Shown: one piece after another, positions 1-64,000 of the stretch | Position numbering within the stretch: position 1 is the stretch's first letter | Layout of the letters: the number at the start of each line of letters is the position of its first letter | NCBI GenBank assembly: GCA_964387845.1 | Contig: CAYLXA010000002.1 | Location: 1 to 64,000, forward strand | From: an uncultured bacterium | GTDB lineage: Bacteria > Omnitrophota > Omnitrophia > Omnitrophales > Abzuiibacteriaceae | Direction of reading: 5' to 3' | Length of the DNA stretch: 64,000 nucleotides | Notes under the pieces: model-generated | What the model saw: only the letters and a program-made list of their open reading frames with translations | Databases searched by the model: none | What the model was told of the DNA's origin: nothing | Translations under genes and position numbers: made by a program

Positions 1-1260
1 CAAGGCTCTCCAAAGCCGGTGTCAATTGGGATGACCTCAATAAACTCAGCAAAGCGGGTGTTAATTGGGATGATTTGAATAAACTCTCTAAGGCCGGGGT
101 CAATTGGCAGGGCATCGAAGCCCTCTCCAAAGGCGGGGTCAATTGGACGGATGTGGGTGTCCTCAGTAAGGCCGGTATCAATTGGGATGATTTAAACAGG
201 CTCTCTAAAACAGGCGTCAATTGGGATGATTTAAAATCCTTATCCCGCGCAGGCGTCAATTGGGACGACCTCAGGTCACTCTCTAAGGCCGGGGTCAATT
301 GGCAGGGCATTGAGACTTTATCAAAAGCCGGTATTAATTGGGAGGGTATTCGAGAGCTTGGTTCGGCCGGGGTCAATTGGGATGATTTAGAGGCGCTTTC
401 AACCGCTGGCGTTAATTGGAGCAGTCTTCAGGCGTTGAGCCTTGCAGGGGTCAATTGGGAAGGGATTGAAACTTTATCAAAGTCCGGGGTCAATTGGGAT
501 GATTTCTCGCAGCTTTCAAAAGCAGGCGTCAATTGGGATGATTTGAAGCTGCTTAGCAGAACCGGAGTCAACTGGGATGATTTGCGCTCACTCTCGAAGT
601 CGGGTGTCAATTGGAGCGATTTAAGTTCGTTTTCTAAAGCAGGGGTCAATTGGGACGATTTAAAATCCCTTTCACGAACCGGAGTTAATTGGAATGATCT
701 CAGCCGGCTATCAGCGTCTGGCGTCAATTGGGATGATTTACGAGGACTGTCGCGCGCCGGTATCAATTGGGACGACTTAAGCACTTTTTCAAAAACCGGG
801 GTTAATTGGGACGATATTCAGTCGCTTTCTAAATCAGGCATTAACTGGAATGATATCAACCGGCTTTCTCAGACAGGTATTAATTGGAGCGGTTTGCAAG
901 CATTGAGTAAGGCGGGCGTTAATTGGGCCGGGATTGACGCCTTGTCCAAGGCTGGTGTCAATTGGGATGATATTAAATCGCTTAGCCAAGCAGGTATTAA
1001 TTGGCTGGATATCTATAATTTGAGCACTTCCGGTATTAATTGGTCCGGTATTTTAACGATGAGCAAAGCAGGTGTTAACTGGACCGATGTGGGCAGCATG
1101 AGTAAGTCCAATGTCAACTGGACGGATCTTGCTCGCATGACGGGCTCTGGTATGAATTGGACTGATTTGAGTGGAAAAACTCAAGCGGGCATTAACTGGA
1201 CCAATATTTTCTCACTGTCGACTTCCGGCGTTAACTGGGCAGAGGTAGCGCAGTTAGGAA
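1..1260 (+). repeat. About 32 tandem copies of a 39-nt (13-aa) in-frame repeat, consensus L-S-K-A-G-V-N-W-D-D-L-K-S.
   Basis: Direct reading: gtcaattgg recurs every 39 nt from position 1 to about 1260. The translated motif GVNW(D/Q/S)(D/G)(L/I)xxLSKA repeats. Confidence 0.9.
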
Positions 1261-2093
1261 GCCGAACGACCAGTATTTTAAATACAACCAATACTATCAA
1301 TACTTTGGTAGGAACAGCAGCCGACAGCACTACCACTAATACGTTGTTTGGACGGCTTAATTTAATCGATGATACGGTCAGCGGATTGGATGTCGATGCG
1401 CTTTCCGAATTGTTGGAAGGTTTGGATACAGAATCTATTGAAGCATTGAAAAATAATGTGGACTCAATCGCAGAGTTGGTTGGAGATTCAAGCGATACCA
1501 GCGCAGAGACACTCTTTGGATCTATCAATGCGGTCAGAAGCGTTGCCGATACGACCGGTATTGAAGAGCTCCTTGGAACGATTACGGACACGAAAGCATC
1601 ATCAACTGTTTTAGGAAAGATTGCAGATGTCCGGGAGACCTTAGATTCGATTGACGGCGTAACAGCCGATCTTAAAACAAAGTTAAAGGATTTGAGTGAT
1701 TCTGTGGGAACTCCGGGCGTTAAGGCCAGCGGATCGGTCCGTGATCAGGTGCAAACTGTCAAAGATAACATTCAAGAAATTCGCTTATACCTAGACAAAA
1801 TTTCAGATCAAGGGAAAGAAAATCTAGAAGTAGCGAAAGAAACGATCAATAGCATGATCGAGAAGTTCAATAAAACCGCGGAAGAATTGGGTTTTGTGGG
1901 TGTTAAATTAGACGAGCTTGGCCAAGGCCAAGAGGCGTTGGGTAACCAGGTTTTTGAAGATAAGCTCGAGGAAATTAAAACCTACGTTGTTGCGCTGCTG
2001 CAGGCCTTAAAACCGACATCGATCGACACCGGCGAAGAGGGCGCGGAGGCTCAAATCCAGCCGGTTGTAGTCGCATCGTTGTCGCAAGAGTAA
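1..2093 (+). CDS. 5'-partial repeat protein (13-aa GVNWDDL tandem repeats plus a helical/coiled-coil C-terminal domain). The frame is open to the window start, so the true start is upstream.
   Basis: The reading frame is open from nt 3. The repeats continue to the window edge. The ORF-track start at 75 is only an internal TTG. The C-terminal 270 aa are non-repetitive, acidic and helical. Confidence 0.8.
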   Translation, partial: RLSKAGVNWDDLNKLSKAGVNWDDLNKLSKAGVNWQGIEALSKGGVNWTDVGVLSKAGINWDDLNRLSKTGVNWDDLKSLSRAGVNWDDLRSLSKAGVNWQGIETLSKAGINWEGIRELGSAGVNWDDLEALSTAGVNWSSLQALSLAGVNWEGIETLSKSGVNWDDFSQLSKAGVNWDDLKLLSRTGVNWDDLRSLSKSGVNWSDLSSFSKAGVNWDDLKSLSRTGVNWNDLSRLSASGVNWDDLRGLSRAGINWDDLSTFSKTGVNWDDIQSLSKSGINWNDINRLSQTGINWSGLQALSKAGVNWAGIDALSKAGVNWDDIKSLSQAGINWLDIYNLSTSGINWSGILTMSKAGVNWTDVGSMSKSNVNWTDLARMTGSGMNWTDLSGKTQAGINWTNIFSLSTSGVNWAEVAQLGSRTTSILNTTNTINTLVGTAADSTTTNTLFGRLNLIDDTVSGLDVDALSELLEGLDTESIEALKNNVDSIAELVGDSSDTSAETLFGSINAVRSVADTTGIEELLGTITDTKASSTVLGKIADVRETLDSIDGVTADLKTKLKDLSDSVGTPGVKASGSVRDQVQTVKDNIQEIRLYLDKISDQGKENLEVAKETINSMIEKFNKTAEELGFVGVKLDELGQGQEALGNQVFEDKLEEIKTYVVALLQALKPTSIDTGEEGAEAQIQPVVVASLSQE

Positions 2094-2168
2094 TTTTGAC
2101 TTTAGACAGATAAAAAGTATCAGTTTTTTATCAGGTTAAGCCGTTAATATAAAGAGTTTTTAACTGTT

Positions 2169-3593
2169 ATGGTTACTTATCCTGGGAAAAGTATGATGCA
2201 TCATCTGGCCCATATCTTTATCAGAGCCGTTCTTTTGTGCAGTCTAGCGCACTGTTTTTTTGTCTCGAGAGCGCACGCAGAAGGCGAAGTTAAGATAAAA
2301 ATTTTAGCCATGAATCCGTCGCCGTCTCAAAAAATAGAATCCCTAGTCCGTCAAAACCTGCCGCCCGAAATCAAGCCGGAGGACGTTGTCGATAACGCCG
2401 GAATGGAAATCAAATTCAATACCGACGAGGGTGTTTATTATGTTTCAAAACAAGTAAACCTTGAACCGAAAGAAGCGGTAACGATCGAGGTTCTTGTCCG
2501 GAATGTCTGGCTTGTTCCTGAGGAACGATTGACAAGATTGAGGGACACCGTTTCAACAACCACCAAATCTCTCGCAAAGACAAAATACGAAAAAACAGCT
2601 CAGCTGCTACAGGACAAGGTTTCCGAGCGGATCGGAACAATTGAGGAGGAGCAGGGGCGCAATATCGGAATCGGTAAACGCATCGAGCTTTACCGCTCTC
2701 ACTTGAAGCAGCTGGATGGCATTGAAAAAGAAGTTCTGTCTATCAGCGCGCTCCGCGAACTTGAGGGTGAGCAAGCGGAGGGTGTTCGAACCGCCAAGCT
2801 TGTCATTTCAGCAGAGAACCCTTCCGATGAGCCGCGCAAAATGACCGTGCGCTCTGATTTGCCAAAAGAAATTACCGCGAACGATGTACTGGACAGGCTT
2901 GATTTCCTGCTTTTGTATGATGAAACGAAGCAAAGGTTTTCAGTCGAGAAGGAAGATCAATTTGAAGCTCGAGAAACGAAGAAATATGAAATCACGCTCC
3001 GGGATGTTTGGTATATTCCCAGGATCGAATTGGAACGCTATAAGGAACAAACCGACAAGCTGGTCGCTCTTTTAAAAGGCAGTGCCTATGAAAATTATGT
3101 AACACAACAAGCCAAAATCATTGACGATACGCTGGTATCGATTGACCAATTGCAAATTGAGGTGCAATCGGCCGAATCTATTCAGGATAGAATCGAAGCA
3201 TTTGCACTCAACAGTGAACGTTTGGGGCTTATTAATAAGAAGGTCAAAGAATTACAGGATTTGCTTTTGGAAGTGCCTATCAAACGGCAAGTCAGTGAAA
3301 TTGAAAAAATTAAGCAAGCTATTAAATCACTGACAAAAGTCATGGATATTATCCGAATGGGTTTTAAGCCAGATTTGTCCACAACGTGGTGGATCATTCT
3401 TGGCATCATTGCGTTCTTGATCGTTCTGTCTACTACGTTTTATGTAACATGGCTGTCGCGCTTAAAGGATGCAAAAGGCGGAGCGAAGGGAGTTAAGAAA
3501 GATAAAAAGGGGACTGCGGCAAAAACACCGGCCGGTCAAGCGCAGAGTACTGCCGCAGCTACTCAACCGGCCGCGGAAGGAAAGCCGGCATGA
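2169..3593 (+). CDS. Exported or membrane-anchored protein. It has an N-terminal signal or anchor, two internal ~90-aa domain repeats, a coiled coil, one C-terminal TM helix and a Lys/Ala-rich tail.
   Basis: N-terminal hydrophobic segment. Paired motifs VRNVWLVPEERL and LRDVWYIPRIEL. TM segment WWIILGIIAFLIVLSTTFYVTWL. The stop overlaps the atpA start (ATGA). Confidence 0.6.
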   Translation: MVTYPGKSMMHHLAHIFIRAVLLCSLAHCFFVSRAHAEGEVKIKILAMNPSPSQKIESLVRQNLPPEIKPEDVVDNAGMEIKFNTDEGVYYVSKQVNLEPKEAVTIEVLVRNVWLVPEERLTRLRDTVSTTTKSLAKTKYEKTAQLLQDKVSERIGTIEEEQGRNIGIGKRIELYRSHLKQLDGIEKEVLSISALRELEGEQAEGVRTAKLVISAENPSDEPRKMTVRSDLPKEITANDVLDRLDFLLLYDETKQRFSVEKEDQFEARETKKYEITLRDVWYIPRIELERYKEQTDKLVALLKGSAYENYVTQQAKIIDDTLVSIDQLQIEVQSAESIQDRIEAFALNSERLGLINKKVKELQDLLLEVPIKRQVSEIEKIKQAIKSLTKVMDIIRMGFKPDLSTTWWIILGIIAFLIVLSTTFYVTWLSRLKDAKGGAKGVKKDKKGTAAKTPAGQAQSTAAATQPAAEGKPA

Positions 3594-5080
3594 GCCAGTT
3601 AAGTTATAAAGAGAATGGGATTGTGAAAGCGCTTAGCGGATGTATTGCCAGCGTCATCAATCTGCAGAATTGCTTTCTAGGGCAATTGGTCAAATTTGGA
3701 TACGGCACAGAAGGAATTATCATGGGTTTTGATACACAATCAGCCCAAGTGCTGATTGTAAAAGAAAATGAGCCAATTACTCCCGGAAACGTAGTGGAGG
3801 CCACGCTAGAGCCCTTTAATATGCCAGTCGGCGACGGATATATAGGAAGGATCGTCAATCCTTTGGGTGAACTTCAGGACGGCCGAGAGGCAGTGAAGCC
3901 GGATAAATATATCCCGTATTTTAACGATGCTCCCGGAATTATGGACCGGGAAGGTTTGAGCGAAACGCTTGAAACCGGTATTAAACTTGTCGACAGCATG
4001 CTGCCGCTGGGCAAAGGCCAGCGGTCATTGATTTTAGGCGATAAAATGACCGGAAAAACGACCGTGCTGACGGACATTATGGTCAACCAAAAGGGCAAGG
4101 ATGTGATTTGTATTTACTGCGCAATCGGCAAACCGCGCTCATCCATGGCCCGCGTTGTTGATCTCTTTAAGGAAAAGGGCTGTTTTGATTACACAATCAT
4201 TCTAACTGCGCCCGCATCCAGCTCCCCGGGGCAGCAGTACCTAGCGCCTTATGCGGCGTGTTCGATCGGTGAGTATTTTATGCACAAAGGAAAACATGTT
4301 TTTGTCGGATTTGACGATTTTACAAAGCATGCATGGGCTTATCGCGAACTGTCTCTGCTGATGCAGGTGCCGCCAGGGCGCGATTCTTACCCGGGAGATA
4401 TTTTTTATTTGCACTCCCGCATGATCGAGCGGGCGGCCAAATTAAACAAACAACTGGGCGGCGGGTCCATGACGTTCATTCCCGTGGTCGAGCTTTTGGA
4501 GGGCGATTTGACAGCTTATGTTCCCACCAACCTGGTTTCAATGACAGACGGACAGATCTTTTTGAGCATGCCGCTTTTTAATGAAGGTTTCCGGCCTGCC
4601 GTCGACGTTGGTTTGTCCGTATCGCGCGTCGGCAGCCGCGTCCAATGGAAATCAACAAAAGCGGTGTCTAAGTCACTTCGTTTGGAGTTCATTCAATATA
4701 AAGAATTGCTCCGCATTAGCAAACTGCAAACAGGCGGACAATCGGACGAGGTTCGGGAAAAGCTTTCTCAAGGAAAAGTTTTACAAGCATTGCTAACCCA
4801 ACCAGCGAACAATCCCGTTCCGCTGGAAGTGCAAATCATGTGCTTCTTTGCAAAAGGGGAGAATTTGCTTAAGGATCTCGAAAAAGATCAAATCAACGAA
4901 CTGCAAACGGGGCTCTGGGATTACTCGAACAGCAATGATTCGGGCCTGATTAAATTAATTCGGGAGAAAAAGGATCTGACGGACGAAATTAAAACCCGTA
5001 TCCGAAATGTGATTAATGCCTATGTGAAGGAAATCAAGGCGCGGACGGTTGTGCCGGTTGATGAAGTCGAGGTTGGCTAG
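3590..5080 (+). CDS. atpA: F-type ATPase alpha subunit (divergent)
   Basis: Walker A GDKMTGKTT. Alpha signature PGRDSYPGDIFYLHSRMIERAAKL. Also TAYVPTNLVSMTDGQIF and VGLSVSRVGS. Confidence 0.85.
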   Translation: MSQLSYKENGIVKALSGCIASVINLQNCFLGQLVKFGYGTEGIIMGFDTQSAQVLIVKENEPITPGNVVEATLEPFNMPVGDGYIGRIVNPLGELQDGREAVKPDKYIPYFNDAPGIMDREGLSETLETGIKLVDSMLPLGKGQRSLILGDKMTGKTTVLTDIMVNQKGKDVICIYCAIGKPRSSMARVVDLFKEKGCFDYTIILTAPASSSPGQQYLAPYAACSIGEYFMHKGKHVFVGFDDFTKHAWAYRELSLLMQVPPGRDSYPGDIFYLHSRMIERAAKLNKQLGGGSMTFIPVVELLEGDLTAYVPTNLVSMTDGQIFLSMPLFNEGFRPAVDVGLSVSRVGSRVQWKSTKAVSKSLRLEFIQYKELLRISKLQTGGQSDEVREKLSQGKVLQALLTQPANNPVPLEVQIMCFFAKGENLLKDLEKDQINELQTGLWDYSNSNDSGLIKLIREKKDLTDEIKTRIRNVINAYVKEIKARTVVPVDEVEVG

Positions 5081-5092
5081 CGAGAGAGTGTT

Positions 5093-5314
5093 ATGCAGCA
5101 GACAATTATTTTAATCGGAATTATGGTGATCGCTGTGTTGGGTCCGGCCATCGTTATTGCAGTTGTTGGATTTGCGACCATTAAAGCGCTTGGCAGGAAC
5201 CCATCAGCTGCACCGAAGATATTTTTGGGAGTTATTTTAATGCTGGTTTTTGCCGAAGCCACATCAATCATTGCGCTTTTGGTCGTGTTTCAATTGTTTA
5301 GCGGCGGCCAATAG
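5093..5314 (+). CDS. atpE: F-type ATPase c subunit (proteolipid)
   Basis: 73-aa two-helix hairpin. Polar loop ALGRNP. Conserved carboxylate in the second helix (FAEATSI). Confidence 0.75.
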   Translation: MQQTIILIGIMVIAVLGPAIVIAVVGFATIKALGRNPSAAPKIFLGVILMLVFAEATSIIALLVVFQLFSGGQ

Positions 5315-5331
5315 AACTCTAAGGAGAGGGT

Positions 5332-6069
5332 ATGTTTATTATTCAATTTATATTACTTCAAGTAATTGTTTTCTCCGGCGTCATTTTTTTCTTAAAAAAA
5401 ATACTCTACGGTGATACGCAAAGCGCCATCAACCGCCTCAACCGAGAATACCAAGATTTGTTGAACAAACAGAAACAGCTTGCTCAGAAAGTTGAGGAGG
5501 CGGAAAAAGAGCTTGTTCTAAAAAAGGAAGAAGCGGTTCAGGTTAAAAATAAGATGACCACGCAGGCAATGGACGAAATTCGCCAACAAAAGGACGAAAC
5601 GGTCATGAAAGCCAAGCAGGAGGCTGAAGAGATTGTTGCAAAGGCAAAAGCAGCTGCGGACAAAAATTATCGGGAGATCGAGAAGCAAGTGAGGGCAAAG
5701 TTGACAGAAAACGCCGCAGACCTCCTGAGGCAATCGATTAGTGAGCGGATCATTAAAGCGACTCACACCGAATTAATTGCCGAATTTTTAGAAAGAGCAA
5801 AAAGCTTTGATCTGACCAATGTTGACCCAAGCATTCAGAAGTTAATGGTGAAAACAGCTCTTCCGCTTACAGCATCGGAAAAAGAAAAAATTAAAATGTT
5901 TGTGAATGAGCGATTGGGCCGGACGCTTGAGCTGGAAGAGGTTGAAGATAAAACACTTATTTCAGGCGTTGTGCTGATGTTTGGAACGCTGTTGATGGAC
6001 GGCAGTATGGTTAATTATATTAAGGAAGCAGAGCTGAAAATTAAACAAACCATCGAAAAGGAAACCTAA
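5332..6069 (+). CDS. ATPase b subunit fused to a delta (OSCP) C-terminal domain
   Basis: N-terminal TM helix plus long charged coiled coil (b-like). C-terminus LGRTLELEEVEDKTLISGVVLMFGTLLMDGSMVNYI resembles the delta-subunit C-terminal domain. Confidence 0.65.
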   Translation: MFIIQFILLQVIVFSGVIFFLKKILYGDTQSAINRLNREYQDLLNKQKQLAQKVEEAEKELVLKKEEAVQVKNKMTTQAMDEIRQQKDETVMKAKQEAEEIVAKAKAAADKNYREIEKQVRAKLTENAADLLRQSISERIIKATHTELIAEFLERAKSFDLTNVDPSIQKLMVKTALPLTASEKEKIKMFVNERLGRTLELEEVEDKTLISGVVLMFGTLLMDGSMVNYIKEAELKIKQTIEKET

Positions 6070-6075
6070 TCCGGC

Positions 6076-6975
6076 ATGGGTAAGGTAGCTCAGATCAAGG
6101 GCGATTTGGATGACGTCGAGGCGCTTCTTGAAATTATTACCATTTTAAAAGACGTTTCCACAAACCGGTTCTTTGCTTTTGCCCAGCAGAAAGACGATTT
6201 GAGCAAATTTCTGGAAATCTTTCTTATTTTCTTTGACATGGTTGCCGGCATTGAAACAACATGCCCGTTGGTACGGAATGAAAATCCGGCAACCGATATC
6301 GTGCTCATCACATCGGAGTCCAGTTTCATGTCACAAATGAATACCAGGGCCTGTAGTGCGGCGCTTGTAGAATTTCAAAAAAATCCAAGCGCAAGAATTG
6401 TTTGTGTGGGGCGCCGGGGTATCGACCGCTGCAAGCAGCTTGGAATGAAGGTGGATAAGTCTTATGAGAACGTGGATTTGGTCGGCCGTTATGAAACTTC
6501 GCTGATGATCCGGGATTATCTCATTGACCGCATCATGACCGGTACGACAGGAAAAGTGATGTGTATTTATATTTGGCCGAAAAGTTTCAGCGTTTTGAAA
6601 CCGCGCGTTGTGCGCTTGCTGCCCGCCACCGAGCTATTGAGCGATCAGGAAGAACAGGCGGCTGGAGAAGGGGAGCAAAAAGATGATAAACCAGTTCAGC
6701 AGGTGAGGGATGTGATTCAGGAGTCGGGAATTGACGGGATCATGAAAGTACTTGCCGACATCTGGGTTTCTTCGCGTCTTTTTGAAATTCTTTCGGATAC
6801 AAAATTGGCTGAAGCAGCTGCGCAATCGCAGCAGTTAGAATCGGCCATGGAAGGTCTTTCAAAAGAAAAGTCAGGATTGATGCTTGGTTTTAAAAAAGCG
6901 GTGCGCGGCGATTTGAATGCTGCGATGCGCGAAGTGTTTACGTCACAAAAAGCCATCAAATCAAGACGGGGATAA
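6076..6975 (+). CDS. atpG: F-type ATPase gamma subunit
   Basis: The C-terminal helix motif AEAAAQSQQLESAMEGLSKEKSGLMLGFKKAVRGDLNAAMREVFTSQ matches the gamma C-terminus. The central ITSE..FMSQMN region is also gamma-like. Confidence 0.7.
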   Translation: MGKVAQIKGDLDDVEALLEIITILKDVSTNRFFAFAQQKDDLSKFLEIFLIFFDMVAGIETTCPLVRNENPATDIVLITSESSFMSQMNTRACSAALVEFQKNPSARIVCVGRRGIDRCKQLGMKVDKSYENVDLVGRYETSLMIRDYLIDRIMTGTTGKVMCIYIWPKSFSVLKPRVVRLLPATELLSDQEEQAAGEGEQKDDKPVQQVRDVIQESGIDGIMKVLADIWVSSRLFEILSDTKLAEAAAQSQQLESAMEGLSKEKSGLMLGFKKAVRGDLNAAMREVFTSQKAIKSRRG

Positions 6976-6979
6976 ATAA

Positions 6980-8386
<1,407 letters not shown>

Positions 8387-8392
8387 GGATAC

Positions 8393-10579
8393 GTGGTGAT
8401 AATTAGTCCTGCAGAAAAAACATCATTTGATGCGCTGGTTAGTTCGGGCATCCTTCAGAAAGACGATCTAGAGAAGGTTGTCAAAGCCGCTGCGCACGAA
8501 AAGCTCTCGCTGTCTGAATTTGTCGTACGCTCCGGCCGGATCAAAGATGCCGAGCTTCCGAATGTTTATGCAAAGTACTTCAAGGTTCCTGCCATTCAAC
8601 TTAAATCGATCGAAACTGACCGTGCCGTTATCGAAAAGGTTCCCGTTAAGTTCTCCAATTATTATAAATTTTTCCCCGTTAAACTGCACAATCACAGGCT
8701 GACAATCGCCATTTCACAACCGATGGATGTCGGTACGCTGGATGAAATCCGGTTAGGGCTTGGGTTTGACATTGATTTCGTTTTCGCTTCAGGGCGTGAT
8801 ATCGAAGAAATGAGCAAGCGTTATTATGGATTAGGTGCCGAGACAGTTGACCGCATCATGATGCAAAAAAGCGGACAAGATTTACCCGCTTCCGCGCACA
8901 TGAGTGCCGCCGTTCAGGTTGAGGACATAGAAAAACTTGCAGAGACCGCATCAGTTGTGCAGCTCGTGAATCAAATTTTCCTGGATGCTTACCGAAAAGG
9001 CGCCAGCGATATTCATATCGAGCCTTACCGAGGCCGTGTTCGGCTGCGGTATAGGATTGACGGTGTTCTGCAGGAAGCGCGTGTGCCGCCCGATTTGATG
9101 CGGTTTTTTATGCCGATTTTGTCACGCATTAAAATCATGGCAAATCTTAATATCGTGGAACGCCGGTTGCCGCAAGATGGCAAGGCGCGCGTCAAGACAC
9201 AGGATCAAACCTTAGATTTACGGATTTCATCGATCCCCACACCGCTTGGCGAGAGCATGGTGGTCCGGATCCTTCCCAGTAAAATGATTCTGAGCTTGGA
9301 AGAACTTGGTTTTGAGGCGGATCATTTGAAGATATTTAAGGACCTGCTCAAGCGGCCCCATGGCGTGATTTTCCTGACAGGCCCGACCGGCAGCGGTAAA
9401 AGCACGACCTTATACTCTGGGTTCAGCTCAATGGATACGATGGTGAAGAAAGTTGTAACCATCGAAGACCCGATTGAGTATGAAATCGACGGAATCACAC
9501 AAGTGCAGGTTATGCCCGAGATCGGCCTCACATTTGCACGCGGTCTCCGGAGCATGCTTCGGCACGATCCGGACGTGATGATGGTCGGCGAAGTCCGGGA
9601 TTTGGAAACGGCCGATATTGCCATTCGGGCGGCTTTGACGGGGCATTTGATTTTATCGACATTGCACACCAACGACGCCGCGAGCGGAATTACGCGCCTG
9701 ATCGACATCGGAGCGCAGCCTTATCTGGTCGCTTCGAGCGTTATCGCTTTTATCGCGCAGCGGCTGGTTAGGGTGATTTGCCCCAACTGCAAGCAAGAGA
9801 ACAAATCTCTTTCGGAAGCAACCCTCAATCTCATCAAATCCGACCTAAATTTGACAGCGGACGATTCAGTTAAAACTTATATCGGAACCGGTTGTGATGA
9901 GTGTAATCAAACAGGATTTCGCGGGCGTGTCGCTGTGCACGAGATCATTCTGATCAATGAAGAAATCCGAAAATTGATCTACACAAAAGCATCGTCAGAG
10001 GAAATTAAGTTGAGGGCTCGCAGCCTCGGCATGAGGACGCTCAGGCAGGATGGATGGAAAAAGGTCTTGAGAGGCATTACGACTGCCAACGAAGTGATGG
10101 AAATTACGCCGGCCGATGAGATTGAAAACAGGGAATTGAAAGAGATGTTTCAAGAGGTTACGATTGCCCAGTCTCCGATCAAGCAGACCGATGAGTTTGT
10201 GGAGCGCAGGCGCTATCCCCGAGCGGTTGTTAAGTTTCCTTTGTCATTCCGCGTCATTGGCCAAGGATCTCCCGCTTCCAAAAGTGCATCGAGCACCGAA
10301 GAATGGGTGGAAGCCGAATCGGAGGATCTGAGTGCCAGCGGACTCATTTTTTCTAGCGCTCAAATCGCACAAATCGGCCAATTGCTCGAGTTTAAGCTAG
10401 AACTCCCCGATCGAAGTCAACCGGTCCAATGCATCGGACGCGTGCTCAGGGTTGAAGAGAGCGATCAAAATATATCCCGAAAGACAGTGGTGTCCTACCG
10501 TGTTTCAGTAACTTTTTTGTCGATTAATAGTGTCGACCGATCAAGAATTGAAGCTTTTTGCCAGGGCCGCGTGTCATGA
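8393..10579 (+). CDS. gspE: GspE/PilB-family secretion/pilus ATPase with a C-terminal PilZ domain
   Basis: Walker A GPTGSGKST. His box. Tetracysteine CPNC..CDEC. C-terminal extension with RRRYPR and DLSASG PilZ motifs. Confidence 0.85.
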   Translation: MVIISPAEKTSFDALVSSGILQKDDLEKVVKAAAHEKLSLSEFVVRSGRIKDAELPNVYAKYFKVPAIQLKSIETDRAVIEKVPVKFSNYYKFFPVKLHNHRLTIAISQPMDVGTLDEIRLGLGFDIDFVFASGRDIEEMSKRYYGLGAETVDRIMMQKSGQDLPASAHMSAAVQVEDIEKLAETASVVQLVNQIFLDAYRKGASDIHIEPYRGRVRLRYRIDGVLQEARVPPDLMRFFMPILSRIKIMANLNIVERRLPQDGKARVKTQDQTLDLRISSIPTPLGESMVVRILPSKMILSLEELGFEADHLKIFKDLLKRPHGVIFLTGPTGSGKSTTLYSGFSSMDTMVKKVVTIEDPIEYEIDGITQVQVMPEIGLTFARGLRSMLRHDPDVMMVGEVRDLETADIAIRAALTGHLILSTLHTNDAASGITRLIDIGAQPYLVASSVIAFIAQRLVRVICPNCKQENKSLSEATLNLIKSDLNLTADDSVKTYIGTGCDECNQTGFRGRVAVHEIILINEEIRKLIYTKASSEEIKLRARSLGMRTLRQDGWKKVLRGITTANEVMEITPADEIENRELKEMFQEVTIAQSPIKQTDEFVERRRYPRAVVKFPLSFRVIGQGSPASKSASSTEEWVEAESEDLSASGLIFSSAQIAQIGQLLEFKLELPDRSQPVQCIGRVLRVEESDQNISRKTVVSYRVSVTFLSINSVDRSRIEAFCQGRVS

Positions 10580-11793
10580 AAAAATTTGTTTATCAAGCCA
10601 AGAAAAAACCCGGTGAATTTGTGAATGGATCATTGATGGCCGATTCGCAAGATGAAGCTATCGACAAGATAAGTGCGCAGGGCTTATTTCCAATTGAAGT
10701 CAAAGAAGAGGTGGCTCAAGAAGTTCCCAGAACAGCGGTGCCGCAAAACTTTTCAAAACGCATACCCTCACGAGACTTGATCATGTTTTACCGGCAAATC
10801 GCCAAAATGACGCAATCCGGCATTCCAATTTTAAGAGCTATTGGTTTTATTTACGACCAATCTACGAAATCGCCCCTGAGACCCGTTTTAGAAAATGTGC
10901 AGACCATGATCGGCCAGGGCGAGAACTTTTCGGGCGCTCTTAGCCGGTACCCGCGCGTATTTTCATCCTTTGATTTAGCTATGATCGCAGCCGGAGAGAG
11001 TGTTGGGAAACTGAATGAATCGCTTTTGCAGCTTGCAAAACACAGGGCCGACCAGCAGGCGCTTTTGTCGCGCGTCCGCGGTGCGTTGGCTTATCCGGCA
11101 TTTATTCTCGTGATGGGTGTTTTGACCGTAAGCTTCATGTTGACGCATGTGATTCCGCAATTTTCACGCTTTTTCGCCGATCTCGGCCAAAATTTACCCA
11201 TTCCGACACAAATTTTGATCGCAATTAGCCAGTGGCTTCAGGCAAACTGGGTTGGGATTGTTGCTATATTGGTTTTTCTATTTTTTTTATTACAGCGGAT
11301 TTTAAAATCTGAGAGCGAAAGGCGGATTTTTGATCGCCTGGTCCTTAAGGTTCCGCAAGTTGGGAATTTGATCTTAAAAGTGGAGATTGCACGATTTAGC
11401 CGATCTCTTGAAATTTTAATCAAGAATAAGATGCAGGCGCTTCAAGCGGTCTCAATCGTGATTCCGATTGTTCAAAATCGCTCCATCCGAGATGAGTTGG
11501 AAAAAAGTCGCCAGCAAATGGAGCAGGGCGGTTATTTGAGCGAAGGCCTAGGGCAATCTGAGGTTTTTCCGAAATTTGTCCATTATCTCATCAGAACGGG
11601 CGAAGAGTCGGGGCGTTTGGATGAAGCGCTTGCCGAAATTGCGGATTGGTACGAATCGGAAATTGATGAAACCGTCAAAGTGACAACCAGTTTAATGGAG
11701 CCCCTTGTTATTTTAGTCGTCGGGTTTATTCTAGGTCTGATCGTTATAGCGGTTTTGATGCCGGTATTTAGCATGAACGCCGCGATTCAATAG
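10576..11793 (+). CDS. gspF: GspF/PilC inner-membrane platform protein
   Basis: GspF-type duplicated cytoplasmic domains and three TM segments. ATG overlaps the gspE stop (ATGA). Confidence 0.85.
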   Translation: MKKFVYQAKKKPGEFVNGSLMADSQDEAIDKISAQGLFPIEVKEEVAQEVPRTAVPQNFSKRIPSRDLIMFYRQIAKMTQSGIPILRAIGFIYDQSTKSPLRPVLENVQTMIGQGENFSGALSRYPRVFSSFDLAMIAAGESVGKLNESLLQLAKHRADQQALLSRVRGALAYPAFILVMGVLTVSFMLTHVIPQFSRFFADLGQNLPIPTQILIAISQWLQANWVGIVAILVFLFFLLQRILKSESERRIFDRLVLKVPQVGNLILKVEIARFSRSLEILIKNKMQALQAVSIVIPIVQNRSIRDELEKSRQQMEQGGYLSEGLGQSEVFPKFVHYLIRTGEESGRLDEALAEIADWYESEIDETVKVTTSLMEPLVILVVGFILGLIVIAVLMPVFSMNAAIQ

Positions 11794-11810
11794 CTAACAG
11801 AGGAATTAAA

Positions 11811-12251
11811 ATGAAACATTATTTTCATCATCAAAAAATGTACCAGCGAGGGTTTTCACTTATCGAAATTCTGCTGGTTGTTGTTATCATCGGAACGCTT
11901 GCCGGCATGATGATTCCGCGGATTACGGGGCGTTCCGAACAGGCCCGCATGGCAGCTGCCAAAGCAGATGTTAACGTTAACATTCCAACGGCGCTAAAAC
12001 TTTACGAACTCGACAATGGGTTTTTTCCGACAACTGATCAGGGTTTGACCGCGCTGTTAAAAAGACCCGATACTCAACCGACACCACAAAACTGGAACGG
12101 GCCGTATCTAGAAAAAATGCCCATCGATCCTTGGGGCAGGCCGTATCATTACAGTTCGCCTGGGGTCAATCGGCCGCACGATTATGACTTATTTTCTTCC
12201 GGCAAAAACGCCGGAAAGGAGAAGGTGGATGATGATATCAAGAACTGGTAG
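11811..12251 (+). CDS. gspG: Major pseudopilin GspG
   Basis: Prepilin N-terminus QRGFSLIEILLVVVIIG. GspG hallmark DPWGRPYHY. Confidence 0.85.
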   Translation: MKHYFHHQKMYQRGFSLIEILLVVVIIGTLAGMMIPRITGRSEQARMAAAKADVNVNIPTALKLYELDNGFFPTTDQGLTALLKRPDTQPTPQNWNGPYLEKMPIDPWGRPYHYSSPGVNRPHDYDLFSSGKNAGKEKVDDDIKNW

Positions 12252-12660
12252 ACGGCGGGCTAGCGCACCTTGTTTAAAATCGCAAACCGGGGTAACTCTG
12301 GTTGAAACCTTGGCAGCCGTTGTCATTTTATCAATCGGGATTGTCGCGGTGTATCAACCGCTTCTACGGTCATTGACGGTGCTGCATGAAATGGATGCCC
12401 GGCTGGAAGCGGACCGGTTGGCATCAGATGAGCTTTGGTTGTTAAAAATGAACCAAACTCGTCTCCAGGCCCTCTCAAAGGCTTCCGAGCAAAGTCAGGC
12501 TGTTGGTGCCGAGCGTGCTTATGCGTACGCAATTGAATCAAAGCCCCTCACAGAAGATAAGGTTTTAAACATGGTTCGTTTAAGGATGGAGTGGAATATC
12601 TCAGGCCGTTTAAAAGGAATTACGCAAACCAGTTATGTTGAAATTCCAAACGCGAATTAA
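12229..12660 (+). CDS. Minor pseudopilin (GspH/I-like)
   Basis: Prepilin-type N-terminus GVTLVETLAAVVILSIG. About 143 aa. The ORF-track start at 12184 overlaps gspG, so the ATG at 12229 is preferred. Confidence 0.65.
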   Translation: MMISRTGRRRASAPCLKSQTGVTLVETLAAVVILSIGIVAVYQPLLRSLTVLHEMDARLEADRLASDELWLLKMNQTRLQALSKASEQSQAVGAERAYAYAIESKPLTEDKVLNMVRLRMEWNISGRLKGITQTSYVEIPNAN

Positions 12661-13258
12661 ACAAACCGCCGGTTTTACCCTAGTGGAAACCATGCTGGCG
12701 GTTCTTATTATTTCAATCGTGAGCGCAGCGCTCTATGGGATTTTTTCCAATGGTGTCCAGGTCTGGCATCGCGCTAGTACTCCGAAGCTAAACTACGAAA
12801 TCCATTTCTTTTTTGAGCAATTAGAAGCGGATCTCCGGAATCTTTTGCCGAACGATCAAACACCTTTCAAGGGACAAAACTATTCTTTTGAATTCTCCTC
12901 ACTGAGCCCGAGCGTAAAAATTGTTAATGCCGCAGAATCGCGCGGCGTGCCGGCCCGCCTTAAGTATGATTTTCACAGTTCAAAACACTCCGTCAGCCGA
13001 ATCGTGAGAGATTATTACAACATTCTGAATAAACAAACCAAGCCGTCGTCAGAGCGAAATTTGCTTCAGGGGATCAGCCGGTGTACGTTTCAATATTTTA
13101 AGAAAGTAAATGAATTACAGGCGCCTTCTTGGAATAATAGCTGGTCAGACCTCTGCGTGCCGAATGCGGTCAAAGCAAGTGTCGAATATATGGAAGCGGG
13201 GCGCCTGCGTGTATTGACCAAAGTAATTCCTATTCCGGCGGGCGGGTGTTTTGTATGA
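12635..13258 (+). CDS. Minor pseudopilin (GspJ-like)
   Basis: Prepilin-type N-terminus AGFTLVETMLAVLIISIV. 207 aa. Confidence 0.65.
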   Translation: MLKFQTRIKQTAGFTLVETMLAVLIISIVSAALYGIFSNGVQVWHRASTPKLNYEIHFFFEQLEADLRNLLPNDQTPFKGQNYSFEFSSLSPSVKIVNAAESRGVPARLKYDFHSSKHSVSRIVRDYYNILNKQTKPSSERNLLQGISRCTFQYFKKVNELQAPSWNNSWSDLCVPNAVKASVEYMEAGRLRVLTKVIPIPAGGCFV

Positions 13259-14760
13259 AACTCCCCGGAACGCCTGCAAGTGGTTTGGGGCTGAAAAAGG
13301 CATCTAAGTCCAGCGAGACCATTTTAATCGAGCTGAGCGACAGCCGTATCAAAATCGTATCTCTCAGCGAATCACAGGGCAATTTAACCGTAGAAAGCGT
13401 TGCGCAAAAATCGGTTGTCGGGCTGTCAGACCAAGATGTTGCGGCATTTATCGCGCAATATTACAAGAAGCAAAATATTAAATCGAAGCAACTGGTTTGC
13501 GCGATACCTTCCGGTTATTTGATTTCCAAAAATGTTGATATGCCTTCCAGTGATCCGGAGGAAATAAAAAAAATAATTGATTTGCAGGCGGGGCGTTATA
13601 CGCCGTATTCGCGCGAGGAAATCGTCATTGATTATCTCTCAAGCAGCAAGCCCGGTCAGCACTACACCAATGTTTTATTAATTATTGTCCATCGTAAAAA
13701 TATTGATCGGCTACTCAAAATCAGCGAACTTGCCGGTCTTGAAGTATCCAGGATTGTCTGCGCATCAGAAGCAATGGCGCTCATTTGCGACCAAGTCCGT
13801 CAGCGCATCCTGCAGAAGAACTCAGCCGTCACAGGGATCCATGTTGCTGAGGAACAGATCGATTTAATATTTTCTGACCAGGGCCAACTTGTTTTTGCGA
13901 GAAGTATTCCGGTCGGATTTCGTCACTTTTCAGCCGGAAAGGAATCGGCAGATGCCGATTTTGCAAAGGAGCTCGACCAATCTTTTTCGGCTTATCAAAG
14001 CCAGGGCATCGGCCAGCCCGTTGAATTGGTTGCTTTTTCTGGCCTTGCCAAACAGTTGGCATCGCTGGAGGGTACGATCAAAAGCTCCGTTCCTTATGCG
14101 TCTGCCAGTTCTCTTGTGTTTGAAATGATACCGGAGGAAAAAGAGTTTCACTTATCAGATGAAGCTTTGGCAGCTTGCAAAAATGATCCGGAGGTATCAT
14201 TTTTTTCGGTTATTGCTTCGGTTTGGATGCTTAAATCACTTAAGCTTGACTTCGTCCCGAAGGAAGTAAAGCTAAGAAAAAAAGTTCAAGAGGGGAGCCG
14301 AGATATTATTGCTTTAGGCGTTCTTTTGATGACCCTTATTTTGTTGATCTGTGTTTTCCTGGGCGTGCAGATTTATCTGAAAAAGGACATCATCAAGCGG
14401 CTTGAATCTATTAATGTGAAGACGTCTGACCAAGCCAAGACCCTCGAGCAGGCTTCCACCAAGAGCCGTGTTCTGCGTAATTTGCTGGATAGCCGCGGAA
14501 AGGGCCTTTATGTTTTTGAGAAAATATCAACGGTGATCGGTGAGGATATTTATTTGGCTAGTTTTAGTTTTGATAAAGACGACATTATTAAATTGGCGGG
14601 CACCGCAGATTCCATGTCGCGTGTTTTTGCATTTGTTACCGAATTGGAAGAATCTCAATATTTTAAGGATGTTAAAACCAATTCAACAAAATCCAGGCGC
14701 CAAGGCCAGCGAGAAGTGGCTGATTTTGAAATCGAGTGTACGTTTTCCGAAGGTATTTAA
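13255..14760 (+). CDS. PilM-PilN fusion / GspL-like assembly protein (cytoplasmic actin-like domain, one TM, periplasmic domain)
   Basis: N-terminal PilM-like region, then TM IIALGVLLMTLILLICVFLGV, then a PilN-like C-terminal domain. ATGA overlap with the upstream gene. Confidence 0.6.
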   Translation: MKLPGTPASGLGLKKASKSSETILIELSDSRIKIVSLSESQGNLTVESVAQKSVVGLSDQDVAAFIAQYYKKQNIKSKQLVCAIPSGYLISKNVDMPSSDPEEIKKIIDLQAGRYTPYSREEIVIDYLSSSKPGQHYTNVLLIIVHRKNIDRLLKISELAGLEVSRIVCASEAMALICDQVRQRILQKNSAVTGIHVAEEQIDLIFSDQGQLVFARSIPVGFRHFSAGKESADADFAKELDQSFSAYQSQGIGQPVELVAFSGLAKQLASLEGTIKSSVPYASASSLVFEMIPEEKEFHLSDEALAACKNDPEVSFFSVIASVWMLKSLKLDFVPKEVKLRKKVQEGSRDIIALGVLLMTLILLICVFLGVQIYLKKDIIKRLESINVKTSDQAKTLEQASTKSRVLRNLLDSRGKGLYVFEKISTVIGEDIYLASFSFDKDDIIKLAGTADSMSRVFAFVTELEESQYFKDVKTNSTKSRRQGQREVADFEIECTFSEGI

Positions 14761-14775
14761 CAAAAAGAAAAACAT

Positions 14776-15411
14776 ATGATTGATGCATTCTATGCAAAGT
14801 TAAAAGGAAGGGAACGAGTACTTTTCGTGGCGGCGGTAAGCTGTGTTGTTATGGTTTTGATGGACCGGCTTGTCATTGGCCCCATTTTGTCACAGATGAA
14901 GCTGATGGATGCCGAGATTTCCGCAAAAACACAGACAGTCCGCCGGAATATGCGAATCCTTTCATTTCGCGATAGTATTTTAAATGATTATTCGCGTTAC
15001 AGCGCCTACTTTGACTCGGTAAATCGAAAACAGGAAGAGATTATTTCCAGACTTCTCAAGGAAATCGAATCAATCGCTGCTCAGAAATCGATCACAATTG
15101 TTAATATTAAGCCCGGTGATGTGCAGGAAAATCCGGTCTTTCATGAGTATAAAACCACCTTGGAATTTTCAGGTAAGCTGTTGGACATACTCGGTTTTAT
15201 GAGCTTGTTGGAAGAATCTGACTATTTGTTCAGAATCACTGAATTTTCGATGACGCCGAAATCAAAGAATTCAGATGTTATGAAGTGCGTCCTCAATGTG
15301 ACCAGAATATTGATGACAGCCGAAAATGTGCCTTCACCGGCGGTAAGCGTGGCGCAGCCGTCTAATGCAGCCGCGCCCGGCGCTTTACCGTTTGGAGGGG
15401 AACCGGCGTGA
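14776..15411 (+). CDS. PilO/GspM-like bitopic assembly protein
   Basis: Single N-terminal TM, a coiled coil and a ferredoxin-like C-terminal region. Position follows the GspL-like gene. Confidence 0.5.
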   Translation: MIDAFYAKLKGRERVLFVAAVSCVVMVLMDRLVIGPILSQMKLMDAEISAKTQTVRRNMRILSFRDSILNDYSRYSAYFDSVNRKQEEIISRLLKEIESIAAQKSITIVNIKPGDVQENPVFHEYKTTLEFSGKLLDILGFMSLLEESDYLFRITEFSMTPKSKNSDVMKCVLNVTRILMTAENVPSPAVSVAQPSNAAAPGALPFGGEPA

Positions 15412-16115
15412 AAATCTTATCTTTTTTTTGCGCTTGGTTGCTTGCCTGGAATGCGGTCTCATGGTGTGAAACCGGCCAAAAACAGAGGGCGCAAGAATTG
15501 TACGGAGAGAGCATCGAACTTCTAAAACAGGAAAAGGTAAGTTTGGCGATTGATTTGTTGTTGGAATCGGTTGAGTTAGATCCTGGCTTTGCACCGTCCT
15601 GGAATGCGCTGGGTTTGGCGTATATGGGCAAGGACGGCTATGCGGCAGATGCCATCGACGCATTTACGCAGTCGCTTGAGCTGAGCCCTGCTCAACCGGA
15701 TGTCTATGCGAACTTAGGCATTGTGCATAGCAGCGACACAAAGGATTATGCTTTGGCAGAAGAATATTTGACTAAAGCGCTTGCGATGGATCCGGAAAAC
15801 CTGCGCGCCAACTTCGGAATGGGCTGGGTCAATTTATGGCACAAACAGGACGGTACAGGGGCGGTTAAATCCTTCAAAAAAGTGCTTAAAAAAGAACCTG
15901 AAAACTTTATGGCGCATTATGGCGTCGGTATGGCTTATTTGGCACAGGACAATCGGGCAATGGCGCTCAAATCAATTTCAATGCTGCGGAAGTTGCGCAA
16001 GAATGATTTGGCAATTCAGCTTGAGTCTCTGATTCAACCTCGCGAGGAAGCCGCAGGGCCTGACGCTTCATTTGGAGCTGATCAATCAAAGGATTTTAAC
16101 TTAGGAAGCTTTTGA
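15408..16115 (+). CDS. TPR-repeat exported protein (PilF/PilW-like pilus-biogenesis TPR protein)
   Basis: Signal peptide plus repeated W-LG-Y-A-P TPR-like units. GTG start overlaps the upstream stop. Confidence 0.6.
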   Translation: MKILSFFCAWLLAWNAVSWCETGQKQRAQELYGESIELLKQEKVSLAIDLLLESVELDPGFAPSWNALGLAYMGKDGYAADAIDAFTQSLELSPAQPDVYANLGIVHSSDTKDYALAEEYLTKALAMDPENLRANFGMGWVNLWHKQDGTGAVKSFKKVLKKEPENFMAHYGVGMAYLAQDNRAMALKSISMLRKLRKNDLAIQLESLIQPREEAAGPDASFGADQSKDFNLGSF

Positions 16116-16120
16116 TCCTG

Positions 16121-16468
16121 TTATTTTGAATCAATCGCTTTCTGGCACTGATACTCCAAAATACCCACGGTTTGCGCAAGCGCTTCGATGCGGGAATTTT
16201 GCTCATTGATATAAATGGTCAGGAATAGGGTTTGCAGCAACAGGAAAGCCAGCAAGCAAAAAAAAGCAAAGTTGCTTGGTAGTGTAAAACCCATCCAGCT
16301 TGAAATTTGAAAAAGCGCCTGGTCAACAATGGAGAAAAAGAGGGCAATAACTGACGTTCCAAGCCACAACACAGAAAATTTAAATGTCATTTTTTGCCGC
16401 CGGATTAAATTAATGACGACCAGCATAATCACTACGGAAACAAAAATTGCCACGGTTCGTGCTTGCAT
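16121..16468 (-). CDS. DUF2304-like small membrane protein (glycosyltransferase-associated)
   Basis: 115 aa with three TM helices. Sits immediately beside a Dpm1-like GT2, as is usual for this family. Confidence 0.5.
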   Translation of the reverse strand: MQARTVAIFVSVVIMLVVINLIRRQKMTFKFSVLWLGTSVIALFFSIVDQALFQISSWMGFTLPSNFAFFCLLAFLLLQTLFLTIYINEQNSRIEALAQTVGILEYQCQKAIDSK

Positions 16469-16480
16469 GAGATATGCTCC

Positions 16481-17188
16481 TTATTTTTTTTCTTTTAAAA
16501 GATCCACCAAAATTGCAAATGTTACTTTTATCATGTAATACAGAGTGGCAAAATAGCGGATTGAAGATACACCGCTTTTTCGTTCGCGCATGTTAACAGG
16601 GACTTCCCCGATACGCGCAGAAAGCCGGTTGGCAATCTTGATTGCTTCCGGCTCAGGGAAATCAATCGGGTAGTAATCTGCAAAATAGGGAATTAGTTTT
16701 TTGCCCGTTGCGCGGAAACCGGATGTGGGGTCGGTTAAATGAATTCCGGTTAAAATACTCAAAAGGTTGGCAAAAAAACGGATCCCAATCCGGCGCGTGA
16801 ACGTAGATTTAAAGTGGGATGACGTGGTTAAGAACCGGCTCCCAATGCAAAGATCCAGCTTGTCGGACAGGACCGGTTCTAGGATTGTGTGCAGAAATGC
16901 CGGATCATGCTGAGCATCGCCGTCAAGCTGAATAACCGCGTCGTATTTTTCTTTTAAGGCAACTTTGTACCCGGTCTGGACGGCGCCGCCAATACCCAGA
17001 TTAAAAGGGTGGGTAACGATTGATGCGCCTCCAGCAACCGCTTCATCGCGAGTTGTGTCTTTAGAGCCGTCATTAATAACAAGCGGCGTATAGGTTGGAT
17101 ATTCACGCTTGATGGTTTGCACTAACTCACGGATTGAGCCGCTTTCGTTATAGGCGGGTATAACAATTAAAACTTTTGGTAGCGACAT
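16481..17188 (-). CDS. GT2 polyprenyl-phosphate sugar synthase (Dpm1-like)
   Basis: VLIVIPAYNE. INDGSKD. LDGDAQHD, a GT-A DxD region. Confidence 0.8.
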   Translation of the reverse strand: MSLPKVLIVIPAYNESGSIRELVQTIKREYPTYTPLVINDGSKDTTRDEAVAGGASIVTHPFNLGIGGAVQTGYKVALKEKYDAVIQLDGDAQHDPAFLHTILEPVLSDKLDLCIGSRFLTTSSHFKSTFTRRIGIRFFANLLSILTGIHLTDPTSGFRATGKKLIPYFADYYPIDFPEPEAIKIANRLSARIGEVPVNMRERKSGVSSIRYFATLYYMIKVTFAILVDLLKEKK

Positions 17189-17253
17189 GCGATTATCTTA
17201 TCGTTGCGCAAGGCCAAGCTCAAGTCAATTCTATCAACGGAAAATTGAACCAC

Positions 17254-19800
17254 ATGCTAGCTGACAAACGATCGATAGGATATTTCATATCCTTTATTTT
17301 GGTTGCCGTATTTTCTCTTCATTTACGGACTGCATGGATCCAAAATCCCGGTCAGGAATCCCGGACAAATGCCAAACAAATGGCAAGCATGCTCGTTCTG
17401 GCGTCTGTACGTGAACAAGTTAAGGCTTCTGTGATTTCCGAAAATCCGGGCCGTGACGCACGGGAAGTTGACCGAATAGTATCGGAGCAGGTTGAAAAAG
17501 TCATTCAGTCAGATAACCGTCAGTTCGAAGAAGCCATTCGAAATGCCGAGACTGAAATTGCGGCGCGGATACAGCAAACCCAAAAAAACCGCCAGCAGCC
17601 CTTTCTCTTGGAGGCAGATCCGTATTATTACTATTACGCTGTCCAGAAAATCGAGGAGGAGGGCTCGCTATTTTTAAACCGAAAAGACGGCCTTTTTTTT
17701 AACCCGCTGAGACTTGCGCCTTCCGGTTCGTGGGATTGGCTGACGCTTCATCCTTATGTTGGATATTTTCTTCACCATTTTTTTAAAATATGGAAGCCGG
17801 ATCAGGTCATGATGGAATCGCTCGGATGGGTCCCGATTTTGTTGTCCATGATCGTTGCGATATTATTTTTTCAGATTTGCCGAATCATGAATTTTGAAGC
17901 GCTCCCTGCATTGCTGGGCGGTTTTGTTTTAATGACGGCGCCCATTTTTATCCAGCGCAGCGCCTTTGGATGGTTTGATACGGATCCTTACAACTATTTA
18001 TTTCCGCTGGCCGTGCTGATGACGCTCATGCTTTGCATCCAAACTAGGTTTCGAGGCGGCTTTGCAGGAGCTCTTGGCGGTTTTTTGACGGGTTTATATG
18101 CATTATTCTGGGCGGGTTGGCCGTTTCTATTGGTTTTGGTTGTGATTGCTAGCGGTTCCATTGTTTTTTTGGAGTGTTGGAGAGTGAAGAAGTTAAATTG
18201 GGCCCCATGTTTTGAATATCTGATTGCGTACCTGTTTTCGTCCATTTTATTTTCATTTGTCTTTATTACGCCAAAGAGCACTATCGATGTTATCTACAAT
18301 GGATTGGTTTTTATTCCAAAATTCTCAGTCTCAACATTCGAAAGCTGGCCAAGCGCATTTCTTACCGTCGGTGAAGCAAAATCAATTTCATTGCAGAAGT
18401 TAATTTTTTTAACAGGGAATTATGTTATTTTTGGGATAGCACTGATAGGATTTATTGCCTCGGGTATTTATTGGTATAGACGGAAAAAAGACAACTCCAG
18501 ATTTTACGAATGGCTTGTAATCGCGTTATTTGCGCTTCCTTTATTTGTTTTATCCATTAAAACCGAGCGTTTTTCTGTCTTGTTTGCTCTCCCGCTTGCA
18601 CTGCTTGTTGCTTTTGGTGCTGAGTGGTTGATGCGCATATCAGCCGTGCTTTTTGGCCGCGCTAAGGATGAGAAGTCTAAAAACTTTGCACCCAAAGCCG
18701 CTGCCCTTGTACTCCTTCTTGCTGTCTTGCCGATGGGGTTTGTGCAAGCCAACATTGTCTCGCGGCAAATATCTCCCATTATGGATCTTGTTTGGTATCA
18801 AGCACTTACAGAAATTAGGGACCAAACACCAGAGAATGCAATTGTTCATAGTTGGTGGCCGCCCGGTTATTTTATTATTTCGGTCGCGCGCCGGAGGGCA
18901 TTGGTGGACGGCGGAACGCAGGAACGCCCGCAATCTTACTGGATCGCTAAGGCATTTTTGTCGTCTGATGAAAGCCAGTCGGCAGGTATTTTGCGCATGT
19001 TGTCCACAAGCGGTAATGAGGCAATGGATTTTTTGCAGGGTAAATCGATGAGCTTGTCAGACGCATCCAATCTAATTCTAGACATCGTCAAGCGCCCACG
19101 ATCGCAAGCATTCGATGTGCTGCCAAACCAATTTACAAAACAGGAAAAATTGAAGCTGCTTGACCTGACGCACGGCGAGAACCCTGCGCCGAGCTATGTA
19201 TTGTTGTATAAAGATCTGATTGATCAAAATTTGGCTGTGACGCTGATGTCCGAATGGGACTTCGAAAAGGCAAAAGCGCTGGAGACTGCAAAACATACCG
19301 GCAAAGAAAAAAAGACCGCGCAATCAAATGCCGAAAACTATATTCAAAACATGTTGCAAGTAACCGGCGGCGTTTTGAAATACTGGCCGCAATCTGAAAT
19401 GAGGCGGCAAGATGGAAAAGTTATCTATTTTCAGAACGGAGTCAGTATTGATCTTGAAAGCGGAGACGCAAAAATTCAATCGCCCGGTGCGGGGCCTAAC
19501 GGAAATTTATTGAGTTTGTTTTATCTTGATGAAGATGCGCTCATCGAGAAAGAAAGCAGCGAGCCCTCGGTTGACGCCTCCGTTTTACTGATCCGTCGAA
19601 ATGATGTGTATGCTTGTGTGGTGGCGGACCGAAAGCTGATTCGTTCCATGATGTTCCGGTGGTATTATTTAGACGGCAAAGGACTCTCGCTATTTAACCT
19701 ATTTACAAAGCAGGACAGTGAAGACGGTAGTAATCGCGTAAGTGTATTCCAGGTGAATTTTGAGTCTGTGCTCGCAGCTGAAACCGAGGTGAAAGCATGA
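17254..19800 (+). CDS. STT3/AglB/PglB-family oligosaccharyltransferase-like membrane protein (variant WWPPG motif)
   Basis: EL1 motif ADPYYYYYA. Later TDPYNY. TVGE (TIXE/SVSE-like) motif. SWWPPGYF after about 13 TM helices. Large C-terminal soluble domain. The ORF-track start at 17176 overlaps the GT2, so the ATG at 17254 is preferred. Confidence 0.65.
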   Translation: MLADKRSIGYFISFILVAVFSLHLRTAWIQNPGQESRTNAKQMASMLVLASVREQVKASVISENPGRDAREVDRIVSEQVEKVIQSDNRQFEEAIRNAETEIAARIQQTQKNRQQPFLLEADPYYYYYAVQKIEEEGSLFLNRKDGLFFNPLRLAPSGSWDWLTLHPYVGYFLHHFFKIWKPDQVMMESLGWVPILLSMIVAILFFQICRIMNFEALPALLGGFVLMTAPIFIQRSAFGWFDTDPYNYLFPLAVLMTLMLCIQTRFRGGFAGALGGFLTGLYALFWAGWPFLLVLVVIASGSIVFLECWRVKKLNWAPCFEYLIAYLFSSILFSFVFITPKSTIDVIYNGLVFIPKFSVSTFESWPSAFLTVGEAKSISLQKLIFLTGNYVIFGIALIGFIASGIYWYRRKKDNSRFYEWLVIALFALPLFVLSIKTERFSVLFALPLALLVAFGAEWLMRISAVLFGRAKDEKSKNFAPKAAALVLLLAVLPMGFVQANIVSRQISPIMDLVWYQALTEIRDQTPENAIVHSWWPPGYFIISVARRRALVDGGTQERPQSYWIAKAFLSSDESQSAGILRMLSTSGNEAMDFLQGKSMSLSDASNLILDIVKRPRSQAFDVLPNQFTKQEKLKLLDLTHGENPAPSYVLLYKDLIDQNLAVTLMSEWDFEKAKALETAKHTGKEKKTAQSNAENYIQNMLQVTGGVLKYWPQSEMRRQDGKVIYFQNGVSIDLESGDAKIQSPGAGPNGNLLSLFYLDEDALIEKESSEPSVDASVLLIRRNDVYACVVADRKLIRSMMFRWYYLDGKGLSLFNLFTKQDSEDGSNRVSVFQVNFESVLAAETEVKA

Positions 19801-20123
19801 GGCAAGCAGGTTTAAAAATATATACGGTTTTTTTGGCGGCTTTTCTCGTTGCACAATCGGGAATTTTGCTAGCCGAAGATCAAATGGCTCAAGATAGCGG
19901 TATCCGAAAATATGGGGTTGTTCACAATATTGCCGATGACCGCAAAGTTGAAAAGGTGGGCGGTATTTACGAGCCTGAGGGATTGGATAAGTATTTGCAA
20001 AGGCGGTTAGACGATGTGACTGCCCGCTTGGATGAATTTTCAGAAAAGTTAAACAAGATTGACCAAAAACTAGAATCCTTGAGTTTGCAGTCGCGAACAG
20101 CGTCCGACGGCGATCATTCATGA
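19797..20123 (+). CDS. Small exported coiled-coil protein
   Basis: Signal peptide followed by a coiled coil. Both start and stop are coupled to neighbours by overlap. Confidence 0.4.
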   Translation: MRQAGLKIYTVFLAAFLVAQSGILLAEDQMAQDSGIRKYGVVHNIADDRKVEKVGGIYEPEGLDKYLQRRLDDVTARLDEFSEKLNKIDQKLESLSLQSRTASDGDHS

Positions 20124-21139
20124 ATCAAGCCCAGTTAAGCGGAAAAAGGGGTAGTATTTTCGTGCTTTGCATGTGGGTTTTGCTTTTACTGAGCATTTTT
20201 TCAATCTCAGTCAGTTATTCAGTTCGCCAAAGGATTAAGGTCGTGGAGCGGCTTGAGACGCGTCAACACTTAAGACGCATTGCCGAGTCAGGTATTCAAA
20301 AGGCAATTTACATTCTGAAATTAGACGACAACGGATATGACGGTTGGTCCGAAGGGTGGTACCAAAATGAAGATGAATTTAAAGACATTGCAATCAACGG
20401 CGGCCGGTTTTCGATTTTTCAAAAATCGTCAGGAGTTATCCGCTACGGAATCACCGATGAGGAGTCGAAAATCAATATCAACTTGGTTGGTTCTCCCGTT
20501 GTTTTTCGGCGTTTGTTTCATGACGGCCTGGGATTAGACGAAACAATATCGAATCAGCTGGCAGAATCCATTCTAGACTGGCGGGACGAAGATGACAATC
20601 CGCGCGGAGCCGGAGCGGAAAGCGCATATTATCAAACGCTAAATCCGCCGTATCGCGCCATGAATTCGGATTTTGCCTCGCTTGACGAACTTCTCTTCAT
20701 TAAAGGGGTCGATCAAGGCGTTTTTAGTCTAATCGCTCCTTATTTGTCTGTTGACAGCACAGGAAAAATCAATTTGAATACGGCGAGCACACCAGTTTTG
20801 CGCGCGATGGGTTTTAGCGAGTCTTTGGCAGGGAAGCTGGTAATGTTCAGATCCGGGCTGGATCAGATTCTTGGAACCAAAGACGATAATGCATTGCAAG
20901 ATTCGCAAGACATTGTCGCAGCGATCGATCAATTCGCATCGTTGACCGGTGATGAGAAAAACAGTCTGAAAGATTTTATAGAATCCGGGCTTTTTACGAT
21001 CAAATCATCATATTTTCAGATTCAAGCGAACGCGCGGCTGGGCAACCGCGGGTCTGAGTTATCGGTAGTCAGCGTGGCTGAAAAGAATGATTCGACGATC
21101 AATATCATAGCCTGGCGTGAAAGTTTTTATGTTGAATAA
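20120..21139 (+). CDS. gspK: Minor pseudopilin GspK
   Basis: Hydrophobic N-terminus GSIFVLCMWVLLLLSIF. GspK-type helix-hairpin-helix motifs KININLV and KINLNTAS. Confidence 0.7.
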   Translation: MNQAQLSGKRGSIFVLCMWVLLLLSIFSISVSYSVRQRIKVVERLETRQHLRRIAESGIQKAIYILKLDDNGYDGWSEGWYQNEDEFKDIAINGGRFSIFQKSSGVIRYGITDEESKININLVGSPVVFRRLFHDGLGLDETISNQLAESILDWRDEDDNPRGAGAESAYYQTLNPPYRAMNSDFASLDELLFIKGVDQGVFSLIAPYLSVDSTGKINLNTASTPVLRAMGFSESLAGKLVMFRSGLDQILGTKDDNALQDSQDIVAAIDQFASLTGDEKNSLKDFIESGLFTIKSSYFQIQANARLGNRGSELSVVSVAEKNDSTINIIAWRESFYVE

Positions 21140-22304
21140 GATTAAAAAATTTTGTAGAACAAATCAACTAGCGATTGCGATACTTTCAGCACTGCTGGTC
21201 TTTTCATTTTTTGCTTCAACAGGAGCAGCCCAGCAAGAGATTGAAATTATCGAGGAGTTAAAGCTGTTTTCGCGCGCGCTCGGCGCAATTTTAGAGGGGT
21301 ATGTCGAGCCTCTGGATGGCCGCAAGATGTTTTATGAGGCTGTAAAGGGTATGATGGGCGCTCTAGACCCATACTCCCAGTTCTTTGATATGGAAAAATA
21401 TGAGCTGCTTAAAATTGAAATGAAGGGCGAATATTCAGGGATTGGCGCCAGGATCGGAATTGTTGATGACATTCCTGTTATCGAGGATATTCAAGCGTCC
21501 AGCGCAGCAGAAAAAGCAGGGCTGCAAATCAAAGATATGATTTTGCAGGCGAATCACGATTGGGTGGTTTCAAAAACCGCACCCCAAGTTTCAGCGCTCC
21601 TACGAGGCGAGGCGGATACGCCGCTTAATTTAACCATCTGGCGCGAATCGACCCAAAAACTTTTTGAAGTTGAAATGAAGCGGGAGAAAATTGAGCTCAA
21701 ATCAGTAAATGATATTCGGATTGTCGGAAAAGCAGTCGGTTATATTCGCATTGATGAGTTTTCGGAAAATACCATAGAGCAATTCGACGCTGCTATTAAA
21801 AACTTGAAAGATAGAGGGATGAAGGCCCTGATTATTGATTTGCGAGGCAATGATGGAGGCTTAATGCCAAAAGCCGTGGAGCTTGCCGAAAGATTTTTAC
21901 CGGAAGGGGCCAAAATCATATCTGTTAAAAGCCGCATCGAGGTCCAAGCTAAGGAATATTTATCATCGGGTTCTAAAACCGAATCTAATTATCCGCTTGT
22001 CGTTTTAGTTAACCAAGCTTCGGCAAGTGCATCCGAGATTTTTTCTGCAGCCATTCAAGATAACAAACGTGGTACTATTATAGGCATGAAAACATTTGGA
22101 AAAGCATCTGTGCAGTCAGTGGTTCCGCTGGATGAAACAACTGCGGTTAAATTGACGACAGCAAGATACGTCAGTCCAGGAGGGCGGGTGATCGATGGTG
22201 TTGGAATTACGCCTGACCAGATCGTGGAAAACGGACCTTCGAGCGAAGCCGGTTCTGATTCACAAGTCCGTACGGCATTAAATTTGTTGAAGGAATATCT
22301 TTAA
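21117..22304 (+). CDS. ctpA: C-terminal processing peptidase (S41, CtpA/Prc) with a PDZ domain
   Basis: PDZ region GIGARIGIVDD. S41 catalytic region LVNQASASASEIFSAAIQDNKRGTIIGMKTFGKASVQ. An alternative ATG at 21129 is possible. Confidence 0.8.
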   Translation: MKVFMLNKIKKFCRTNQLAIAILSALLVFSFFASTGAAQQEIEIIEELKLFSRALGAILEGYVEPLDGRKMFYEAVKGMMGALDPYSQFFDMEKYELLKIEMKGEYSGIGARIGIVDDIPVIEDIQASSAAEKAGLQIKDMILQANHDWVVSKTAPQVSALLRGEADTPLNLTIWRESTQKLFEVEMKREKIELKSVNDIRIVGKAVGYIRIDEFSENTIEQFDAAIKNLKDRGMKALIIDLRGNDGGLMPKAVELAERFLPEGAKIISVKSRIEVQAKEYLSSGSKTESNYPLVVLVNQASASASEIFSAAIQDNKRGTIIGMKTFGKASVQSVVPLDETTAVKLTTARYVSPGGRVIDGVGITPDQIVENGPSSEAGSDSQVRTALNLLKEYL

Positions 22305-22340
22305 CGGTATGATCACAAAATTAAAAGGAGGATCAGTTTC

Positions 22341-22823
22341 ATGAAAACCAGTTGGATAGTGTTGTTTTGCTTGATCTCTATACTTGGAAATTCATGTTCG
22401 CAGGCACCCACATCTTACGAGCAATCAACCGCCGCTTCTGAGGAATCGCCATACGTAGACGCCGAAGTCTTAAATCAGGCCGTCAGCCAAGTACTGGCAT
22501 CTTCAAGCGCGTGGTCGTCGTTTGATTATAATGTCAAATACAAGGTTATCGAGACCATGGTTAATCTGTACAAAATCCGAGAGAACACAGCGATTTTAAA
22601 GTTGCCGTCATTTTATGTGCAGCGGGTCGATGACAGCTTTGCGGAAAATACAGAATTACAGCAATTACCGTTCCCTGAGTTTTTTAAAATTTTGGCGGTG
22701 ATGGAATATGATTTTTATAACGGCGAAAATAAAGACGACTTAGCCAGAGGGTTGTTGGGTGAGCGGATGTATGAATCCAACAAACAGAGGCTGCGCGACC
22801 AGGCAGAGGCAGCCGGTCAGTAA
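22341..22823 (+). CDS. Hypothetical small exported/lipoprotein
   Basis: N-terminal signal with Cys. Good RBS AAGGAGG. Confidence 0.4.
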   Translation: MKTSWIVLFCLISILGNSCSQAPTSYEQSTAASEESPYVDAEVLNQAVSQVLASSSAWSSFDYNVKYKVIETMVNLYKIRENTAILKLPSFYVQRVDDSFAENTELQQLPFPEFFKILAVMEYDFYNGENKDDLARGLLGERMYESNKQRLRDQAEAAGQ

Positions 22824-22844
22824 TAATATTTGCGGGGCTTAACG

Positions 22845-24293
22845 CTAATTTGCTTGGTTACCGCGGAACATGTAAAAGACTTCGAATGAGAAAAGCAGGG
22901 CAATCGCACCTTGATGGGCGAGTAGTCTAGAAAGCGACCATTGAATGTGTGATCGAAGCTCAATTGGCGTGATTTGAAATATAAAGATATAGCTGGCGCT
23001 AATCAATAACACCATAGCCGGAAGCATCCAGAAAAAAGGATTCTGCCGCGAGTGCAATTTTAAAAACGGCAGCAAAATAAGCCCCGCAAAAAACAAAATC
23101 CACAAACTTTTCCACAAAGAAAAATTGATCATAAAAGCTGCAAAGCTCGCCAGGATGTACTGAGTTCTCGGCCAATCAGTCAATATCCTGAGGTAGTCTT
23201 GTGGAGATCGGCTGGACTGCAGATAGACCCCAAAACCGCCGTAGGTGATTTTTAAATAGAAAGTTGTCAGAAGGGGGGCGGTTAACCCGGCTAAATAGCA
23301 AGCGATGAAACGCCCCTTTGTTTTGTGGTCCAATTTTCTGGAAAGTATTGCCAGCAGACAAAAAAGAGCCAGCCAAACATTGAACACAATTCCTTCGTTT
23401 TTTGTCCATGCAGCAAGCCCTGCCAAAAATGCCGAGAGCAATAATAATCGCTTACTTTCCGACCTAAGCGCTTGGATGAGGGTTATAAGGGCGGCGGTAA
23501 ACAGAAATGCCAGCGGGATGTCTGCGTAAAGCGCTGCTGTCCAAGTTTGAAGCGCAGAAAGAGAGACCAGAAAAGCGCCGGCCAAAAGTCCGTACCAGAC
23601 ATGCGAAGTTGAAGCTATATACCAAATCACCAGCAGAATCATCGATAAAAAGAAAGTCAGGTTCACCAGCCCCGGCCAAATAAGCACCTCGCGACCAACC
23701 CAATTCCACCCCCAGGCAACGCTGGCCGGCAGCATGAGCGGGTAATCCGGCAAGCTCCAGACAACAATCAGCGGCGAAAACATGTCACGCCAATGCTCGG
23801 TAGATCTAAAAAGGAATTTTGCTTTTAAATTCCACATATACCGCGCATCCCAGCCACCAACCGGATTCCAGGTGAGGCGCGTCAGTAAAAAATCCAAAAA
23901 ATTAAATAAATAAAATCCGAAAATACATAAGGCAGCTACTGTCAAAAGAATCGTCACCTTGGATTGCTTGCCTGATTTTGGAGGCGCGCTTATTGCTTCG
24001 TTGATTTTGCGTGATCTTACCAGTTGAAAAATTGAAACCACAAGCAGGGCCAGGCAAAGCACAATCATCGAAATGATTGTTGCAGATTTTGCATGAGCTC
24101 CCGCCGTTTCATAACTCCAGAACAAAAGCAAAGAACTTAGCCCAAAACCCAAAGGAAATGCAGTGGAAATAAGAAATAAAAGCCTGAAACGAATTTTTGT
24201 TTGGTGTGTAAATAAAAAAGCTGTCAAAAAACCAGCGAGTCCGGGAAGCAGCAGCGCGGATATGGGCGACATCCATAAAATTTGATGCATCAT
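22845..24293 (-). CDS. Polytopic membrane protein (possible GT-C glycosyltransferase or O-antigen polymerase/ligase-like)
   Basis: About 12 predicted TM helices. No soluble catalytic motif recognised. Confidence 0.4.
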   Translation of the reverse strand: MMHQILWMSPISALLLPGLAGFLTAFLFTHQTKIRFRLLFLISTAFPLGFGLSSLLLFWSYETAGAHAKSATIISMIVLCLALLVVSIFQLVRSRKINEAISAPPKSGKQSKVTILLTVAALCIFGFYLFNFLDFLLTRLTWNPVGGWDARYMWNLKAKFLFRSTEHWRDMFSPLIVVWSLPDYPLMLPASVAWGWNWVGREVLIWPGLVNLTFFLSMILLVIWYIASTSHVWYGLLAGAFLVSLSALQTWTAALYADIPLAFLFTAALITLIQALRSESKRLLLLSAFLAGLAAWTKNEGIVFNVWLALFCLLAILSRKLDHKTKGRFIACYLAGLTAPLLTTFYLKITYGGFGVYLQSSRSPQDYLRILTDWPRTQYILASFAAFMINFSLWKSLWILFFAGLILLPFLKLHSRQNPFFWMLPAMVLLISASYIFIFQITPIELRSHIQWSLSRLLAHQGAIALLFSFEVFYMFRGNQAN

Positions 24294-24718
24294 GCACTCT
24301 TTCGGATAAGGCCTTTTGAATGATTCCAGTCAATGACCCAGCTGTAGCGGATTTCTTCTAATCGCTTTTGTGCGATTTCAGCACTTGAAAAAAATGCAAG
24401 CCCAATCGATTCTCCCGGCTTTGGATTTAAAACCAGTGGGCATAGATAGCTTTGTGCATCATGGTAAAATTTTTCGATTTCCAGATCTTGGCCGAATGGC
24501 TTGTCGGATACAAACGAAATAGCGCCCGAGGATGGCAATAGGGTCTTTAACGGCTTCAACTCAGAACCCGGTACCGGGAAGCCAATGTCAGTTCCGTTTA
24601 AAAGGCTGTGCTTTAGAGCGGTTTCGATCGGCTCTTCTTTGGCAGCTCTGACAAGAAGCATGCTCGCCAAGATCGATATACAGAACAAACTATGCAATAT
24701 CAAACGAAATGATGTCAT
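24290..24718 (-). CDS. Hypothetical exported protein
   Basis: Signal peptide. Start-stop overlap with the flanking genes. Confidence 0.35.
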   Translation of the reverse strand: MTSFRLILHSLFCISILASMLLVRAAKEEPIETALKHSLLNGTDIGFPVPGSELKPLKTLLPSSGAISFVSDKPFGQDLEIEKFYHDAQSYLCPLVLNPKPGESIGLAFFSSAEIAQKRLEEIRYSWVIDWNHSKGLIRKSA

Positions 24719-24739
24719 ATGTATTTAAGTCGCACGTTG

Positions 24740-26404
24740 TTATTGGTAGCGTAAAATGTCAACATCTGTGTCATCAGGGCCGTCAACTTTCAATAGCCAT
24801 GTGTGGCGGTCGTGAAAATAACGAACCAGTTCAGAATCCCGGTCCTGATCGATGCTTCGAGCCCAAACCACTTTTGATTCATTGATATTTGCCAAATTAT
24901 AAACCCATTCCTTAAGGCCTCCAGACCTATTTTCTCCGTAAGTAACGATTACCAAATGTTTGCCGGGCAAAGCGCTCAGCCGCTCTTGAACGCTTGCGCG
25001 CTTACGAGCCCACACAATATCAGCGTCTATGTAATGTAATGCGCGGTAAAATCCCGCACAGAACAGTGTCAAAATGATTAATACGATCCCGTAGACCAAA
25101 ATTTTTCCGCTCGGGCGCTTTTTAAATTTCCAAAGACGAAGAAGGCGTAAACTTTGGACAAAAATCAAAAAAAACAGGCAAACTGCAGGTGCTAAATAAT
25201 GATGAAGCGCTCCCATTGTTGTGAGGATAACCGCGAATAGCACAAAAAAGATCCCGGCTGATAAAAGCATCCAGGGATTTTTTAGCAACCACGGCAGCAT
25301 GAGTAAAATTAAAAAACCCATTACAAAACTGGAAAAATAATTAAAAAAGAGATTCGCGAAACGGTCAAAGTGCATTCTGTAGAAGCGTTCCGGCTCTAAA
25401 AGCGCCATTCGTTTAATGAATTGATAAACCACATGAATCTGTTGCATCTCTTCATATCGGTACCGGGGTGTTTTCGGAAGCGGCTGCCACAGGAAGTGGG
25501 GAACGGCGCTGTATTTTTCTCCGTAAGCCTGGTAGGGGAGTTTAAGCGGATTTTCGGTAATTTTGAAATTATAGTACAGCATAAATAGGCCGGTCAAAAT
25601 AACAATGAGCGCAACGGGTGCCATTGCGCGCAGCCGTTTCTGAAAATGGATTTTCGAATTTTTTTTGGCTAACCAAATTAAAAAAATTGCTGCGCAAGGA
25701 ACGCTGACGATTAAACCTCCCATTGGACGACTGTTGGCAAGAACAGCAAGTCCTAAACCTAAAAGGGCACTGTCTAAAACTCGCGCACTCTGAATGATTC
25801 GCCGCAAAGCTCCAAATAAAAGAGCGCCGCCAAATGCGGGCATCATTCCTCCCCAATAACTTTGCGCCCAATAACCGAAGATTCCTATGCGCGCTACCAT
25901 AATTAACCCACCTAAAAAAGCCCAGCGGGGCGGAACCCATGCTTGCAGCATCCAGCAAAGGGCGGCGCAAGCCAAGGCTGAAGAGATCCATACGCCGACA
26001 ATCGGATGGCCGCCGATCAATTTTCCGAGCGCTAAAATCATTCCCTGCGCCGGGGGATACTTAGACATATAGGTTGGCTCATGAATCACGAAGAAAGTTT
26101 CAAAATGATGCCACAGGGGATGCGTCGGGTTTGTGAGGCGCCCTTGCGAGAAGGTGTCGGCAGCCAAAAGGTAGCTGAATTCATCACCAACCGTTGGGAG
26201 TGGTGTGCCCAAAACTTGGGTTGCAAGAGCGCTGCTGACAAAAGCCAAAAAACCGATTAATGCGACAGCGAGTTTTTGCTGATTTGCAATTTTATTAAAC
26301 CATTGGGAGACCGATTTTAACCGGTCGGTTGCGACTTGGGGGCAAAACAAACTGATCGGGATCAAGCCTGTCAGGAAAACCAGTTCAATGGTTAAGCTTT
26401 GCAT
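24740..26404 (-). CDS. GT-C family membrane glycosyltransferase (ArnT/PMT-like)
   Basis: First periplasmic loop has GDEFSY acidic motif. About 11 TM helices. Adjacent GT2 (ArnC/GtrB-like) partner. Confidence 0.5.
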   Translation of the reverse strand: MQSLTIELVFLTGLIPISLFCPQVATDRLKSVSQWFNKIANQQKLAVALIGFLAFVSSALATQVLGTPLPTVGDEFSYLLAADTFSQGRLTNPTHPLWHHFETFFVIHEPTYMSKYPPAQGMILALGKLIGGHPIVGVWISSALACAALCWMLQAWVPPRWAFLGGLIMVARIGIFGYWAQSYWGGMMPAFGGALLFGALRRIIQSARVLDSALLGLGLAVLANSRPMGGLIVSVPCAAIFLIWLAKKNSKIHFQKRLRAMAPVALIVILTGLFMLYYNFKITENPLKLPYQAYGEKYSAVPHFLWQPLPKTPRYRYEEMQQIHVVYQFIKRMALLEPERFYRMHFDRFANLFFNYFSSFVMGFLILLMLPWLLKNPWMLLSAGIFFVLFAVILTTMGALHHYLAPAVCLFFLIFVQSLRLLRLWKFKKRPSGKILVYGIVLIILTLFCAGFYRALHYIDADIVWARKRASVQERLSALPGKHLVIVTYGENRSGGLKEWVYNLANINESKVVWARSIDQDRDSELVRYFHDRHTWLLKVDGPDDTDVDILRYQ

Positions 26405-26412
26405 AGTAGAAA

Positions 26413-27330
26413 TTATTGGCGGCTGCTTTTAACAATAAGCTCTGCAAGAATTCCGAAGAAAAATGTCTGAAGACCGAATAAAAAACATCCCATAACGGCG
26501 TTGACATGTAAAACGGGTTTTGAAATTAGGGCGTTATGCCACATCCATAACTCTGAGAATAAGATCGCAGAGCCAACAACGATAAACACAAGCCCAATGG
26601 GCGCAAAGACGCGCAGAGGTTTCAGGCTCACGAGCGCCATCAGGATCTGTGCGGTGACGGCCAGTGGATATTTCAGGGTTACAAAAGATTTTCCGGTCTT
26701 TCGGCTTCGGAAAGAAACGGGAACGTGTGCAAACCGCATGCCTTTATGGTAAGCATCTAATAAAAGCTGCTGCGTGTAATTGTAGTCACCAAATAGGCGA
26801 AACCGTTCAAGATAGGCATGATTGAGTGCAATGATTCCGGGCTGACTGTCTCTGACTTGCCAACTAGTAAGGCGACGCATGAGCGCTGTAAAAATATGAT
26901 TTCCAATTTTTCGAATCATGGGCATGTTGTAGGAAATTTTTTGGAAGCGGTTCCCATAGACCACATCGGCCTCATCAGACAAGATGGGCTGGATTAATTT
27001 TTCAATATCGTTCGGATCGTGCTGTAAATCTGCATCAATCTTAACAACAATACCCGCTCCGGCTTGCCGAGCTGCAACCAAACCGGTTCGAACCGCTGCT
27101 CCCAAGCCTTGACGTGTAGGATGAAACAATATTTTATCCGCACCCGTTTCTTGGGCGATGCGCCGCGTTGCATCGGTTGAGCCGTCATCGATAACGTAAA
27201 TAGCGGGTTCCAATTTATGTTTTTTGACTGATTGCAATGCTTGGCGTATACCTTGAATCGTTTCGACAATACTCGCTGCCTCATTGTGGGCAGGGATGAT
27301 GACAACTAGTCTGTTGGATGGTTGGTTCAT
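26413..27330 (-). CDS. GT2 polyprenyl-phosphate glycosyltransferase (ArnC/GtrB-like) with a C-terminal TM pair
   Basis: VVIIPAHNE. IDDGSTD. IDADLQHDP. Two C-terminal TM helices. Confidence 0.8.
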   Translation of the reverse strand: MNQPSNRLVVIIPAHNEAASIVETIQGIRQALQSVKKHKLEPAIYVIDDGSTDATRRIAQETGADKILFHPTRQGLGAAVRTGLVAARQAGAGIVVKIDADLQHDPNDIEKLIQPILSDEADVVYGNRFQKISYNMPMIRKIGNHIFTALMRRLTSWQVRDSQPGIIALNHAYLERFRLFGDYNYTQQLLLDAYHKGMRFAHVPVSFRSRKTGKSFVTLKYPLAVTAQILMALVSLKPLRVFAPIGLVFIVVGSAILFSELWMWHNALISKPVLHVNAVMGCFLFGLQTFFFGILAELIVKSSRQ

Positions 27331-28589
27331 GTCCTATCGTCTCCTTGAAGAAAACAGCCAATTTCTTTGACAATATTATCGGAATTTTGCCGCACATCCC
27401 GAAGTCCTTGATTAATGAGGTTTATCAGGGCTGTGCGGTCTTTACAAGCCTCCTCAAACAGGGGTTTAAACCGCTCAAGAGAGAATTGGTCGCATGGCAG
27501 GTAAAATTTTTCCATCTGAAATTCAGCCAAAACCTCCTCGTACTTGTAATCGCCCCATCCAATCGTGATTGGCGGAACTCCGGTGGCCAGGGAAGAAACC
27601 ATTGCATGAAAACGCGAGACAACATTCAGGTGCATCTGCCCCAGGATAGCGCGCAGGGTGCGCGCATCCAGATCGGCATCTAAATAGTGAAAAGCTACGC
27701 GATTATCGAGCCGCTTTATGATTTCCATGCAAATTTGCCGGTCGTTGTTGTGCAGGCCTGTTTTTAGATCGCGATAGCTGTGGGGAATCAAGACCGGTAG
27801 AAAATCTCTTCGTCCAACATCCTCAATGCAGGCAGCCATGCAACCAATATAATCAAGGTTACGTTTTTTTGATTTCTGGAACACGATGCTGTTGGGCGCG
27901 AAGGCGATTGGTTTTTTGCCTGGATGCTGGCCTAGAAATCGATCCAGATTTGCAATGGCCGGATTTTGATTCACAATTTCCGTATACAAAGGAATTTTCA
28001 TCGAGAATGACAAATCCGGTTGGTAGCTGACACGATTAATGCCAAGACGCCGCACGGCCGAAGCGCTTCGTTTGCCGCGTCCTTGAATACCGGAGGCGTG
28101 CTTGATAACTCGTTCGGCAGCCATCCGGTTGAGCGGTTGATCAAGCGGCCCTATGGTTTGTGAAAGAAATATAATTTTCGCGCCAAGCCAAATGCCGGGA
28201 AGAGCGGCAAGCGCGTTCCACGGAACTTTGTGGAGCATGCTGTCCGCGAAAGTGGTGCCGCCCATCAATAATACGGCGTCTGCTTTTTGCACTGCTTCGA
28301 TTGCTTTCCGCCATTTCTCGGAAACCAGCGACGGCAAGACTTTATTTAAGAGAATCGCAGGCAGGAAGCCAAAAAAGAGATCCAGCGGATGTCCGGGATG
28401 GATGTGTACATCGGGAAATTCGGGAGACAGTTTTTTATCGCGTTCAGGATAATAGCTAAAAACATCGAATGAAACAGGGGTCCCGGCTTTTTGAAAGACA
28501 TCCCTCAGGCCTAAAAACATGCTGACAGAGCCTTTGTTGCCGGACAGCGGTACGGCAAAAGTAGCGAAACGCATTTGTTTATTCATCAC
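27327..28589 (-). CDS. Polysaccharide pyruvyl transferase (WcaK/CsaB family)
   Basis: C-terminal RFHAMVSSLATGVPPITIGW motif typical of PF04230. Context is a polysaccharide locus. Confidence 0.6.
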   Translation of the reverse strand: MMNKQMRFATFAVPLSGNKGSVSMFLGLRDVFQKAGTPVSFDVFSYYPERDKKLSPEFPDVHIHPGHPLDLFFGFLPAILLNKVLPSLVSEKWRKAIEAVQKADAVLLMGGTTFADSMLHKVPWNALAALPGIWLGAKIIFLSQTIGPLDQPLNRMAAERVIKHASGIQGRGKRSASAVRRLGINRVSYQPDLSFSMKIPLYTEIVNQNPAIANLDRFLGQHPGKKPIAFAPNSIVFQKSKKRNLDYIGCMAACIEDVGRRDFLPVLIPHSYRDLKTGLHNNDRQICMEIIKRLDNRVAFHYLDADLDARTLRAILGQMHLNVVSRFHAMVSSLATGVPPITIGWGDYKYEEVLAEFQMEKFYLPCDQFSLERFKPLFEEACKDRTALINLINQGLRDVRQNSDNIVKEIGCFLQGDDRT

Positions 28590-29754
28590 GATTTTTACAA
28601 CCCAGTGTATTGTTTAATAACTTGATGAACGCAATATAAAAGTAGAGGAGCGGCCTTGGAATTAAAAGAAAGAAACGCCGGCCCCAACCGGTTTGACTTA
28701 AGCGGTTGTTGGCCAATAGTAGAAAATATGTCAGAAAACTTCGCAGCCGGAATGTTGCTTCTTTCATTCCCGTTTCCTTGACGGGATAGCCGGCGAGTTT
28801 GCAGGCGTAATAACGGCTTTTCAGATCCCTGGACGGCACCAAGATTCGTTTTTGTGCCTGAAAAATAGACAGCGGATCAATTTTTTCGCAAATGATTGTT
28901 CTTTCGCGCATGGCTCCGGAAAACAAGTCTTCACCGGCCTGTGTCCGGACCAACACGGCCGAATGCTTGATCGGATTTCCGCGGTATGGTGGTATAAAAA
29001 TATCGCCAATGCTGATATCGCTTAAGGCACCCAAATGATCATCGCAGTAGCGGCACATGGCCTTGCCGAATAATCCCAAGCTCCGATAAACATTGAAATC
29101 GCGAAAAGGGAGCAGACGCTCTTTGCCGTCGCGCATTAAAAATCGAACATTGCCTCCGAGATAGCCGCGATCGACCTTCATCGAGCAGATTTCTGATTCC
29201 GGAATTTTCGATTTTCTGAGAACAAACGGAAATAATTCTCTTTCGTTATTATGGCCGCAAAAAAGGCTGATGAGAAGTTTGACGTTTCGGAACCGGGCAT
29301 CCTTTTCCATTCGGCTTCGAAGAATGCTGGTATGGCAGGGGAGCGCACAAATTGCCAGACGTCCCTTGAATGCCGCTATTTCTGACGCGTATTTCTCGAG
29401 CGGGATATTAAAGTAAGCGCTTGATGCAAAATCGTCAACCTCGCGCGGACTGGTCACGATTTTAATTTCGTAATCGAGTTTTTGCTTTGAAAAATCAGAT
29501 CGCGCCAGGACTGCGCCGTCGATTATTTTCCGTTCAAGCGCGAACTTGATCAGCGCGGAAGCAACACCGCCCGAAGCTGCTTTTTGTCTTTTGGATGCAT
29601 CGGCTGCGTAGCCGGCGTAAGCATTCCGAAACGGGCCGAGATAGCTTAGGCGGACGTCACTGCTTTCTCTGAACCCCGACGAAAAGAAGCCTTCTTCATT
29701 GGCTTGAATTTGTTCCATATCAATCCGGTAAGAATACGAACTTGAAATAAGCAA
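28579..29754 (-). CDS. Coenzyme F420 hydrogenase beta-subunit-like (FrhB-family) protein, the usual pyruvyl-transferase partner
   Basis: GGVASALIKFALE N-terminal region. Cys-rich CALPCH and CRYCDD. Adjacent to the pyruvyl transferase. Confidence 0.5.
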   Translation of the reverse strand: MLISSSYSYRIDMEQIQANEEGFFSSGFRESSDVRLSYLGPFRNAYAGYAADASKRQKAASGGVASALIKFALERKIIDGAVLARSDFSKQKLDYEIKIVTSPREVDDFASSAYFNIPLEKYASEIAAFKGRLAICALPCHTSILRSRMEKDARFRNVKLLISLFCGHNNERELFPFVLRKSKIPESEICSMKVDRGYLGGNVRFLMRDGKERLLPFRDFNVYRSLGLFGKAMCRYCDDHLGALSDISIGDIFIPPYRGNPIKHSAVLVRTQAGEDLFSGAMRERTIICEKIDPLSIFQAQKRILVPSRDLKSRYYACKLAGYPVKETGMKEATFRLRSFLTYFLLLANNRLSQTGWGRRFFLLIPRPLLYFYIAFIKLLNNTLGCKNRDE

Positions 29755-30121
29755 TAATTCTAAGCACGAAAATCACGGCAGTTGTCAGACAAACCGACAC
29801 GATAGGATTGACCCCGGCCGCATATACGAAAACGTTAAAAAGGACATTGTCAAAAATTTTAAAGAAAGCAGCTTGCTGGATGTAGCGCGAAAAAGTTTTG
29901 CGGCTAAGCGGGATTCTGAAAGAAATTTTTGAATTAAAAATCCATGCGCCGGGCAGCATGACGATCGTCACAATTGCATAGTTTGCCCAGTTCGCCAAAG
30001 GCGTCCATTGATGAATCAGCGCTACGAGCAGTGTTTTGAGCAAGAAAAAAAGAACGGAGCCGCTCGTGATTAACAGCAGTGTTTTTCCACGTGCCTGATC
30101 GGGGGTGTTATGGGGCATCAT
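29720..30121 (-). CDS. GtrA-family small membrane protein
   Basis: 133 aa with four TM helices. Sits in a polyprenyl-P-sugar context. Confidence 0.55.
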   Translation of the reverse strand: MMPHNTPDQARGKTLLLITSGSVLFFLLKTLLVALIHQWTPLANWANYAIVTIVMLPGAWIFNSKISFRIPLSRKTFSRYIQQAAFFKIFDNVLFNVFVYAAGVNPIVSVCLTTAVIFVLRIIAYFKFVFLPD

Positions 30122-30968
30122 GAGGTTTTGTGCCAGCCTTTTTGAACAGCTTCTTGGCCCAACGGATCAGAGCCGGATGTGTCAGGCTTTTGATAATCCA
30201 AAAAATGGAAGAAACCAGGCGGTTTGAGCGCCACGGATCGGTTGGCCGAGGTTTAAAAACAGTCCCGTGGGGGATAAAAATCTTCGTCTGCTCCGGTTTT
30301 TCTTTGGTGAAGTAATAAAGCTGTATCGATTTCCGGGTCATGGAGTCGGGGCAGTTGAGCGGATCGGGCACGCCATGGTAACCGGTTTCGGTTGATGTAA
30401 AAATAACACATCGGTTAAAAACGGGTAAAATTTTTTGGATGCGCTCGGTGGCTGTTTCGTTCCATAGTTCAAGCGCGCCTCCGTATTCATCTTTCCAGTC
30501 CTTATTCAGGTAGAACAAAAAGTTAATTCTCCGGTACAACTTAAGTTCTGCATGCCAGTTGAAATCCGCATGAAGCGCTAATCGGCCGTCGCGCTTAAAG
30601 TGACGAAGCGCTTGCCCGATATCCGGATCCGGAATCAAATGAGGAATGCCGCTTAATGTTTCCACAAACCGGATAAACTCGGGTTTGTTGAGATATTCGA
30701 GAAGCGAGCGTATGAAAGGGCTCATTTGCGTTTCGGACAGCGATTGATATTTTTGTGTCCTCACGGCAGAGGCGTCGTAATTGATCCACATGTCTTGCTG
30801 AAGGCTTGGGAATTCGGCATGAATTTGCTCTGCTACCGCCGGCGGGAAAAAATCATCAAATATAGCGTGCGGAAACGGTTTTGCCGTTTGGTATGGACCG
30901 GCATTTTCTTTGGCCAGTTGGTCCAAACGATTTGGGTCGCAAAAAGCTAGCGAAGAAGGTGAGTTCAC
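30108..30968 (-). CDS. 2OG-Fe(II) oxygenase superfamily protein
   Basis: LHADFNWH (HxD) and a downstream His in a double-stranded beta-helix-like region. Family assignment is tentative. Confidence 0.45.
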   Translation of the reverse strand: MNSPSSLAFCDPNRLDQLAKENAGPYQTAKPFPHAIFDDFFPPAVAEQIHAEFPSLQQDMWINYDASAVRTQKYQSLSETQMSPFIRSLLEYLNKPEFIRFVETLSGIPHLIPDPDIGQALRHFKRDGRLALHADFNWHAELKLYRRINFLFYLNKDWKDEYGGALELWNETATERIQKILPVFNRCVIFTSTETGYHGVPDPLNCPDSMTRKSIQLYYFTKEKPEQTKIFIPHGTVFKPRPTDPWRSNRLVSSIFWIIKSLTHPALIRWAKKLFKKAGTKPHDAP

Positions 30969-32575
30969 GTTGCAACGCCCCCCTCGCTTCTCTCGAGGCG
31001 TTTCAAAATTCCATAACGTCCCCAGTTTTTGACAACTCTATATTGCGACAAAAATTCAGGCGGAAGATGAAGGTAGGCGATTAATTCGTTAATTTTTTCA
31101 GGCGGAAACTGCGGCTCGCGCTCTGTCAGAATCCAAACCGGTGGATCCTTAACCACAATCTGCTCCCAAACGCTTTCCAACTGTTTGCCCGGAGCGGGGA
31201 CGATTTCTAGGCGTAAATCCCACAAAAATGGAACGCCCCGATAGCTGTCGCGGCCCGTTAAGGCGTTGATGATCTGCAGATTGGTTAGAATCAAAAGAGA
31301 ATCTTCTTTTGGAATTTCGGTTTTAACAAATTCGATCATTGGATTGAGAGCGCGGTCGGGATCCTCGCCGACCAACCAGCCTTCGAAAGGGCCCTTTGTA
31401 AAACTATAAGAAGCAACCGGAAAAAATGCAAATTTCCCCTGAGCTCTGCCAAAAGAGTAGGTTGAAACATAGACGATCTGCCAAACCGAGATACCGATTA
31501 AACAAGTTATGGAAACCGCGTAGAATGTTTTTTCAAAAACATTTCGGTAGTACGCTTTTGATTGATAGAGCAGCATGAAAGCTAGCGCCATCGCGACGCC
31601 ATACAGCGAAATATTGCTCGCCTCGCGAAGAGATCCGGTATTCAGTGTAAAAATGGCTGTTGCGATGATTCCGAAGAAAAGAAAAACAATCCGGAGCCCG
31701 GATTTTCTCAGGTAGAAAAGATTGAGCAGAACAACCAGGAAAGGGACCCAGTAGTGGCTCTTCAGGAAGGTTTCGAAAACAACAAAACGGAGAAGGCGTT
31801 GGGAAGCGCTGGCGCCATACGTCGTGAAAACATTTTCAATCAAAGCAGCCGGTGCCGGAATTAATAGAAATATCAACCCTAACGCGGCAAAAATGCCTGA
31901 TGCGTAACCCAATAAGAGCTTCCCGCTTCGAAAGGAGAGGGCATATAACCCAAACACAAGCAAAAAACATGCTCCGATATTGGTTTTGGTCATAAAAGAA
32001 AGAAGCGCCATCGCGCCGCACCAAAACGTAATCCAAAAAGCCCTGCCGCCTAAATGACCTGCGTCAATTTGGATCAGCAGCCAAACAGCCATAACGCCGA
32101 ACAGAAAAGCGGAGTGGTCATACCAAGGATGCGGAAACCACCAATAAAATCCCACAACGCTCAAAAGAGTGGCGATCAACGTGAGTATCAAAGGCATCCT
32201 GCGCTGCGCTATGAAAAAAGTTGCCGCAGCTACGAGCGAGCTGACAGTGATTAAGTGAGTTAAAATCGCAGATTTTCCGAAACCAAGTAAAAAAAAGAAA
32301 AAGGCATTCATGTAAAGATGAATTGGGCCCGTTGTGTAGATAAAATCAATATAAGGTTTTTGGCCCTTGTAGATTCTCCAGCTGGCGTCTAGAAATGCGC
32401 CATGATCGACCAAATTAAAACCTCGAAATGCAAAATACGCCAGAACGAAAGCGTTGCCCAGAAGGATGAAAGCGAGAATTAGCTTGGCCCTGTTAAGCCG
32501 CGTCGGGTCGTTTTTGGGGGAACCGGCAAGAAAATCAATCGTTTCTGTCAGTTTATTTGCTAAAATATTTATCAA
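30965..32575 (-). CDS. Polytopic membrane protein, GT-C-like (PMT_2/ArnT-like)
   Basis: About 12 TM helices plus a C-terminal soluble ~100 aa. Confidence 0.4.
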   Translation of the reverse strand: MINILANKLTETIDFLAGSPKNDPTRLNRAKLILAFILLGNAFVLAYFAFRGFNLVDHGAFLDASWRIYKGQKPYIDFIYTTGPIHLYMNAFFFFLLGFGKSAILTHLITVSSLVAAATFFIAQRRMPLILTLIATLLSVVGFYWWFPHPWYDHSAFLFGVMAVWLLIQIDAGHLGGRAFWITFWCGAMALLSFMTKTNIGACFLLVFGLYALSFRSGKLLLGYASGIFAALGLIFLLIPAPAALIENVFTTYGASASQRLLRFVVFETFLKSHYWVPFLVVLLNLFYLRKSGLRIVFLFFGIIATAIFTLNTGSLREASNISLYGVAMALAFMLLYQSKAYYRNVFEKTFYAVSITCLIGISVWQIVYVSTYSFGRAQGKFAFFPVASYSFTKGPFEGWLVGEDPDRALNPMIEFVKTEIPKEDSLLILTNLQIINALTGRDSYRGVPFLWDLRLEIVPAPGKQLESVWEQIVVKDPPVWILTEREPQFPPEKINELIAYLHLPPEFLSQYRVVKNWGRYGILKRLERSEGGVAT

Positions 32576-32690
32576 TTTTGGCCGTTACTTTCTAAAGGTT
32601 TTTAGTTTCAAATATCACAAATAGTGTATCGACATTTACAGCTAAAAGATTACCTGATTCTATGATAGTATTTTATACAATCGTCCATTT
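32576..32690. promoter_or_regulatory. AT-rich divergent intergenic region between oppositely oriented glycan gene blocks
   Basis: 115-bp AT-rich spacer with TATACAAT and TATGATAGT -10-like hexamers. Strand switch. Confidence 0.3.
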
Positions 32691-33395
32691 ATGAAAATCA
32701 CCCTCCTGATTATGACCTGGAACGAAATCGATGGAATGCGTGTGATCATGCCTCAGATCAAGAAAGAGTGGTATGACCAGCTCATCGTGGTTGATGGCGG
32801 GTCGACGGACGGAACAATTGAATACGCAAAAGAATGTGGTTACGAAGTATATGTACAGAAACAAAAAGGGTTTCGGCACGCGTATACGGAAGTGATGCCT
32901 TATGTTAAAGGTGATGTCATTGTTACTTTTAGCCCGGACGGTAATTCAATTGCCGAGCTGATTCCGGAGCTTAATAAAAAAATGCGCGAAGGCTACGATA
33001 TGGTCATCGTTTCGCGGTATTTGGGGAAAGCAAAAAGCAAGGATGATGATTTGGTGACGGGATTTGGCAATCGGTTATTTACAGGAACCGTAAATTTGCT
33101 TCATGGCGGGCATTATACGGATGCCATGGTGATCTTTCGCGCTTACCGGAAACAGATCGTTTACGATTTAGATTTAGACAAAGAAGAAAGCTATTCGTTT
33201 CCGGAAAAATTATTCAACACCAAAATCAGCTGGGAGCCGCTTTTGTCTGTTCGCGCTGCGAAGCGTAAATTAAAGGTCTCAGAAATTCCGGGCGACGAGC
33301 CGCCGCGAATCGGCGGCGAGAGAAAACTACAAGTACTTAAGTGGGGCGCGGCCTACTATTACCAATTCATCAGCGAAGTGTTTTGTTGGCGTTAA
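32691..33395 (+). CDS. GT2 glycosyltransferase
   Basis: ITLLIMTWNE. VVDGGSTDGT. Confidence 0.7.
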   Translation: MKITLLIMTWNEIDGMRVIMPQIKKEWYDQLIVVDGGSTDGTIEYAKECGYEVYVQKQKGFRHAYTEVMPYVKGDVIVTFSPDGNSIAELIPELNKKMREGYDMVIVSRYLGKAKSKDDDLVTGFGNRLFTGTVNLLHGGHYTDAMVIFRAYRKQIVYDLDLDKEESYSFPEKLFNTKISWEPLLSVRAAKRKLKVSEIPGDEPPRIGGERKLQVLKWGAAYYYQFISEVFCWR

Positions 33396-33419
33396 ATTAA
33401 CATTGAAGAAAGGAAAAGA

Positions 33420-34355
33420 ATGGCAAAAATCTTGGTAACCGGAGGAGCAGGGTATATCGGATCTGTTTTAGTGCCTACGCTTCTCAAAGAAAAGCATGAA
33501 GTAACCGTGCTTGATAATCTCATGTACCAGCAATCCTCGCTGTTGGATGTTTGTTACGATTCTAATCTCACGGTAGTGCGCGGAGATGCCCGCGATGAAA
33601 AACTGATCGCAGGTCTGGTCAAAACCGTCGATTATATTTTCCCGCTCGCATGTTTGACGGGAGCGCCCCTTTGCGACAAAGATCCTTTCGCGGCCAAAGA
33701 AGTGAACTTAGATGCTATTTTGTTAATTTTAAAACACCGCAGTAAGAATCAGCGCGTAATCTATCCGACGACCAACAGCGGCTACGGAATCGGCCAAAAA
33801 GGAATCCATTGCGATGAAAAAACGCCGCTCAATCCGATTTCGCTCTATGGCAAATTAAAAGTTGAGGCTGAAAAGGCGATTTTGGATTCCGGAAATGCGG
33901 TTACCTTTCGTCTCGCAACGGCGTTCGGCATCAGTCCGCGGATGCGGCTTGATTTGTTGGTGAACGATTTTGTCTACCGAGCGATTAATGACCGTGCTGT
34001 GATTCTTTTTGAAAGTCATTTCAAGCGTAACTATGTCCACGTTCGCGATATTTCGCGAGCATTTGTGCATGCGGTGAATCATTTCGATAAAATGAAAAAC
34101 GAACCGTACAATGTCGGTTTAAGCGACTGCAATTTAAGCAAAAAAGAATTGTGCGATGAAATCAAAAAGCAGGTTCCCAAATTTTATTATGTTGAGTCGG
34201 CAATTGGCGAAGACCCGGATAAACGCGATTACATCGTGAGCAACGAAAAAATCGAGAAAACAGGGTTCAAAACCGAGCATCCGTTGACGGTTGGGATACG
34301 AGAGCTGATCAAGGGGTATCAAGTTATCAAACGGAGTCAATACGGAAACGTTTAA
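33420..34355 (+). CDS. NAD-dependent nucleotide-sugar epimerase/dehydratase (SDR)
   Basis: ILVTGGAGYIGS Rossmann motif. YGKLK catalytic Yxxx K. Confidence 0.8.
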   Translation: MAKILVTGGAGYIGSVLVPTLLKEKHEVTVLDNLMYQQSSLLDVCYDSNLTVVRGDARDEKLIAGLVKTVDYIFPLACLTGAPLCDKDPFAAKEVNLDAILLILKHRSKNQRVIYPTTNSGYGIGQKGIHCDEKTPLNPISLYGKLKVEAEKAILDSGNAVTFRLATAFGISPRMRLDLLVNDFVYRAINDRAVILFESHFKRNYVHVRDISRAFVHAVNHFDKMKNEPYNVGLSDCNLSKKELCDEIKKQVPKFYYVESAIGEDPDKRDYIVSNEKIEKTGFKTEHPLTVGIRELIKGYQVIKRSQYGNV

Positions 34356-35348
34356 ATGGCGAAATCAACTTCACCAAAAAATAAAGAAATTCTAATCTCG
34401 CTTTATAAAGCGATGCTGAAAATCCGCCGTGCGGAGGAAAAAGTGGCGGAACTTTATCCGTCCGACAAAATCCAAAGCCCGATTCATCTATGCATCGGAC
34501 AGGAGGCTATTTCAGCGGGCGTTTGCCTTGCCATGAAACAGTCAGATCATCTTTATGGAACTTATCGCGGCCACGGTGTTTATTTGGCAAAGGGCGGCAG
34601 CATGAAACAAATGTTTGCCGAGTTGTATGCGAAAGACACGGGTTGTGCGGGCGGTCGCGGCGGCTCCATGCATTTGATTGCGCCCGAAGTTGGCTTGATG
34701 GGATGTTCAGCGATTGTGGCCAGTACGATTCCGCTGGCGGTGGGCGATGCGCTTGCCACAAAGATGCGGAAGAAAAATGATGTAACCGTGACTTTTTTTG
34801 GCGACGGTGCTATCGGCGAAGGCGTTTTCTTTGAAAGTTTGAATTTCGCGGCGTTGAAAAAGCTGCCCGTGGTCTTTGTCTGTGAAAATAACAATTACGC
34901 GGTTCATTCGCGCGTCTCAGACCGCCATAAACAAACCGATCTTTATAAGTACGCGCAGCCTTTCGGAGTTCCGTCTAAACGTTTAGATGGCAATGATGCC
35001 TTGTTAGTTTATGAATCAATGTCGGATGCGATTGCAAAAGCACGGAAGGGCAGCGGTCCTATCTTTATTGAATATATGACCTACCGCATTTATGAACATG
35101 TGGGCCCGTCCAAGGATCATAAAGAGGTGTACCGCGAGACAAAAAAGTTAAAAAATGCCGAAAAAAACGATCCTGTCATTCGATTGGGAAAAGAGCTGCG
35201 TCAAAAATACAAGATTCCTGAATCTGTATTTGCTGAATGGGAATCTGAATTACAGAAAGAGGTCGAGAGCGCGGTCCAGTTCGCAGAAAAAAGTCCGGAG
35301 CCCCCAGCTAGCCGTTTGTACGAGCACATCTATTTGGAGAGATCATGA
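34356..35348 (+). CDS. TPP-dependent dehydrogenase E1 alpha subunit (pyruvate/acetoin dehydrogenase E1 family)
   Basis: HLCIGQEA. YRGHG. GGRGGSMH. TPP motif GDGAIGEG..N. Confidence 0.8.
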   Translation: MAKSTSPKNKEILISLYKAMLKIRRAEEKVAELYPSDKIQSPIHLCIGQEAISAGVCLAMKQSDHLYGTYRGHGVYLAKGGSMKQMFAELYAKDTGCAGGRGGSMHLIAPEVGLMGCSAIVASTIPLAVGDALATKMRKKNDVTVTFFGDGAIGEGVFFESLNFAALKKLPVVFVCENNNYAVHSRVSDRHKQTDLYKYAQPFGVPSKRLDGNDALLVYESMSDAIAKARKGSGPIFIEYMTYRIYEHVGPSKDHKEVYRETKKLKNAEKNDPVIRLGKELRQKYKIPESVFAEWESELQKEVESAVQFAEKSPEPPASRLYEHIYLERS

Positions 35349-36376
35349 GCATTATCAGCTACGGCGAAGCCAATAAACAGGCGCTGACACTGGCGATGGA
35401 ACGCGACCCGAGCGTTTTCTTGATGGGAATCGGTGTAGATGACCACAAGGCCATTTTCGGTAGCGTGCGCGGCATGGTCGAACAGTTCGGCAAAGAGCGT
35501 ATTTTTGATACGCCGATTGCGGAGAGCGGGATGACGGGAATCGCGATTGGCGCCGCGCTAAACGGTATGCGGCCTGTCCATATTCATATCCGCGCCGACT
35601 TTTTATATTTGGCGATGGACCAGCTTTTTAATATTGCAGCGAAGTGGCATGCGATGTTTGGCGGAAAAATGAGCGTTCCGATTGTGATTCGCGCCGTGAT
35701 CGGCCGCAGCTGGGGGCAGGGTGCGCAGCATTCCCAAAGCCCTCAGGCCATGATTGCCCACGTTCCGGGTATTAAATTAGTAATGCCGACCACAGCGTAT
35801 GACGTGAAGGGCTTGCTGCTCAAAGCAATTACCGATCCAAATCCGGTGGTGATGATTGAACATCGCCTGCTTTACGACATTAAAGGAGAGGTGCCGGATG
35901 GTTATTATGAAATTCCATTCGGAAAGGGTGTTGTAAGACGAACCGGAAAGGATGTTACGATTGTCGCAACTTCCTATATGGTTGTTGAGGCATTGAAAGC
36001 TGCCGAATTTTTAACGAATCAGGGAATTGAGGTCGAGATCATTGACCCGCTTACACTGGTTCCGCTGGATGAAGAATTGATTCTGCGATCAGTTCAAAAA
36101 ACCGGCAGAATGCTGGTTGCGGATACCGGCTGGACCAATTGTGGCGTGAGCGCTGAAATTTCCGCGCGTGTTGCAGATCTCGGTTTTTCGTCACTCAAAG
36201 GCCCGATTCGCCGGCTCGGCATGGCGCCCACTGCTTGTCCGGTCAGCAAAGCCCTTGAAAACGCCTTTTATCCAAACGCTAAAACGATTGTCCAGCAAGT
36301 TTGCGAAATGTTGGGCGAGGCGGTTCCAAATGTAGAAGTCCCGCTTTTGGAAAGCAAATTCAAAGGGCCGTTTTAA
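35345..36376 (+). CDS. TPP-dependent dehydrogenase E1 beta subunit (transketolase-like)
   Basis: FGKERIFDTPIAESGMTGIAIGAALNGMRPV typical of E1 beta. ATGA coupling to E1 alpha. Confidence 0.8.
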   Translation: MSIISYGEANKQALTLAMERDPSVFLMGIGVDDHKAIFGSVRGMVEQFGKERIFDTPIAESGMTGIAIGAALNGMRPVHIHIRADFLYLAMDQLFNIAAKWHAMFGGKMSVPIVIRAVIGRSWGQGAQHSQSPQAMIAHVPGIKLVMPTTAYDVKGLLLKAITDPNPVVMIEHRLLYDIKGEVPDGYYEIPFGKGVVRRTGKDVTIVATSYMVVEALKAAEFLTNQGIEVEIIDPLTLVPLDEELILRSVQKTGRMLVADTGWTNCGVSAEISARVADLGFSSLKGPIRRLGMAPTACPVSKALENAFYPNAKTIVQQVCEMLGEAVPNVEVPLLESKFKGPF

Positions 36377-37560
36377 TGATTAAATATCATTTAGCTAAAG
36401 ACACAATTGATGAAAAAGATATTCAGGCACTGATTGAGTGGCTTAAATCCTACCCACGGCTCACGAAAGCAAATCTCACGCTTCAATTTGAAGAGCGGTG
36501 GAGCAAATGGCTTGGAAAGAAATATTCAACCTTCTGCAATTCCGGCTCATCCGCAAATTTGTTGATGTATTACGCGCTGCTAAGTTCCAAAAAGCTTAAA
36601 AATAAAAAAGTCGTCGTACCGACTGTTGGATGGGTGACCACCATTGCGCCTGCCATTCAATTCGGCTTTGAGCCGATCATGTGTGAAGCTGATCCCGACA
36701 CTTTTGGCCTTGATTTGGGTCATCTGGAAAAACTTCTCAAGAAGCACAATCCCGGCACGGTAGTGTTGGTACAGGTGCTCGGCGTTCCTCATAAAATGGA
36801 CGAAATTTTGGCGCTTAAGAAAAAATACGACTTCTATTTGTTGGAAGATGCCTGCGCTTCAATCGGTTCCACATATCACGGTAAAAAAATTGGGCAGTTC
36901 GGTGATATGGCAAGCTTTTCGTTCTATTTTGGACATCAAATGTCAACCATCGAAGGCGGTATGGTATCGACGGACAATAAAGAGTTTCAGGATTTATTAT
37001 TGATGCTTCGAAGCCATGGCTGGAGCAAGGATTTAGACGCAAAGACTCATGATGCGCTCGTTGAGCAATATAAAATTGATGACTTTCATACGCCCTTTGT
37101 TTTTTATGAGCCGGGGTTCAATTTGCGCTCAACCGACCTCAACGCATTTCTGGGGCTTCGGCAATTGGACAAGCTCGATTGGATGATTTCGCGGCGTGAT
37201 GAAAATCATAAGCTCTATTATAAACTCTTGGCAAATCAGTTTTACGCTCAGAAATATGCGGATCCAAAAGCAAATGTTTCAAGTATCTCATTTGGTGCTT
37301 TGGCCGCTGATCCGGAAGAGCGGCGCAAGGTCGTGAAGGCTTTGGTGCAGAACGGGATTGAAACCCGGATTTTTTCGGCAGGAAATCTAGGTTTGCATCC
37401 GTTTTGGTATAACCGATACGGAAAAGCGAGCTTTCCGGTTGCCGATAAAGTACACCATTGCGGATTTTTCCTTCCAAATCATCCGTCGCTTGCGACGAAA
37501 GATGTTGAATTTGTGGCGCAGGTAACCTTGGATGCGGTATGCACGGGAAAATCCTCGTAA
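36376..37560 (+). CDS. DegT/DnrJ-family PLP enzyme of the 3-dehydratase type (ColD/E1-like, His replaces the PLP lysine)
   Basis: FSFYFGHQMSTIEGG has His where aminotransferases have Lys, as in ColD/AscC. TAATG overlap start at 36376. The ORF-track 5' extension was rejected. Confidence 0.65.
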   Translation: MIKYHLAKDTIDEKDIQALIEWLKSYPRLTKANLTLQFEERWSKWLGKKYSTFCNSGSSANLLMYYALLSSKKLKNKKVVVPTVGWVTTIAPAIQFGFEPIMCEADPDTFGLDLGHLEKLLKKHNPGTVVLVQVLGVPHKMDEILALKKKYDFYLLEDACASIGSTYHGKKIGQFGDMASFSFYFGHQMSTIEGGMVSTDNKEFQDLLLMLRSHGWSKDLDAKTHDALVEQYKIDDFHTPFVFYEPGFNLRSTDLNAFLGLRQLDKLDWMISRRDENHKLYYKLLANQFYAQKYADPKANVSSISFGALAADPEERRKVVKALVQNGIETRIFSAGNLGLHPFWYNRYGKASFPVADKVHHCGFFLPNHPSLATKDVEFVAQVTLDAVCTGKSS

Positions 37561-38468
37561 CCGGCGGCACAGGTCTTTTGGGATCAGCGCTTCAAAAGCA
37601 GTGTCCGGATGCGGTTTATGTTGGAAGTAAAGATTATGACTTGAGACGGTTTGATGAGGCTGAGAGGATGTTTGGCGAAATAAAACCAACCCGCGTGATT
37701 CATCTTGCGGCCAATGTGGGTGGGGTGAAGAAAAACGCGGAGCAAAATGCCACACTTTTCTCGGACAATGTTTTAATCAACACCAATGTGATTGAGGCTG
37801 CAATTCAAGGCGGTGTTAAGCGGTTGATTTCAATTTTATCCAGCTGTTGTTTTAAAATTTATCCGGACAAGCCGTCAACAGAGAGCGATTTGCATGAAGG
37901 TGCGCCGTTTGCCGGCAATTTGGGCTATGGTTATGCAAAGCGAATGCTGGACATCCATAGCCGCTTAGCGTGGGAGCAGCATCGGCTGCAGTTTTCATCG
38001 ATCACTCCAGCGACAATGTATGGGCTTAACGATAACTGGGATCTAGAAAGCGGACATGTGGTGGCTGCGTTAATCCGCCGGACGTTTATAGCGAAAGAAA
38101 GGGGCGAGCCGTTGACTGTTTGGGGAAGTGGAAATGCTGTCCGCCAATTTGTCTTAGCAGATGATGTCGCGAGGCTGCTTTTAGAGGAGATTGATACGTT
38201 TGATGGCCCCGACAATATGATCGTAGCACCGGATTCGGGTGTCTCGATACGCGATTTAACAAGCATGATCGCGGAGCTGATGAATTTTAAAGGAGAAATT
38301 ATTTTTGACCAGTCGAAACCGGAGGGACAATTAAAGAGAGTGTTGATCAGTGAGAAATTTAAAAAGCGGTATCCCGAATTTAGCTTTACACCGCTTCGCA
38401 GCGGCTTAAAAATGACCATTGATTGGTTTCTCAAAAACTATAAAACAGCAAGGGTTTTGAAGGTGTGA
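37539..38468 (+). CDS. NAD(P)-dependent nucleotide-sugar epimerase/reductase, GDP-L-fucose synthase (Fcl/ColC)-like
   Basis: ILVTGGTGLLGSAL. SSCCFKIYP. YGYAK. Follows the ColD-like gene. Confidence 0.7.
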   Translation: MHGKILVTGGTGLLGSALQKQCPDAVYVGSKDYDLRRFDEAERMFGEIKPTRVIHLAANVGGVKKNAEQNATLFSDNVLINTNVIEAAIQGGVKRLISILSSCCFKIYPDKPSTESDLHEGAPFAGNLGYGYAKRMLDIHSRLAWEQHRLQFSSITPATMYGLNDNWDLESGHVVAALIRRTFIAKERGEPLTVWGSGNAVRQFVLADDVARLLLEEIDTFDGPDNMIVAPDSGVSIRDLTSMIAELMNFKGEIIFDQSKPEGQLKRVLISEKFKKRYPEFSFTPLRSGLKMTIDWFLKNYKTARVLKV

Positions 38469-38469
38469 C

Positions 38470-39516
38470 ATGATTATTAGCCGAACCCCTTTTCGTGTTT
38501 CTTTTTTAGGCGGCGGAACCGATTACCCCGGTTGGTACCGTGAGCATGGCGGAGCCGTGTTGGCGACAACCATTGATAAGTACTGCTATATTACTTGCCG
38601 CTATCTACCCCCATTTTTTGAGCATAAAAGCCGCATCATGTATTCCAAAATCGAGTGCGTTCAGTCCAATAAAGACATCGAACATCCCTCTGTGCGGGAA
38701 ACTTTGAAATATATGAATATCCAAGAGGGGATTGAGATTCATCACGACGGCGATTTGCCTGCCCGCGCCGGTTTGGGATCAAGCTCTGCTTTTACAGTGG
38801 GATTATTGAACGCGCTTTATGGCCTTAAGCGTAAAATGTCGTCTAAAGAAGATTTGGCAAAGGAAGCGATTCATGTGGAAAGAGATCTCCTGAGCGAGAA
38901 TGTGGGATCTCAAGATCAGGTACAGTCGTCGTTTGGCGGTTTGAATCACATTGAATTCCTCAAAAACGGACAATTTAACGTTTTTCCGATTGTTTTGAAG
39001 CATGAGCGCCTTCAAAGTTTTCAAGATCATCTTTTGCTGTATTTTACGGGTTTCTCGCGTTTTGCTTCAGACATTGCAAAAGAGCAAATTGATTCGATTG
39101 CGAAAAAACAAAATGAGCTTAAAGCGATGGGGCAAATGGTTGGTGAAGGCCTCAAGATTCTTACGGGTGACGCAAGCTTGTTGGAATTTGGAAAATTGCT
39201 GCATGAAAGCTGGACATTGAAGCGGAATTTGACTAACCGGATTTCAACACCTGCCATTGATCAAATTTATGAAGAAGCGCGGAGGGCAGGCGCCGTGGGC
39301 GGAAAGCTGCTCGGGGCCGGCGGGGGCGGTTTCGTTCTTTTGCTGGTTGAGCCCGGTAAACAGCAAAAAGTAAAGGATGTGCTGCAAAAATTATTGCTGG
39401 TCCCGTTTCAATTCGAAAACACGGGAACGCAGGTTGTTTTTTACCGCCCTCCCAAGGAAAGTACCGAAATGAGTTGGTTTAAGTTCCAAAAGGAGCGGGA
39501 AGCTTCGCAAAAGTGA
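38470..39516 (+). CDS. GHMP sugar kinase (HddA-like D-glycero-D-manno-heptose 7-phosphate kinase family)
   Basis: PFRVSFLGGGTDYP N-terminus. GHMP motif PARAGLGSSSA. C-terminal GAGGGGF. Confidence 0.7.
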   Translation: MIISRTPFRVSFLGGGTDYPGWYREHGGAVLATTIDKYCYITCRYLPPFFEHKSRIMYSKIECVQSNKDIEHPSVRETLKYMNIQEGIEIHHDGDLPARAGLGSSSAFTVGLLNALYGLKRKMSSKEDLAKEAIHVERDLLSENVGSQDQVQSSFGGLNHIEFLKNGQFNVFPIVLKHERLQSFQDHLLLYFTGFSRFASDIAKEQIDSIAKKQNELKAMGQMVGEGLKILTGDASLLEFGKLLHESWTLKRNLTNRISTPAIDQIYEEARRAGAVGGKLLGAGGGGFVLLLVEPGKQQKVKDVLQKLLLVPFQFENTGTQVVFYRPPKESTEMSWFKFQKEREASQK

Positions 39517-40238
39517 ACAAACGCCTGACCGATCCAGCACACATTGACGTGTTAATTATTTGCGGAGGGCTGGGGACGCGCCTCCGTTCTGTCGAGCCCG
39601 ATGCGCCCAAAGGCATGGTTGTTATTGAAGGAAAACCGTTTCTTGAAATTCTGATTGATCATTTGCGTCATTCCGGTTTTCGGCGTTTTATTCTCTGCAC
39701 CGGTTACGGCGCCAAACGTTTTCGGCAGCATTTTGAAGCGGCCAAACAGTCAGAAATTATATTTTCCGAAGAAGTAAAGCCGCTGGGCACGGCCGGAGCT
39801 GTCAAGCAAGCCGAAAAACTCATAAGCAGCGATCAGCAGTTGGTGTTAAATGGCGATTCTTTGTGCTTGGCGGATTGGCAGGAGCTATTACGCTTTCATG
39901 CATCGCATCAGGGGTTGGCAACGCTTTTGGTAACTCAGGACCGAGAGCGAACGGATGTGGGCGGAATCAAGTTTGATCACAACTTCGGCGTAACGCAATT
40001 TAAAGAAAAGGAAAAAGAATCGACCCCATATATTAATGCGGGTATTTATATTTTTGAGCGCCGGTTATTGGAATTGATTCCGAAAAATCAAAAAATTTCT
40101 TTGGAGGAACAAATTTTTCCAAAGCTGAACGAAACCCAACTGTTTGCTTGCGTATCATTAGCAACTGTGTATGATATTGGAACGCCCGAACGTTTAGAGA
40201 AATTTAAACAACTTTATTCTGCAGGAAAATTCAATTAA
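39513..40238 (+). CDS. Sugar-1-phosphate nucleotidyltransferase (HddC/mannose-1-P guanylyltransferase-like)
   Basis: ICGGLGTRLR nucleotidyltransferase motif. About 240 aa. Coupled to the kinase. Confidence 0.7.
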   Translation: MNKRLTDPAHIDVLIICGGLGTRLRSVEPDAPKGMVVIEGKPFLEILIDHLRHSGFRRFILCTGYGAKRFRQHFEAAKQSEIIFSEEVKPLGTAGAVKQAEKLISSDQQLVLNGDSLCLADWQELLRFHASHQGLATLLVTQDRERTDVGGIKFDHNFGVTQFKEKEKESTPYINAGIYIFERRLLELIPKNQKISLEEQIFPKLNETQLFACVSLATVYDIGTPERLEKFKQLYSAGKFN

Positions 40239-40243
40239 ACGAT

Positions 40244-41794
40244 ATGGTTAATACAAAAAATAAACTTGATGTCTTGCTCATTAATCCTGGCAATTTGATC
40301 CAGGTTTACCAAACGCTGGGACTCAATATTTCTGCTATCGAGCCGCCGGTTTGGTCCGGGTTGATGGCCACTTTCGTTCGGCGCAAAGGCTGTTCCGTTC
40401 AAATTCTGGATGCTAACGCCGAGAATCTGACCCCTGCTCAAACTGCGCAAAAAGCGCTTGAGTTGAAGCCGCTTCTGATCGCTGTTGTTGTTTACGGACA
40501 TCAACCGTCGGCTTCGACGCAAATTATGCCGGCGGCAAGTTCAATTTGCTCCGCGATTAAGGCGCAAGACCCAAGCCAAAAGGTGTTTTTGGTTGGCGGG
40601 CATGTCTCGGCGCTGCCTGATCGGACGCTGAGCGAGGAAAGTGCAGATTTTGTGTCGAGCGGCGAGGGGCCGCACACGCTTTTAGAGTTAATTGAGGCGC
40701 TGAAAGCCGGCGGCTCCGAAAATTTAAAGAAGGTTCGCGGATTACTTTATAAAGAAAACGGGAAAATTCAGTTCAACGCACCGGCACCACTCGTCAAAAA
40801 CTTGGATGAAGAAATGCCTGAAATGGCCTGGGATCTTTTGCCTATGGAAAAATACCGGGCGCACAACTGGCATTGTTTCGGTCATTTAGATAAACGCGCG
40901 CCTTATGCTTCGTTTTATACCACGCTCGGGTGTCCGTATCACTGCACTTTTTGTTGTATTCAGTCGCCTTACAAAACCGGAGAAAAAGAGTCTGGTTTGA
41001 AGGAGGAGATTAACAGCTATCGCTTCTGGAATCCCAAAACGGTTGTCGATCAAATCGGAAAATTAGTCAACGAATACGGAGTCCGCAATATTAAGATCGC
41101 AGACGAGATGTTTGTTCTCAATGCGCGTCATGTATTTGGTATTTGCGATTTGATCATTGAGCGCGGTTATGATTTGAATATTTGGGCGTATGCACGCATT
41201 GACACAATTAAGGACAATATGCTGGACAAATTAAAGCGTGCGGGTGTGAACTGGCTCGCGTTTGGCATCGAGTCGGGTAGCGAGCGTGTCCGAGATAATG
41301 TGGACAAAGCGTTTGACCAAGAGGACATTCGCAAAGTAATTCAAAAAGTGAAAGATGCTGGTATTAACATCATCGGAAATTATATCTTCGGGCTACCGGA
41401 AGATGATATGAATTCAATGAAAGCCACTCTGGATTTAGCGCTCGAACTTAATTGCGAATTTACCAACTTTTATTGCGCGATGGCGTATCCCGGGTCTCCT
41501 TTGTATCAGCAGGCTATCCGTGAAAAATGGGCATTACCAAAAGCCTGGAGCGGTTATTCTCAGCATTCGGTCGATATGCTTCCGCTTGCCACAAAACACC
41601 TCCCGGCTTCTGACGTTATTCGGTTTAGAGACCAGGCATTTGAGGTTTATTTTAAATCACCTAAATATTTAGAGATGGTGCGCCAAAAATTCGGCGAAGA
41701 AACTTTAAAACATATCCAGGCAATGCTTTCACATCAGCTTAAACGACAATTCGTTTCTTCAAGCACGTCAAAAACCTCATCGCAAAAGAGTTGA
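40244..41794 (+). CDS. Cobalamin-binding radical SAM enzyme (class B, probable sugar C-methyltransferase)
   Basis: N-terminal B12-binding-like domain. Radical SAM cysteine cluster GCPYHCTFCC. Confidence 0.7.
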   Translation: MVNTKNKLDVLLINPGNLIQVYQTLGLNISAIEPPVWSGLMATFVRRKGCSVQILDANAENLTPAQTAQKALELKPLLIAVVVYGHQPSASTQIMPAASSICSAIKAQDPSQKVFLVGGHVSALPDRTLSEESADFVSSGEGPHTLLELIEALKAGGSENLKKVRGLLYKENGKIQFNAPAPLVKNLDEEMPEMAWDLLPMEKYRAHNWHCFGHLDKRAPYASFYTTLGCPYHCTFCCIQSPYKTGEKESGLKEEINSYRFWNPKTVVDQIGKLVNEYGVRNIKIADEMFVLNARHVFGICDLIIERGYDLNIWAYARIDTIKDNMLDKLKRAGVNWLAFGIESGSERVRDNVDKAFDQEDIRKVIQKVKDAGINIIGNYIFGLPEDDMNSMKATLDLALELNCEFTNFYCAMAYPGSPLYQQAIREKWALPKAWSGYSQHSVDMLPLATKHLPASDVIRFRDQAFEVYFKSPKYLEMVRQKFGEETLKHIQAMLSHQLKRQFVSSSTSKTSSQKS

Positions 41795-42978
41795 CTCAGT
41801 CGCGATCAACGCAGAAGCAATGGATAGTTATCGGCGGCGGCATTATTGGCACCGCGGTTGCCCTGGCTCTTGCTAAGCGCAAAGCTGGCTCAATCTTAAT
41901 TCTAGAGAAAGAATCTTCGCTCGGGCTTCATCAAAGCGGTCGCAACAGCGGTGTCATTCATTCCGGGATTAATCAAAAACCCGGAAGTTTGAAAGCAAAA
42001 ATGTGCGTTGAGGGCAGCCGGCGCTTGCGAGAATATTGCAGACAGCGGCGGATTGTGATGAATGAATGTGGGACTTTAGTGATTGCGCGTCATGCCGAAG
42101 AGCTGGCAACCCTAGACCGTCTTTTAAAAATGGGTGTCGAGTGCGGCGTTGAGGGGTTGATGTTAATCGGCCGCGATGAATTGATTGAGCGGGAACCGAT
42201 TGCCAAAGGCGATAGTGCTCTTCTGTCTCCCTCAGGCGCAACCGTTGATTCTGAAATGCTCCTCAAATCTCTTGCGCAAGATGCGCGCGAGGTCGGTGTT
42301 GAGTATAAAATGGTCCATCGCGTTTTAAAAATCGAAGGAAATACGGTCTATACCAACCAAGGGAGTTTCAACGCCGAATACATCATTAATTGTGCGGGGC
42401 TTTATGCAGATGAAATTGCGCATATGATGAACGCAGGGAGAGGTTATCGGATTATTCCATTTCGCGGCGAGTATATGGAAGTCAAAAATTGCGATGTGAA
42501 ATCAATGGTTTATCAGGCTCCTGATCTCCGGTTTCCGTTTTTGAGCATTCATTTAACCCGGGAAACGGACGGAAGAGTGCTTGCCGGGCCTAGCGCAGTT
42601 TTGGCGTTTGGCAGGGAAGCATATGAGAAGGAATGGGATTGGCGTGAAATGGGCCGCATGTTTACTAGTATGCAATTTTTACGGATGGTTATCAGACCAG
42701 AGTTTGTGCAGCTAGCTTCCGAGAATTTGAAAACATCGCTATCAGCAAATAGTTTTTTGGAGCAGATTCAGTCTCTGGTTGCAGGTGTAACGCAAGAACA
42801 GATTGTGCCGCATCGGGCCGGAATCCGAGCTCAGATGGTGGATCAAAGCGGTAAATTGGTTGATGATATTTTGGTGGAACATCAACCGTCGGCAACGCAT
42901 GTGCTGAATGCAGTATCTCCCGGAATGACGTGCAGTCTGGCATTTGCAGACTATTTAGCGGGGCAAATTTTAAATTAG
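41791..42978 (+). CDS. FAD-dependent oxidoreductase (DAO/LhgO family)
   Basis: IVIGGGIIGTAVALAL dinucleotide motif. Coupled to the radical SAM gene. Confidence 0.7.
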   Translation: MTQSRSTQKQWIVIGGGIIGTAVALALAKRKAGSILILEKESSLGLHQSGRNSGVIHSGINQKPGSLKAKMCVEGSRRLREYCRQRRIVMNECGTLVIARHAEELATLDRLLKMGVECGVEGLMLIGRDELIEREPIAKGDSALLSPSGATVDSEMLLKSLAQDAREVGVEYKMVHRVLKIEGNTVYTNQGSFNAEYIINCAGLYADEIAHMMNAGRGYRIIPFRGEYMEVKNCDVKSMVYQAPDLRFPFLSIHLTRETDGRVLAGPSAVLAFGREAYEKEWDWREMGRMFTSMQFLRMVIRPEFVQLASENLKTSLSANSFLEQIQSLVAGVTQEQIVPHRAGIRAQMVDQSGKLVDDILVEHQPSATHVLNAVSPGMTCSLAFADYLAGQILN

Positions 42979-42993
42979 TGAGATAGTTAACGA

Positions 42994-43968
42994 GTGGCTT
43001 GTATGAAAAAAATTTTAATCTGCGGCGGAACTGGTTTTATCGGCAGGAATTTGGTTGAGTATTTTGTCAAAAAACCAGATTTTGAAGTTTACGCAACTTG
43101 TTACAAGCGTCGTTCTCCCTTAATTCCAAAGGCTAAATTTAAGCGTATTGATTTAACAAATGTTGTGCAAGTTCAAGAAATTGTGAAGGGGATGGATGTT
43201 GTGGTTCAAGCCGCTGCCACAACCTCCGGCGTAAAGGATACGATTGAGGCGCCTTATGTGCACGTTACAGATAACGCCGTAATGAACTCCTTGATTTTTC
43301 GAGCGTGTTTCGAGCAAAAGGTGAAACACGTGATCTTTTTAAGCTGTACCGTGATGTATCCGAATCAGGAGGCGCCAGTTTCGGAAGAAGATATGAATTA
43401 TCAAATTACGGATAATTATTTTGGTGTCGGTTGGACAAAAGTTTACCTCGAGAAAATGAGCCAATTTTATTCGCGAATCGGAAGTGCTAAATATACCGCG
43501 ATTCGGCATTCCAATATTTACGGCCCTTATGATAAGTATGATCTTGAAAAATCACACGTTTTTGGCGCAACGGTTGCGAAAGTTGAAACTGCCAAGGACG
43601 GCAAAGTTGTGGTCTGGGGCACGGGCGCCCAAGAGCGCGATCTTTTATATGTGGATGACCTGTCCCGGTTTATTGATTTGGCAATTGAAAAGCAAACTGA
43701 AAAGTTTGAGCTGGTTAATGTTGGTTACGGAAAAAGCATTTCAATTGCTAATCTGGTCCAGTTGATTATTGACCGCTCCAAAAAGAATTTAAAGATTGAG
43801 TATGATCATTTAAAGCCTTCGGTTAACTTCAAGTTGGTTCTGAATATCGACCGCGCAAAGCGCATTTTTGGCTGGGAGCCGCAGGTGCCGCTTGAAGAAG
43901 GAATTGAAAGGAGTCTTGCGTGGTATCGAAAACATATTCAACCAATGTCTGCCGAAAAGATTAAATGA
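42994..43968 (+). CDS. NAD-dependent nucleotide-sugar epimerase/dehydratase (SDR)
   Basis: ILICGGTGFIGRNL. YxxxK in YLEKMSQ. Confidence 0.75.
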   Translation: MACMKKILICGGTGFIGRNLVEYFVKKPDFEVYATCYKRRSPLIPKAKFKRIDLTNVVQVQEIVKGMDVVVQAAATTSGVKDTIEAPYVHVTDNAVMNSLIFRACFEQKVKHVIFLSCTVMYPNQEAPVSEEDMNYQITDNYFGVGWTKVYLEKMSQFYSRIGSAKYTAIRHSNIYGPYDKYDLEKSHVFGATVAKVETAKDGKVVVWGTGAQERDLLYVDDLSRFIDLAIEKQTEKFELVNVGYGKSISIANLVQLIIDRSKKNLKIEYDHLKPSVNFKLVLNIDRAKRIFGWEPQVPLEEGIERSLAWYRKHIQPMSAEKIK

Positions 43969-46019
43969 AAAGCAAATTAATTTGCGCTGCCGTATTAGTG
44001 GCGCTGATTGTGATTTCATTTTACACCTACCGCTCCGGTGTCATTTCCGTGCCTCGCTCCGATCACTATGGGTTTATGGCGGAGAGGGAATACGCAGTTT
44101 CGGATACCGAGTTTTTGTTGAAGCAGTTGGTCTATAACCGGACCCGCGTCATCGCAAAGGGTGATTCTTTTTTGTTCAGGCCCGGAATGACCGGCACGCT
44201 CGCGCTTTTGGATATTTTTTTTCGGCATAATTTGTATGCGCTTGGCGCTTTCAGTATCCTCGCGCATGCTTTGACGGCTTTTTCATTGTTCTTATTGCTG
44301 AGTTTGTTTTTAAGGCGCTCTTTTGCGTTTATCCTATCCGTTGTATTTGCCACGCATCTGGCAGGTTTTGAAATGGTTTTTTGGCGCCATATCAGTCCTT
44401 ACATGTTTTGCCTGGTTTTTGTAGGATTGGCATTGTACGCGCTTGGCCGCTGGCTTCAGCCGCCCGAAAATCGAAATTGGCTTTTATTATTTTCATTCTG
44501 CCTTTTTTTATCTTCACTATTTCACGAAGTTGTTTTGCCGGCGATGGTTATCTTCTGTCTTTTATTTTTAGTTCTGCATTTTCAAAATCAATCAACGAAT
44601 CCATCTTATTTTAAATCATTGTCAATCGCGTGCCTGGTCCCGCTGGCTGCTAATTTGCTGCTCAACGTCGCTGGCCGGATCGCTTTTAGCAGCCAGGCCA
44701 ACCTGTTATTGAGTGATGCGGCGCAACCGGCAAGCGTTGCTTACGCCTCAAAATTTTTAAGCCACGCGGTTTACGTCGGGGGCCTGATTATCACTGCCTT
44801 TTTGGCGCCGAGCATCATTCGTTTCTCATTTATTAATTTGGATTTTCGGGCGGAGTGGGACTTTCTCAAAATTCCAGCGCCTGTTTTTTACACCGCCGGT
44901 TTTATTTTTCTTACATTGATCGCAGGGGCGTTAATTTATCTATATATTTTCAGAAAAAAGCTCGGTCAGCGACAGCTTTTTCCGATTTTTGCATTCGCGG
45001 GAATATTTTTGATTGTCACTTTTTTGGGACTAACGGTCGGGAGGGCCATTCCGCGCTCAATCGGTTATTTGAAAAACTCCACCTATTATTTCTATCTAAC
45101 CAATTACGCCCTTACAATCATCGTTGCTATGGGCTTGAGAAAAATCAGCAGCTTACCGTATAAAAATTTAAAAATCGGATTAGTGTTTTTCCTGCTCTGT
45201 GTTGCCGGTTATCAGATTAAAAGCGGTATTGCGGGAATCGAAAAGGCAATCAATGCTCGAGGTGATTACGATAAACAAATCGCTTCCAAAACACTCCGGG
45301 TTTGGTCAGAATTAAGCAAGCATCCGGAATATTGCTATGGTGGGACCGGGGCCGAAAGAGTTTCAAGCTTTGTGCCCAATGTTCTGCTGTACCGAAGGTC
45401 ATGCAATGCTTTCCCGGACAAAATCCCGCTCTATTTGCTCGAAAACGAAAAACGCGAACTTTGGTTTATGCAGTTGATTCCTGAGCAGATTGATCAGCAG
45501 GCCTATCGTTATGGGCAGATCAATAATGAGGGGCAAGCCGAGTTTTCCGCTCAATCAACCGATAACCAGCTCAGTTTTAGCGGTTTTTCTCTTAGCAATG
45601 CCGTCCATCATCCTATTTATTACGGCGCCCGGCTTCATGGGGGATTTGTCGGAGGTTTGGTATTTAACTATCACGACCCCGCCAATTTTTCAATCTTAGT
45701 GGCAAATGAACGTTACACTTATGTGCAATTTAACGAGAATGGAAACCCCTCGGAACCGTCGTATGTGGCGCAGCAGATTTTAGATCCGATCGCTTTTGAT
45801 TTGTCGATTCGGAGAATCGGCGGCAGGTATGTTGTATTCTATAACCGGACTTTGCTTGCAGTGATCAATGATGCTGTTTCCGAGGGACGAGTGGGGCTTT
45901 ATCGGAAGCCCCGTCATTCAGCAGGCGAGTATTTTACCGACGTGGTCTTGATTGATGCTTCAGAGGCCAAACAATCGCAGATGGGTGCTTTTGAACCTGT
46001 TTTTCAATTTCAATTTTAG
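43965..46019 (+). CDS. Polytopic membrane protein with a ~280-aa C-terminal soluble domain (glycan-assembly protein, family unassigned)
   Basis: About 11 TM helices followed by a soluble domain. Lies in the glycan locus. Confidence 0.4.
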   Translation: MKSKLICAAVLVALIVISFYTYRSGVISVPRSDHYGFMAEREYAVSDTEFLLKQLVYNRTRVIAKGDSFLFRPGMTGTLALLDIFFRHNLYALGAFSILAHALTAFSLFLLLSLFLRRSFAFILSVVFATHLAGFEMVFWRHISPYMFCLVFVGLALYALGRWLQPPENRNWLLLFSFCLFLSSLFHEVVLPAMVIFCLLFLVLHFQNQSTNPSYFKSLSIACLVPLAANLLLNVAGRIAFSSQANLLLSDAAQPASVAYASKFLSHAVYVGGLIITAFLAPSIIRFSFINLDFRAEWDFLKIPAPVFYTAGFIFLTLIAGALIYLYIFRKKLGQRQLFPIFAFAGIFLIVTFLGLTVGRAIPRSIGYLKNSTYYFYLTNYALTIIVAMGLRKISSLPYKNLKIGLVFFLLCVAGYQIKSGIAGIEKAINARGDYDKQIASKTLRVWSELSKHPEYCYGGTGAERVSSFVPNVLLYRRSCNAFPDKIPLYLLENEKRELWFMQLIPEQIDQQAYRYGQINNEGQAEFSAQSTDNQLSFSGFSLSNAVHHPIYYGARLHGGFVGGLVFNYHDPANFSILVANERYTYVQFNENGNPSEPSYVAQQILDPIAFDLSIRRIGGRYVVFYNRTLLAVINDAVSEGRVGLYRKPRHSAGEYFTDVVLIDASEAKQSQMGAFEPVFQFQF

Positions 46020-46034
46020 TTATGCGGTAGTGAG

Positions 46035-47963
46035 GTGTGTGTGATGATTTTGTTTCCGGTTTTATTATTTGCGGCTTTGGTTCTGATTTTAAACGGCCAT
46101 CCGCAATTTCGAGTCAATGAACGCGATGATTGGCGTTATCAAACGGGTCTTGCATTTGTTGTGACGGGCGTCATCGCGGTTGCTGCGATTGAAGTGTTGA
46201 GCGTTTTTTCTGCGCTTACACAAAAAACCGTTGGCGTGACATGGGGAGCGCTGCTGTGCGTTGCTCTGTCTGTTTGGTTTTTTGGTTATCGAAAAACTCA
46301 GATCCTGCCTTCGATTTCCGGTTTTTCAGGTTTATTCTTAGGGCTTTTGTCCGGGATTTTTTTCCTCGTAATTATTACGAGCGTTGTTGCTCTTTTGGCT
46401 CCGCCCAATACATGGGATTCGCTGACGTATCACATGAGCCGGGTCGCGCATTGGGTCCAAAATAGAAGTGTCGGACACTATCCAACCAACATTTTAAGGC
46501 AATTGTATCATGCGCCAGGAGCCGAATTTATGATCTTGCAAGCCCAGCTCTTGAGCGGAGGCGACCGCTTTGCCAATATGATTCAATGGAGTTTTTATAT
46601 CGGCTGTGTTCTCACCAGTTCTTTGCTGACAAAGCAATTTGGATTTGACCGGTGGGCACAGCTGCTGACCGCGGTTTTTGCGTCAACGCTCCCGATGGCG
46701 ATTTTACAGGCTTCAAGCACGCAAAACGATCTGGCAGCCTCGTTCTGGCTTCTTGCAGCAGTTGTGTTTCTTCTGAGGCTGCAGAATCAATTTAATTGGA
46801 CAGATGCGTGCGGTGCCGGTGCCGGTATTGGGCTTGCGTTTCTGACAAAATCACTATCCTATGTTTACATTATTCCGTTCATAGCGTGGTTTGCTTGGGC
46901 TTGCGTCAGAAACAGGCAGTGGGGAAAGTTGTCAAAAACTGCGGCGTTAATTGCTGCGCTGGTTATCGTGATTAATCTGGGCCACTGGTCGCGCAATTTC
47001 GTACTTTTCCATCATCCGCTAGGGCCAATAAAAACAATAGATTTAACCAACGAGAAATTCGGCGTCCGGCCCGTGTTGTCTAACATAATTCGGGGCGCTG
47101 CCTCGCACGCGAGCTTTCCGATCATTGGTATTAACCACGAGCTGACCAAATGGATTTATGCGTTCCACCGTTCGCTTGGCATGGATGCCAATGATCCGAA
47201 GACAACCTATGATCCTAATTTTGGAAAATTTCAAATCCGTCCGCTTCACGCCCATGAAGATTCAGCGAGCAACCCCATTCATTTTTGGCTGATTGTGATT
47301 TGCGGGATTATTGCGCTGCGCAGGCGCGAGACTCGAAAAGAGCCAAAATTTATATTTTATCTTGCATCGGTCATTGCTGCCTTCCTGCTAATTTGCATTA
47401 TTTTCAAGTGGCAAGTGTGGATCAGCCGTTTGCAGCTGCCTCTTTTCTTTTTTTGGGCACCTGTGGCGGGTTCAGTGCTGTCTTTGATGAAAGCAAAAAG
47501 CGTATCTGGCGCAGTTGCCGTTTTTTTGCTGGTCAGCTCACTTTATTCAGCTTTCTTTAATTTTTCTCGGAGTTTTTTTAAGTGGCCTTTTGTTGACAAT
47601 ATGCCGCCCACTGTTTTTGAAGCAGGACGTGACATGCTGTATATGAATAACGGGGCTAACATTGTGAAGCTTTCATATTTACTTGCAACAAAACATATTG
47701 AATCGAAGCGCTATAAGAATGTCGGACTTATTGTTCATGAGGATGACTGGGAATATCCGTACTGGGCGATACTGCAAGCCAATCGGAATGCGATCCGGAT
47801 TGAACATATAGAAGTGGCGAATATATCGAGTAAAATAAAAAGAAAGCCTTTTCGGCCGGATGTTGTTATTGCATCAAAGCCAACGGATGGGCAAATCCGA
47901 CGCTATGAAGCCGAGTATGGTTCCGGCGAACAGATGGGAATTTTGTGGGTTTTTGGCCGGTAG
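46035..47963 (+). CDS. Polytopic membrane protein, GT-C-like, with a C-terminal soluble domain
   Basis: About 12 TM helices. Early loop PPNTWDSLTYH with acidic residues. C-terminal ~180-aa soluble region. Confidence 0.4.
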   Translation: MCVMILFPVLLFAALVLILNGHPQFRVNERDDWRYQTGLAFVVTGVIAVAAIEVLSVFSALTQKTVGVTWGALLCVALSVWFFGYRKTQILPSISGFSGLFLGLLSGIFFLVIITSVVALLAPPNTWDSLTYHMSRVAHWVQNRSVGHYPTNILRQLYHAPGAEFMILQAQLLSGGDRFANMIQWSFYIGCVLTSSLLTKQFGFDRWAQLLTAVFASTLPMAILQASSTQNDLAASFWLLAAVVFLLRLQNQFNWTDACGAGAGIGLAFLTKSLSYVYIIPFIAWFAWACVRNRQWGKLSKTAALIAALVIVINLGHWSRNFVLFHHPLGPIKTIDLTNEKFGVRPVLSNIIRGAASHASFPIIGINHELTKWIYAFHRSLGMDANDPKTTYDPNFGKFQIRPLHAHEDSASNPIHFWLIVICGIIALRRRETRKEPKFIFYLASVIAAFLLICIIFKWQVWISRLQLPLFFFWAPVAGSVLSLMKAKSVSGAVAVFLLVSSLYSAFFNFSRSFFKWPFVDNMPPTVFEAGRDMLYMNNGANIVKLSYLLATKHIESKRYKNVGLIVHEDDWEYPYWAILQANRNAIRIEHIEVANISSKIKRKPFRPDVVIASKPTDGQIRRYEAEYGSGEQMGILWVFGR

Positions 47964-48031
47964 GTAGCTTTTTGCCTTTACCGGAGCAGTGAAATTGCCG
48001 ATAAAAATAGCTAAATTTAAGGAGTTTTTTC

Positions 48032-49042
48032 ATGATTCAAATCGGTGTAATCGGATGCGGGCAATGGGGGCCTAACCATATCCGCAATTTTACCAACTTA
48101 GAAGATAGCCGCGTGGCTGCCTGTTCCGATTTAGACTCAGTACGTTTAACCGCCATGTCAAAGCTTGTGAAGGGTATTGAAACCACGCGGAATTACCGAG
48201 ACATTCTCCACAACCCGCGCATTGACGCAGTGGTGATCTCCACTCCGGCTGCGCTTCATTACAAGATTGCGAAAGAAAGCCTATTAGCGGGCAAGGACGT
48301 GCTCTGCGAAAAACCGCTTTGCACCAAAGTTAGCGATGCGATCAAGCTGACGGAGCTTGCAAAAAAGCTCAAAAGAGTGTTGATGGTCGGGCATGTTTTT
48401 GTATTCAATCCGGGTATCCGAAAGTTAAAAGAACTGATTCAGAAGAAAAAATGCGGGCGCGTATATTATTTACATTCTGAACGGACCAACCTTGGGCCGT
48501 TCCGGCGCGATGTGAATGCAGTGTGGGATTTGGCCTGCCACGACGTTTATATTTTTAATTACTTACTGAATAGTTTTCCGATCGAGGTTACCGCGCGCGG
48601 AGGAAAGTATCTTCAGAGCAAAATCGAAGACGTTGCCTTTATATCGATGACTTATCCGAGCGGTGTTTTGGTGAACATCCATGTCAGCTGGCTGGATCCC
48701 AAAAAAATCAGGCAAATTACCGTCGTTGGAAATAAATCCATGATTACCTGGGATGATTTGGACAATGTCGGCCCGATTAAAATTTACGATAGCCAGGTTG
48801 TGCACAAGTATTACTACGAAACTTTCGGTGAATTTGCGCTGTTGGCGAGGGAAGGTGATATCACGATTCCTAAAATCGCGCTGCAGGAACCTTTAAAGAT
48901 CCAAGATTCCCATTTTTTGGAATGCGTTCAGAAAAGAAAGCAGCCCGCGGCGGATGGTGTTGCCGGTATCCAAACGGTAAAGGTGCTTACGGCCATTCAG
49001 AAATCTCTGGCAAAGCGGGGCAATCCGGTACGCGTCGGATGA
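48032..49042 (+). CDS. Gfo/Idh/MocA-family NAD(P)-dependent sugar oxidoreductase
   Basis: IGVIGCGQWG. EKPL motif (DVLCEKPL). Confidence 0.8.
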   Translation: MIQIGVIGCGQWGPNHIRNFTNLEDSRVAACSDLDSVRLTAMSKLVKGIETTRNYRDILHNPRIDAVVISTPAALHYKIAKESLLAGKDVLCEKPLCTKVSDAIKLTELAKKLKRVLMVGHVFVFNPGIRKLKELIQKKKCGRVYYLHSERTNLGPFRRDVNAVWDLACHDVYIFNYLLNSFPIEVTARGGKYLQSKIEDVAFISMTYPSGVLVNIHVSWLDPKKIRQITVVGNKSMITWDDLDNVGPIKIYDSQVVHKYYYETFGEFALLAREGDITIPKIALQEPLKIQDSHFLECVQKRKQPAADGVAGIQTVKVLTAIQKSLAKRGNPVRVG

Positions 49043-49776
49043 AAGCGCTCATCATTGCGTGTGCCTATAATGAAGGTGTCAAATTTGAAGCCACGTGCGA
49101 TCGAATCGCGGCTTTTCTGAAAAAACGTGATAAAAGCCGTGTCGTAATTGACGTTCTTGTTATCGATGATGCTTCGAGCGATTCCGCGCCTAAGCAATCG
49201 GCATCCAAGCACGGATTCCCGTATTTACGAAATGAAAAGAGAAGCGGTATCGGTTTCTCAATTCGGCGCGGCTATGAATTTGGTATTCAAAAACAGTACG
49301 ATATCTTGATCACAATCGCGGGAAACAACAAGGACAATCCCGATGAATTGGATCAATTGATTGAACCCATTGTCAGCGGGAAAGCGGATTTTGTCCAAGG
49401 ATCCCGGTATTTGGCGGGCGGAAATTATGGTAACATGCCGTTTTATCGGCTTATTACGACACGCTATGTCCATCCTTGGCTATTTTCTTTGGTGGCGGGC
49501 AGGCGGATTACGGATACAACTAACGGTTTCCGGGCCGTGAAAAACTCAGTTTTGAAAGATGTTCGGATTGATTTGCGGCAAGACTGGTTGGATCATTACG
49601 AACTGGAACCCTATTTATTCTGCCGTGCAATACGGTTGGGTTTTCGTATTGCAGAGGTTCCGGTGACCAAGATTTATCCTGACAGAAAGTTAGGTTATTC
49701 TAAAATGGCTCCCATCACGGGTTGGTGGAGTATTTTGAGGCCTCTGGTGTATCTATTTTTTAATTTAAAAAAATAA
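49039..49776 (+). CDS. GT2 glycosyltransferase (Dpm1-like)
   Basis: ALIIACAYNE. VIDDASSD. ATGA overlap start at 49039. The ORF-track 5' extension was rejected. Confidence 0.7.
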   Translation: MKALIIACAYNEGVKFEATCDRIAAFLKKRDKSRVVIDVLVIDDASSDSAPKQSASKHGFPYLRNEKRSGIGFSIRRGYEFGIQKQYDILITIAGNNKDNPDELDQLIEPIVSGKADFVQGSRYLAGGNYGNMPFYRLITTRYVHPWLFSLVAGRRITDTTNGFRAVKNSVLKDVRIDLRQDWLDHYELEPYLFCRAIRLGFRIAEVPVTKIYPDRKLGYSKMAPITGWWSILRPLVYLFFNLKK

Positions 49777-52700
49777 ATGATTTCCGAAACTACTTCGCCT
49801 TTACCTAATATTAAAACATCGATGAGACCTCGCACGCTGAGCTTGCTCGTCCTATCATTTTTCTTTGTGTCCGGCGCCTGCGGCTTAATGTATCAAGTCG
49901 TGTGGCTTCGGGTGATGGGCCTCGTTTTTGGAAACACGACCTATGCCACCAGTGCGGTACTGTCGGGTTACATGGCGGGATTGGGGCTGGGAGCGCTGTG
50001 CTTCGGCAAGTGGATTGACAAGCCGTCAGCAGGAGATCCGGTTAAGCTTTATGGAATTATGGAGGGCGGAGTCGGAGCTTACGCGCTTTTGACGCCGTTT
50101 ATTTGGTATTTCATCGATTGGATCAACATCGTTTTTTACCGCGCCTTTAATCCCGAATTTCTTCAATTCAGTCTATTCAAATTTGCAGTGTCATTTGTGT
50201 TTTTGTTCATTCCGACATTTTTGATGGGCGGCACGCTGCCGGTGTTAAGCAAATTTTATATAGAGCATCGCGATCAGATTGCGCACAAGGTGGGGATTTT
50301 ATATGCGCTCAATACGGCAGGCGCCGTGCTAGGCGTGATTTTCAGCGGTTTTTTTTGTTTGTATTATTTTGGCGTATGGCAAACCACGGTTTTGACAGCC
50401 GTTCTTAACCTTTTGATTTTTGCCGCATGCTGGTTCTGGATTAAGGGGAATGCTGCGGGCGCTAGCGCTTTGCCGCCCGAAATCGCCGTTCAAGAACTGC
50501 CGGCTCCATCAAAATCGCAGCCAAATGCGTACTATACGACGCTGCTTGTTTTATTTGGGATTTCCGGCGGCGTTTCCATGATGTATGAAATCGGATGGAC
50601 GCGCATACTCGCCATTGTCGTCGGAAGCTCTATCTACGCATTTTCGGTAATGCTGTCGACGTTTCTATTGGGCATCGCCCTCGGCAGCTTTTTGTTCAGC
50701 TGGCTCTCCAAGCGGATCAAAATCGACCTATCCATTTTTGCCACCTTGCAAGCCGCCACTGCATTATTTGCTTTTTTGGGCATGAATCAATTTGAAGAAA
50801 TGCCATACCGCTTTTTAAAGCTCTATCACTGGTCTAAGCACACACCGTTTTTAATCGAGCTTGGAAGATTCGCGCTTTGTACAATCGTTATGCTGGGCCC
50901 GACCATTTGCATCGGCGCCATGTTTGCTTGCTTTATTCATTTGTATCATCAGCAAGAGCGTTTGGGGGGCGATATTGGCACGGCTTATTTTGCGAATACT
51001 GTGGGGACTATTTTTGGTTCGGCGCTGACCGGCTTTTTGATTATCCCAATCCTGGGAATTTACAAAACACTCATGGCCGCCGCCGGATTAAATGCCGCGA
51101 TCGGCGCGATTGCGTTTATGATGAGTTTGCCTAACCGGCAACTCAGGCGGACAATTGCTTTTTCCGTCGTGTTTGTTTTTACTTGGGTTGGTGCTAGCCT
51201 AGCGCGCCCGTGGAATAAATCAGTAATCACAAGCGGGGCGGTGGTTCGTCCGAACATGCATAACGCCAATTCGCAAGAAGAGTTTATCCGGTCTATGGAA
51301 AACCGGCTTAATCTGTTCTATAAGGAAGGGACGAGCGCAACGGTCAGCGTTAACCGAGTGCGCGATGTTATTTCACTCGCAGTGAATGGAAAAACAGATG
51401 CCTCTAACGGAACCGACGCGTTCAATCAATTTTTGCTTGGCCACTTGCCGATGCTGTTAAATCCGGATGCGCAAAAGGTACTTACCATCGGCCTGGGAAG
51501 CGGTTCGACGGTTGCCGCAGTCGCGTCTTACGCGGTCAAACAGATTGATTGCGTCGAACTGGAAGCTGCCGTGGTTGAGGGCGCCAGATTTTTTTCGGAA
51601 CTGAATCGAAATGTGCTAAACGACCCCAGGCTTCGCATGATTGTGAATGACGGCCGCAATTACTTAAAAATCAATCCTACGCTGTATGATGTCATCATTT
51701 CCGAACCTTCAAATCCATGGATGGCCGGTGTCGCTAATTTGTTTTCGCGCGAGCATTACGAAACAATGAAAGCGCGTCTCGCGCCGCAGGGGATCGTGTG
51801 CCAATGGCTTCACGCTTACAGCATGTCCGATCAGGATATGCGTATGATTATTCGAACATTCACGCTGGTATTTCCAAATACAAGTCTATGGACATCGAAT
51901 TATCCTGACCTGCTTCTGCTCGGGTCGAATGAACCGATTGAAATAGATTATCTCGAATTAAAAAAATCCTTTAACCGTCCGGAGGTTTTACAGGATTTTG
52001 AACCCTACGGAATTAAAACAGCGGATGGTTTTCTAGGCGCTTTTTGGCTGGATGACGAAGCGTTGCGTAGTTTTTCCGAAGGAGCCCGAATCAACAGCGA
52101 TAATTACCCCTACCTAGAATTTTCGGCACCGCGCCATTTGTATGACGATACGGTGAGCAGTAATTATCATTTAATCAACGCTTTTGCGTCGAAGCAGTAT
52201 CCAAAAATTAAAAACCTGAATCCTCCGATTGATCAAAATATTGAGTTTCATGTCAATATTGCCAGAAGCAACTTTTACCGGAAAATATACGGGAGGGTCC
52301 AAAGCGAACTTGACTTCATCAAAGAGCTGGATCCTAAAAACCCGGACTTGATCGAAATTTTGGGAATGGTTCAGTATGAGATGGGGAACTTTACAGACGC
52401 AGAGCGGCTGTTATCTGAATCTTTGATTCAAAATCCTGATTCACCCGAAACCCACTTCTACTTTGGATTGATCCAGCAAAGGAAGAAGCGCCACGAAAAT
52501 GCGATATTTTCTTTTGGTGAAGCGATACAGCTCGATTCGCGTGCCGCTAAGTATTACATAGCGCTGGGTGATTCATTGATGGAAATGAATGCGTTTGTCT
52601 CTGCGGTTGATGCTTTTGATCAGGCTTTGATTTATTCGCCTGCCAAGTTTGACTTATTGATTCGGAAGGCTTCCGCTCTCAGCCGTATTGTGCCGATCAA

Positions 52701-53001
52701 CGAGCAAATCAGATTTACGGAAGAGTTGCTTGAAATGTACCCGAAACATGTGGCGCTTTATGAAATGTTGGGAAATCTTTATCAAAATAACCATCAGCGC
52801 GATGACGCGGAAAAAATTTATTTAAGGATGATTCAAGAGTTTCCCCTGGAGCCCAACAGTTATTTGCAGCTCGGCATTTTATACGGCAAGACGGGCTCAA
52901 TGATGAAAGCAAAAGAGCAGCTCAAGAAGGCTGTACGCTATGATCCGGAACTGTTAAAAAACCCTGAAATTCAAAAAGTACTTCAGTATAAAGGTGCCTA
53001 A
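49777..53001 (+). CDS. Fused membrane domain / spermidine-synthase-like domain / C-terminal TPR repeats (1074 aa)
   Basis: About 12-14 TM helices. SpeE-like GLGSGSTV and DVIISEPSNPW. C-terminal TPR-like repeats. Confidence 0.7.
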   Translation: MISETTSPLPNIKTSMRPRTLSLLVLSFFFVSGACGLMYQVVWLRVMGLVFGNTTYATSAVLSGYMAGLGLGALCFGKWIDKPSAGDPVKLYGIMEGGVGAYALLTPFIWYFIDWINIVFYRAFNPEFLQFSLFKFAVSFVFLFIPTFLMGGTLPVLSKFYIEHRDQIAHKVGILYALNTAGAVLGVIFSGFFCLYYFGVWQTTVLTAVLNLLIFAACWFWIKGNAAGASALPPEIAVQELPAPSKSQPNAYYTTLLVLFGISGGVSMMYEIGWTRILAIVVGSSIYAFSVMLSTFLLGIALGSFLFSWLSKRIKIDLSIFATLQAATALFAFLGMNQFEEMPYRFLKLYHWSKHTPFLIELGRFALCTIVMLGPTICIGAMFACFIHLYHQQERLGGDIGTAYFANTVGTIFGSALTGFLIIPILGIYKTLMAAAGLNAAIGAIAFMMSLPNRQLRRTIAFSVVFVFTWVGASLARPWNKSVITSGAVVRPNMHNANSQEEFIRSMENRLNLFYKEGTSATVSVNRVRDVISLAVNGKTDASNGTDAFNQFLLGHLPMLLNPDAQKVLTIGLGSGSTVAAVASYAVKQIDCVELEAAVVEGARFFSELNRNVLNDPRLRMIVNDGRNYLKINPTLYDVIISEPSNPWMAGVANLFSREHYETMKARLAPQGIVCQWLHAYSMSDQDMRMIIRTFTLVFPNTSLWTSNYPDLLLLGSNEPIEIDYLELKKSFNRPEVLQDFEPYGIKTADGFLGAFWLDDEALRSFSEGARINSDNYPYLEFSAPRHLYDDTVSSNYHLINAFASKQYPKIKNLNPPIDQNIEFHVNIARSNFYRKIYGRVQSELDFIKELDPKNPDLIEILGMVQYEMGNFTDAERLLSESLIQNPDSPETHFYFGLIQQRKKRHENAIFSFGEAIQLDSRAAKYYIALGDSLMEMNAFVSAVDAFDQALIYSPAKFDLLIRKASALSRIVPINEQIRFTEELLEMYPKHVALYEMLGNLYQNNHQRDDAEKIYLRMIQEFPLEPNSYLQLGILYGKTGSMMKAKEQLKKAVRYDPELLKNPEIQKVLQYKGA

Positions 53002-53954
53002 TGGAAAAGTTTAACTATGCGCTGAGTGTTATCGTCCCATTTTTCAATGAAGAACAATCATTGCCGGGAATTATAAAAGGTGCGCAAGCAGTTTTGAGCC
53101 ATTTTTCACAGCAAAGCGAAATCATTTTTGTAGATGACGGCAGTGCGGATGCGGGTATTCAGATTGTCAAAAATGAGGCCAAATCAGATAAGCGTATTAA
53201 ATTGGTAGCGTTCAAAAAAAATTTCGGGCAGACCGCTGCCTGGGCTGCCGGTATTGATCATGCCAAGGGTGACGTTATTGCATTTTTGGATGCGGATTTA
53301 CAAAATGACCCGGCAGACATTCTGATGCTTGCAAAAAAACTTGGCGAAGGTTTTGATGTTATCAGTGGCTGGCGGAAGGACAGAAAGGATAGTCTCTTAA
53401 CGAGGCGCATTCCGTCACAGATCGCAAACTGGCTGATTTCAACCGTTACGGGTGTGCATTTGCATGACTACGGATGCTCTTTGAAGCTCTATCGCGCCGA
53501 AATTTTACGCGGCGTAAAGCTTTATGGAGAAATGCACCGCTTTCTGCCTGCTTACGCGGCTTGGGAAGGTGCGCGGATCACTGAAGTAATCGTCAATCAC
53601 CAAGAGCGGCGGCACGGTGTAAGTAAATACGGATTAGGAAGAATTTCAAAAGTAATCCTGGATCTCACGACCGTTTCTTTTCTGGGCGGTTTTGCGACAA
53701 AGCCTATTTATTTCTTCGGGCGGCTCGGTTTTGTGCTATTCCTTCTTGGTTTGGCGACCTTAGGCCTAGTGGCTTATCGTGTTTTGATTTTACAAAATAA
53801 AGAAGCAACGCCTGCGGTCTTTATGATGGTCGTATTTTTCATCTCTTCAATTCAGCTGATTTTAATGGGGTTGCTTGCTGAAATGGTGATGCGGGTTTAT
53901 CACCAAGGCCAGGAGAGGCCGGTTTATCGGATTTCAGAAAAAATCAATTTTTAA
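53001..53954 (+). CDS. GT2 polyprenyl-phosphate glycosyltransferase (ArnC/GtrB-like) with C-terminal TM helices
   Basis: LSVIVPFFNE. VDDGSAD. LDADLQNDP. Two C-terminal TMs. Confidence 0.8.
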   Translation: MEKFNYALSVIVPFFNEEQSLPGIIKGAQAVLSHFSQQSEIIFVDDGSADAGIQIVKNEAKSDKRIKLVAFKKNFGQTAAWAAGIDHAKGDVIAFLDADLQNDPADILMLAKKLGEGFDVISGWRKDRKDSLLTRRIPSQIANWLISTVTGVHLHDYGCSLKLYRAEILRGVKLYGEMHRFLPAYAAWEGARITEVIVNHQERRHGVSKYGLGRISKVILDLTTVSFLGGFATKPIYFFGRLGFVLFLLGLATLGLVAYRVLILQNKEATPAVFMMVVFFISSIQLILMGLLAEMVMRVYHQGQERPVYRISEKINF

Positions 53955-53973
53955 TTATCGCTAGGGCTTCACC

Positions 53974-55875
53974 GTGTGCGGAATCTACGGTTTTATCCAC
54001 CTGTCACAAAATTCCAAAATAGACGCAGGAATCTTAAATCAAATGAGCGGCTCGCTCAGGCATCGCGGGCCAGACGGGGAAGGCGCCTGGGTTGATGGTG
54101 CTGTCGCGTTTGGTCACCGGCGTCTGAAAATCATCGATTTAAGCGATAATGCCCGTCAGCCCATGTCTAACCGGGACGGCAGTATATGGATAACGTTTAA
54201 CGGAGAGATTTATAATTATCAAGATCATATTTCAGCGTTAAAGCAGAAGGGGTATCAATTTAAATCTACCTCAGACACTGAGATTATTTTGCACCTCTAC
54301 GAAGAGCATGGAATTGATTGCTTGAAGCACCTAAACGGGATGTTTGCGTTCGCGATTTGGGACAAGCGCAAAAACGAAGGGTATTTGGTCCGGGACCGTT
54401 TGGGTATTAAACCCCTCCATTATATCGAAGTGAACCGTAAGCTCATTTTTGCATCCGAAATCAAAGCAATTCTGAAGCATCCGGATGTAAGCCGTGAAGT
54501 TGATTTTCAATCGCTCGGTCAATATCTCAGTTTTGACTATGTTCCCGCGCCGAATACGATTTTGAGAAACGTTAAAAAGTTGGAGCCGGGACACTGCCTT
54601 AAGATCAAGCAAGGTTCCGTAGAGAGCATTCAATATTGGTCAGTTTCATATTCCGATCCAATAGAAAAAAAATCCGCAGCTGAATACGCGGAAGCCTTGC
54701 TGGATGTATTAAAAAGATCGGTGCGCCGTCATTTGATCTCCGATGTGCCGCTGGGGGCTTTTTTGAGCGGCGGAATTGACTCAAGTTCAATTTGTGTGCT
54801 GATGCGCGAACTTGGTGTTTCGAAAATCAAAACTTTTCATATCGGATTTGAAGAAGAATCCTTTGACGAAACGAAGTATGCGCGGCAAGTAGCGGCATAC
54901 CTGGGCACGGAGCATCATTCTGAAATTTTATCGGTCACAAAAGCGCGGGATTTGATTCCCGATATGATGGACTTTTTGGATGAGCCTTTTGGGGACGCTT
55001 CGTTTCTTCCAACCCTGCTACTATCCCAATTTACAAAAAAGCATGTGACAGTTTCGCTTAGCGGTGATGGTGGCGATGAAATTTTTGCCGGGTACCCAAC
55101 TTACCAAGCGCATTCGGTTGCTCGTAGTCTTGGCTGGATCCCGAAGTCCGTCTGGCAGCTGATGCGCGGCCTGACATCGCAGCTGCCTGTTTCAGACGAG
55201 AATTTAAGCACCGATTATAAGCTAAAAAAGTTTATCGATGGGATGGAGGAAGAGAATATGATTGCACGGCATTATCGGTGGTTGGGATCTTTTGATCCGA
55301 AAAGCCAGGCCGACTTGCTGTCAGCAGATGTTTGCGCTGCTTTGGGCGCTTTTGATCCGTATCAAATTGCAAAGGAATACGGTAGTGTAACTCGTCCGGA
55401 AGATTGGCTGGGCCGCCTTTTACATTGTGATCAAAGGTTTTATTTACAGGACAATATGCTGGTCAAGATTGACCGCGCAACGATGGCTGCGTCTCTGGAG
55501 GGAAGGGTCCCGTTTTTGGATCATGAAGTGGTTGAATTTGCAACCAAACTGCCGTCAAATTTGAAGTTGAACGGCCTGATAACCAAATACATTCTGAAGA
55601 AAACCATGAAACATCATCTTCCGGATGCCATCATCAACCGGAAGAAAAAGGGTTTTGGAATTCCTGTCGCCAAGTGGTTCAAAGCCGAGTTGAAGCCATT
55701 TTTGAAAGCAATATTTGAGCCGGCCAAAATTAAGCGTGAGGGATTCTTAAATCCGGCAGCCGTATCAAAATTATTAAGCGAGCATTTTGAAGGGAAGTTC
55801 GATCATAGAAAACAAATCTATACACTGCTTAATTTTGAACTTTGGCTTGAGCGGTATATTAGAAAATCGGACTAA
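53974..55875 (+). CDS. asnB: Asparagine synthase (glutamine-hydrolysing) family amidotransferase (AsnB/WbpS-like)
   Basis: N-terminal MCGI nucleophile. SGGIDSS PP-loop. Confidence 0.85.
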   Translation: MCGIYGFIHLSQNSKIDAGILNQMSGSLRHRGPDGEGAWVDGAVAFGHRRLKIIDLSDNARQPMSNRDGSIWITFNGEIYNYQDHISALKQKGYQFKSTSDTEIILHLYEEHGIDCLKHLNGMFAFAIWDKRKNEGYLVRDRLGIKPLHYIEVNRKLIFASEIKAILKHPDVSREVDFQSLGQYLSFDYVPAPNTILRNVKKLEPGHCLKIKQGSVESIQYWSVSYSDPIEKKSAAEYAEALLDVLKRSVRRHLISDVPLGAFLSGGIDSSSICVLMRELGVSKIKTFHIGFEEESFDETKYARQVAAYLGTEHHSEILSVTKARDLIPDMMDFLDEPFGDASFLPTLLLSQFTKKHVTVSLSGDGGDEIFAGYPTYQAHSVARSLGWIPKSVWQLMRGLTSQLPVSDENLSTDYKLKKFIDGMEEENMIARHYRWLGSFDPKSQADLLSADVCAALGAFDPYQIAKEYGSVTRPEDWLGRLLHCDQRFYLQDNMLVKIDRATMAASLEGRVPFLDHEVVEFATKLPSNLKLNGLITKYILKKTMKHHLPDAIINRKKKGFGIPVAKWFKAELKPFLKAIFEPAKIKREGFLNPAAVSKLLSEHFEGKFDHRKQIYTLLNFELWLERYIRKSD

Positions 55876-57812
55876 GTTTTCCGAAACGAAGCTGTTGTAA
55901 CGGAATCGTAAAACACCATCAAGATCTCATCAATCGGGATATCGGCCGTCAACTTAGGGTTCAAAATTTCAAATCGACCGTCCGTAACATTAACGAAACC
56001 AAAAGGCGCGATTTCACGGCTTGGCGCGGCAACCTGAACATAAACTTCGTAAATTCCGTCCGGAAATCCATCCCCTTGAATCAAATACCCCTCCTGCGTT
56101 AAACCGCTTTTTGCCGCTGCCTTTGGAAGCGATTCAGAGAAAAATTCATAACCAGTTTCATCTGCTATTCGGGGTTTTGCTGATAGCCGATAGGTATTAA
56201 CCTGCTCAATCAAAAGAGGTGCCTGTGTTTTGGGAATAGATTCCGTGATATAGAGCGTCGGATCACGATTAATAATAATCACATCGCCTTTTTTAATGAA
56301 TTGGTAAGAGCCGGGCCCTAAAACCAGTGGCTCGCTGGGGTTGTTGGCACGTTGCGGTAAATACGTCGTGATGGGCAGGTGATAGACTGGTTTTCCGGTA
56401 TAAAATTCGATCGCGTTACCGTAGAAGTGGTAGATGTATGTGACTTTATCGTTGATGTCAAAAACATAATCTTTGGGATGAATGGTATAGTAAGGCCCGA
56501 CCCAAAAAATACTAGAATTTTGAGACAAGCTTTTTGCGGCCTTGCTGATCTTGCCTGAAAAATCGTTCGAATAAACGGGATCGGCGAATTTTATGCACTC
56601 TGAAAATCCTTTCTGAAGAGGCGAGAAGGCAAACACAAAGCACAGCATGCCCGCAAAAGCATTCTTGATTTGATCCGATTTGATTCTGAGAGCTATAAAT
56701 TGAATAATTGCCAATGCGCCTTTCAGCGTGAAATAAAACACGGGCGGAAAGAGCGGAAACAAATAACGAGCTTCTCTGACGGCAATTACATAAGTTTGAA
56801 ATAGAAAAAAGGCAAAAAACCAAATGATGAAAAATAGTGACAATGGCCGCCTGTCCTTCGCTGACAGAAAAATCCCACCAACAAAAAGGAGATGGAGCGG
56901 AAAAGGAATCGATTTTAATAAAAATACATAGTTCCAGTTCGGGTTTTCCCAGCCTGTATTTTTTTGATACTGCGCAATCAGGTCTTGGACGAATTTCAGA
57001 ATTGACGAGTGCCATGGTGCTAAATCCAAAAGCGTATAGAGCAGGCCGGCCAGTAAGAAATAAACCGTAACCGGCACGATGAATAAAGCGATTAATTTCA
57101 CAAGCAAACCTACTTGTCGAGGCTTGCCCGTGCTCTTGATTTGAAAAACACGGTTAATGATTTCGTAGATAAGAAAAACGCCGAATAGAAACGGAATTAA
57201 GTTGTAGCGGATCCCGATTGCAAACATAGTCAAAATTCCAGCACTCCACAAAAAACCGGCATTTCCGGAGTTTTGACTCTTCCAATATAAATAAAATGCA
57301 GCCGAAGTGAATAAGGTGGCCGCAATGTCTTCTTTGGCAAACGGAGCATAGTGAATTAAGAGCGTATTGCCGGCCAGAAATAGAGTTCCGAGCAGCGCTT
57401 CGGTTTTACCAAATTCAAACCGCAAGAACTTGAAAAACACGAAAAGCAAAAGCAAGAACAAAGCAACGCAGGTCAGATGGACGGTTATCAGCGAGAAGTC
57501 GGGGCTTTGTGCCCATTGCTCTAAAATAAAGATCGGAGAAAGAAGGATCGGAAAAATAAAAGGTCTTTTCCAATAATAAGTCAGCGATTCATCCAATGTC
57601 GCAATTTTTCGGGCGTTGACCAGGGTTTCATAGGCGTCAAAAAAGTCAATTCTAAGGTGAAGCGCAACCCAAAATAGGTATAAGCCGAGAGCGACCAATA
57701 AGGAAACGATAATGAAGTTGATTTTGCTTCGAATGCGGTCTGTAAACGGGAGTGTTGCTTCAGGCAAGTTCAATCGGTGTACCTTTGCTGTTTTCGAAGC
57801 GCTAATCGACAA
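55872..57812 (-). CDS. GT-C-like polytopic membrane protein with a C-terminal periplasmic domain (ArnT/PMT_2-like)
   Basis: About 13 TM helices plus a ~200-aa C-terminal soluble domain. Confidence 0.45.
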   Translation of the reverse strand: MSISASKTAKVHRLNLPEATLPFTDRIRSKINFIIVSLLVALGLYLFWVALHLRIDFFDAYETLVNARKIATLDESLTYYWKRPFIFPILLSPIFILEQWAQSPDFSLITVHLTCVALFLLLLFVFFKFLRFEFGKTEALLGTLFLAGNTLLIHYAPFAKEDIAATLFTSAAFYLYWKSQNSGNAGFLWSAGILTMFAIGIRYNLIPFLFGVFLIYEIINRVFQIKSTGKPRQVGLLVKLIALFIVPVTVYFLLAGLLYTLLDLAPWHSSILKFVQDLIAQYQKNTGWENPNWNYVFLLKSIPFPLHLLFVGGIFLSAKDRRPLSLFFIIWFFAFFLFQTYVIAVREARYLFPLFPPVFYFTLKGALAIIQFIALRIKSDQIKNAFAGMLCFVFAFSPLQKGFSECIKFADPVYSNDFSGKISKAAKSLSQNSSIFWVGPYYTIHPKDYVFDINDKVTYIYHFYGNAIEFYTGKPVYHLPITTYLPQRANNPSEPLVLGPGSYQFIKKGDVIIINRDPTLYITESIPKTQAPLLIEQVNTYRLSAKPRIADETGYEFFSESLPKAAAKSGLTQEGYLIQGDGFPDGIYEVYVQVAAPSREIAPFGFVNVTDGRFEILNPKLTADIPIDEILMVFYDSVTTASFRKT

Positions 57813-58956
57813 CGACGACTTTTGCCGGAGGGAACCCGTTAAATGCGGCTACGGCACTGGCAGCCGAATAAGCTCCGATATTCTTGACGTAAATCACATT
57901 ACCGACGTCAAGCTCCGGAAGTTCCTCGCTGGCTGAAATCGTATCAAATGAATCGCAAGTCGGGCCGGCAAGCGTGCTTAAAAACCTTTGACCGCGGCGG
58001 AGAGTTTTGAATTCGTACTTGCAGTGATCAAAAACAATGCCCGAGAAATCCTGATAAATCCCATCATTCAAATAATAGTAATTTTTGTTATTCCGGAATG
58101 TGCGCCCCACGACTTCAGTCACTAAAATTCCTGCGGGGCCCACCAAAAAACGGCCCGGCTCAGCCATGAATTTCACGTCTTTATCAAACAAACGCTTCAT
58201 TTCGGTTTTGATGGCGCGCGCCATATTTTCGAATGTTGCGTGCTGGTCGTTGTCAAAGTGGCGGATCGGAAAACCGCCGCCGATATCAACCGTATTAAGA
58301 TAGATTCCTTCACGTTTTAATTCCTTGAAAATCGCCGACGTGACTTCGAGGGCTTGGACGTAGTTGCCGGTATTGGTGCACTGAGAGCCGACGTGAAAAC
58401 AGATGCCGGCTGGTGTTAAGCCGAGCTGTTTCGCTTTTTTCAGCAGGAAAGTGGCCTGATCGGGATCGGCGCCGAATTTGAGCGATAATTCGACTATGCT
58501 GCCCAAATTCGCGACCTTGATTCTTAGTAATACTTTGGCTCGCGGGCAATATTTGGCAATTTTGTATAGCTCGGGCTCATTGTCGAAAACGGTAAATTTT
58601 ACGCGGCAGGCACGCGCAAGCTTTAAATCCTCGGCAGATTTAATCGGATTGGCGAAGATGACTTGATCGGGCGAAGCGCCGAGGTCAATCACAGTCTTCA
58701 TTTCGGCTGCGCTCGCAACGTCAAATTTGGTGTTCAGCCGCAAAAATGTTTTGATGATTTCGGGGTTTGGATTGGCTTTGATCGCGTAATAAATCTGGAC
58801 CTGCGGCAGGTGTTTCTTGAAAAGCTGGTATTGCCTAATCAAAATACTGCGCTTGATCAGCATAAAAGGTGTCGAATGCTTCTTCAGAGATTTTCGGATC
58901 AGCGTTTCGACACCGTTCCCGGAAATTTGAGCTGTCTTGGTTAGGGTAGCGGGCAT
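57802..58956 (-). CDS. Ornithine decarboxylase (PLP fold-type III, eukaryotic-like ODC family)
   Basis: YAIKANPN (PLP Lys). HVGSQCT. DIGGGFP. GPTCDSFD. FNGF. All are ODC hallmarks. Confidence 0.75.
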   Translation of the reverse strand: MPATLTKTAQISGNGVETLIRKSLKKHSTPFMLIKRSILIRQYQLFKKHLPQVQIYYAIKANPNPEIIKTFLRLNTKFDVASAAEMKTVIDLGASPDQVIFANPIKSAEDLKLARACRVKFTVFDNEPELYKIAKYCPRAKVLLRIKVANLGSIVELSLKFGADPDQATFLLKKAKQLGLTPAGICFHVGSQCTNTGNYVQALEVTSAIFKELKREGIYLNTVDIGGGFPIRHFDNDQHATFENMARAIKTEMKRLFDKDVKFMAEPGRFLVGPAGILVTEVVGRTFRNNKNYYYLNDGIYQDFSGIVFDHCKYEFKTLRRGQRFLSTLAGPTCDSFDTISASEELPELDVGNVIYVKNIGAYSAASAVAAFNGFPPAKVVVVD

Positions 58957-58963
58957 CTAGGGA

Positions 58964-60415
58964 TCAACGGACCAAAAAGGTGTTGAACTGCCATGTCTCA
59001 TGCTCGGTCGGAATGTGGCCGTTTGTGTTTCGGAAAAGGCGAAATAAATTTTTCACAGGTGTCCAATCAACCGGCTGAGAAATAAAAGGCCCCAAGTAAG
59101 GCCTTGCGACTTTCATGATTTCATCATGGGGCAGGTCATCCGGAACGCAAACGCCTTCAGACGGATTCGCCATCATCCACATCACCGCCGCAAGCACCGA
59201 GCAAGCGACTTGAAGGGTGGTTGCATTTTGATGGGGTGCCAAGCGGCGAGCCTCTTCGATATCCAGCAAGCTTCCGGTCCACCAGGATTTGAAATCATGG
59301 CCCATGAGCAATACACCGAGTTCGTCGCGCCCGCTCACGATGTCGTCATTCAGGATGCGCTGCTTGCTTTGCAGGTCGAACTGGCGCATTTCAAGCTCAA
59401 TCAATGAATTCATCGCTGCATCGCAAGGACAGTAGGCATAGTGGACGGTAGGGCGGTAAACCGGCTTATCATCCTCCCAAACGGTTAAATAATCGGAAAT
59501 GGTGAATGCTTCACCGTGACGCACAACCATTCCCACAATCTCACCGCTCGGAACCCAGGAGCGAACCCACGTTTTAATACCGGGGCGGGCAAGGCAAATT
59601 TGATTACCGGGGCCTGATAAATGATAGTGCGCATCGGGCGGGAGGTTCATTTCGTGGGTTCCCCAGCCCATTTCGGCGGGTGCAATACCTTCTTCGCGAA
59701 AGCCTTCGACGCTCCAGGTGTTTACAAATTCATTCACTTCTTTTGGTTTGCGCGTAATCTGCGAATCGCGTTCACTGATATGAATGGTTTTCACGCCGCA
59801 AAGCTGCGCTAGCTTGGCGTATTGTTTATGGCGAAGGGCTTTTTGAATGTCCTTCAGCCGTGTTCGGGATTCCTTGGCTTTTGTTTTAAGGATTTTTTCA
59901 GCAATATCCTGAAGCGCTATTTTCGTGAAATGGGAAACGAGTCCGGGATTGGCGCCGTGATCCACAACCGCGCTCGGGCCCTTGTTGTTTTCCCAGCTAT
60001 TGATCAGCTTTCGGATCGCCATTTGGCGGACATAAAGGGTAAGCTCGGTCGGGTGCTGTTCTGTGCCTCCAAAATAAGGGTCCCAAAGCTCAACGGAAGT
60101 GTTGATGTAATTGACGCCGTTTTGATGGCACCAATTGAGAATTTCGACCGTGTCGATGTTGTAGGCCAAATCAACGATCATATCGCCCTGGCCGACAAAT
60201 TGTTTCAGGATCTTGGCGTAATTATCTTTTGTAATTTCTTTTTGTGTGTACTTAACGCCTTTGGCGAGAACGTCTTTTACGTGGCGCCGATTGTCGATCA
60301 TGTCCATGATCGTGATTTTTTCGGTCGGCATTTCGATGTGTTTCAAAAACAAAGGCAGTGTGCATTGCGAAACAGAGCCGCAGCCAATCACTAATAATTT
60401 TCCGTTAAATTTCAT
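58964..60415 (-). CDS. hss: Homospermidine synthase (saccharopine dehydrogenase-like family)
   Basis: LLVIGCGSVSQCTLPLF. GANPGLVSHF. HISERDSQ. FVNTWSVEGF. GWGTHE. Matches the recalled bacterial Hss pattern. Confidence 0.65.
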   Translation of the reverse strand: MKFNGKLLVIGCGSVSQCTLPLFLKHIEMPTEKITIMDMIDNRRHVKDVLAKGVKYTQKEITKDNYAKILKQFVGQGDMIVDLAYNIDTVEILNWCHQNGVNYINTSVELWDPYFGGTEQHPTELTLYVRQMAIRKLINSWENNKGPSAVVDHGANPGLVSHFTKIALQDIAEKILKTKAKESRTRLKDIQKALRHKQYAKLAQLCGVKTIHISERDSQITRKPKEVNEFVNTWSVEGFREEGIAPAEMGWGTHEMNLPPDAHYHLSGPGNQICLARPGIKTWVRSWVPSGEIVGMVVRHGEAFTISDYLTVWEDDKPVYRPTVHYAYCPCDAAMNSLIELEMRQFDLQSKQRILNDDIVSGRDELGVLLMGHDFKSWWTGSLLDIEEARRLAPHQNATTLQVACSVLAAVMWMMANPSEGVCVPDDLPHDEIMKVARPYLGPFISQPVDWTPVKNLFRLFRNTNGHIPTEHETWQFNTFLVR

Positions 60416-60564
60416 TATGTTCTCCGGTTTTGCTTACAGAAATGTATTCTATACAAGTTGCTGTGCACTGCAAGAAAAAAATGAGGTTTTTACGCATATT
60501 TTGCTTTTTGGGAAATCTAGATGTTTGATTGAACAGGGAATCAAATTTTGATAAGATTTTGGTC

Positions 60565-62232
60565 ATGAAAATAAATCAAAATATCCGAATCGGTATCGGA
60601 CAGATCAATCCGACAGTAGGCGACTTTGACGGCAACCGCGAAAAAATTATCGCGCAGATCAAAAAAGCAAATGCCGAAGGCGTTGACCTGCTTGTTTTTC
60701 CCGAATTGTCGGTCTGCGGTTATCCGGTTTGGGATTTGGCAAACAAAAAACAATTTATTGATGCCGGCAAAGACTCTCTGAAAAAAATTACGCAAGCAAC
60801 GAAGGGAATGCGTTTGCATGCGGTGGTTGGCTTTATTGATGACGGGAGCGCCAAAAGCGGAAAATCGCGCAACGCGCTTGCCGTGATTTCAAACGGTAAA
60901 ATCATTCAGACGCATGACAAAGTTTTGCTTCCGACCTATGACGTTTTTTTGGAGCAGATTTATTTCGAATCCGGCGAATCCTACCATCTTTTTAAGTTGA
61001 AAAATATGAAGGCCGGAACGAGTATTTGCGAAGATCTCTGGGACGATTTGTATCCTTTAAAACCCACTCGACAAATTAAGAGAAAAGGCGCAGACCTTCT
61101 TATTAATATATCTGCGTCGCCTTTTCACCGGAATGTGGCACGGATTCGTCATGATTTAATCGCCCGCAAAGCAAAAAAGAATAAGCTCTGGATTATCTAT
61201 GCAAATCAAGTTGGGAGCCAGGATGACCTGGTTTTTGATGGCCGGAGTTTAATCGCAAATCCAAAAGGCGAAATTGTATTTCAGGCACCAGCATTCCAGG
61301 AGGGCCTTTTTATCGCTGAAATAGGCCCAGAATCGAAAAAGCAGGCCAAATCTGACCCGAACCAGGTTGATGACATGTATCGGGCGCTAGTGCTCGGAAT
61401 TCGCGATTATATGCGGAAGAACCGGTTTGCGAAGGCAGTGATCGGTATGAGCGGAGGCATTGATTCAGCGCTCGTAGCAACGCTCGCGTGCGATGCAATC
61501 GGAGCGTCAAACGTTTTAGGCGTCACCATGCCGGGCGAATATTCCAGCACCGGAAGCTACGAAGATTCCGAGAAATTGGCAAAGAACCTCGGATTTGAAA
61601 TCCGGAAGCAGCCGATCACGCCGATGTACAAAAATTTTATCGAAACAGCGATCGAGCAAAAAAATAAGCGCGGCATCTCGGCGGTCGAAAAAGACAAAAT
61701 TACATTGGCCATGGAAAATTTGCAGGCGCGCCTCCGGGCGCTGCAGCTCATGTACATTTCAAATGATGAGAACCGGCTTTTACTTTCGACCGGCAACAAG
61801 TCTGAGCTTGCGATGGGTTATTGCACGCTCTATGGTGACATGTGCGGCGGTTTGTGTGTTTTGGGCGATGTTTACAAAACCGATGTGTACAAAATTGCGC
61901 GCTACCGGAATTCGGTATCTCGCGTGATTCCGGACGCTATTTTGGATAAGGCGCCGTCGGCTGAATTGCGTCCAAACCAAAAAGATCAGGATTCTTTGCC
62001 GCCCTACGAGGCATTAGACAAAATTCTGGAGTTTTATATTGAAAAAAATTTAAGCAAGACGCAAATTGCGCAAAAGTTGAAAGCCGAAAAGGTTTCTCTT
62101 GAATTTATTGCCGACATTTTACAAAAAGTGAACCGTAATGAATATAAACGCCGGCAAACGCCGCCGCTGATCCGCGTAACCGAAAAAGCGTGGTTTGGGA
62201 GGCGAATGCCGATTACCAACCAATTTGGGTGA
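60565..62232 (+). CDS. nadE: Glutamine-dependent NAD+ synthetase (nitrilase domain plus NadE domain)
   Basis: CN-hydrolase N-terminal domain. PP-loop IGMSGGIDSA. Preferred ATG at 60565, with a TTG alternative at 60529. Confidence 0.85.
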   Translation: MKINQNIRIGIGQINPTVGDFDGNREKIIAQIKKANAEGVDLLVFPELSVCGYPVWDLANKKQFIDAGKDSLKKITQATKGMRLHAVVGFIDDGSAKSGKSRNALAVISNGKIIQTHDKVLLPTYDVFLEQIYFESGESYHLFKLKNMKAGTSICEDLWDDLYPLKPTRQIKRKGADLLINISASPFHRNVARIRHDLIARKAKKNKLWIIYANQVGSQDDLVFDGRSLIANPKGEIVFQAPAFQEGLFIAEIGPESKKQAKSDPNQVDDMYRALVLGIRDYMRKNRFAKAVIGMSGGIDSALVATLACDAIGASNVLGVTMPGEYSSTGSYEDSEKLAKNLGFEIRKQPITPMYKNFIETAIEQKNKRGISAVEKDKITLAMENLQARLRALQLMYISNDENRLLLSTGNKSELAMGYCTLYGDMCGGLCVLGDVYKTDVYKIARYRNSVSRVIPDAILDKAPSAELRPNQKDQDSLPPYEALDKILEFYIEKNLSKTQIAQKLKAEKVSLEFIADILQKVNRNEYKRRQTPPLIRVTEKAWFGRRMPITNQFG

Positions 62233-62235
62233 CCC

Positions 62236-62724
62236 ATGAGCGAAAACTTTGTCTACTTTGCCGATACGAGAGCCGGAACATTCAAACTGGTTGCTACAAA
62301 CCGAGGATTGCTGTCGATTGATTTTCCAAAAAAAGGCACGGAACGCCGCACTCGAAAACTTCCGGTTGCAGTGAAGAAAAATTGCAAAATAGCCGAAAAG
62401 TGGCTCATACAGTACTTTCGGTCAAGCGCGCGCGCAGCTAGGTTGCCCAAGATCGATGACGAACGTTGGTCGACGGCACGTAAGCGTATGACAAAAGAAC
62501 TTTTCAAAATTAAAAGCGGCAAAACGCATTCATATCAGGAGCTCGCAAAATCTTGCGGGATTCCCAAAGGCCCGCGCGCTATCGGGCAGCTTTTAGGTTC
62601 AAATCCGCTACCGGTTCTCGTTCCGTGCCACAGAATATTAAGATCGGACGGGCAGTTGGGCGGATTCAGCGGCGGACTTGAGTGGAAAAAGAAGTTGCTG
62701 CGGCACGAGCGTGTATTAAAATAA
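62236..62724 (+). CDS. ogt: Methylated-DNA-protein-cysteine methyltransferase (MGMT/Ogt family)
   Basis: Active-site VPCHRIL. Confidence 0.75.
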   Translation: MSENFVYFADTRAGTFKLVATNRGLLSIDFPKKGTERRTRKLPVAVKKNCKIAEKWLIQYFRSSARAARLPKIDDERWSTARKRMTKELFKIKSGKTHSYQELAKSCGIPKGPRAIGQLLGSNPLPVLVPCHRILRSDGQLGGFSGGLEWKKKLLRHERVLK

Positions 62725-62762
62725 GCTTTCATAGTTAACCCTAAACTTACGCGAGGAAGTTT

Positions 62763-63134
62763 TTGAGACCCCAGCAGTTGGTTTTGGCAGCCGAGCAGGC
62801 CGCTGACGATAAAAAGGCCGAAAATCCGGTTGTCTTAGACCTTCGGAAATCAACGGCCGCTGCCTCCTATTTTTTGATCGTCAATGGTACCTCCGATCGT
62901 CATGCGCGTACGATTGCCGAAAATGTGATCGACGAGCTCGGCAAGAAGGGCGTCAAAGCCTGGCATACAGAAGGTATGCGGGAAGGCCGTTGGATTTTGA
63001 TCGATTTCGTGGATTTGGTGGTGCATGTGTTTCATCACGAAACAAGACGGTTTTATGACCTCGAACGGCTTTGGGGAAAACCTGTAAAACCTGCGGCCCC
63101 GAAAAGGAAAAAGAGAAGTGCGAGAAAGCGTTAA
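62763..63134 (+). CDS. rsfS: Ribosomal silencing factor RsfS (Iojap family)
   Basis: PVVLDLRK..YFLIVNGTSDRHARTIAENV..WILIDFVDLVVHVFHHETRRFYDLERLW. Confidence 0.8.
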   Translation: MRPQQLVLAAEQAADDKKAENPVVLDLRKSTAAASYFLIVNGTSDRHARTIAENVIDELGKKGVKAWHTEGMREGRWILIDFVDLVVHVFHHETRRFYDLERLWGKPVKPAAPKRKKRSARKR

Positions 63135-64000
63135 ATCCCTCGTTGATTCGATTTTACCGGCCCTAGCTCAGAAAATCGATTACGCCATTCCGCCCGGCTT
63201 CGCTTACGATATCGAAGTTCCCAAAAACAAAGCGTTCGGCGATTTTTCCGTTAATTCTGCAATGAAGCTAGCAAAACTTGCCGGCAAAAATCCGCGCCAA
63301 ATCGCAACAGCCACAAAAGAGATTATCGATGCGCAGGCATCTTCGTTTCCTTTCCTGAAAAAAGTGCAAGTGGATGGGCCCGGCTTTATTAATTTTTTCC
63401 TCACCGAAGTTTCCCGTGCAGACATTCTGACGCAGATCCAAAAACTGAATGAACATTTCGGCGAATCTGATTTCGGAAAAGGCGAGAAAGTCATTATCGA
63501 ATTCGTGAGCGCCAATCCCACGGGGCCTCTCACGATTGCTCACGGCCGGCAAGCCGCGGTTGGCGATACGCTTGCCAATATCATGAAAGCTGCCGGGTTT
63601 AAAGTCCATAAAGAGTTTTATTTAAACGACGCCGGCCGGCAGGTTGATCTTTTGGGACAAAGCGTGATCGCGCGCTTGGCACAAAAGGACGTACCGGAGG
63701 ACGGTTATCACGGCCATTACGTCATCGATTTAGCCAAGGAAGCGGCGGCGGCCGTCAAAAATCAAGAGCCTGCAAAAATCAAGGATTTCGCGGTTGAGCG
63801 GATGCTTACGCAAATTAAAAATGATCTGAAGGCGCTTGGGGTTCAATTTGACGAATATTTCAGGGAATCTTCGCTTTATCAAAAATCAATCGACGCAGCG
63901 CTTGCCAAATTAAAGAAGGCGAATCATTTATTTGATGCAGAGGGCGCCACGTGGTTTCGTTCGACCGATTTTGGCGATGATAAAGACCGGGTTTTGAAGC
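63118..64000 (+). CDS. argS: Arginyl-tRNA synthetase, 3'-partial (runs off the window)
   Basis: GTG start at 63118. EFVSANPTGPLTIAHGR (class I HIGH region, ArgS type). NDAGRQVD. Not in the ORF track because no stop codon lies in the window. Confidence 0.8.
   Translation, partial: MRESVKSLVDSILPALAQKIDYAIPPGFAYDIEVPKNKAFGDFSVNSAMKLAKLAGKNPRQIATATKEIIDAQASSFPFLKKVQVDGPGFINFFLTEVSRADILTQIQKLNEHFGESDFGKGEKVIIEFVSANPTGPLTIAHGRQAAVGDTLANIMKAAGFKVHKEFYLNDAGRQVDLLGQSVIARLAQKDVPEDGYHGHYVIDLAKEAAAAVKNQEPAKIKDFAVERMLTQIKNDLKALGVQFDEYFRESSLYQKSIDAALAKLKKANHLFDAEGATWFRSTDFGDDKDRVLK

Follow-up and report, generated by a model that had tools for sequence, protein, structure and literature searches.

Genes and features at the locus

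The window is the whole 64,000-nucleotide stretch of DNA that we analyzed, from an uncultured member of the Omnitrophota. It carries a type IV filament operon next to a gene for an 848-aa protein of the STT3 family, together with the following genes and features.

3590..8386, + strand: genes for F-type ATPase subunits alpha, b/delta, gamma and beta, lying just upstream of the filament operon (Pfam; synteny conserved)
8393..15411, + strand: type IV filament (T2SS/T4aP-like) operon (Pfam)
8393-10579, + strand: GspE with MshEN and PilZ domains (Pfam)
10558-11793, + strand: GspF (Pfam)
11811-12251, + strand: GspG major pseudopilin (Pfam; best PDB match 2kep, 'General secretion pathway protein G', 3.6e-27)
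12184-12660, + strand: N-methyl pseudopilin (Pfam)
12635-13258, + strand: GspJ-like protein (Pfam)
13246-14760, + strand: PilM-PilN fusion (Pfam)
14776-15411, + strand: PilO (Pfam)
15408..16115, + strand: TPR protein, signal-like segment at the N-terminus; its gene closes the filament operon (Pfam TPR)
16121..16468, - strand: DUF2304 small membrane protein, a GacJ/Rv3632-like GT2 partner (Pfam DUF2304, 3.9e-21, 75.7 bits, cut-off 25.5)
16481..17188, - strand: predicted GT2 polyprenyl-phosphate sugar synthase, GacI/PpgS/AglJ/DPMS-like, 235 aa (Pfam GT2)
17254..19800, + strand: STT3-family (GT66-like) GT-C glycosyltransferase, 848 aa
17617..17619, + strand: D122 codon (EADPYYY, residues 120-126), equivalent to PglB D56 and AfAglB D47
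17956..17985, + strand: R235 ... D242-T-D244 (WFDTDPY), metal site, equivalent to PglB R147/D154/D156
18364..18375, + strand: TVGE (residues 371-374, with E374), equivalent to TIXE/SVSE, external loop 5
18568..18570, + strand: R439 codon, equivalent to PglB R375 and AfAglB R426
18853..18867, + strand: WWPPG replacing WWDYG (WWPPGY, residues 534-539; codons tgg tgg ccg ccc ggt, read directly from the DNA)
19797..20123, + strand: 108-aa secreted protein (p108), its start overlapping the STT3 stop (ATGA) and its stop the GspK start (ATGA)
20120..21139, + strand: GspK-like minor pseudopilin (Pfam T2SSK_1st, 4.6e-21)
21117..22304, + strand: S41 C-terminal processing protease, CtpA-like (Pfam Peptidase_S41 and PDZ)

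An earlier note on this DNA had placed the STT3-like gene beside a GT2 and a DUF2304 gene amid pseudopilin and assembly genes, and the assignments of GspE, GspF, GspG, two further N-methyl pseudopilins, PilM-PilN, PilO, the TPR protein and GspK confirm that description. Stops and starts overlap along the STT3, p108, GspK and S41 genes, and the GT2 and STT3-like genes are divergent, their start codons 65 bp apart. GspG resembles GspG/EpsG chains in the PDB, where its best match, 2kep, is what we take to be P. aeruginosa XcpT (a GspG); the best match of the S41 protease is 7rpq, 'Probable carboxyl-terminal protease' (2.3e-61), presumably P. aeruginosa CtpA. Polysaccharide genes (GT2, pyruvyl transferase and two PMT_2 GT-C genes) also lie downstream in the window.

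An STT3-family protein with intact catalytic residues

The STT3-like reading frame is open from a TTG at 17176 to 19800, and the ATG at 17254 gives an 848-aa product identical to that of an independent public gene call. Membership in the STT3/AglB group, as originally proposed, is borne out by PF02516 STT3 (E 2.1e-23, 83.9 bits, cut-off 24.5), with a further match to PF21436 STT3-PglB_core (28 bits, cut-off 23), and by an AlphaFold model (pLDDT 90.4) whose top structural matches are AglB, PglB and STT3. Thirteen TM helices are predicted, with a periplasmic helical insertion of ~85 residues between TM1 and the catalytic Asp and a soluble C-terminal domain of ~310 residues after the WWPPG motif. 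The D-P-Y-Y, TVGE and WWPPGY motifs and the large soluble C-terminal domain first noticed by eye are all where they had been described.

The catalytic residues align with those of human STT3A and, one for one, with those of Archaeoglobus fulgidus AglB-L (PDB 3waj/7e9s). D122, invariant in 43/43 family members, aligns with AfAglB D47 and human STT3A D49; D242 and D244 align with D161 and H163 and, like R235, are also invariant in all 43. E374, invariant along with G373, aligns with E360, and the invariant R439 with R426. In PglB and AfAglB, this last arginine (R375/R426) contacts the phosphate of the lipid-linked donor, and roles have likewise been described for the PglB metal-site residues R147, D154 and D156 (PMC7226087). 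D122, R235, D242, D244, E374 and R439 are thus unchanged across sequences that are only 27-52% identical.

Loss of the WWD aspartate is a family signature

WWPPG aligns with the SWWDYGY segment of STT3A and AglB. Among the 43 family members its positions are conserved as W 43/43, W 43/43, P 38/43, P 42/43 and G 43/43, and WW[P/S/C/A/T/N]PG is present in 187 of 201 relatives (152 WWPPG, 22 WWSPG), with WWD in only one of the 201. The change from WWDYG to WWPPG is therefore a signature of the whole family, and since the WWD Asp is replaced throughout it, the altered acceptor recognition that the earlier note had read from the Asp-to-Pro change is a fair reading. We found no report of a WWPPG-type STT3 subfamily in a pilus locus in the literature searched.

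A sister bacterial STT3 family (P0071 and P0202-P0232, one member labelled Candidatus Binatia) has the same architecture, including the helical insertion, an 'AERRV.ADGG' segment and a C-terminal 'F.DG.G' motif, and D122, R235, D242, D244, E374, W534, W535, G538 and R439 are invariant in both. It differs, however, in having conserved Cys residues and in keeping WWDYG (30/35 members, with WWPYG in 3), and the residues that differ consistently between the two groups fall in external loops 1, 2 and 5 and at positions 536, 537 and 540. Its genes are surrounded by WecA-like, MurG-like and GT1/GT4 genes and an ABC transporter, as in pgl-like loci, with no filament genes nearby in the loci examined.

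The adjacent donor genes

The top NCBIfam matches of the GT2 are PpgS (6e-26) and AglJ (1e-19), both under their equivalog cut-offs (for PpgS, 91 bits against 370), and its best PDB match is P. furiosus DPMS (1.9e-11), followed by GtrB and ArnC. Together with the DUF2304 match, these support the type proposed for it, a polyprenyl-phosphate-sugar synthase, and the pair resembles the polyprenyl-phosphate-HexNAc makers GacI/GacJ and PpgS/Rv3632. In the GacI/GacJ/GacL system of Streptococcus pyogenes and the PpgS/Rv3632/Rv3779 system of Mycobacterium tuberculosis, a short GT2 likewise has a DUF2304 partner; GacJ and Rv3632 stimulate their GT2 partners, and the pairs make HexNAc-P-polyprenol for a periplasm-facing GT-C (bioRxiv 10.1101/180810). 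The GT-C of those systems is non-STT3, however, the acceptors are polysaccharides, and the window GT2 falls far under the PpgS cut-off.

The pair is limited to one of the two main clades of the STT3-like family, and in a small subclade an aminotransferase, a Wzx-like gene and a generic GT2 take its place.

A probable accessory module of the filament system

Across Omnitrophota, the STT3-like gene is linked to the filament operon in 65 of 80 loci, in two architectures, convergent and embedded, that map to the two main clades. The TPR gene adjoins it in 38/38 convergent and 24/27 embedded loci; p108 is present in 22 of the 27 embedded loci and in no convergent one, and GT2/DUF2304 in none of the 38 convergent loci. 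Convergent loci have a variable upstream neighbor (14 families in 28 loci) and a constant TPR/filament side, with a median gap of 9 bp. A serine protease accompanies the gene in both clades, from different families (S41 or Trypsin_2). The link to pilin loci is thus kept among orthologues and, because the catalytic residues also align with those of AfAglB, we found neither the ArnT/PMT-type homology nor the absence of pilin-locus linkage that the earlier note had named as grounds against its assignment.

Searching in the other direction, with PilMN as the starting point, showed the STT3-like gene to be missing from about half of the related filament operons. The TPR protein was present in 24/24 loci with the gene versus 2/24 without it, the S41 protease in 18/24 versus 0/24, and the TPR protein, STT3-like gene, serine protease and donor genes came and went as a block. 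As so many related operons are without this module, the filament does not need it, and the STT3-like gene is an accessory rather than a core part of the system. Synteny of this kind is co-inheritance or co-regulation and says nothing of a substrate relationship.

Sequons in the pseudopilins

The E-W-N-I-S sequon of the earlier note is present at residues 136-140 of the pseudopilin encoded at 12184-12660, as are NYS82 and NNS167 in the GspJ-like protein; as evidence of N-glycosylation they do not hold up, being at chance level. Observed/expected ratios for N-x-S/T over ~40 orthologous loci are 0.52 for GspG, 0.62 for the minor pseudopilin, 1.29 for GspJ and 1.06 for GspK. No orthologue shares any of the four sequon positions of the window (each column has a sequon in 1/24 or 1/43 sequences), and the major pseudopilin of the window has no N-x-S/T. 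Among periplasmic proteins of the locus, enrichment is weak and confined to one lipoprotein-like ORF. We therefore rejected the sequon-based argument for pseudopilin N-glycosylation, N-x-S/T being neither enriched nor conserved. The comparison left one acceptor lead, N96 of GspG, which is weak because 2kep shares its N-W-N and to our knowledge the organism of 2kep is not expected to have an STT3-like enzyme of this kind.

Comparison with known glycosylation systems

In euryarchaea, AglB uses monophosphate-linked donors begun by the GT2 AglJ, which the window GT2, with AglJ among its NCBIfam matches, would parallel. Type IV pilins and archaellins are among the proteins that AglB glycosylates (PMC5131992). 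The parallel with archaeal pilin glycosylation drawn at the outset stays an analogy: AglB has WWDYG and uses N-x-S/T, whereas the Omnitrophota family has WWPPG and pseudopilins without a conserved sequon, and its members are bacterial proteins with the extra insertion after TM1. Campylobacter PglB (PDB 5ogl/6gxc/3rce) is also a single-subunit bacterial enzyme, and presumably shares the DGG motif after the WW motif. A PDB search found no sequence-level match of the STT3-like protein to PglB, however, and the D/E-x-N-x-S/T sequon, WWDYG, MxxI, pyrophosphate-linked heptasaccharide and pgl cluster of PglB have no counterpart in the context of the STT3-like gene. The pilin-glycosylating TfpW, TfpO/PilO and PglL of other bacteria are similarly accessory, strain- or lineage-variable and adjacent to pilin genes; of these, the membrane glycosyltransferase TfpW takes its sugar from a lipid-linked donor and modifies pilin in the periplasm (bioRxiv 10.1101/2020.04.19.049825). 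These enzymes are O-linking, however, and belong to other families (Emb-like GT-C or Wzy_C), neither of which was found in the STT3-like protein by Pfam search.

Proposed function and alternatives

We propose, with a probability of roughly 0.5, that the protein is an active accessory STT3-family glycosyltransferase of the filament system with non-canonical acceptor recognition. It would be a single-subunit, periplasm-facing enzyme of an Omnitrophota-wide subfamily derived from a WWDYG-bearing bacterial lineage, in which the region of the acceptor pocket responsible for reading the hydroxyl of the +2 Ser/Thr was exchanged (WWDYG to WW[P/S]PG), and would act as a module with the TPR protein and periplasmic serine protease. 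In the window's clade, GT2/DUF2304 would charge polyprenyl monophosphate with a sugar, probably a HexNAc, on the cytoplasmic side, and a putative flippase would bring the loaded lipid to the periplasm. There, by analogy with PglB and AglB, the donor would be bound by R439 and by a divalent cation that D122, D242, D244 and E374 coordinate. The enzyme would then transfer the sugar to a periplasmic protein that belongs to the filament system or is exported by it, with D122 and E374 most likely activating an Asn amide at a non-N-x-S/T site. Against this proposal, the donor genes are not conserved, and characterized GT2/GacJ-type three-component systems decorate polysaccharides, not proteins (bioRxiv 10.1101/180810).

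That last point favors a non-protein acceptor (cell-surface polysaccharide, lipid or peptidoglycan), the protein being the GT-C arm of a GacI/GacJ/GacL-, GtrA/B/V- or PpgS/Rv3632/Rv3779-like system and its place by the filament operon reflecting co-regulated envelope functions. The many polysaccharide genes downstream, the lack of an acceptor sequon in the census and the absence of the WWD Asp, by which peptide sequons are characteristically read, point the same way. We nonetheless consider it unlikely, as the Asn-carboxamide-activating D122 and E374 and both motif Trp are invariant, protein Asn is the substrate of every characterized member of the fold family, and linkage to the filament operon survives rearrangement where the donor genes do not. 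An ordinary PglB-like general N-oligosaccharyltransferase acting on N-x-S/T, with a tolerated motif change and an incidental neighborhood, would fit the intact catalytic machinery, the retention of two of three hydrogen-bond donors to the +2 hydroxyl (both Trp) and the occurrence of one subclade and a paralogue in L030 amid oligosaccharide-assembly genes. It is quite improbable: the position-3 Asp is missing in essentially the whole family and the position-4 Pro is 98% conserved, which indicates that selection, not drift, produced a different pocket; WWDYG is retained in the sister family, where constraints are similar; N-x-S/T enrichment is restricted to that single ORF; and the synteny with the filament block is not incidental.

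Elsewhere, pairs of a TPR protein and an S41 protease degrade cell-wall hydrolases (LbcA-CtpA and NlpI-Prc), which allows a function unrelated to pilins. Envelope proteins at the filament base, rather than pilins, might be what the enzyme acts on, in concert with the TPR protein and the protease (CtpA-like or trypsin-like): it might glycosylate or mark, for instance, the protease's substrates or enzymes that remodel the cell wall. The constancy of the TPR neighbor, the protease in both clades and the gain and loss of all three as a block are consistent with this, but the TPR protein gives generic TPR matches with no specific tie to LbcA or NlpI, and the block offers no candidate substrate save p108, in one clade only, so we regard it as rather doubtful. 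A non-catalytic scaffold of the filament machine, suggested by the periplasmic insertion ahead of the catalytic Asp and the tight operon packing, is barely credible given the invariance of all catalytic residues at such low overall identity and the same insertion in the sister family, away from filament genes.

For the family as a whole, since the residue that reads N-x-S/T has been lost throughout, glycosylation of some acceptor would probably follow another, non-canonical rule.

The window gene encodes an STT3-family enzyme

The earlier note had placed the following gene in the STT3 family of oligosaccharyltransferases (OSTs; CAZy GT66), and the motifs that it named are all present in the gene product.

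The STT3-like gene and its motifs (numbering of the window protein)
17254-19800, +, STT3-like gene, 848 aa counted from the ATG at 17254
EADPYYY, containing D122
WFDTDPY, containing D242 and D244
TVGE, containing E374
WWPPGY, residues 534-539, with WWPPG encoded by tgg tgg ccg ccc ggt at 18853-18867

Public assemblies contain an independent call of the identical 848-aa protein with the same neighbouring genes, and public records name it 'STT3 domain-containing protein' or give it a standard OST name. The protein scores 83.9 bits against Pfam STT3 (PF02516), where the curated cut-off is 24.5, and 28 bits against the STT3/PglB core domain PF21436 (cut-off 23). An AlphaFold model computed from 43 family members (pLDDT 90.4, pTM 0.87) has a predicted helix pattern in which we count 13 transmembrane helices, with a soluble domain after the last of them. 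Consistent with a 13-helix GT-C fold carrying a periplasmic mixed alpha/beta domain, Foldseek ranked C. lari PglB first (E 7e-18), AfAglB next and eukaryotic STT3 after that, with weaker matches to the other GT-C families (DPY19, 2e-6; ArnT, 1e-4; PMT, above 4e-3). The OSTs, which also give the best structural matches overall, are thus closer than any other GT-C family; best homology to ArnT or PMT, with STT3 motifs left unaligned, is not what was found.

The STT3 motifs do align, and with them the catalytic carboxylates and the arginine, to both AglB and STT3A. In a profile alignment to solved chains, D122 corresponds to D47 of AfAglB, D242/D244 to D161/H163, E374 to E360 and R439 to R426, and the spacing of seven residues from R235 to D242 matches that from R147 to D154 in PglB (the roles of the catalytic residues in OSTs are described in PMC7226087). 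D122, R235, D242, D244, E374 and R439 are invariant in 43/43 family members, as is D552. Because the catalytic residues are invariant among relatives only 27-52% identical to the window protein, we argue that the STT3-like enzyme is probably active.

The acceptor motif is altered throughout the family

To our knowledge, all characterised STT3, PglB and AglB enzymes read N-x-S/T through the WWD motif, in which Asp and Trp form hydrogen bonds to the +2 Ser/Thr. The same profile alignment sets WWPPG of the window protein against WWDYG, so that this hallmark of OSTs is lacking. The variant, which the earlier note had picked out in the single protein, proved to be a trait of the whole family: both tryptophans and the glycine occur in all 43 relatives, and proline fills position 3 in 38 (S in 3, A in 1, T in 1) and position 4 in 42/43. 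An exhaustive profile search returned 1,229 cluster representatives at E ≤ 1e-30, and the 201 sequences fetched carry WWPPG (152), WWSPG (22), WWCPG (6) or WWAPG (4), among other forms. WWDYG occurs in just one of them, a distant relative from a bacterial sister family.

That sister family (proteins P0071 and P0202-P0232 and loci L081, L083 and L085, with one member labelled Candidatus Binatia) keeps WWDYG in 30/35 members and has WWPYG in three, perhaps a halfway stage on the way to losing the Asp. The two families have in common a helical insertion after TM1, an 'AERRV.ADGG' segment and C-terminal motifs; several conserved Cys positions of the sister family are missing in the Omnitrophota family. 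Positions that are conserved within each family yet differ between them cluster at 119-123 (loop 1), 239-250 (loop 2), 367-369 (loop 5) and 536, 537 and 540, that is, in the parts of the protein that surround the active site. No DK or MxxI pattern could be recognised by alignment downstream of the motif in either family. Since the Asp that binds the +2 hydroxyl has been replaced, and the replacement is itself conserved, the sequences argue for a different acceptor rule.

One related contig (L030) carries a second, divergent family member at 17070-19607 (+), ~30% identical, with the motifs SWFDPGYF and SYDNDP. This paralogue retains an Asp at motif position 3, and two flanking ORFs were judged, by eye alone, to be GT1/GT4-type glycosyltransferases.

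The gene is embedded in an ATPase-linked filament operon

By Pfam searches, the + strand upstream of the STT3-like gene holds a type IV filament operon, itself preceded by F-type ATPase genes. The operon runs GspE, GspF, GspG, two more N-methyl pseudopilins, a PilM-PilN fusion, PilO and a TPR protein; it holds the ATPase, platform, N-methylated pilins and PilM/N/O of a T2SS or type IV pilus cluster, and its GspG matches solved GspG structures. Downstream come p108 (a 108-aa secreted protein), GspK and an S41 protease.

Features of the window locus
75-2093, +, ORF of unassigned family; 672-aa repetitive protein with sub-threshold matches to Lysostaphin_N-like repeats
2169-3593, ORF of unassigned family, also upstream of the ATPase genes
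3590-8386, +, F-type ATPase alpha, b/delta, gamma and beta genes, directly 5' of the filament operon
8393-10579, +, GspE-type ATPase, MshEN at the N-terminus and PilZ at the C-terminus of a single polypeptide
11811-12251, +, GspG major pseudopilin
13246-14760, +, PilM-PilN fusion
16121-16468, -, DUF2304 gene
16481-17188, -, GT2 gene, 235 aa
19797-20123, +, p108, secreted, conserved motif N.A.DR..E..GG.Y.PEG.DKY, without Pfam match
21117-22304, +, S41 protease
22341-22823, +, lipoprotein-like ORF, 160 aa, conserved downstream in the embedded clade

MshEN and PilZ are c-di-GMP-binding modules. No gene for an ATPase a or c subunit was found among the window ORFs scanned, and neither a secretin (GspD/PilQ) nor a prepilin peptidase was found in the operon, among the window ORFs scanned or downstream of related operons; the secretin and prepilin peptidase may be encoded elsewhere in the genome. 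The ORFs overlap by ATGA at the STT3-p108 and p108-GspK junctions and by 23 nt at GspK/S41, and p108, whose translation is coupled to that of its two neighbours, the STT3-like gene and GspK, is confined to the embedded clade. Promoter and terminator scans at the divergent GT2/STT3 junction gave counts no higher than in shuffled sequence and are uninformative.

Polysaccharide-type genes lie elsewhere in the window, at 22845-32575 (-), 46035-47963 (+), 49777-53001 (+) and 55872-57812 (-). They include GT2, pyruvyl transferase, FrhB-like and 2OG-Fe oxygenase genes, and the same regions hold two more GT-C genes, of PMT_2 type, a 1074-aa spermine-synthase-like protein with TPR repeats, and three large ORFs without Pfam match (482, 142 and 554 aa), of which the 482- and 142-aa ORFs are syntenic in the embedded clade.

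An accessory block accompanies a subset of filament operons

With one genome per species scanned, 194 relatives came up, and the best 80 of these were used to compare loci, grouped by profile searches of neighbouring genes. All 80 come from Omnitrophota metagenome-assembled genomes or from ones with automatic Planctomycetes labels, one being labelled Candidatus Elulimicrobium. The embedded arrangement of the window recurs in 27/80 loci; in 38/80 the STT3-like gene lies tail-to-tail with the TPR gene that closes the filament operon. Filament genes were not seen in the other 15/80, about eight of which have flanks long enough to make the absence meaningful. The link to a pilin locus that had been noted for the window is therefore kept among its relatives, and in a neighbour-joining tree the two linked arrangements match the two main clades, with ATPase-filament synteny kept in both. 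In the convergent clade the stop-to-stop gap has a median of 9 bp, and the gene on the opposite side belongs to 14 families across 28 loci; this variability marks the filament side as the conserved one.

A reverse search, in which metagenome contigs were scanned from the PilM-PilN protein, yielded 47 loci whose downstream flank reaches 3.5 kb or more; the STT3-like gene is present in 23 and missing in 24. Together with one locus of shorter flank, the 23 make up a set of 24 STT3-positive loci, in which we found the TPR gene in 24/24, GT2 and DUF2304 in 23/24 and S41 in 18/24, as against TPR in 2/24 and GT2, DUF2304 and S41 in 0/24 of the STT3-less loci. The latter (L121-L167, 24 loci), here called unlinked, continue from PilO into a 160-185-aa ORF without Pfam match and then into housekeeping genes (CTP synthase, PNPase, DnaX), so the idea that PilP/PilQ replace the STT3-like gene there was rejected. 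Two contigs (L150 and L167) each carry two unlinked operons in tandem. As the block is present on only a subset of operons, we regard it as accessory and as no core assembly part, in resemblance to the pilin glycosylation genes of Pseudomonas (bioRxiv 10.1101/2020.04.19.049825). In the PilM-PilN fusion, a tyrosine of the periplasmic PilN portion, Y436, is shared by 94% of STT3-linked operons and by 0/26 unlinked ones, the largest linked-versus-unlinked difference in any operon protein.

The block also includes a periplasmic serine protease, drawn from two unrelated families and missing in unlinked operons. In the embedded clade, as at seven or eight convergent loci, this is an S41 protease; nine other convergent loci have a Trypsin_2 protease in its place. 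The protease lies upstream of the STT3-like gene at L035, L036, L039, L050, L057, L059, L060, L075 and L080. For the window copy of S41, the best PDB match is 7rpq, a carboxyl-terminal protease (E 2e-61) that we take to be P. aeruginosa CtpA. CtpA and Prc depend on the TPR adaptor lipoproteins LbcA and NlpI, and by analogy the TPR protein might possibly serve as adaptor for the S41 protease; identification with LbcA or NlpI themselves was dropped, only generic TPR matches having been obtained.

The donor is likely a single monophosphate-linked sugar in the window's clade

The nearest solved relatives of the GT2 protein are P. furiosus DPMS, GtrB and ArnC, all polyprenyl-phosphate glycosyltransferases, and its best NCBIfam matches are PpgS and AglJ, both well under the equivalog cut-offs. 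The adjacent gene scores 75.7 bits against Pfam DUF2304, so that two parts of a three-component polyprenyl-phosphate-sugar system (GtrA/B/V, GacI/J/L, PpgS/Rv3632/Rv3779) are present, the GT2 sugar synthase and its DUF2304 partner. Small membrane proteins of the DUF2304 family (GacJ/Rv3632) bind and stimulate GacI and PpgS, which produce GlcNAc-P- or GalNAc-P-polyprenol (bioRxiv 10.1101/180810). On the homology of the GT2 and DUF2304 proteins, the donor in the window's clade is likely a single, monophosphate-linked HexNAc. In the sister family, by contrast, the neighbours are WecA-like GT4, MurG-like GT28 and GT1/GT4 genes and an ABC transporter, and together they form a pgl-like set, suited to a pyrophosphate-linked oligosaccharide.

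The GT2/DUF2304 pair is present in 22/27 embedded loci and 23/24 metagenome loci and in 0/38 convergent loci; a small subclade instead carries genes for a chain-extending GT2 and an aminotransferase, plus a Wzx-like gene. General Pfam scans of the flanking genes returned no flippase-type family. An Arn-like reading of the small subclade, in which GT2 and DegT aminotransferase genes come after the STT3-like gene (L033 and L076), was rejected because that GT2 resembles the chain-extending enzymes PgaC, EpsD and PglI and is unlike DPMS/ArnC.

Canonical sequons do not mark the pseudopilins as acceptors

The earlier note had also pointed to sequons in the pseudopilins, and this part of its case falls. 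The major pseudopilin of the window contains zero N-x-S/T; over about 40 orthologous loci, observed/expected ratios are 0.52 for GspG, 0.62 for the minor pseudopilin, 1.29 for GspJ and 1.06 for GspK; and in the columns of EWNIS, NQT, NYS and NNS the sequon occurs in the window sequence alone. Being neither enriched nor conserved, canonical and extended pseudopilin sequons were rejected as evidence of targets. Among the locus proteins, the lipoprotein-like ORF at 22341-22823 is the only one counted as having N-x-S/T above expectation (observed/expected 1.72, n = 18). No Pfam match to the Wzy_C domain of the PglL/TfpO O-oligosaccharyltransferases was found in the STT3-like protein.

Across 131 columns of the major pseudopilins from linked (n = 42) and unlinked (n = 20) operons, the largest gain in conservation is at GspG N96, with 40/42 linked against 11/20 unlinked (Fisher p = 3e-4, kinship ignored). 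It lies in a loop (residues 84-99, RPDTQPTPQNWNGPY) that varies by operon type; the pattern is K-P-[ST]-[ST]-x-P-x-P-x-N-W-N96-G-P-Y, and the P-x-P segment is missing in unlinked pilins. An identical P-x-P-x-N-W-N is found in PDB chain 2kep, a GspG, presumably P. aeruginosa XcpT, from a host that, as far as we know, would not be expected to carry such an enzyme. Because 2kep has the same loop, we demote N96 as acceptor to a weak lead.

Interpretation

The original interpretation is partly supported: the STT3 enzyme is genuine, its motif is altered family-wide and its tie to a type IV filament operon is real, but the evidence from sequons does not hold. Most likely, in our view, the protein is an active accessory glycosyltransferase of the filament system with a non-canonical site rule, and we put the probability of this at about 0.5. 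The main rival, by which the enzyme would decorate a non-protein envelope component, we hold to be unlikely.

The filament-directed reading can be set in the context of Omnitrophota biology. Seymour et al. 2023 (PMC10066038) described non-respiratory F-type ATPase clusters beside T4aP clusters in every Omnitrophota class, and the window arrangement matches these 'symbiotic' ATPase/T4aP loci, which have been put forward as the basis of host attachment in these uncultured, ultra-small bacteria. STT3 and glycosylation are mentioned neither in that paper nor in a 2026 preprint surveying complete Omnitrophota genomes, and we found no literature connecting Omnitrophota or Omnitrophica with STT3, PglB, AglB, oligosaccharyltransferase or glycosylation. 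Taken to its full extent, the reading would describe a large OST-family clade that gave up N-x-S/T recognition and became a dedicated glycosylation arm of an ATPase-linked type IV filament apparatus thought to serve host attachment. It would be the bacterial parallel to AglB-dependent pilin glycosylation in archaea, yet follow a new acceptor rule and probably use a single sugar from a monophosphate-linked donor. In this full form the proposal is tentative and, as a whole, rather doubtful.

The clade comprises hundreds of sequence clusters in which the catalytic site is kept and the acceptor pocket rebuilt, a natural experiment on how acceptor specificity shifts in the STT3 family and it might supply glyco-engineering with enzymes that follow a new site rule. 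Glycosylation of the filament or its cargo, if it occurs, would bear on host recognition and on evasion of hosts and phages.

Follow-up and report, generated by a model that had tools for sequence, protein, structure and literature searches.

Gene content of the locus

The window, by which is meant the whole 64-kb stretch of DNA that was analysed, carries on its forward strand an operon in which two genes encoding a split E1-type ThDP enzyme (E1 alpha and E1 beta, together E1ab) lie among nucleotide-sugar and glycosyltransferase genes (Table 1). The earlier note had called such an E1 alpha/beta pair in a nucleotide-sugar context; the Pfam results confirm the call, the stretch it marked is exactly the two ORFs, and the flanking genes agree with the context it proposed. 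E1 alpha is matched by E1_dh (E 3.2e-74, 250 bits) and E1 beta by Transket_pyr (7e-32) and Transketolase_C (8e-34), which is the separate-subunit architecture of the alpha-KADH2 type. The genes are closely packed: the upstream SDR gene stops at 34355, directly before the E1 alpha ATG, the E1 alpha and E1 beta ORFs overlap by 4 nt, and the E1 beta TAA is overlapped by the ATG of the downstream ColD-like gene at 36376, the likely start of that gene in place of the TTG at 36301 in the mechanical ORF.

Table 1. Features of the operon and its surroundings, with positions in the 64-kb window
Feature	Position	Strand	Remarks
Small soluble GT2, polyprenyl-phosphate-sugar-synthase-like (AglJ / Dol-P-hexose-transferase-like)	32691..33395	+	Operon head; Pfam Glycos_transf_2 7e-14
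Cj1427-like SDR	33420..34355	+	Adjoins E1 alpha upstream; match to PDB 6VO6/6VO8
E1 alpha	34356..35348	+	330 aa; ThDP/Mg-binding subunit; Pfam E1_dh over whole length
E1 beta	35345..36376	+	343 aa; pyrimidine-binding and C-terminal domains
E1 beta C-terminal extension	36302..36373	+	24 residues ending FKGPF-COOH; signature of E2-less clade
ColD-type PLP/PMP-dependent sugar 3-dehydratase	36376..37560	+	ColD-like with His for catalytic Lys
GDP-L-fucose-synthase-like SDR (ColC/Fcl-like epimerase/reductase)	37539..38468	+	Outside conserved core
GHMP kinase, heptose-phosphate-kinase-like (HddA/WcbL-like)	38470..39516	+	Similar to PDB heptose kinases
Sugar-1-phosphate nucleotidyltransferase, HddC-like (heptose-1-P guanylyltransferase-like)	39513..40238	+	
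B12-binding radical SAM enzyme	40244..41794	+	Pfam B12-binding and Radical_SAM
FAD-dependent L-2-hydroxyglutarate oxidase (LhgO-like)	41791..42978	+	Pfam DAO 9e-54
Third SDR (epimerase/reductase), accessory tailoring	42994..43968	+	Pfam Epimerase 2e-42
Polytopic GT-C-type (PMT_2 / ArnT-like) glycosyltransferase	46035..47963	+	Pfam PMT_2 1.5e-8; 11 TM-like segments

In NCBIfam, E1 alpha reaches 329.6 bits against PDH_E1_alph_y (TIGR03182; cut-off 393.85) and E1 beta 316.7 bits against PRK09212 (cut-off 321), and the pair likewise stays below the cut-offs of TIGR03181 (242.4 against 411.35) and PRK11892 (293.7 against 454). Among PDB entries, E1 alpha scores 216 bits against pyruvate-specific E1 and 140 bits against branched-chain E1, which puts it far nearer to the former, and the top match of E1 beta is the G. 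stearothermophilus E1 beta (239 bits). The ThDP/Mg2+ motif and the catalytic Glu and His are intact in the alignments, with GDG149-151, ENNNY177-181 and H248 of E1 alpha and Glu60 (TPIAE) and His129 (QHSQ) of E1 beta conserved in every group compared; changes specific to the clade of this E1 alpha are S41, K168, E247 and an insertion after H248. Assignment to a split transketolase was rejected on the Pfam scores (Transketolase_N 28.7 bits versus E1_dh 250 bits), as was membership of the YerE type (TPP_enzyme_C only 25.6 bits); the predicted function of E1ab is YerE-like, yet the pair is not a member of the YerE family. A phosphonate pathway with phosphonopyruvate decarboxylase and AEP transaminase was also set aside, as the window contains no PEP mutase and the ThDP enzyme is of the E1 type.

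Absence of E2 and E3 and the E1 beta tail

The E2 and E3 genes that would mark the neighbourhood of a PDH were not found in the 64-kb window: Pfam searches with every ORF of 150 aa or longer detected no lipoyl, 2-oxoacid_dh or E3 dimerisation domain, and a six-frame motif scan detected no E2 catalytic (DHR..DG), E3 redox-disulfide or lipoyl motif, in line with the earlier observation that no lipoyl E2 or E3 lies nearby. Motif scans of the relatives L002-L018 and of 80 metagenome loci, about 95 related loci together, likewise revealed no E2 or E3, the sole DHR..DG match (in L015) sitting in an antisense ORF without a Pfam match. Of 67 more distant E1 loci, 40 have the E2 catalytic motif in the same orientation, 2-4 kb downstream.

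A neighbour-joining tree was built from 83 E1 alpha sequences picked by similarity to the query. Twenty-one E2-less sequences, that of the cassette described here included, are separated from the E2-linked E1s by one bipartition (96/100 bootstraps), which is the outcome of the phylogenetic check that had been proposed for this locus, and the seven sequences from cassette loci group together as a clade (90/100 bootstraps). The same E2-less bipartition includes a Kutzneria pair with an EryCIII-like natural-product glycosyltransferase gene next downstream, in a tree that comprises no biochemically characterised branching enzymes.

Rather than ending shortly after its C-terminal domain, as expected of a PDH E1 beta, the E1 beta of the window continues for 24 residues. 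A tail ending in F[KR]GPF is present in 7/7 cassette loci and in 79 of the 80 metagenome loci and is missing in all 48 E2-linked E1 beta sequences, whose tails run 3-13 aa past the same column; solved E1 beta chains stop about 5 residues past the aligned region. The Kutzneria E1 beta also bears a C-terminal tail, of the GP[FY] type. In structure 1W85 the C-terminal region of E1 beta contacts the peripheral-subunit-binding domain of E2, and the F[KR]GPF tail may replace this E2-docking function of a classical E1.

Sugar-nucleotide and glycosyltransferase genes

Enzymes of keto-sugar-nucleotide chemistry are encoded on both sides of E1ab. The best PDB match of the SDR directly upstream is 6VO6/6VO8 (386 bits, E 1e-114). 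Of the 308 aligned residues 55% are identical, a full-length similarity to the reference 6VO6, and the runner-up PDB match scores 87 bits. We take 6VO6 to be Cj1427, an alpha-ketoglutarate-dependent GDP-heptose C4-dehydrogenase. The gene directly downstream had been read as an aminotransferase, a reading that is corrected here: the closest structures to this DegT-family protein are ColD (2GMS, 182 bits) and the CDP-hexulose 3-dehydrase E1 (3BCX, 131 bits), and the catalytic Lys is replaced by His. This residue, His212 (FYFGHQMSTIEGG), aligns with His188 of ColD, a column pinned by the ColD mutant entries 3B8X (H188N) and 2R0T (H188K). The same His-for-Schiff-base-Lys exchange, typical of the ColD/E1-type 3-dehydratases, recurs in every cassette locus and in 57/57 metagenome loci; in L016 and L034, which have true aminotransferases, the HPLKN Lys motif is seen instead. 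Because the gene encodes a dehydratase with His, models involving an aminated branch or an N-acyl amino sugar were dropped.

The small GT2 at the head of the operon has no TM-like segment; it scores 75.7 bits against NCBIfam AglJ and 65 bits against Dol-P hexose transferase, far below both cut-offs, and homologues with 53-75% identity are found in several cassette loci. The Fcl-like SDR, a candidate epimerase and/or branch ketoreductase by its similarity to GDP-L-fucose synthase 4E5Y (240 bits; NCBIfam Fcl 189 bits, below the cut-off of 500), is conserved only among closer relatives. Alongside the ColD-like enzyme it might also lead, in the manner of ColD/ColC, to a 3-deoxy-heptose without a branch, a route which would compete with E1ab for the same 4-keto intermediate. 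The top PDB matches of the GHMP kinase are heptose kinases (3K85 with 140 bits, 4USK and 4N3O), with mevalonate kinase at only 73 bits, and that of the nucleotidyltransferase is the "6-deoxy-D-mannoheptose pathway protein" 6JQ8/5XHW (120 bits); both proteins are far below their NCBIfam cut-offs (HddA, 144.7 bits against 600; HddC, 129 bits against 300). Neither gmhA nor gmhB is present in the 64-kb window.

Of the remaining genes, the B12-binding radical SAM enzyme has HpnJ as its top NCBIfam match (168 bits, below cut-off) and AprD4 as its top PDB match (only 60 bits); it may C-methylate the sugar or dehydrate it by radical chemistry. The LhgO-like protein exceeds the cut-off of the L-2-hydroxyglutarate oxidase family PRK11728 (359.7 bits against 299). 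The third SDR, whose top PDB match is a GDP-fucose synthase (84 bits), has homologues with 52-58% identity in L007, L089, L091 and L159. The GT-C-type enzyme is tentatively considered a candidate periplasmic transferase for a lipid-linked sugar. The wider locus also includes a pyruvyl transferase and a 2OG-Fe oxygenase among its decoration genes, and a predicted STT3-glycosylated pilin is encoded 15 kb upstream.

Conservation of the cassette

Named relatives carrying the cassette include Elusimicrobiota, Omnitrophota, Acidobacteria and Legionellales, and a common gene order is found in several phyla at about 60 loci, none with E2 or E3. Adjacent, co-conserved ColD-like and E1ab genes are present in 57 loci. 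Twenty-eight metagenome loci are well flanked, having 4 kb or more to each side of the pair, and the core set of E1ab, ColD-like enzyme, Cj1427-like SDR and heptose kinase is present in about 25 of them (Cj1427-like, at 50-73% identity, in 25; ColD-like in 25; heptose-kinase-like in 23). At least 12 cassette loci also have GmhA-like SIS genes, many have B12-radical-SAM genes, and the variant L010 includes an aldo-keto reductase. The LhgO-like gene is accessory, with a 75% identical copy in L002/L003 and a presence in only 2/28 well-flanked loci.

Proposed pathway

Judged by its gene content, the operon most likely builds a two-carbon-branched 3-deoxy seven-carbon cell-surface sugar in uncultured bacteria. 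Within it, E1ab is probably an E2-independent ThDP carboligase that adds a pyruvate-derived C2 unit to C4 of GDP-3-deoxy-4-keto-heptose. The earlier note had suggested TPP-dependent two-carbon transfer onto a keto-sugar rather than central metabolism; both parts of this suggestion are supported by the sub-cut-off scores, the separate clade, the absence of E2 and E3 and the translational coupling to genes of 4-keto-sugar formation. Computation directly gives the protein similarities, the His-for-Lys signature, the lack of E2 and E3, the recurrent gene set, the clade and the tail; from these we infer every catalytic step, the pyruvate donor, the acceptor, the order of the steps and the final destination of the sugar.

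Heptose would be supplied by GmhA and GmhB encoded elsewhere; as the window lacks both genes, taking the acceptor sugar to be a GDP-heptose is a best guess, though the most likely one. The Cj1427-like SDR would oxidise C4 with alpha-ketoglutarate as oxidant, giving L-2-hydroxyglutarate, as Cj1427 re-oxidises its tightly bound NADH with alpha-ketoglutarate in a ping-pong mechanism (PMC10680097). The ColD-like enzyme would then remove the C3 hydroxyl, consuming L-glutamate and releasing alpha-ketoglutarate and ammonia. Its 3-deoxy-4-keto product is the proposed acceptor for E1ab because the two genes are adjacent and co-conserved. As a heterotetrameric enzyme of the alpha-KADH2 type, E1ab would decarboxylate pyruvate to hydroxyethylidene-ThDP and add the C2 unit to the C4 carbonyl, yielding a tertiary alcohol that bears an acetyl branch. 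The branched product may be reduced and/or epimerised by the SDRs and further tailored by the B12-radical-SAM enzyme, after which the small GT2 would place the finished sugar on polyprenyl phosphate and the GT-C enzyme would transfer the lipid-linked sugar outside the cytoplasmic membrane. The LhgO-like oxidase is expected to re-oxidise L-2-hydroxyglutarate from the Cj1427-like enzyme to alpha-ketoglutarate, and its presence in the operon lends support to alpha-ketoglutarate-linked chemistry of the Cj1427 type.

A wider reading is plausible but offered tentatively: many uncultured bacteria of soil, groundwater and sediment may carry an undescribed surface sugar, a 3-deoxy-4-C-acetyl (or 1-hydroxyethyl) heptose, made with a tail-marked clade of E1 enzymes, modified by a B12-radical-SAM enzyme and delivered via polyprenyl phosphate to periplasmic GT-C enzymes. 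Its pathway would be self-balancing, in that the alpha-ketoglutarate released by the ColD-type step is the input of the Cj1427-type step and L-2-hydroxyglutarate oxidase closes the loop. The branched heptose could end up on the STT3-glycosylated pilin. We know of no natural glycan with a 4-C-branched heptose.

Alternative explanations

The closest database similarities of the two subunits are PDH E1 alpha and beta, and all catalytic residues are kept, including the His used in reductive acetylation, as they would be in an ordinary pyruvate/acetoin dehydrogenase E1 that merely lies among sugar genes and has its E2 and E3 elsewhere in the genome. This is nevertheless very improbable given that both subunits fall under the curated PDH cut-offs, that start and stop codons overlap with those of sugar genes, that the same gene order recurs across phyla with zero E2/E3, that the clade is separate from the E2-linked E1s and that the E1 beta extension is absent from every E2-linked homologue. 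Also improbable, if less so, is a stand-alone 2-oxo-acid decarboxylase or acyloin synthase with no role in branching, whose small aldehyde, acyloin or acyl unit would decorate a glycan through O/N-acylation or an acetal. Carboligation and decarboxylation with small aldehydes are side reactions of PDH E1 (PMC7696235), and the pyruvyl transferase and 2OG-Fe oxygenase of the wider locus would fit such decoration, but the core cassette contains no acyltransferase or aminotransferase, the DegT-like protein being a dehydratase, and the tight conserved coupling is specifically to two enzymes that generate a ketone acceptor.

Unlikely too, though less so than these two, is the same carboligation chemistry with a different acceptor or donor. 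The acceptor might be a 4-keto-heptose that is not yet, or never, deoxygenated at C3, a 3-keto tautomer or a different NDP-sugar; the kinase and nucleotidyltransferase score under their equivalog cut-offs, and alpha-KADH2 enzymes branch at C3 or C4 depending on the natural product, but the co-conserved adjacency of the ColD-like and E1ab genes favours the 3-deoxy-4-keto sugar. The donor might be another 2-oxo acid, such as hydroxypyruvate or 2-oxoglutarate from the LhgO-like oxidase, and the branch would differ. YerE-type enzymes accept C2 to C8 donors (PMC9306805) and the operon does encode an enzyme producing 2-oxoglutarate, but the alpha-KADH2 branching enzymes described so far seem to take only C2 donors, E1 alpha is far nearer to the pyruvate-specific E1, and most cassette loci have no LhgO-like gene. 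The last point makes 2-oxoglutarate the less likely donor, and the oxidase is better explained by Cj1427-type chemistry.

Implications

Among the antibiotic sugars of actinomycetes, C2 branching is already known (AviB1/B2, KbDH); the predicted heptose substrate, envelope context and cofactor loop are new. If the proposal holds, E2-free branching by E1-type ThDP enzymes is no longer confined to a few antibiotic pathways of actinomycetes but reaches the envelopes of many uncultured phyla, branched higher-carbon sugars of a new class are predicted, and biocatalysis gains a large family of ketone-accepting, tertiary-alcohol-forming carboligases recognisable by F[KR]GPF. It would also give genomic support for the alpha-ketoglutarate/L-2-hydroxyglutarate ping-pong and recycling in vivo, so far seen only in vitro with Cj1427. 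The current gene names, pyruvate/acetoin dehydrogenase E1 and "DegT aminotransferase", would then bring a spurious PDH and a spurious amino sugar into the reconstructed metabolism of these MAGs.

Comparison with known systems

With the alpha2beta2 E1 of PDH and acetoin dehydrogenase (human 1NI4, G. stearothermophilus 1W85) the pair shares fold families, ThDP motif and catalytic Glu/His; it differs in its sub-cut-off scores, the lack of E2/E3, the altered loop after the catalytic His (E247 and the insertion) and the 24-residue tail. The capsular heptose pathways of C. jejuni comprise HddA/HddC, the C4-dehydrogenase Cj1427, the HS:5 C3-dehydratase and Fcl-like C4-reductases, and the operon has homologues throughout: the upstream SDR, 55% identical to the 6VO6 protein, the ColD-type dehydratase, the Fcl-like SDR, the heptose kinase and the guanylyltransferase. 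The cosubstrate pairs alpha-ketoglutarate/L-2-hydroxyglutarate and glutamate/alpha-ketoglutarate are predicted to be shared as well. A ThDP enzyme, a branched heptose, an L-2-hydroxyglutarate oxidase and a B12-radical-SAM gene do not feature in the C. jejuni pathways of the papers cited.

For yersiniose the order of 4-keto formation, 3-deoxygenation, ThDP-dependent branching and reduction is established (PMC9306805), with CDP-glucose 4,6-dehydratase, the E1/E3 3-dehydrase, YerE and YerF for yersiniose A and the relatives ErwE/MyGE in LPS. The order proposed here is identical, with removal of the 3-hydroxyl by a PMP/PLP enzyme bearing His for Lys, a C4 acyl branch from a ThDP enzyme and a 2-oxo acid and, by prediction, a cell-surface polysaccharide sugar as product. 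YerE is a single-chain flavoprotein of the acetolactate-synthase/decarboxylase type, in contrast to the E1ab heterotetramer, and the yersiniose pathway employs a CDP-linked 3,6-dideoxyhexose with a 4-keto group from a 4,6-dehydratase, unlike the GDP-heptose and alpha-ketoglutarate-dependent dehydrogenase predicted here.

A precedent, found on comparison with known branched-sugar pathways as the earlier note had advised, is provided by the PDH-E1-like pairs of actinomycetes, which install a pyruvate-derived C2 branch in the sugars of avilamycin (AviB1/AviB2), paulomycin (Plm8/9 = Pau11/12), aldgamycin (AlmDI/DII) and kibdelomycin (KbDH-alpha/beta, for which pyruvate is the only donor in vitro), with EvdU5/EvdS3 of everninomicin as a further alpha-KADH2 example (PMC4802897, PMC10338323, PMC12247030). 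In paulomycose the acetyl branch is reduced by Pau7, of the same aldo-keto reductase family as the enzyme in L010. Like these systems, the locus has a two-subunit PDH-E1-like ThDP enzyme without E2/E3 beside keto-sugar-nucleotide genes. The known alpha-KADH2 enzymes attach their acetyl branch at C3 or C4 of dTDP- or UDP-linked pentoses or 6-deoxyhexoses that go into secondary metabolites made by Gram-positive actinomycetes, whereas E1ab would act on GDP-3-deoxy-4-keto-heptose, with the ketone predicted to come from a Cj1427-type and ColD-type pair, in a cell-envelope glycosylation island of uncultured bacteria with polyprenyl-P GT2 and GT-C genes.

The E1 alpha/beta pair and its operon

The E1 alpha/beta pair described in the earlier note is real and unambiguous, as shown by its Pfam domains (see the table below). 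It sits within a translationally coupled operon, because the E1 alpha and E1 beta ORFs overlap by 4 nt, the upstream SDR gene stops one base short of the E1 alpha ATG, and the ATG of the DegT-family gene overlaps the E1 beta stop codon. Downstream of the operon are polytopic membrane proteins and more GT2 genes. The note had further described the pair as being without E2 or E3 nearby. This is borne out across the 64-kb window, where neither turned up when all ORFs of at least 150 aa were compared with Pfam, nor when the six reading frames were searched for DHR..DG of the E2 active site, the redox disulfide of E3 and a lipoyl motif. Since the E1 genes are located ~28 kb from either window end, the possibility that E2 and E3 genes of the same operon lie just outside the window is also excluded.

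Features of the window discussed in the text (window coordinates)
Feature	Start	End	Strand	Remarks
ATP-synthase-like set	2169	8386
Type II secretion/type IV pilus-like operon	8393	21139
STT3/PglB-type oligosaccharyltransferase	17176	19800		874 aa, ~9 TM-like segments
Divergent operon	22845	32575	-
GT2	32691		+
SDR (Cj1427-like)	33420		+
E1 alpha	34356	35348	+	330 aa, Pfam E1_dh end to end, E 3.2e-74
E1 beta	35345	36376	+	343 aa, Pfam Transket_pyr + Transketolase_C
E1 beta C-terminal extension	36302	36373	+	24 residues
DegT-family protein (ColD-like)	36376		+
Fcl-like SDR	37539		+
GHMP kinase	38470		+
Nucleotidyltransferase	39513		+
B12-radical SAM	40244		+
FAD oxidase	41791	42978	+
SDR	42994		+
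Protein with spermidine-synthase-like domain	49777	53001		1074 aa, ~9 TM-like segments
AsnB-type amidotransferase	53974	55875
PMT-type GT-C	55872	57812
Saccharopine-dehydrogenase-like and decarboxylase-like genes	57802	60415	-

A kind of E1 distinct from E2-linked enzymes

Several lines of evidence (cut-offs, E2 absence and phylogeny) agree in pointing to a different kind of E1 from those linked to an E2. Membership among canonical PDH E1s fails on the neighbourhood without E2/E3, on the beta C-terminus and on the curated PDH cut-offs, below which both subunits fall, by little or by much. Among 85 species-representative loci, those with an E1 alpha at least 43% identical to the query (L002-L017) are without E2; in 40 of 67 more distant loci, the E2 catalytic motif is found 2-4 kb downstream on the same strand. 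Neighbour joining of 83 E1 alpha sequences gives a bipartition (96/100 bootstraps) that splits off the 21 E2-less sequences from the E2-linked E1s, and the seven sequences from loci with the gene cassette described below form a clade (90/100). The E2-less group also contains a Kutzneria pair that is followed by an EryCIII-type natural-product glycosyltransferase.

The catalytic residues are intact (alpha GDG, ENNNY and His248; beta Glu60 and His129). Beside the catalytic His, the clade differs from E2-linked E1s in having Glu247 where those have Gly, and in residues inserted into the next loop, which in human E1 lines the substrate channel; other differences are at alpha positions 41 and 168 and beta positions 35 and 122. 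What sets the clade apart most strikingly is the C-terminal extension of E1 beta, which ends in F[KR]GPF-COOH and continues the region with which, in the 1W85 complex, E1 beta binds the peripheral-subunit-binding domain of E2. All seven cassette loci have this tail, as do 79 of the best 80 of at least 577 metagenome relatives, with variants F[TSI]GPF and VVGPY in more distant E2-less loci; it was found in none of 48 E2-linked E1 beta sequences, nor in solved structures. It may be usable as an annotation signature for E2-less, glycan-linked E1 beta proteins (L002-L017 and the metagenome loci L086-L165).

Predicted activities of the neighbouring genes

Three neighbours, the SDR upstream of the pair, the DegT-family protein and the FAD oxidase, appear far more specific than their Pfam labels suggest. 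The best PDB match of the SDR is 6VO6/6VO8 (386 bits, E 1e-114), to which it is 55% identical across 308 residues; the second-best match scores 87 bits. We take 6VO6 to be Cj1427 of Campylobacter jejuni. Cj1427 works by a ping-pong mechanism, in which the NADH stays tightly bound and alpha-ketoglutarate oxidises it again, yielding L-2-hydroxyglutarate (PMC10680097). With the NCBIfam L-2-hydroxyglutarate oxidase model (cut-off 299), the FAD oxidase reaches 359.7 bits, and this predicted activity is exactly what a Cj1427-type enzyme would need for its by-product to be recycled.

A role for the DegT-family protein as an aminotransferase was rejected, as its best structural matches are ColD (GDP-4-keto-6-deoxymannose 3-dehydratase, 182 bits) and the CDP-hexulose 3-dehydrase E1 (131 bits), and a His occupies the position of the Schiff-base Lys. 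This residue, His212 (FYFGHQMSTIEGG), aligns to ColD His188, which replaces the lysine, and the alignment column is fixed unambiguously by PDB entries of H188N and H188K mutants. In C. jejuni, GDP-4-keto-heptoses lose their 3-OH through the action of ColD-type enzymes, which convert L-glutamate to alpha-ketoglutarate and ammonia (PMC10440746).

The best PDB matches of the GHMP kinase are the heptose-phosphate kinases 3K85, WcbL and 4N3O, and those of the nucleotidyltransferase are Yersinia "6-deoxy-mannoheptose pathway protein" entries, which we take to be HddC. Both proteins fall well under the NCBIfam equivalog cut-offs, and they point more weakly to a heptose. By best-hit similarity and the 55% identity to 6VO6, the sugar is most likely a heptose and the nucleotide GDP. 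Neither gmhA nor gmhB is present in the 64-kb window. We know of no natural 4-C-branched heptose.

Conservation of the cassette

The closest E1 alpha homologues (55-74% identity) are from uncultured bacteria, the named ones being Elusimicrobiota, Omnitrophota and Acidobacteria, and in their contigs the order SDR - E1 alpha - E1 beta - DegT-like - SDR - GHMP - (NTP) - B12-rSAM recurs. Versions at a greater distance (46-47% identity) are found in Legionellales, Rhodospirillaceae and alphaproteobacterial MAGs; one of these includes a GmhA-like SIS gene and another an aldo-keto reductase. Two variants carry a GDP-mannose-4,6-dehydratase-like gene, which in Legionellales (L007) stands alongside the C4-dehydrogenase and in Rhodospirillaceae (L010) apparently substitutes for it.

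Searching metagenomes with E1 beta yielded at least 577 relatives, and the best 80 of these (49-73% identical) were analysed. E2/E3 motifs were found in 0/80, and His is at the ColD position in all 57 of these loci with an adjoining DegT-like gene. In the 28 with at least 4 kb on each side, the Cj1427-like and ColD-like genes were each present in 25, the heptose-kinase-like gene in 23, the nucleotidyltransferase in 15, a homologous B12-rSAM in 13, GT2 in eight and the LhgO-like (L-2-hydroxyglutarate oxidase) gene in two; at least 12 cassette loci carry a GmhA-like gene. These counts define a conserved core of the E1 pair, the ColD-like and Cj1427-like proteins and the heptose kinase, while the Fcl-like SDR, the other reductases and the L-2-hydroxyglutarate oxidase, which is found in the closest relatives only, are accessories. 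The association of the pair with sugar genes is strongly conserved.

Related pairs also occur in other settings. In a Nitrospirota MAG (L008 10961-12703), a related E1 beta appears to be fused in frame to a GT2 (580 aa) between two radical-SAM/SPASM genes; the GT2 is a separate gene in L066, and these two loci represent a different, likewise E2-less and glycan-linked use of the pair. A Pelagibacteraceae (SAR11) single-cell genome (L034 6836-12774) carries an E2-less pair with a GPF-type tail. Before it lie an SDR and two DegT proteins that are true aminotransferases, with the Lys motif HPLKN, and after it a GT2. This setting suggests that a marine bacterium of very high abundance makes a branched amino sugar.

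Other features of the window

The STT3-like gene is located inside an operon that also encodes a T2SSE-PilZ ATPase, T2SSF, two pseudopilins, PilMN, PilO and T2SSK, and the STT3 arrangement is alike in the 74%-identity relative (L003 1-1448). This arrangement suggests that a pilin-like protein is N-glycosylated, possibly with glycans from the adjacent island. Among the products of the divergent operon are a 2OG-Fe(II) oxygenase, a GT2, a pair of FrhB/FdhB-like and polysaccharide pyruvyl transferase proteins, and four proteins without a Pfam match, three of them polytopic (7-9 TM-like segments) and one of 142 aa with a single TM-like segment. The protein with a spermidine-synthase-like domain, which has C-terminal TPR repeats, is encoded between GT2 genes and is followed by the AsnB-type amidotransferase and then another PMT-type GT-C, on the opposite strand. 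The glycosylation island also adjoins a saccharopine-dehydrogenase-like gene beside an Orn/DAP/Arg-decarboxylase-like gene; such a pair is usually the carboxy(nor)spermidine dehydrogenase/decarboxylase of polyamine synthesis. The ATP-synthase-like set is in an unusual order (an unassigned 474-aa ORF, then alpha, a b/delta fusion, gamma and beta).

Proposed pathway and comparison with known systems

In yersiniose synthesis, a 4-keto sugar nucleotide is deoxygenated at C3 by a His-containing PMP/PLP enzyme, given an acyl branch at C4 by a ThDP enzyme with a 2-oxo acid, and reduced (PMC9306805). Genetics assigns E1 pairs of the alpha-KADH2 type to C2 branching of the avilamycin, paulomycin, aldgamycin and everninomicin sugars, and KbDH-alpha/beta, of the same type, couples pyruvate to cyclic ketones in vitro. 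The following pathway is proposed because of these precedents, with catalytic assignments that we infer from sequence identity, signatures, synteny and phylogeny. The HddA-like kinase and HddC-like nucleotidyltransferase would form a GDP-heptose, which the Cj1427-like enzyme would oxidise at C4, reducing alpha-ketoglutarate to L-2-hydroxyglutarate. The ColD-like enzyme would then deoxygenate C3, converting glutamate to alpha-ketoglutarate and ammonia, and the E1 pair would use pyruvate to acetylate C4. Following tailoring by the SDRs and the B12-rSAM, the small GT2 would move the sugar onto polyprenyl phosphate, and the lipid-linked sugar would be used by a GT-C enzyme. The ColD-type step would yield one alpha-ketoglutarate for each one spent by the dehydrogenase, and the L-2-hydroxyglutarate oxidase would close the loop.

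The Fcl-like SDR could instead reduce the 4-ketone before branching, as it and the adjoining ColD-like gene resemble the ColD/ColC pair of colitose synthesis; however, it lies outside the conserved core and is for this reason provisionally treated as a tailoring enzyme.

The chemistry is already known; what is new is the predicted heptose substrate, the ketone-forming route, the cofactor-recycling gene, the envelope context, the spread over uncultured phyla and the tail signature. The presence of the oxidase gene in one operon with the Cj1427-like gene offers genomic support for the alpha-ketoglutarate/L-2-hydroxyglutarate ping-pong both operating and being recycled in vivo. A literature search of incomplete coverage returned no paper joining a heptose, a PDH-E1-like pair and a 3-dehydratase. 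The view that the pair serves branched-sugar synthesis and not central metabolism is supported by its scores below the PDH cut-offs, the lack of E2/E3, the separate clade and its predicted ketone-forming neighbours, and that interpretation, first put forward in the earlier note, can now be sharpened. Set against known branched-sugar pathways, the pair would work like the AviB1/B2-KbDH class of branching enzymes, in which its membership is supported by architecture, catalytic residues, absence of E2/E3 and clustering with predicted ketone-forming enzymes, and the operon, taken as a pathway, appears to reproduce yersiniose logic with other enzymes and another sugar.

Follow-up and report, generated by a model that had tools for sequence, protein, structure and literature searches.

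The ColD-like dehydratase, Fcl-like SDR, HddA-like kinase and HddC-like nucleotidyltransferase encoded near the centre of the 64,000 nt analysed here (the window) appear to be the middle of one operon that would build and export a modified higher-carbon sugar. The operon product is probably a GDP-linked 3-deoxy heptose, not a 3,6-dideoxy one, with an extra carbon branch. A probability of roughly 0.55 is assigned to this explanation as a whole.

Organization and extent of the operon

The DegT, SDR, kinase and nucleotidyltransferase ORFs all lie on the + strand, with the same coordinates as in an earlier, sequence-only reading of this DNA (Table 1). The DegT ORF encodes 394 aa from the ATG at 36376. 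Its motif FGHQMSTIEGG is translated exactly from 36928–36960, and PFRVSFLGGGTDYP of the HddA-like kinase is translated exactly from 38488–38529. At least 11 co-directional, tightly packed genes form one run from 32691 to 43968, in which neighbours overlap or are separated by gaps of no more than 24 nt. The operon probably extends to 47963; the gene for a 684 aa membrane-type protein overlaps the second Fcl-like SDR gene by 4 nt, and a 15 nt gap separates it from the gene for a 642 aa membrane-type protein. The boundaries drawn earlier, 36376–40238, cut this run and omit the leading GT2, the C4-dehydrogenase, E1alpha/beta, the B12-radical-SAM enzyme, the L-2-hydroxyglutarate oxidase and the second Fcl-like SDR.

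Table 1. Genes and features of the predicted operon, in window coordinates
Feature	Position	Strand	Basis
GT2 glycosyltransferase, first operon gene	32691..33395	+	PF00535
Cj1427-type NAD-dependent C4-dehydrogenase on GDP-heptose	33420..34355	+	55 % identity to 6VO6/6VO8
ThDP-dependent E1 alpha subunit	34356..35348	+	PF00676, 250 bits
ThDP-dependent E1 beta subunit	35345..36376	+	PF02779 + PF02780
ColD-like PMP-dependent sugar 3-dehydratase, DegT family, His for Lys	36376..37560	+	PF01041, ColD alignment
His187 codon, PLP-lysine position	36934..36936	+	ColD alignment
Fcl-like SDR, putative epimerase/ketoreductase	37539..38468	+	NF047922, 189 bits
HddA-like GHMP sugar-phosphate anomeric kinase	38470..39516	+	NF049969, 145 bits
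HddC-like single-domain sugar-1-phosphate (probably guanylyl) transferase	39513..40238	+	NF049965, 129 bits
B12-binding radical SAM enzyme	40244..41794	+	PF02310 + PF04055
FAD-dependent L-2-hydroxyglutarate oxidase/dehydrogenase	41791..42978	+	NF008726, 360 bits
Second Fcl-like SDR	42994..43968	+	NF047922, 145 bits
Two large membrane-type proteins, same direction	43965..47963	+	684 aa, without family match; 642 aa, with PMT_2 GT-C domain

The four central proteins all score below NCBIfam equivalog cut-offs and are thus family-like rather than certified orthologues; the E1 subunits also fall below theirs, and these scores count against the proposed route. Conservation was assessed in 36 related loci of at least 18 kb (‘long loci’) from Nitrospira, Patescibacteria, Elusimicrobia and deltaproteobacterial MAGs, of which 22 are from Nitrospira and 14 are not. 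One related locus (L071), with a ColD-like protein 82 % identical to that of the window, has the same 10-gene order.

A ColD-type 3-dehydratase probably supplied by a C4-dehydrogenase

The DegT protein matches PF01041 with an E value of 1.7e-72, and ColD gives the best match among solved structures (2gms, E 1.7e-52). In the alignment, His187 falls opposite the catalytic His188 of ColD, a column anchored by the deposited mutants H188N (3b8x), H188K (2r0t) and S187N/H188K (3gr9), so that the His of FGHQMSTIEGG does lie at the PLP-lysine position, as the sequence-only reading had proposed. This His is invariant among the 120 nearest database homologues, and 64 of 65 orthologues taken from related loci keep the GH motif. 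The His in the Lys column indicates a ColD-type 3-dehydratase. The ‘E1-type’ dehydratase that had been named alongside ColD is unlikely; ColD outscores E1 (182 against 132 bits) and the CxC cysteine motif is absent from the protein. Relatives with 58–77 % identity occur in Patescibacteria, Elusimicrobia, Nitrospira, deltaproteobacterial MAGs and one nanoarchaeon.

Upstream of the ColD-like gene, with only the E1alpha and E1beta genes in between, lies an SDR gene whose product aligns with PDB 6VO6/6VO8 without gaps over 308 aa (55 % identity, 73 % similarity). Structure 6VO6 was identified as Cj1427 from the stretch RAFKMMKV encoded by the published primer Cj1427cF918. Cj1427 of Campylobacter jejuni oxidizes GDP-heptose at C4 by a ping-pong mechanism, consuming alpha-ketoglutarate and releasing L-2-hydroxyglutarate; together with a C3-dehydratase it yields GDP-D-glycero-3-deoxy-4-keto-heptose (PMC10680097), a compound that has until now been obtained only in vitro, from a mixture of these two enzymes. 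In 34 of the 36 long loci a Cj1427-like gene is found next to the ColD-like one. The flavoenzyme of the operon scores above the curated cut-off for LhgO (NF008726; 360 bits, cut-off 299), has 8w75 as its best structure (211 bits), and finds its closest relatives, 62–75 % identical, within the same operon in loci L071/L073 and L074, from two further lineages. Only a few lineages have an LhgO-like gene together with the module, which counts against the proposed route. Presence of both enzymes in the operon points to GDP-D-glycero-3-deoxy-4-keto-heptose as the likely intermediate. On the strength of these homologies the 4-keto group would be supplied by the Cj1427-type C4-dehydrogenase rather than a 4,6-dehydratase, and the 4,6-dehydratase earlier listed as missing would not be needed.

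Heptose as the probable starting sugar

Family scores place the kinase with HddA (145 bits, cut-off 600), as had been proposed, and not with fucokinase (88 bits) or galactokinase (66 bits). Its best structures are the heptose kinases 3k85 (140 bits) and WcbL 4usk (120 bits), and it is present in 30 of the 36 long loci. The nucleotidyltransferase matches HddC end to end (129 bits, profile positions 3–219 of 221), with Yersinia HddC (6jq8/5xhw, 120 bits) as the best structure. A mannose-1-phosphate guanylyltransferase model scores slightly higher (147 bits), with its N-terminal domain only. Neither gmhA nor gmhB was found in the 64 kb window, in agreement with the sequence-only reading, and this counts against heptose as starting material.

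The same chemistry (C4 oxidation, C3 deoxygenation and C4 branching) could act on another sugar, either GDP-mannose made with a plain anomeric hexose kinase or a GDP-octose from a lincosamide-like LmbR/LmbN/LmbP/LmbK/LmbO pathway. The missing gmhA and gmhB and the 147-bit match would fit such an origin. So would the neighbours of the kinase orthogroup in three related loci (L001, L008, L033), where SIS isomerase, transaldolase and GHMP kinase genes resemble the LmbR/N/P/O octose route and a heptose route alike (PMC4351081). However, the window has no detected transaldolase gene, the transferase shares the short single-domain layout of HddC, and kinase, transferase and C4-dehydrogenase each best match heptose-pathway enzymes. 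A different starting sugar is considered unlikely.

A predicted carbon branch at C4

Both E1 subunits approach curated family models from below (E1alpha, TIGR03182, 330 bits against a cut-off of 394; E1beta, NF006667, 317 against 321). The E1beta gene shares 4 nt with the E1alpha gene and 1 nt with the ColD-like gene, and an E1alpha gene adjoins the ColD-like one across many phyla. Family searches found no E2 or E3 partner; the E1 is stand-alone. Two ThDP systems are known to act on, or are proposed for, 3-deoxy-4-keto sugars, to which they add a C4 acetyl branch: YerE, experimentally shown, and AviB1/AviB2, proposed in the avilamycin pathway (PMC4753412, PMC9306805). A ThDP enzyme occurs in 32 of the 36 long loci, as does a B12-radical-SAM enzyme. 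In the Nitrospira loci the ThDP enzyme is of the E1alpha/beta type in 11 and of the three-domain YerE/acetolactate-synthase type in 11, and never both. Together with the near-constant C4-dehydrogenase, this pattern points to a C4 acyl-branched 3-deoxy-heptose as the predicted product.

Alternatively, E1alpha/beta and the radical SAM enzyme could be unrelated neighbours and the product a plain GDP-3-deoxy-heptose whose C4 the Fcl-like SDR reduces. In vitro, GDP-3-deoxy-heptoses do form with no more than Cj1427, a C3-dehydratase and a C4-reductase (PMC10680097), and no ThDP enzyme was found within 10 kb in 4 of the 14 long non-Nitrospira loci. Yet its frequency in the long loci, the mutual replacement of two unrelated ThDP types in Nitrospira, the position of E1alpha/beta between the dehydrogenase and dehydratase genes with overlapping stop and start codons, and the lack of E2 or E3 make an unbranched product improbable. 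A ThDP enzyme that branches C4 would, however, render Fcl-type C4 reduction unnecessary, which counts against the branched heptose, as do the four long loci that lack a nearby ThDP enzyme.

Fcl-like SDRs

The first Fcl-like SDR has GDP-L-fucose synthase as its best family and human GDP-fucose synthase (4e5y, 241 bits) as its best structure; alignments show that it keeps the Ser/Cys, YxxxK and His residues. The second carries an unusual YFGx[AG]WxK in place of YxxxK, conserved in its orthologues. With NF047922 as its best family, it does not count as a 4,6-dehydratase. Family and structure comparison identified no 4,6-dehydratase among the three SDRs of the operon. The GDP-linked pathway of the sequence-only reading, with its Fcl-like, HddA-like and HddC-like set, agrees with the best families and structures, whereas its colitose-like 3,6-dideoxy or 6-deoxy product is not supported. 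Least probable is a GDP-3,6-dideoxy (or 6-deoxy) heptose or hexose made from a 4-keto-6-deoxy substrate that a 4,6-dehydratase from another part of the genome would provide, on the model of C. jejuni HS:5 or E. coli O55: ColD, the HS:5 C3-dehydratase and the GDP-fucose synthases that the Fcl-like SDR resembles all use such substrates, and LegB-like 4,6-dehydratase homologues lie near the module in some related loci, but the operon has no such gene, the widespread C4-dehydrogenase makes one unnecessary, and the L-2-hydroxyglutarate oxidase fits the dehydrogenase route.

Radical SAM enzyme and transferases

HpnJ (169 bits) and BchE (142 bits) are the families, and AprD4 (60 bits) the structure, that the radical SAM enzyme matches best, each far below cut-off. 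The best NCBIfam matches of the GT2 (AglJ, dolichyl-phosphate hexose transferase, ArnC and PpgS) all stay below cut-off; a role as polyprenyl-phosphate sugar transferase is probable. GT2 orthologues with 49–75 % identity neighbour the module in 11 genome loci outside Nitrospira, and also in L071/L073. The Nitrospira sugar cassette has no leading GT2, and flgL and fliW are found beside it instead. The two membrane-type proteins are candidate transferases of the lipid-linked sugar.

Proposed pathway

The first step would draw on a GmhA isomerase and a GmhB phosphatase encoded elsewhere in the genome. C4 would then be oxidized by the Cj1427-type dehydrogenase, its bound NADH being re-oxidized by alpha-ketoglutarate with release of L-2-hydroxyglutarate, which the LhgO-type flavoenzyme would return to alpha-ketoglutarate. 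The ColD-like enzyme would remove the 3-hydroxyl, with His187 as acid/base and PMP regenerated from L-glutamate, to give the 3-deoxy-4-keto-heptose intermediate; the C6 hydroxyl would be kept, since the route has no 4,6-dehydratase. Strong homology argues for the first, second and fourth of these steps, and the above-cut-off family match and gene linkage for the third, recycling step.

Gene co-occurrence and published precedent suggest the remainder. The stand-alone E1alpha/beta may place a two-carbon acyl unit from pyruvate on the C4 carbonyl, in the manner of AviB1/AviB2 or YerE. The two Fcl-like SDRs may epimerize and/or reduce the sugar or side chain, and the B12-radical-SAM enzyme may add a further modification (methylation, dehydration or C–C bond formation). 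Finally, the leading GT2 would put the sugar on polyprenyl phosphate for transfer by the GT-C-type membrane enzymes.

Comparison with known systems

The window protein (394 aa) has the DegT fold and approximate length (about 390 aa) of ColD, the GDP-4-keto-6-deoxy-D-mannose 3-dehydratase of E. coli O55:H7 (PDB 2GMS), and of the C. jejuni HS:5 GDP-heptose C3-dehydratase. All have His at the Schiff-base lysine position and no Fe–S cysteine motif, and the surrounding genes indicate a GDP-linked substrate here too. However, C. jejuni C3-dehydratases are 62–67 % identical to ColD and the window protein only 34 %, with Gly186 in place of Ser187. Its clade is separate from ColD and is kept at 58–77 % identity across very distant phyla, and it is paired with a C4-dehydrogenase, whereas ColD and the HS:5 enzyme are paired with a 4,6-dehydratase.

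The C. jejuni HS:2 heptose cassette (HddC, GmhA2, HddA, Cj1427, Cj1428, Cj1430) likewise combines a Cj1427 enzyme (55 % identical to that of the window) with HddA, HddC and an Fcl-family SDR, and the window operon would use the same logic of alpha-ketoglutarate-dependent C4 oxidation. Unlike HS:2, the operon has no GmhA or cupin-type C3/C5 epimerase; it has in addition the ColD-like 3-dehydratase, E1alpha/beta, the B12-radical-SAM enzyme and the L-2-hydroxyglutarate oxidase. The Cj1427 and C3-dehydratase routes run separately in C. jejuni and have been joined in vitro only (PMC10680097). As in ArnC/ArnT-type and Dpm/PMT-type lipid-carrier glycosylation, a small GT2 and PMT_2-family GT-C membrane proteins share one gene run, although all matches are weak.

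In the yersiniose (YerE/YerF), avilamycin and paulomycin (AviB1/AviB2, Pau11/Pau12) pathways, a His-type dehydratase gives a 3-deoxy-4-keto nucleotide sugar, as predicted here. A ThDP enzyme, E1alpha/beta or acetolactate-synthase type, is then followed by SDR ketoreductases in those pathways and in the window module, the likeness to AviB1/AviB2 being one of enzyme type. Their acceptors are 3,6-dideoxy hexoses or pentoses carried on CDP or TDP, whereas the predicted acceptor here is a GDP-heptose that keeps its 6-hydroxyl, and the B12-radical-SAM enzyme is an addition of the window operon.

Organization of the operon

The sequence-only reading had centred on four genes at 36376–40238. Translation of the window bore out this observation: the four ORFs are co-directional and overlap or abut one another, and both quoted motifs are present (FGHQMSTIEGG, encoded by 36928–36960, and PFRVSFLGGGTDYP, encoded by 38488–38529). 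They lie, however, inside a plus-strand run that extends from 32691 to at least 43968, with gaps of no more than 24 nt and several overlapping start and stop codons. The boundaries first drawn were thus too narrow, leaving out the flanking GT2 gene, a Cj1427-like SDR gene (SDR-A), the two subunits of a ThDP enzyme (E1alpha and E1beta), a radical SAM enzyme, an FAD enzyme and a second Fcl-like SDR (SDR-B). The operon is called on gene spacing and synteny; a scan of 32300–50000 for promoters and terminators gave counts at or below shuffled expectation. A metagenomic locus whose ColD-like protein is 82 % identical (L071), and likewise locus L073, carries the ten genes between GT2 and the FAD enzyme, both included, in this order.

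Features of the operon and the genes that follow it
Feature	Position	Strand	Remark
GT2	32691–33395	+	First gene of run
SDR-A (predicted Cj1427-type C4-dehydrogenase)	33420–34355	+	PDB 6VO6/6VO8 match
ThDP E1alpha	34356–35348	+	
ThDP E1beta	35345–36376	+	
ColD-like dehydratase	36376–37560	+	394 aa, counted from ATG at 36376
Fcl-like SDR	37539–38468	+	Best family GDP-L-fucose synthase
HddA-like kinase	38470–39516	+	NF049969 best GHMP subfamily
HddC-like nucleotidyltransferase	39513–40238	+	241 aa, single-domain
B12-binding radical SAM enzyme	40244–41794	+	B12-binding domain
FAD oxidoreductase, LhgO-type	41791–42978	+	NF008726
SDR-B (second Fcl-like SDR)	42994–43968	+	Fcl best match
Two large membrane-type proteins			After SDR-B; one with PMT_2 GT-C domain

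Upstream of the operon lies a divergent block on the minus strand (26413–32575) encoding GT2, polysaccharide pyruvyl transferase, FrhB/FdhB-like and 2OG-Fe(II) oxygenase proteins and a 536 aa protein with no family match. At the matching position L071 has only a counterpart of the 536 aa protein, so most of this block may have been inserted, bringing additional genes for glycan modification. Elsewhere in the window, 16481–19800 encodes an 874 aa STT3/PglB-type oligosaccharyltransferase homologue (PF02516, 84 bits, plus an STT3-PglB core domain). It adjoins a divergent 235 aa GT2 and is surrounded by pseudopilin, PilO-like and T2SS-K-like genes (12184–16115 and 20120–21139); the locus could represent a system for N-linked glycosylation of proteins, within the same glycan-rich stretch. 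A 1074 aa protein (49777–53001) combines a spermine/spermidine-synthase-like domain (residues 553–712) with C-terminal TPR repeats, and is flanked by two GT2 genes upstream of an asparagine synthase homologue. At 5332–6069 is an ATP synthase gene, apparently a fused b-like (PF00430) and delta/OSCP (PF00213) subunit.

Distribution of the cassette

Relatives of the ColD-like protein at about 70 % identity number in the thousands, with Patescibacteria, Elusimicrobiota, Chloroflexi and deltaproteobacterial MAGs among the named sources. When one genome per GTDB species was scanned, 68 loci were obtained; ORFs were called in all of them and clustered de novo. Nitrospira, nitrifiers of practical importance, account for 28; the others come from Patescibacteria, Saccharibacteria, Elusimicrobia, deltaproteobacterial MAGs, Hydrogenedentes and a nanoarchaeon. 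Gene content was counted in the 36 loci of at least 18 kb: a Cj1427-like gene is present in 34, a ThDP enzyme and a B12-radical-SAM gene in 32 each, and the kinase in 30. The 22 long Nitrospira loci share one order, namely ColD-like, Fcl-like, C4-dehydrogenase, kinase and transferase, followed by the ThDP/radical SAM set.

The ColD-like and Cj1427-like proteins are 58–77 % identical across bacterial phyla and a DPANN archaeon (L051, a Nanoarchaeota MAG; loci L003–L070). This is far above expectation from the divergence of the organisms, which points to horizontal spread of the cassette. Since such identity of the core enzymes links Nitrospira, candidate-phyla-radiation bacteria, Elusimicrobia and the nanoarchaeon, the product is probably a widespread, uncharacterised surface glycan component.

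In Patescibacteria and Saccharibacteria (L012, L018, L020, L050, L054, L057 and L060) the HddC-like transferase is often absent; such loci encode instead a small cytidylyltransferase-like protein (PF01467), together with NUDIX and inositol-monophosphatase-family proteins and an RmlC-type epimerase. Cassettes of the candidate phyla radiation may activate the sugar with another nucleotide and replace GmhB by a different enzyme.

A predicted ColD-type 3-dehydratase

All four genes of the original observation score below the NCBIfam equivalog cut-offs, and family membership was judged from relative scores, structures and residues. The ColD-like protein, whose ATG overlaps the stop codon of the preceding gene by one base, matches PF01041 (DegT/DnrJ/EryC1) over residues 11–382 (245 bits, E 1.7e-72). 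It had been proposed to carry histidine in place of the PLP-binding lysine and to be a 3-dehydratase rather than an aminotransferase, and the alignment with ColD (34 % identity, BLASTP) agrees. S187-H188-H189 of ColD correspond to G-H-Q, with His187 under ColD His188, in the column that the deposited ColD mutants H188N (3b8x), H188K (2r0t) and S187N/H188K mark as that of the Schiff-base lysine. Every one of the 120 nearest database homologues has His187 (120/120), and the GH motif is present in 64 of 65 orthologues from related loci. Among all PDB sequences the best match is ColD itself (2gms, 182 bits), followed by the CDP-hexulose 3-dehydrase E1 (3bcx/3bb8, about 130 bits) and a putative NDP-hexose 3-dehydratase (9wvy, 113 bits), with true aminotransferases from 111 bits down.

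The E1 part of the original label is unlikely. Dehydratases of the E1/AscC type have a [2Fe-2S] cysteine motif and an E3 reductase partner, and the ColD type has neither. The five cysteines of the protein (54, 103, 160, 362 and 389) include no CxC, and on this pattern together with the relative scores (ColD 182 against E1 132 bits) an Fe-S, E3-dependent dehydratase was rejected. Family searches found no ferredoxin-reductase-like gene (E3 partner) among the operon genes, and the RfbH/E1 equivalog NF011936 reaches 209.6 bits, below its cut-off of 423. The protein is predicted to be a ColD-type PMP-dependent sugar 3-dehydratase.

Source of the 4-keto group

SDR-A aligns without gaps to PDB 6VO6/6VO8 over 308 aa (E 1e-114; 55 % identity and 73 % positives by BLASTP), including the catalytic YxxxK (YGKLK against YGIDK) and the TNSGYG region (PTTNSGYG against PNTNSGYG). 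Entry 6VO6 is taken to be the structure of Campylobacter jejuni Cj1427. This assignment was checked with the published primer Cj1427cF918 (PMC3546167): its reverse complement translates to RAFKMMKV, a peptide found in the 6VO6 chain near residue 300, where nucleotide 918 should fall. Full-length homology and both motifs identify SDR-A as a predicted Cj1427-type GDP-heptose C4-dehydrogenase. In Cj1427, tightly bound NADH is re-oxidised by alpha-ketoglutarate to give L-2-hydroxyglutarate; incubated with the C3-dehydratase of C. jejuni HS:5, PLP, glutamate and alpha-ketoglutarate, the enzyme yields GDP-D-glycero-3-deoxy-4-keto-heptose (PMC10680097). The GDP-3-deoxy-heptoses derived from this mixture were termed novel by the same paper (PMC10680097), and a full-text search of a limited literature collection returned no other paper on 3-deoxy-heptoses.

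A 6-deoxy product, with a 4,6-dehydratase missing from the window, had been suggested earlier. None of the three operon SDRs is such an enzyme (GMD/DmhA): the dehydratase models score no higher than 100 bits, where the cut-offs start at 365, and the best family is Cj1427-like for SDR-A and Fcl for the other two. SDR-B was rejected as the missing dehydratase on its best match to Fcl. Because SDR-A is Cj1427-like and no operon SDR is a 4,6-dehydratase, the 4-keto group would most simply arise by C4 oxidation, and the C6 hydroxyl would then be retained. The interpretation is supported for the ColD-, Fcl-, HddA- and HddC-like set but not for a 6-deoxy sugar.

The FAD oxidoreductase matches the L-2-hydroxyglutarate oxidase model NF008726 with 359.7 bits, above the curated cut-off of 299, over profile positions 3–387 of 389. 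In a metagenome scan its closest relatives on contigs that could be judged (63–75 % identity) lie in the same operon in L073 and L074; a third (62 %) is on a 5.4 kb contig with no module genes visible, relatives below about 40 % are located elsewhere, and a 37 % identical copy adjoins the module in the Elusimicrobia locus L029. Since the dehydrogenase step yields L-2-hydroxyglutarate stoichiometrically and the ColD-type step yields alpha-ketoglutarate from glutamate, the oxidase may complete the alpha-ketoglutarate cycle and clear a metabolite that would otherwise be a dead end, for which gene linkage gives some support. It is a candidate physiological partner for the unusual alpha-ketoglutarate-dependent mechanism of Cj1427, and its gene in the operon speaks indirectly for the same ping-pong re-oxidation of bound NADH in SDR-A. 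A distant LhgO-like gene (28 % identity) is found in a different sugar cluster (L096, 10001–11086). Its neighbours there encode E1alpha/beta (45–50 % identity), several SDRs, B12-radical-SAM enzymes, a nucleotidyltransferase and a SIS protein. An L-2-hydroxyglutarate oxidase-like enzyme may here have become linked to genes for sugar branching a second time, independently.

The Fcl-like SDRs

For the SDR within the original four genes, GDP-L-fucose synthase is the top family (NF047922, 189 bits, below the cut-off of 500), and human GDP-fucose synthase 4e5y is the best structure (241 bits), with Ser/Cys, YxxxK and His conserved in the alignment; it is called Fcl-like, as in the first reading. 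SDR-B and its orthologues in L001, L010, L049, L051 and L060 share the motif YFGx[AG]W[TM]K, in which Ala/Gly followed by Trp replaces the canonical YxxxK tyrosine and another tyrosine stands three residues earlier; the Fcl-type epimerase Cys and His are retained. This group may be epimerase-only or mechanistically altered SDRs.

Backbone of the sugar

The kinase fits HddA (NF049969) best, with E 4.5e-42 over profile positions 3–318 of 338, at 144.7 bits below the cut-off of 600. Fucokinase (2.5e-25) and galactokinase (3.6e-18) follow, and the best structures (3k85, 4usk and 4n3o) are annotated heptose kinases; the HddA-type assignment is upheld against both other families. The nucleotidyltransferase is HddC-like, below equivalog level: the HddC profile is covered end to end (positions 3–219 of 221; 129.3 bits, cut-off 300), and Yersinia HddC is the best structure (120 bits). 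As first noted, gmhA and gmhB were not found in the window; tblastn with the SIS and transaldolase proteins of locus L001 and a Pfam scan of the remaining ORFs detected no gmhA, transaldolase or HAD-phosphatase genes.

That absence would fit a backbone other than heptose, either a hexose or an octose, as would the slightly higher score of the transferase on the ManC model (146.6 bits, N-terminal domain only). Transaldolase, isomerase, kinase and guanylyltransferase also make up the lincosamide GDP-octose route (PMC4351081). Nevertheless, kinase, transferase and dehydrogenase each match heptose-pathway enzymes best, and a hexose or octose is considered unlikely. The heptose is favoured on these matches, and also because the kinase orthogroup shares three deltaproteobacterial loci with a SIS isomerase and a transaldolase.

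Proposed branching, tailoring and export

Family searches found no E2/E3 partner for E1alpha/E1beta in the operon. Half of the 22 long Nitrospira loci carry E1alpha/E1beta with a radical SAM enzyme; the other 11 carry an aminotransferase, a radical SAM enzyme and a three-domain acetolactate-synthase-type ThDP enzyme, and none has both ThDP types. By gene co-occurrence, a stand-alone ThDP enzyme is thus coupled to the 3-deoxy-4-keto sugar genes. The E1alpha/beta type (AviB1/AviB2 and Pau11/Pau12, role proposed) and YerE (a single ThDP flavoprotein, role experimentally shown) are alternative installers of a C4 acetyl branch on 3-deoxy-4-keto nucleotide sugars; in the avilamycin, paulomycin and YerE pathways 3-deoxygenation precedes branching, and SDRs or transaminases then act on the side chain (PMC4753412, PMC9306805). 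Because the two types correspond to the published alternatives and exclude each other in Nitrospira, no E2/E3 lies nearby, and E1alpha/E1beta is placed between the dehydrogenase and dehydratase genes, we infer by analogy that the pair attaches a two-carbon unit at C4 once the ColD-like enzyme has acted. The Nitrospira loci would then show how two unrelated kinds of ThDP enzyme replace each other in nature at one pathway step.

The radical SAM enzyme comes closest to the HpnJ and BchE families and, among structures, to the diol-dehydratase AprD4, in each case far below cut-off; it might catalyse methylation, dehydration or C-C bond formation. The GT2 weakly resembles the polyprenyl-phosphate sugar transferases AglJ, Dol-P-hexose transferase, ArnC and PpgS. 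In 11 loci outside Nitrospira an orthologue of this GT2 occurs alongside the module, and GT-C-type membrane proteins lie nearby. Both observations suggest a lipid-carrier route of the sugar to its acceptor. The Nitrospira cassette is without this GT2. In at least 20 genomes it directly follows flgL-like, fliW-like, histidine-kinase, HD-GYP and PilZ genes (L022–L070, for example L039 1–21155), labels taken from reading representative sequences rather than from family searches. This position hints at flagellin glycosylation with the sugar in Nitrospira.

Proposed pathway and comparison with known systems

The operon is proposed to encode a GDP-heptose pathway, to which a probability of about 0.55 is assigned. 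The Cj1427-type enzyme would oxidise C4, with recycling of L-2-hydroxyglutarate; the ColD-type enzyme would then remove the 3-hydroxyl, and the ThDP enzyme would add a branch at C4. Tailoring by SDRs and the radical SAM enzyme would follow, one or both Fcl-like SDRs serving as epimerase and/or as side-chain or ring ketoreductase, before the sugar is passed to a lipid carrier.

A fuller reading, speculative and quite improbable as a whole, is of a sugar class unseen in nature: a GDP-activated 3-deoxy-heptose with a 6-hydroxyl and a ThDP-installed C4 acyl branch (nine or ten carbons), reworked by the HpnJ/BchE/AprD4-like B12-radical-SAM enzyme, for example through a C-C bond from branch to side chain giving a carbocycle-fused sugar, or by radical dehydration. 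The cassette would have spread horizontally among Nitrospira, Patescibacteria, Elusimicrobia and DPANN archaea as a widely shared means of glycosylating the surface or flagellin, with a dedicated L-2-hydroxyglutarate oxidase closing the alpha-ketoglutarate cofactor cycle. As heptose, C2 branch and methyl sum to ten carbons, the C10 bicyclic sugar bradyrhizose was also considered; the idea was dropped as unsupported, since the one paper on its genes offers no gene content for comparison.

The operon suggests that nature already combines Cj1427-type oxidation with 3-dehydration, adding carbon branching and radical chemistry, and the cassette offers defined substrates and predicted masses for a short enzymatic reconstitution. 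Precedent is known for each enzyme type; what is undescribed is the natural combination of C4-dehydrogenase, 3-dehydratase, ThDP branching and B12-radical-SAM enzyme, and likewise the very wide and highly conserved distribution of the cassette.
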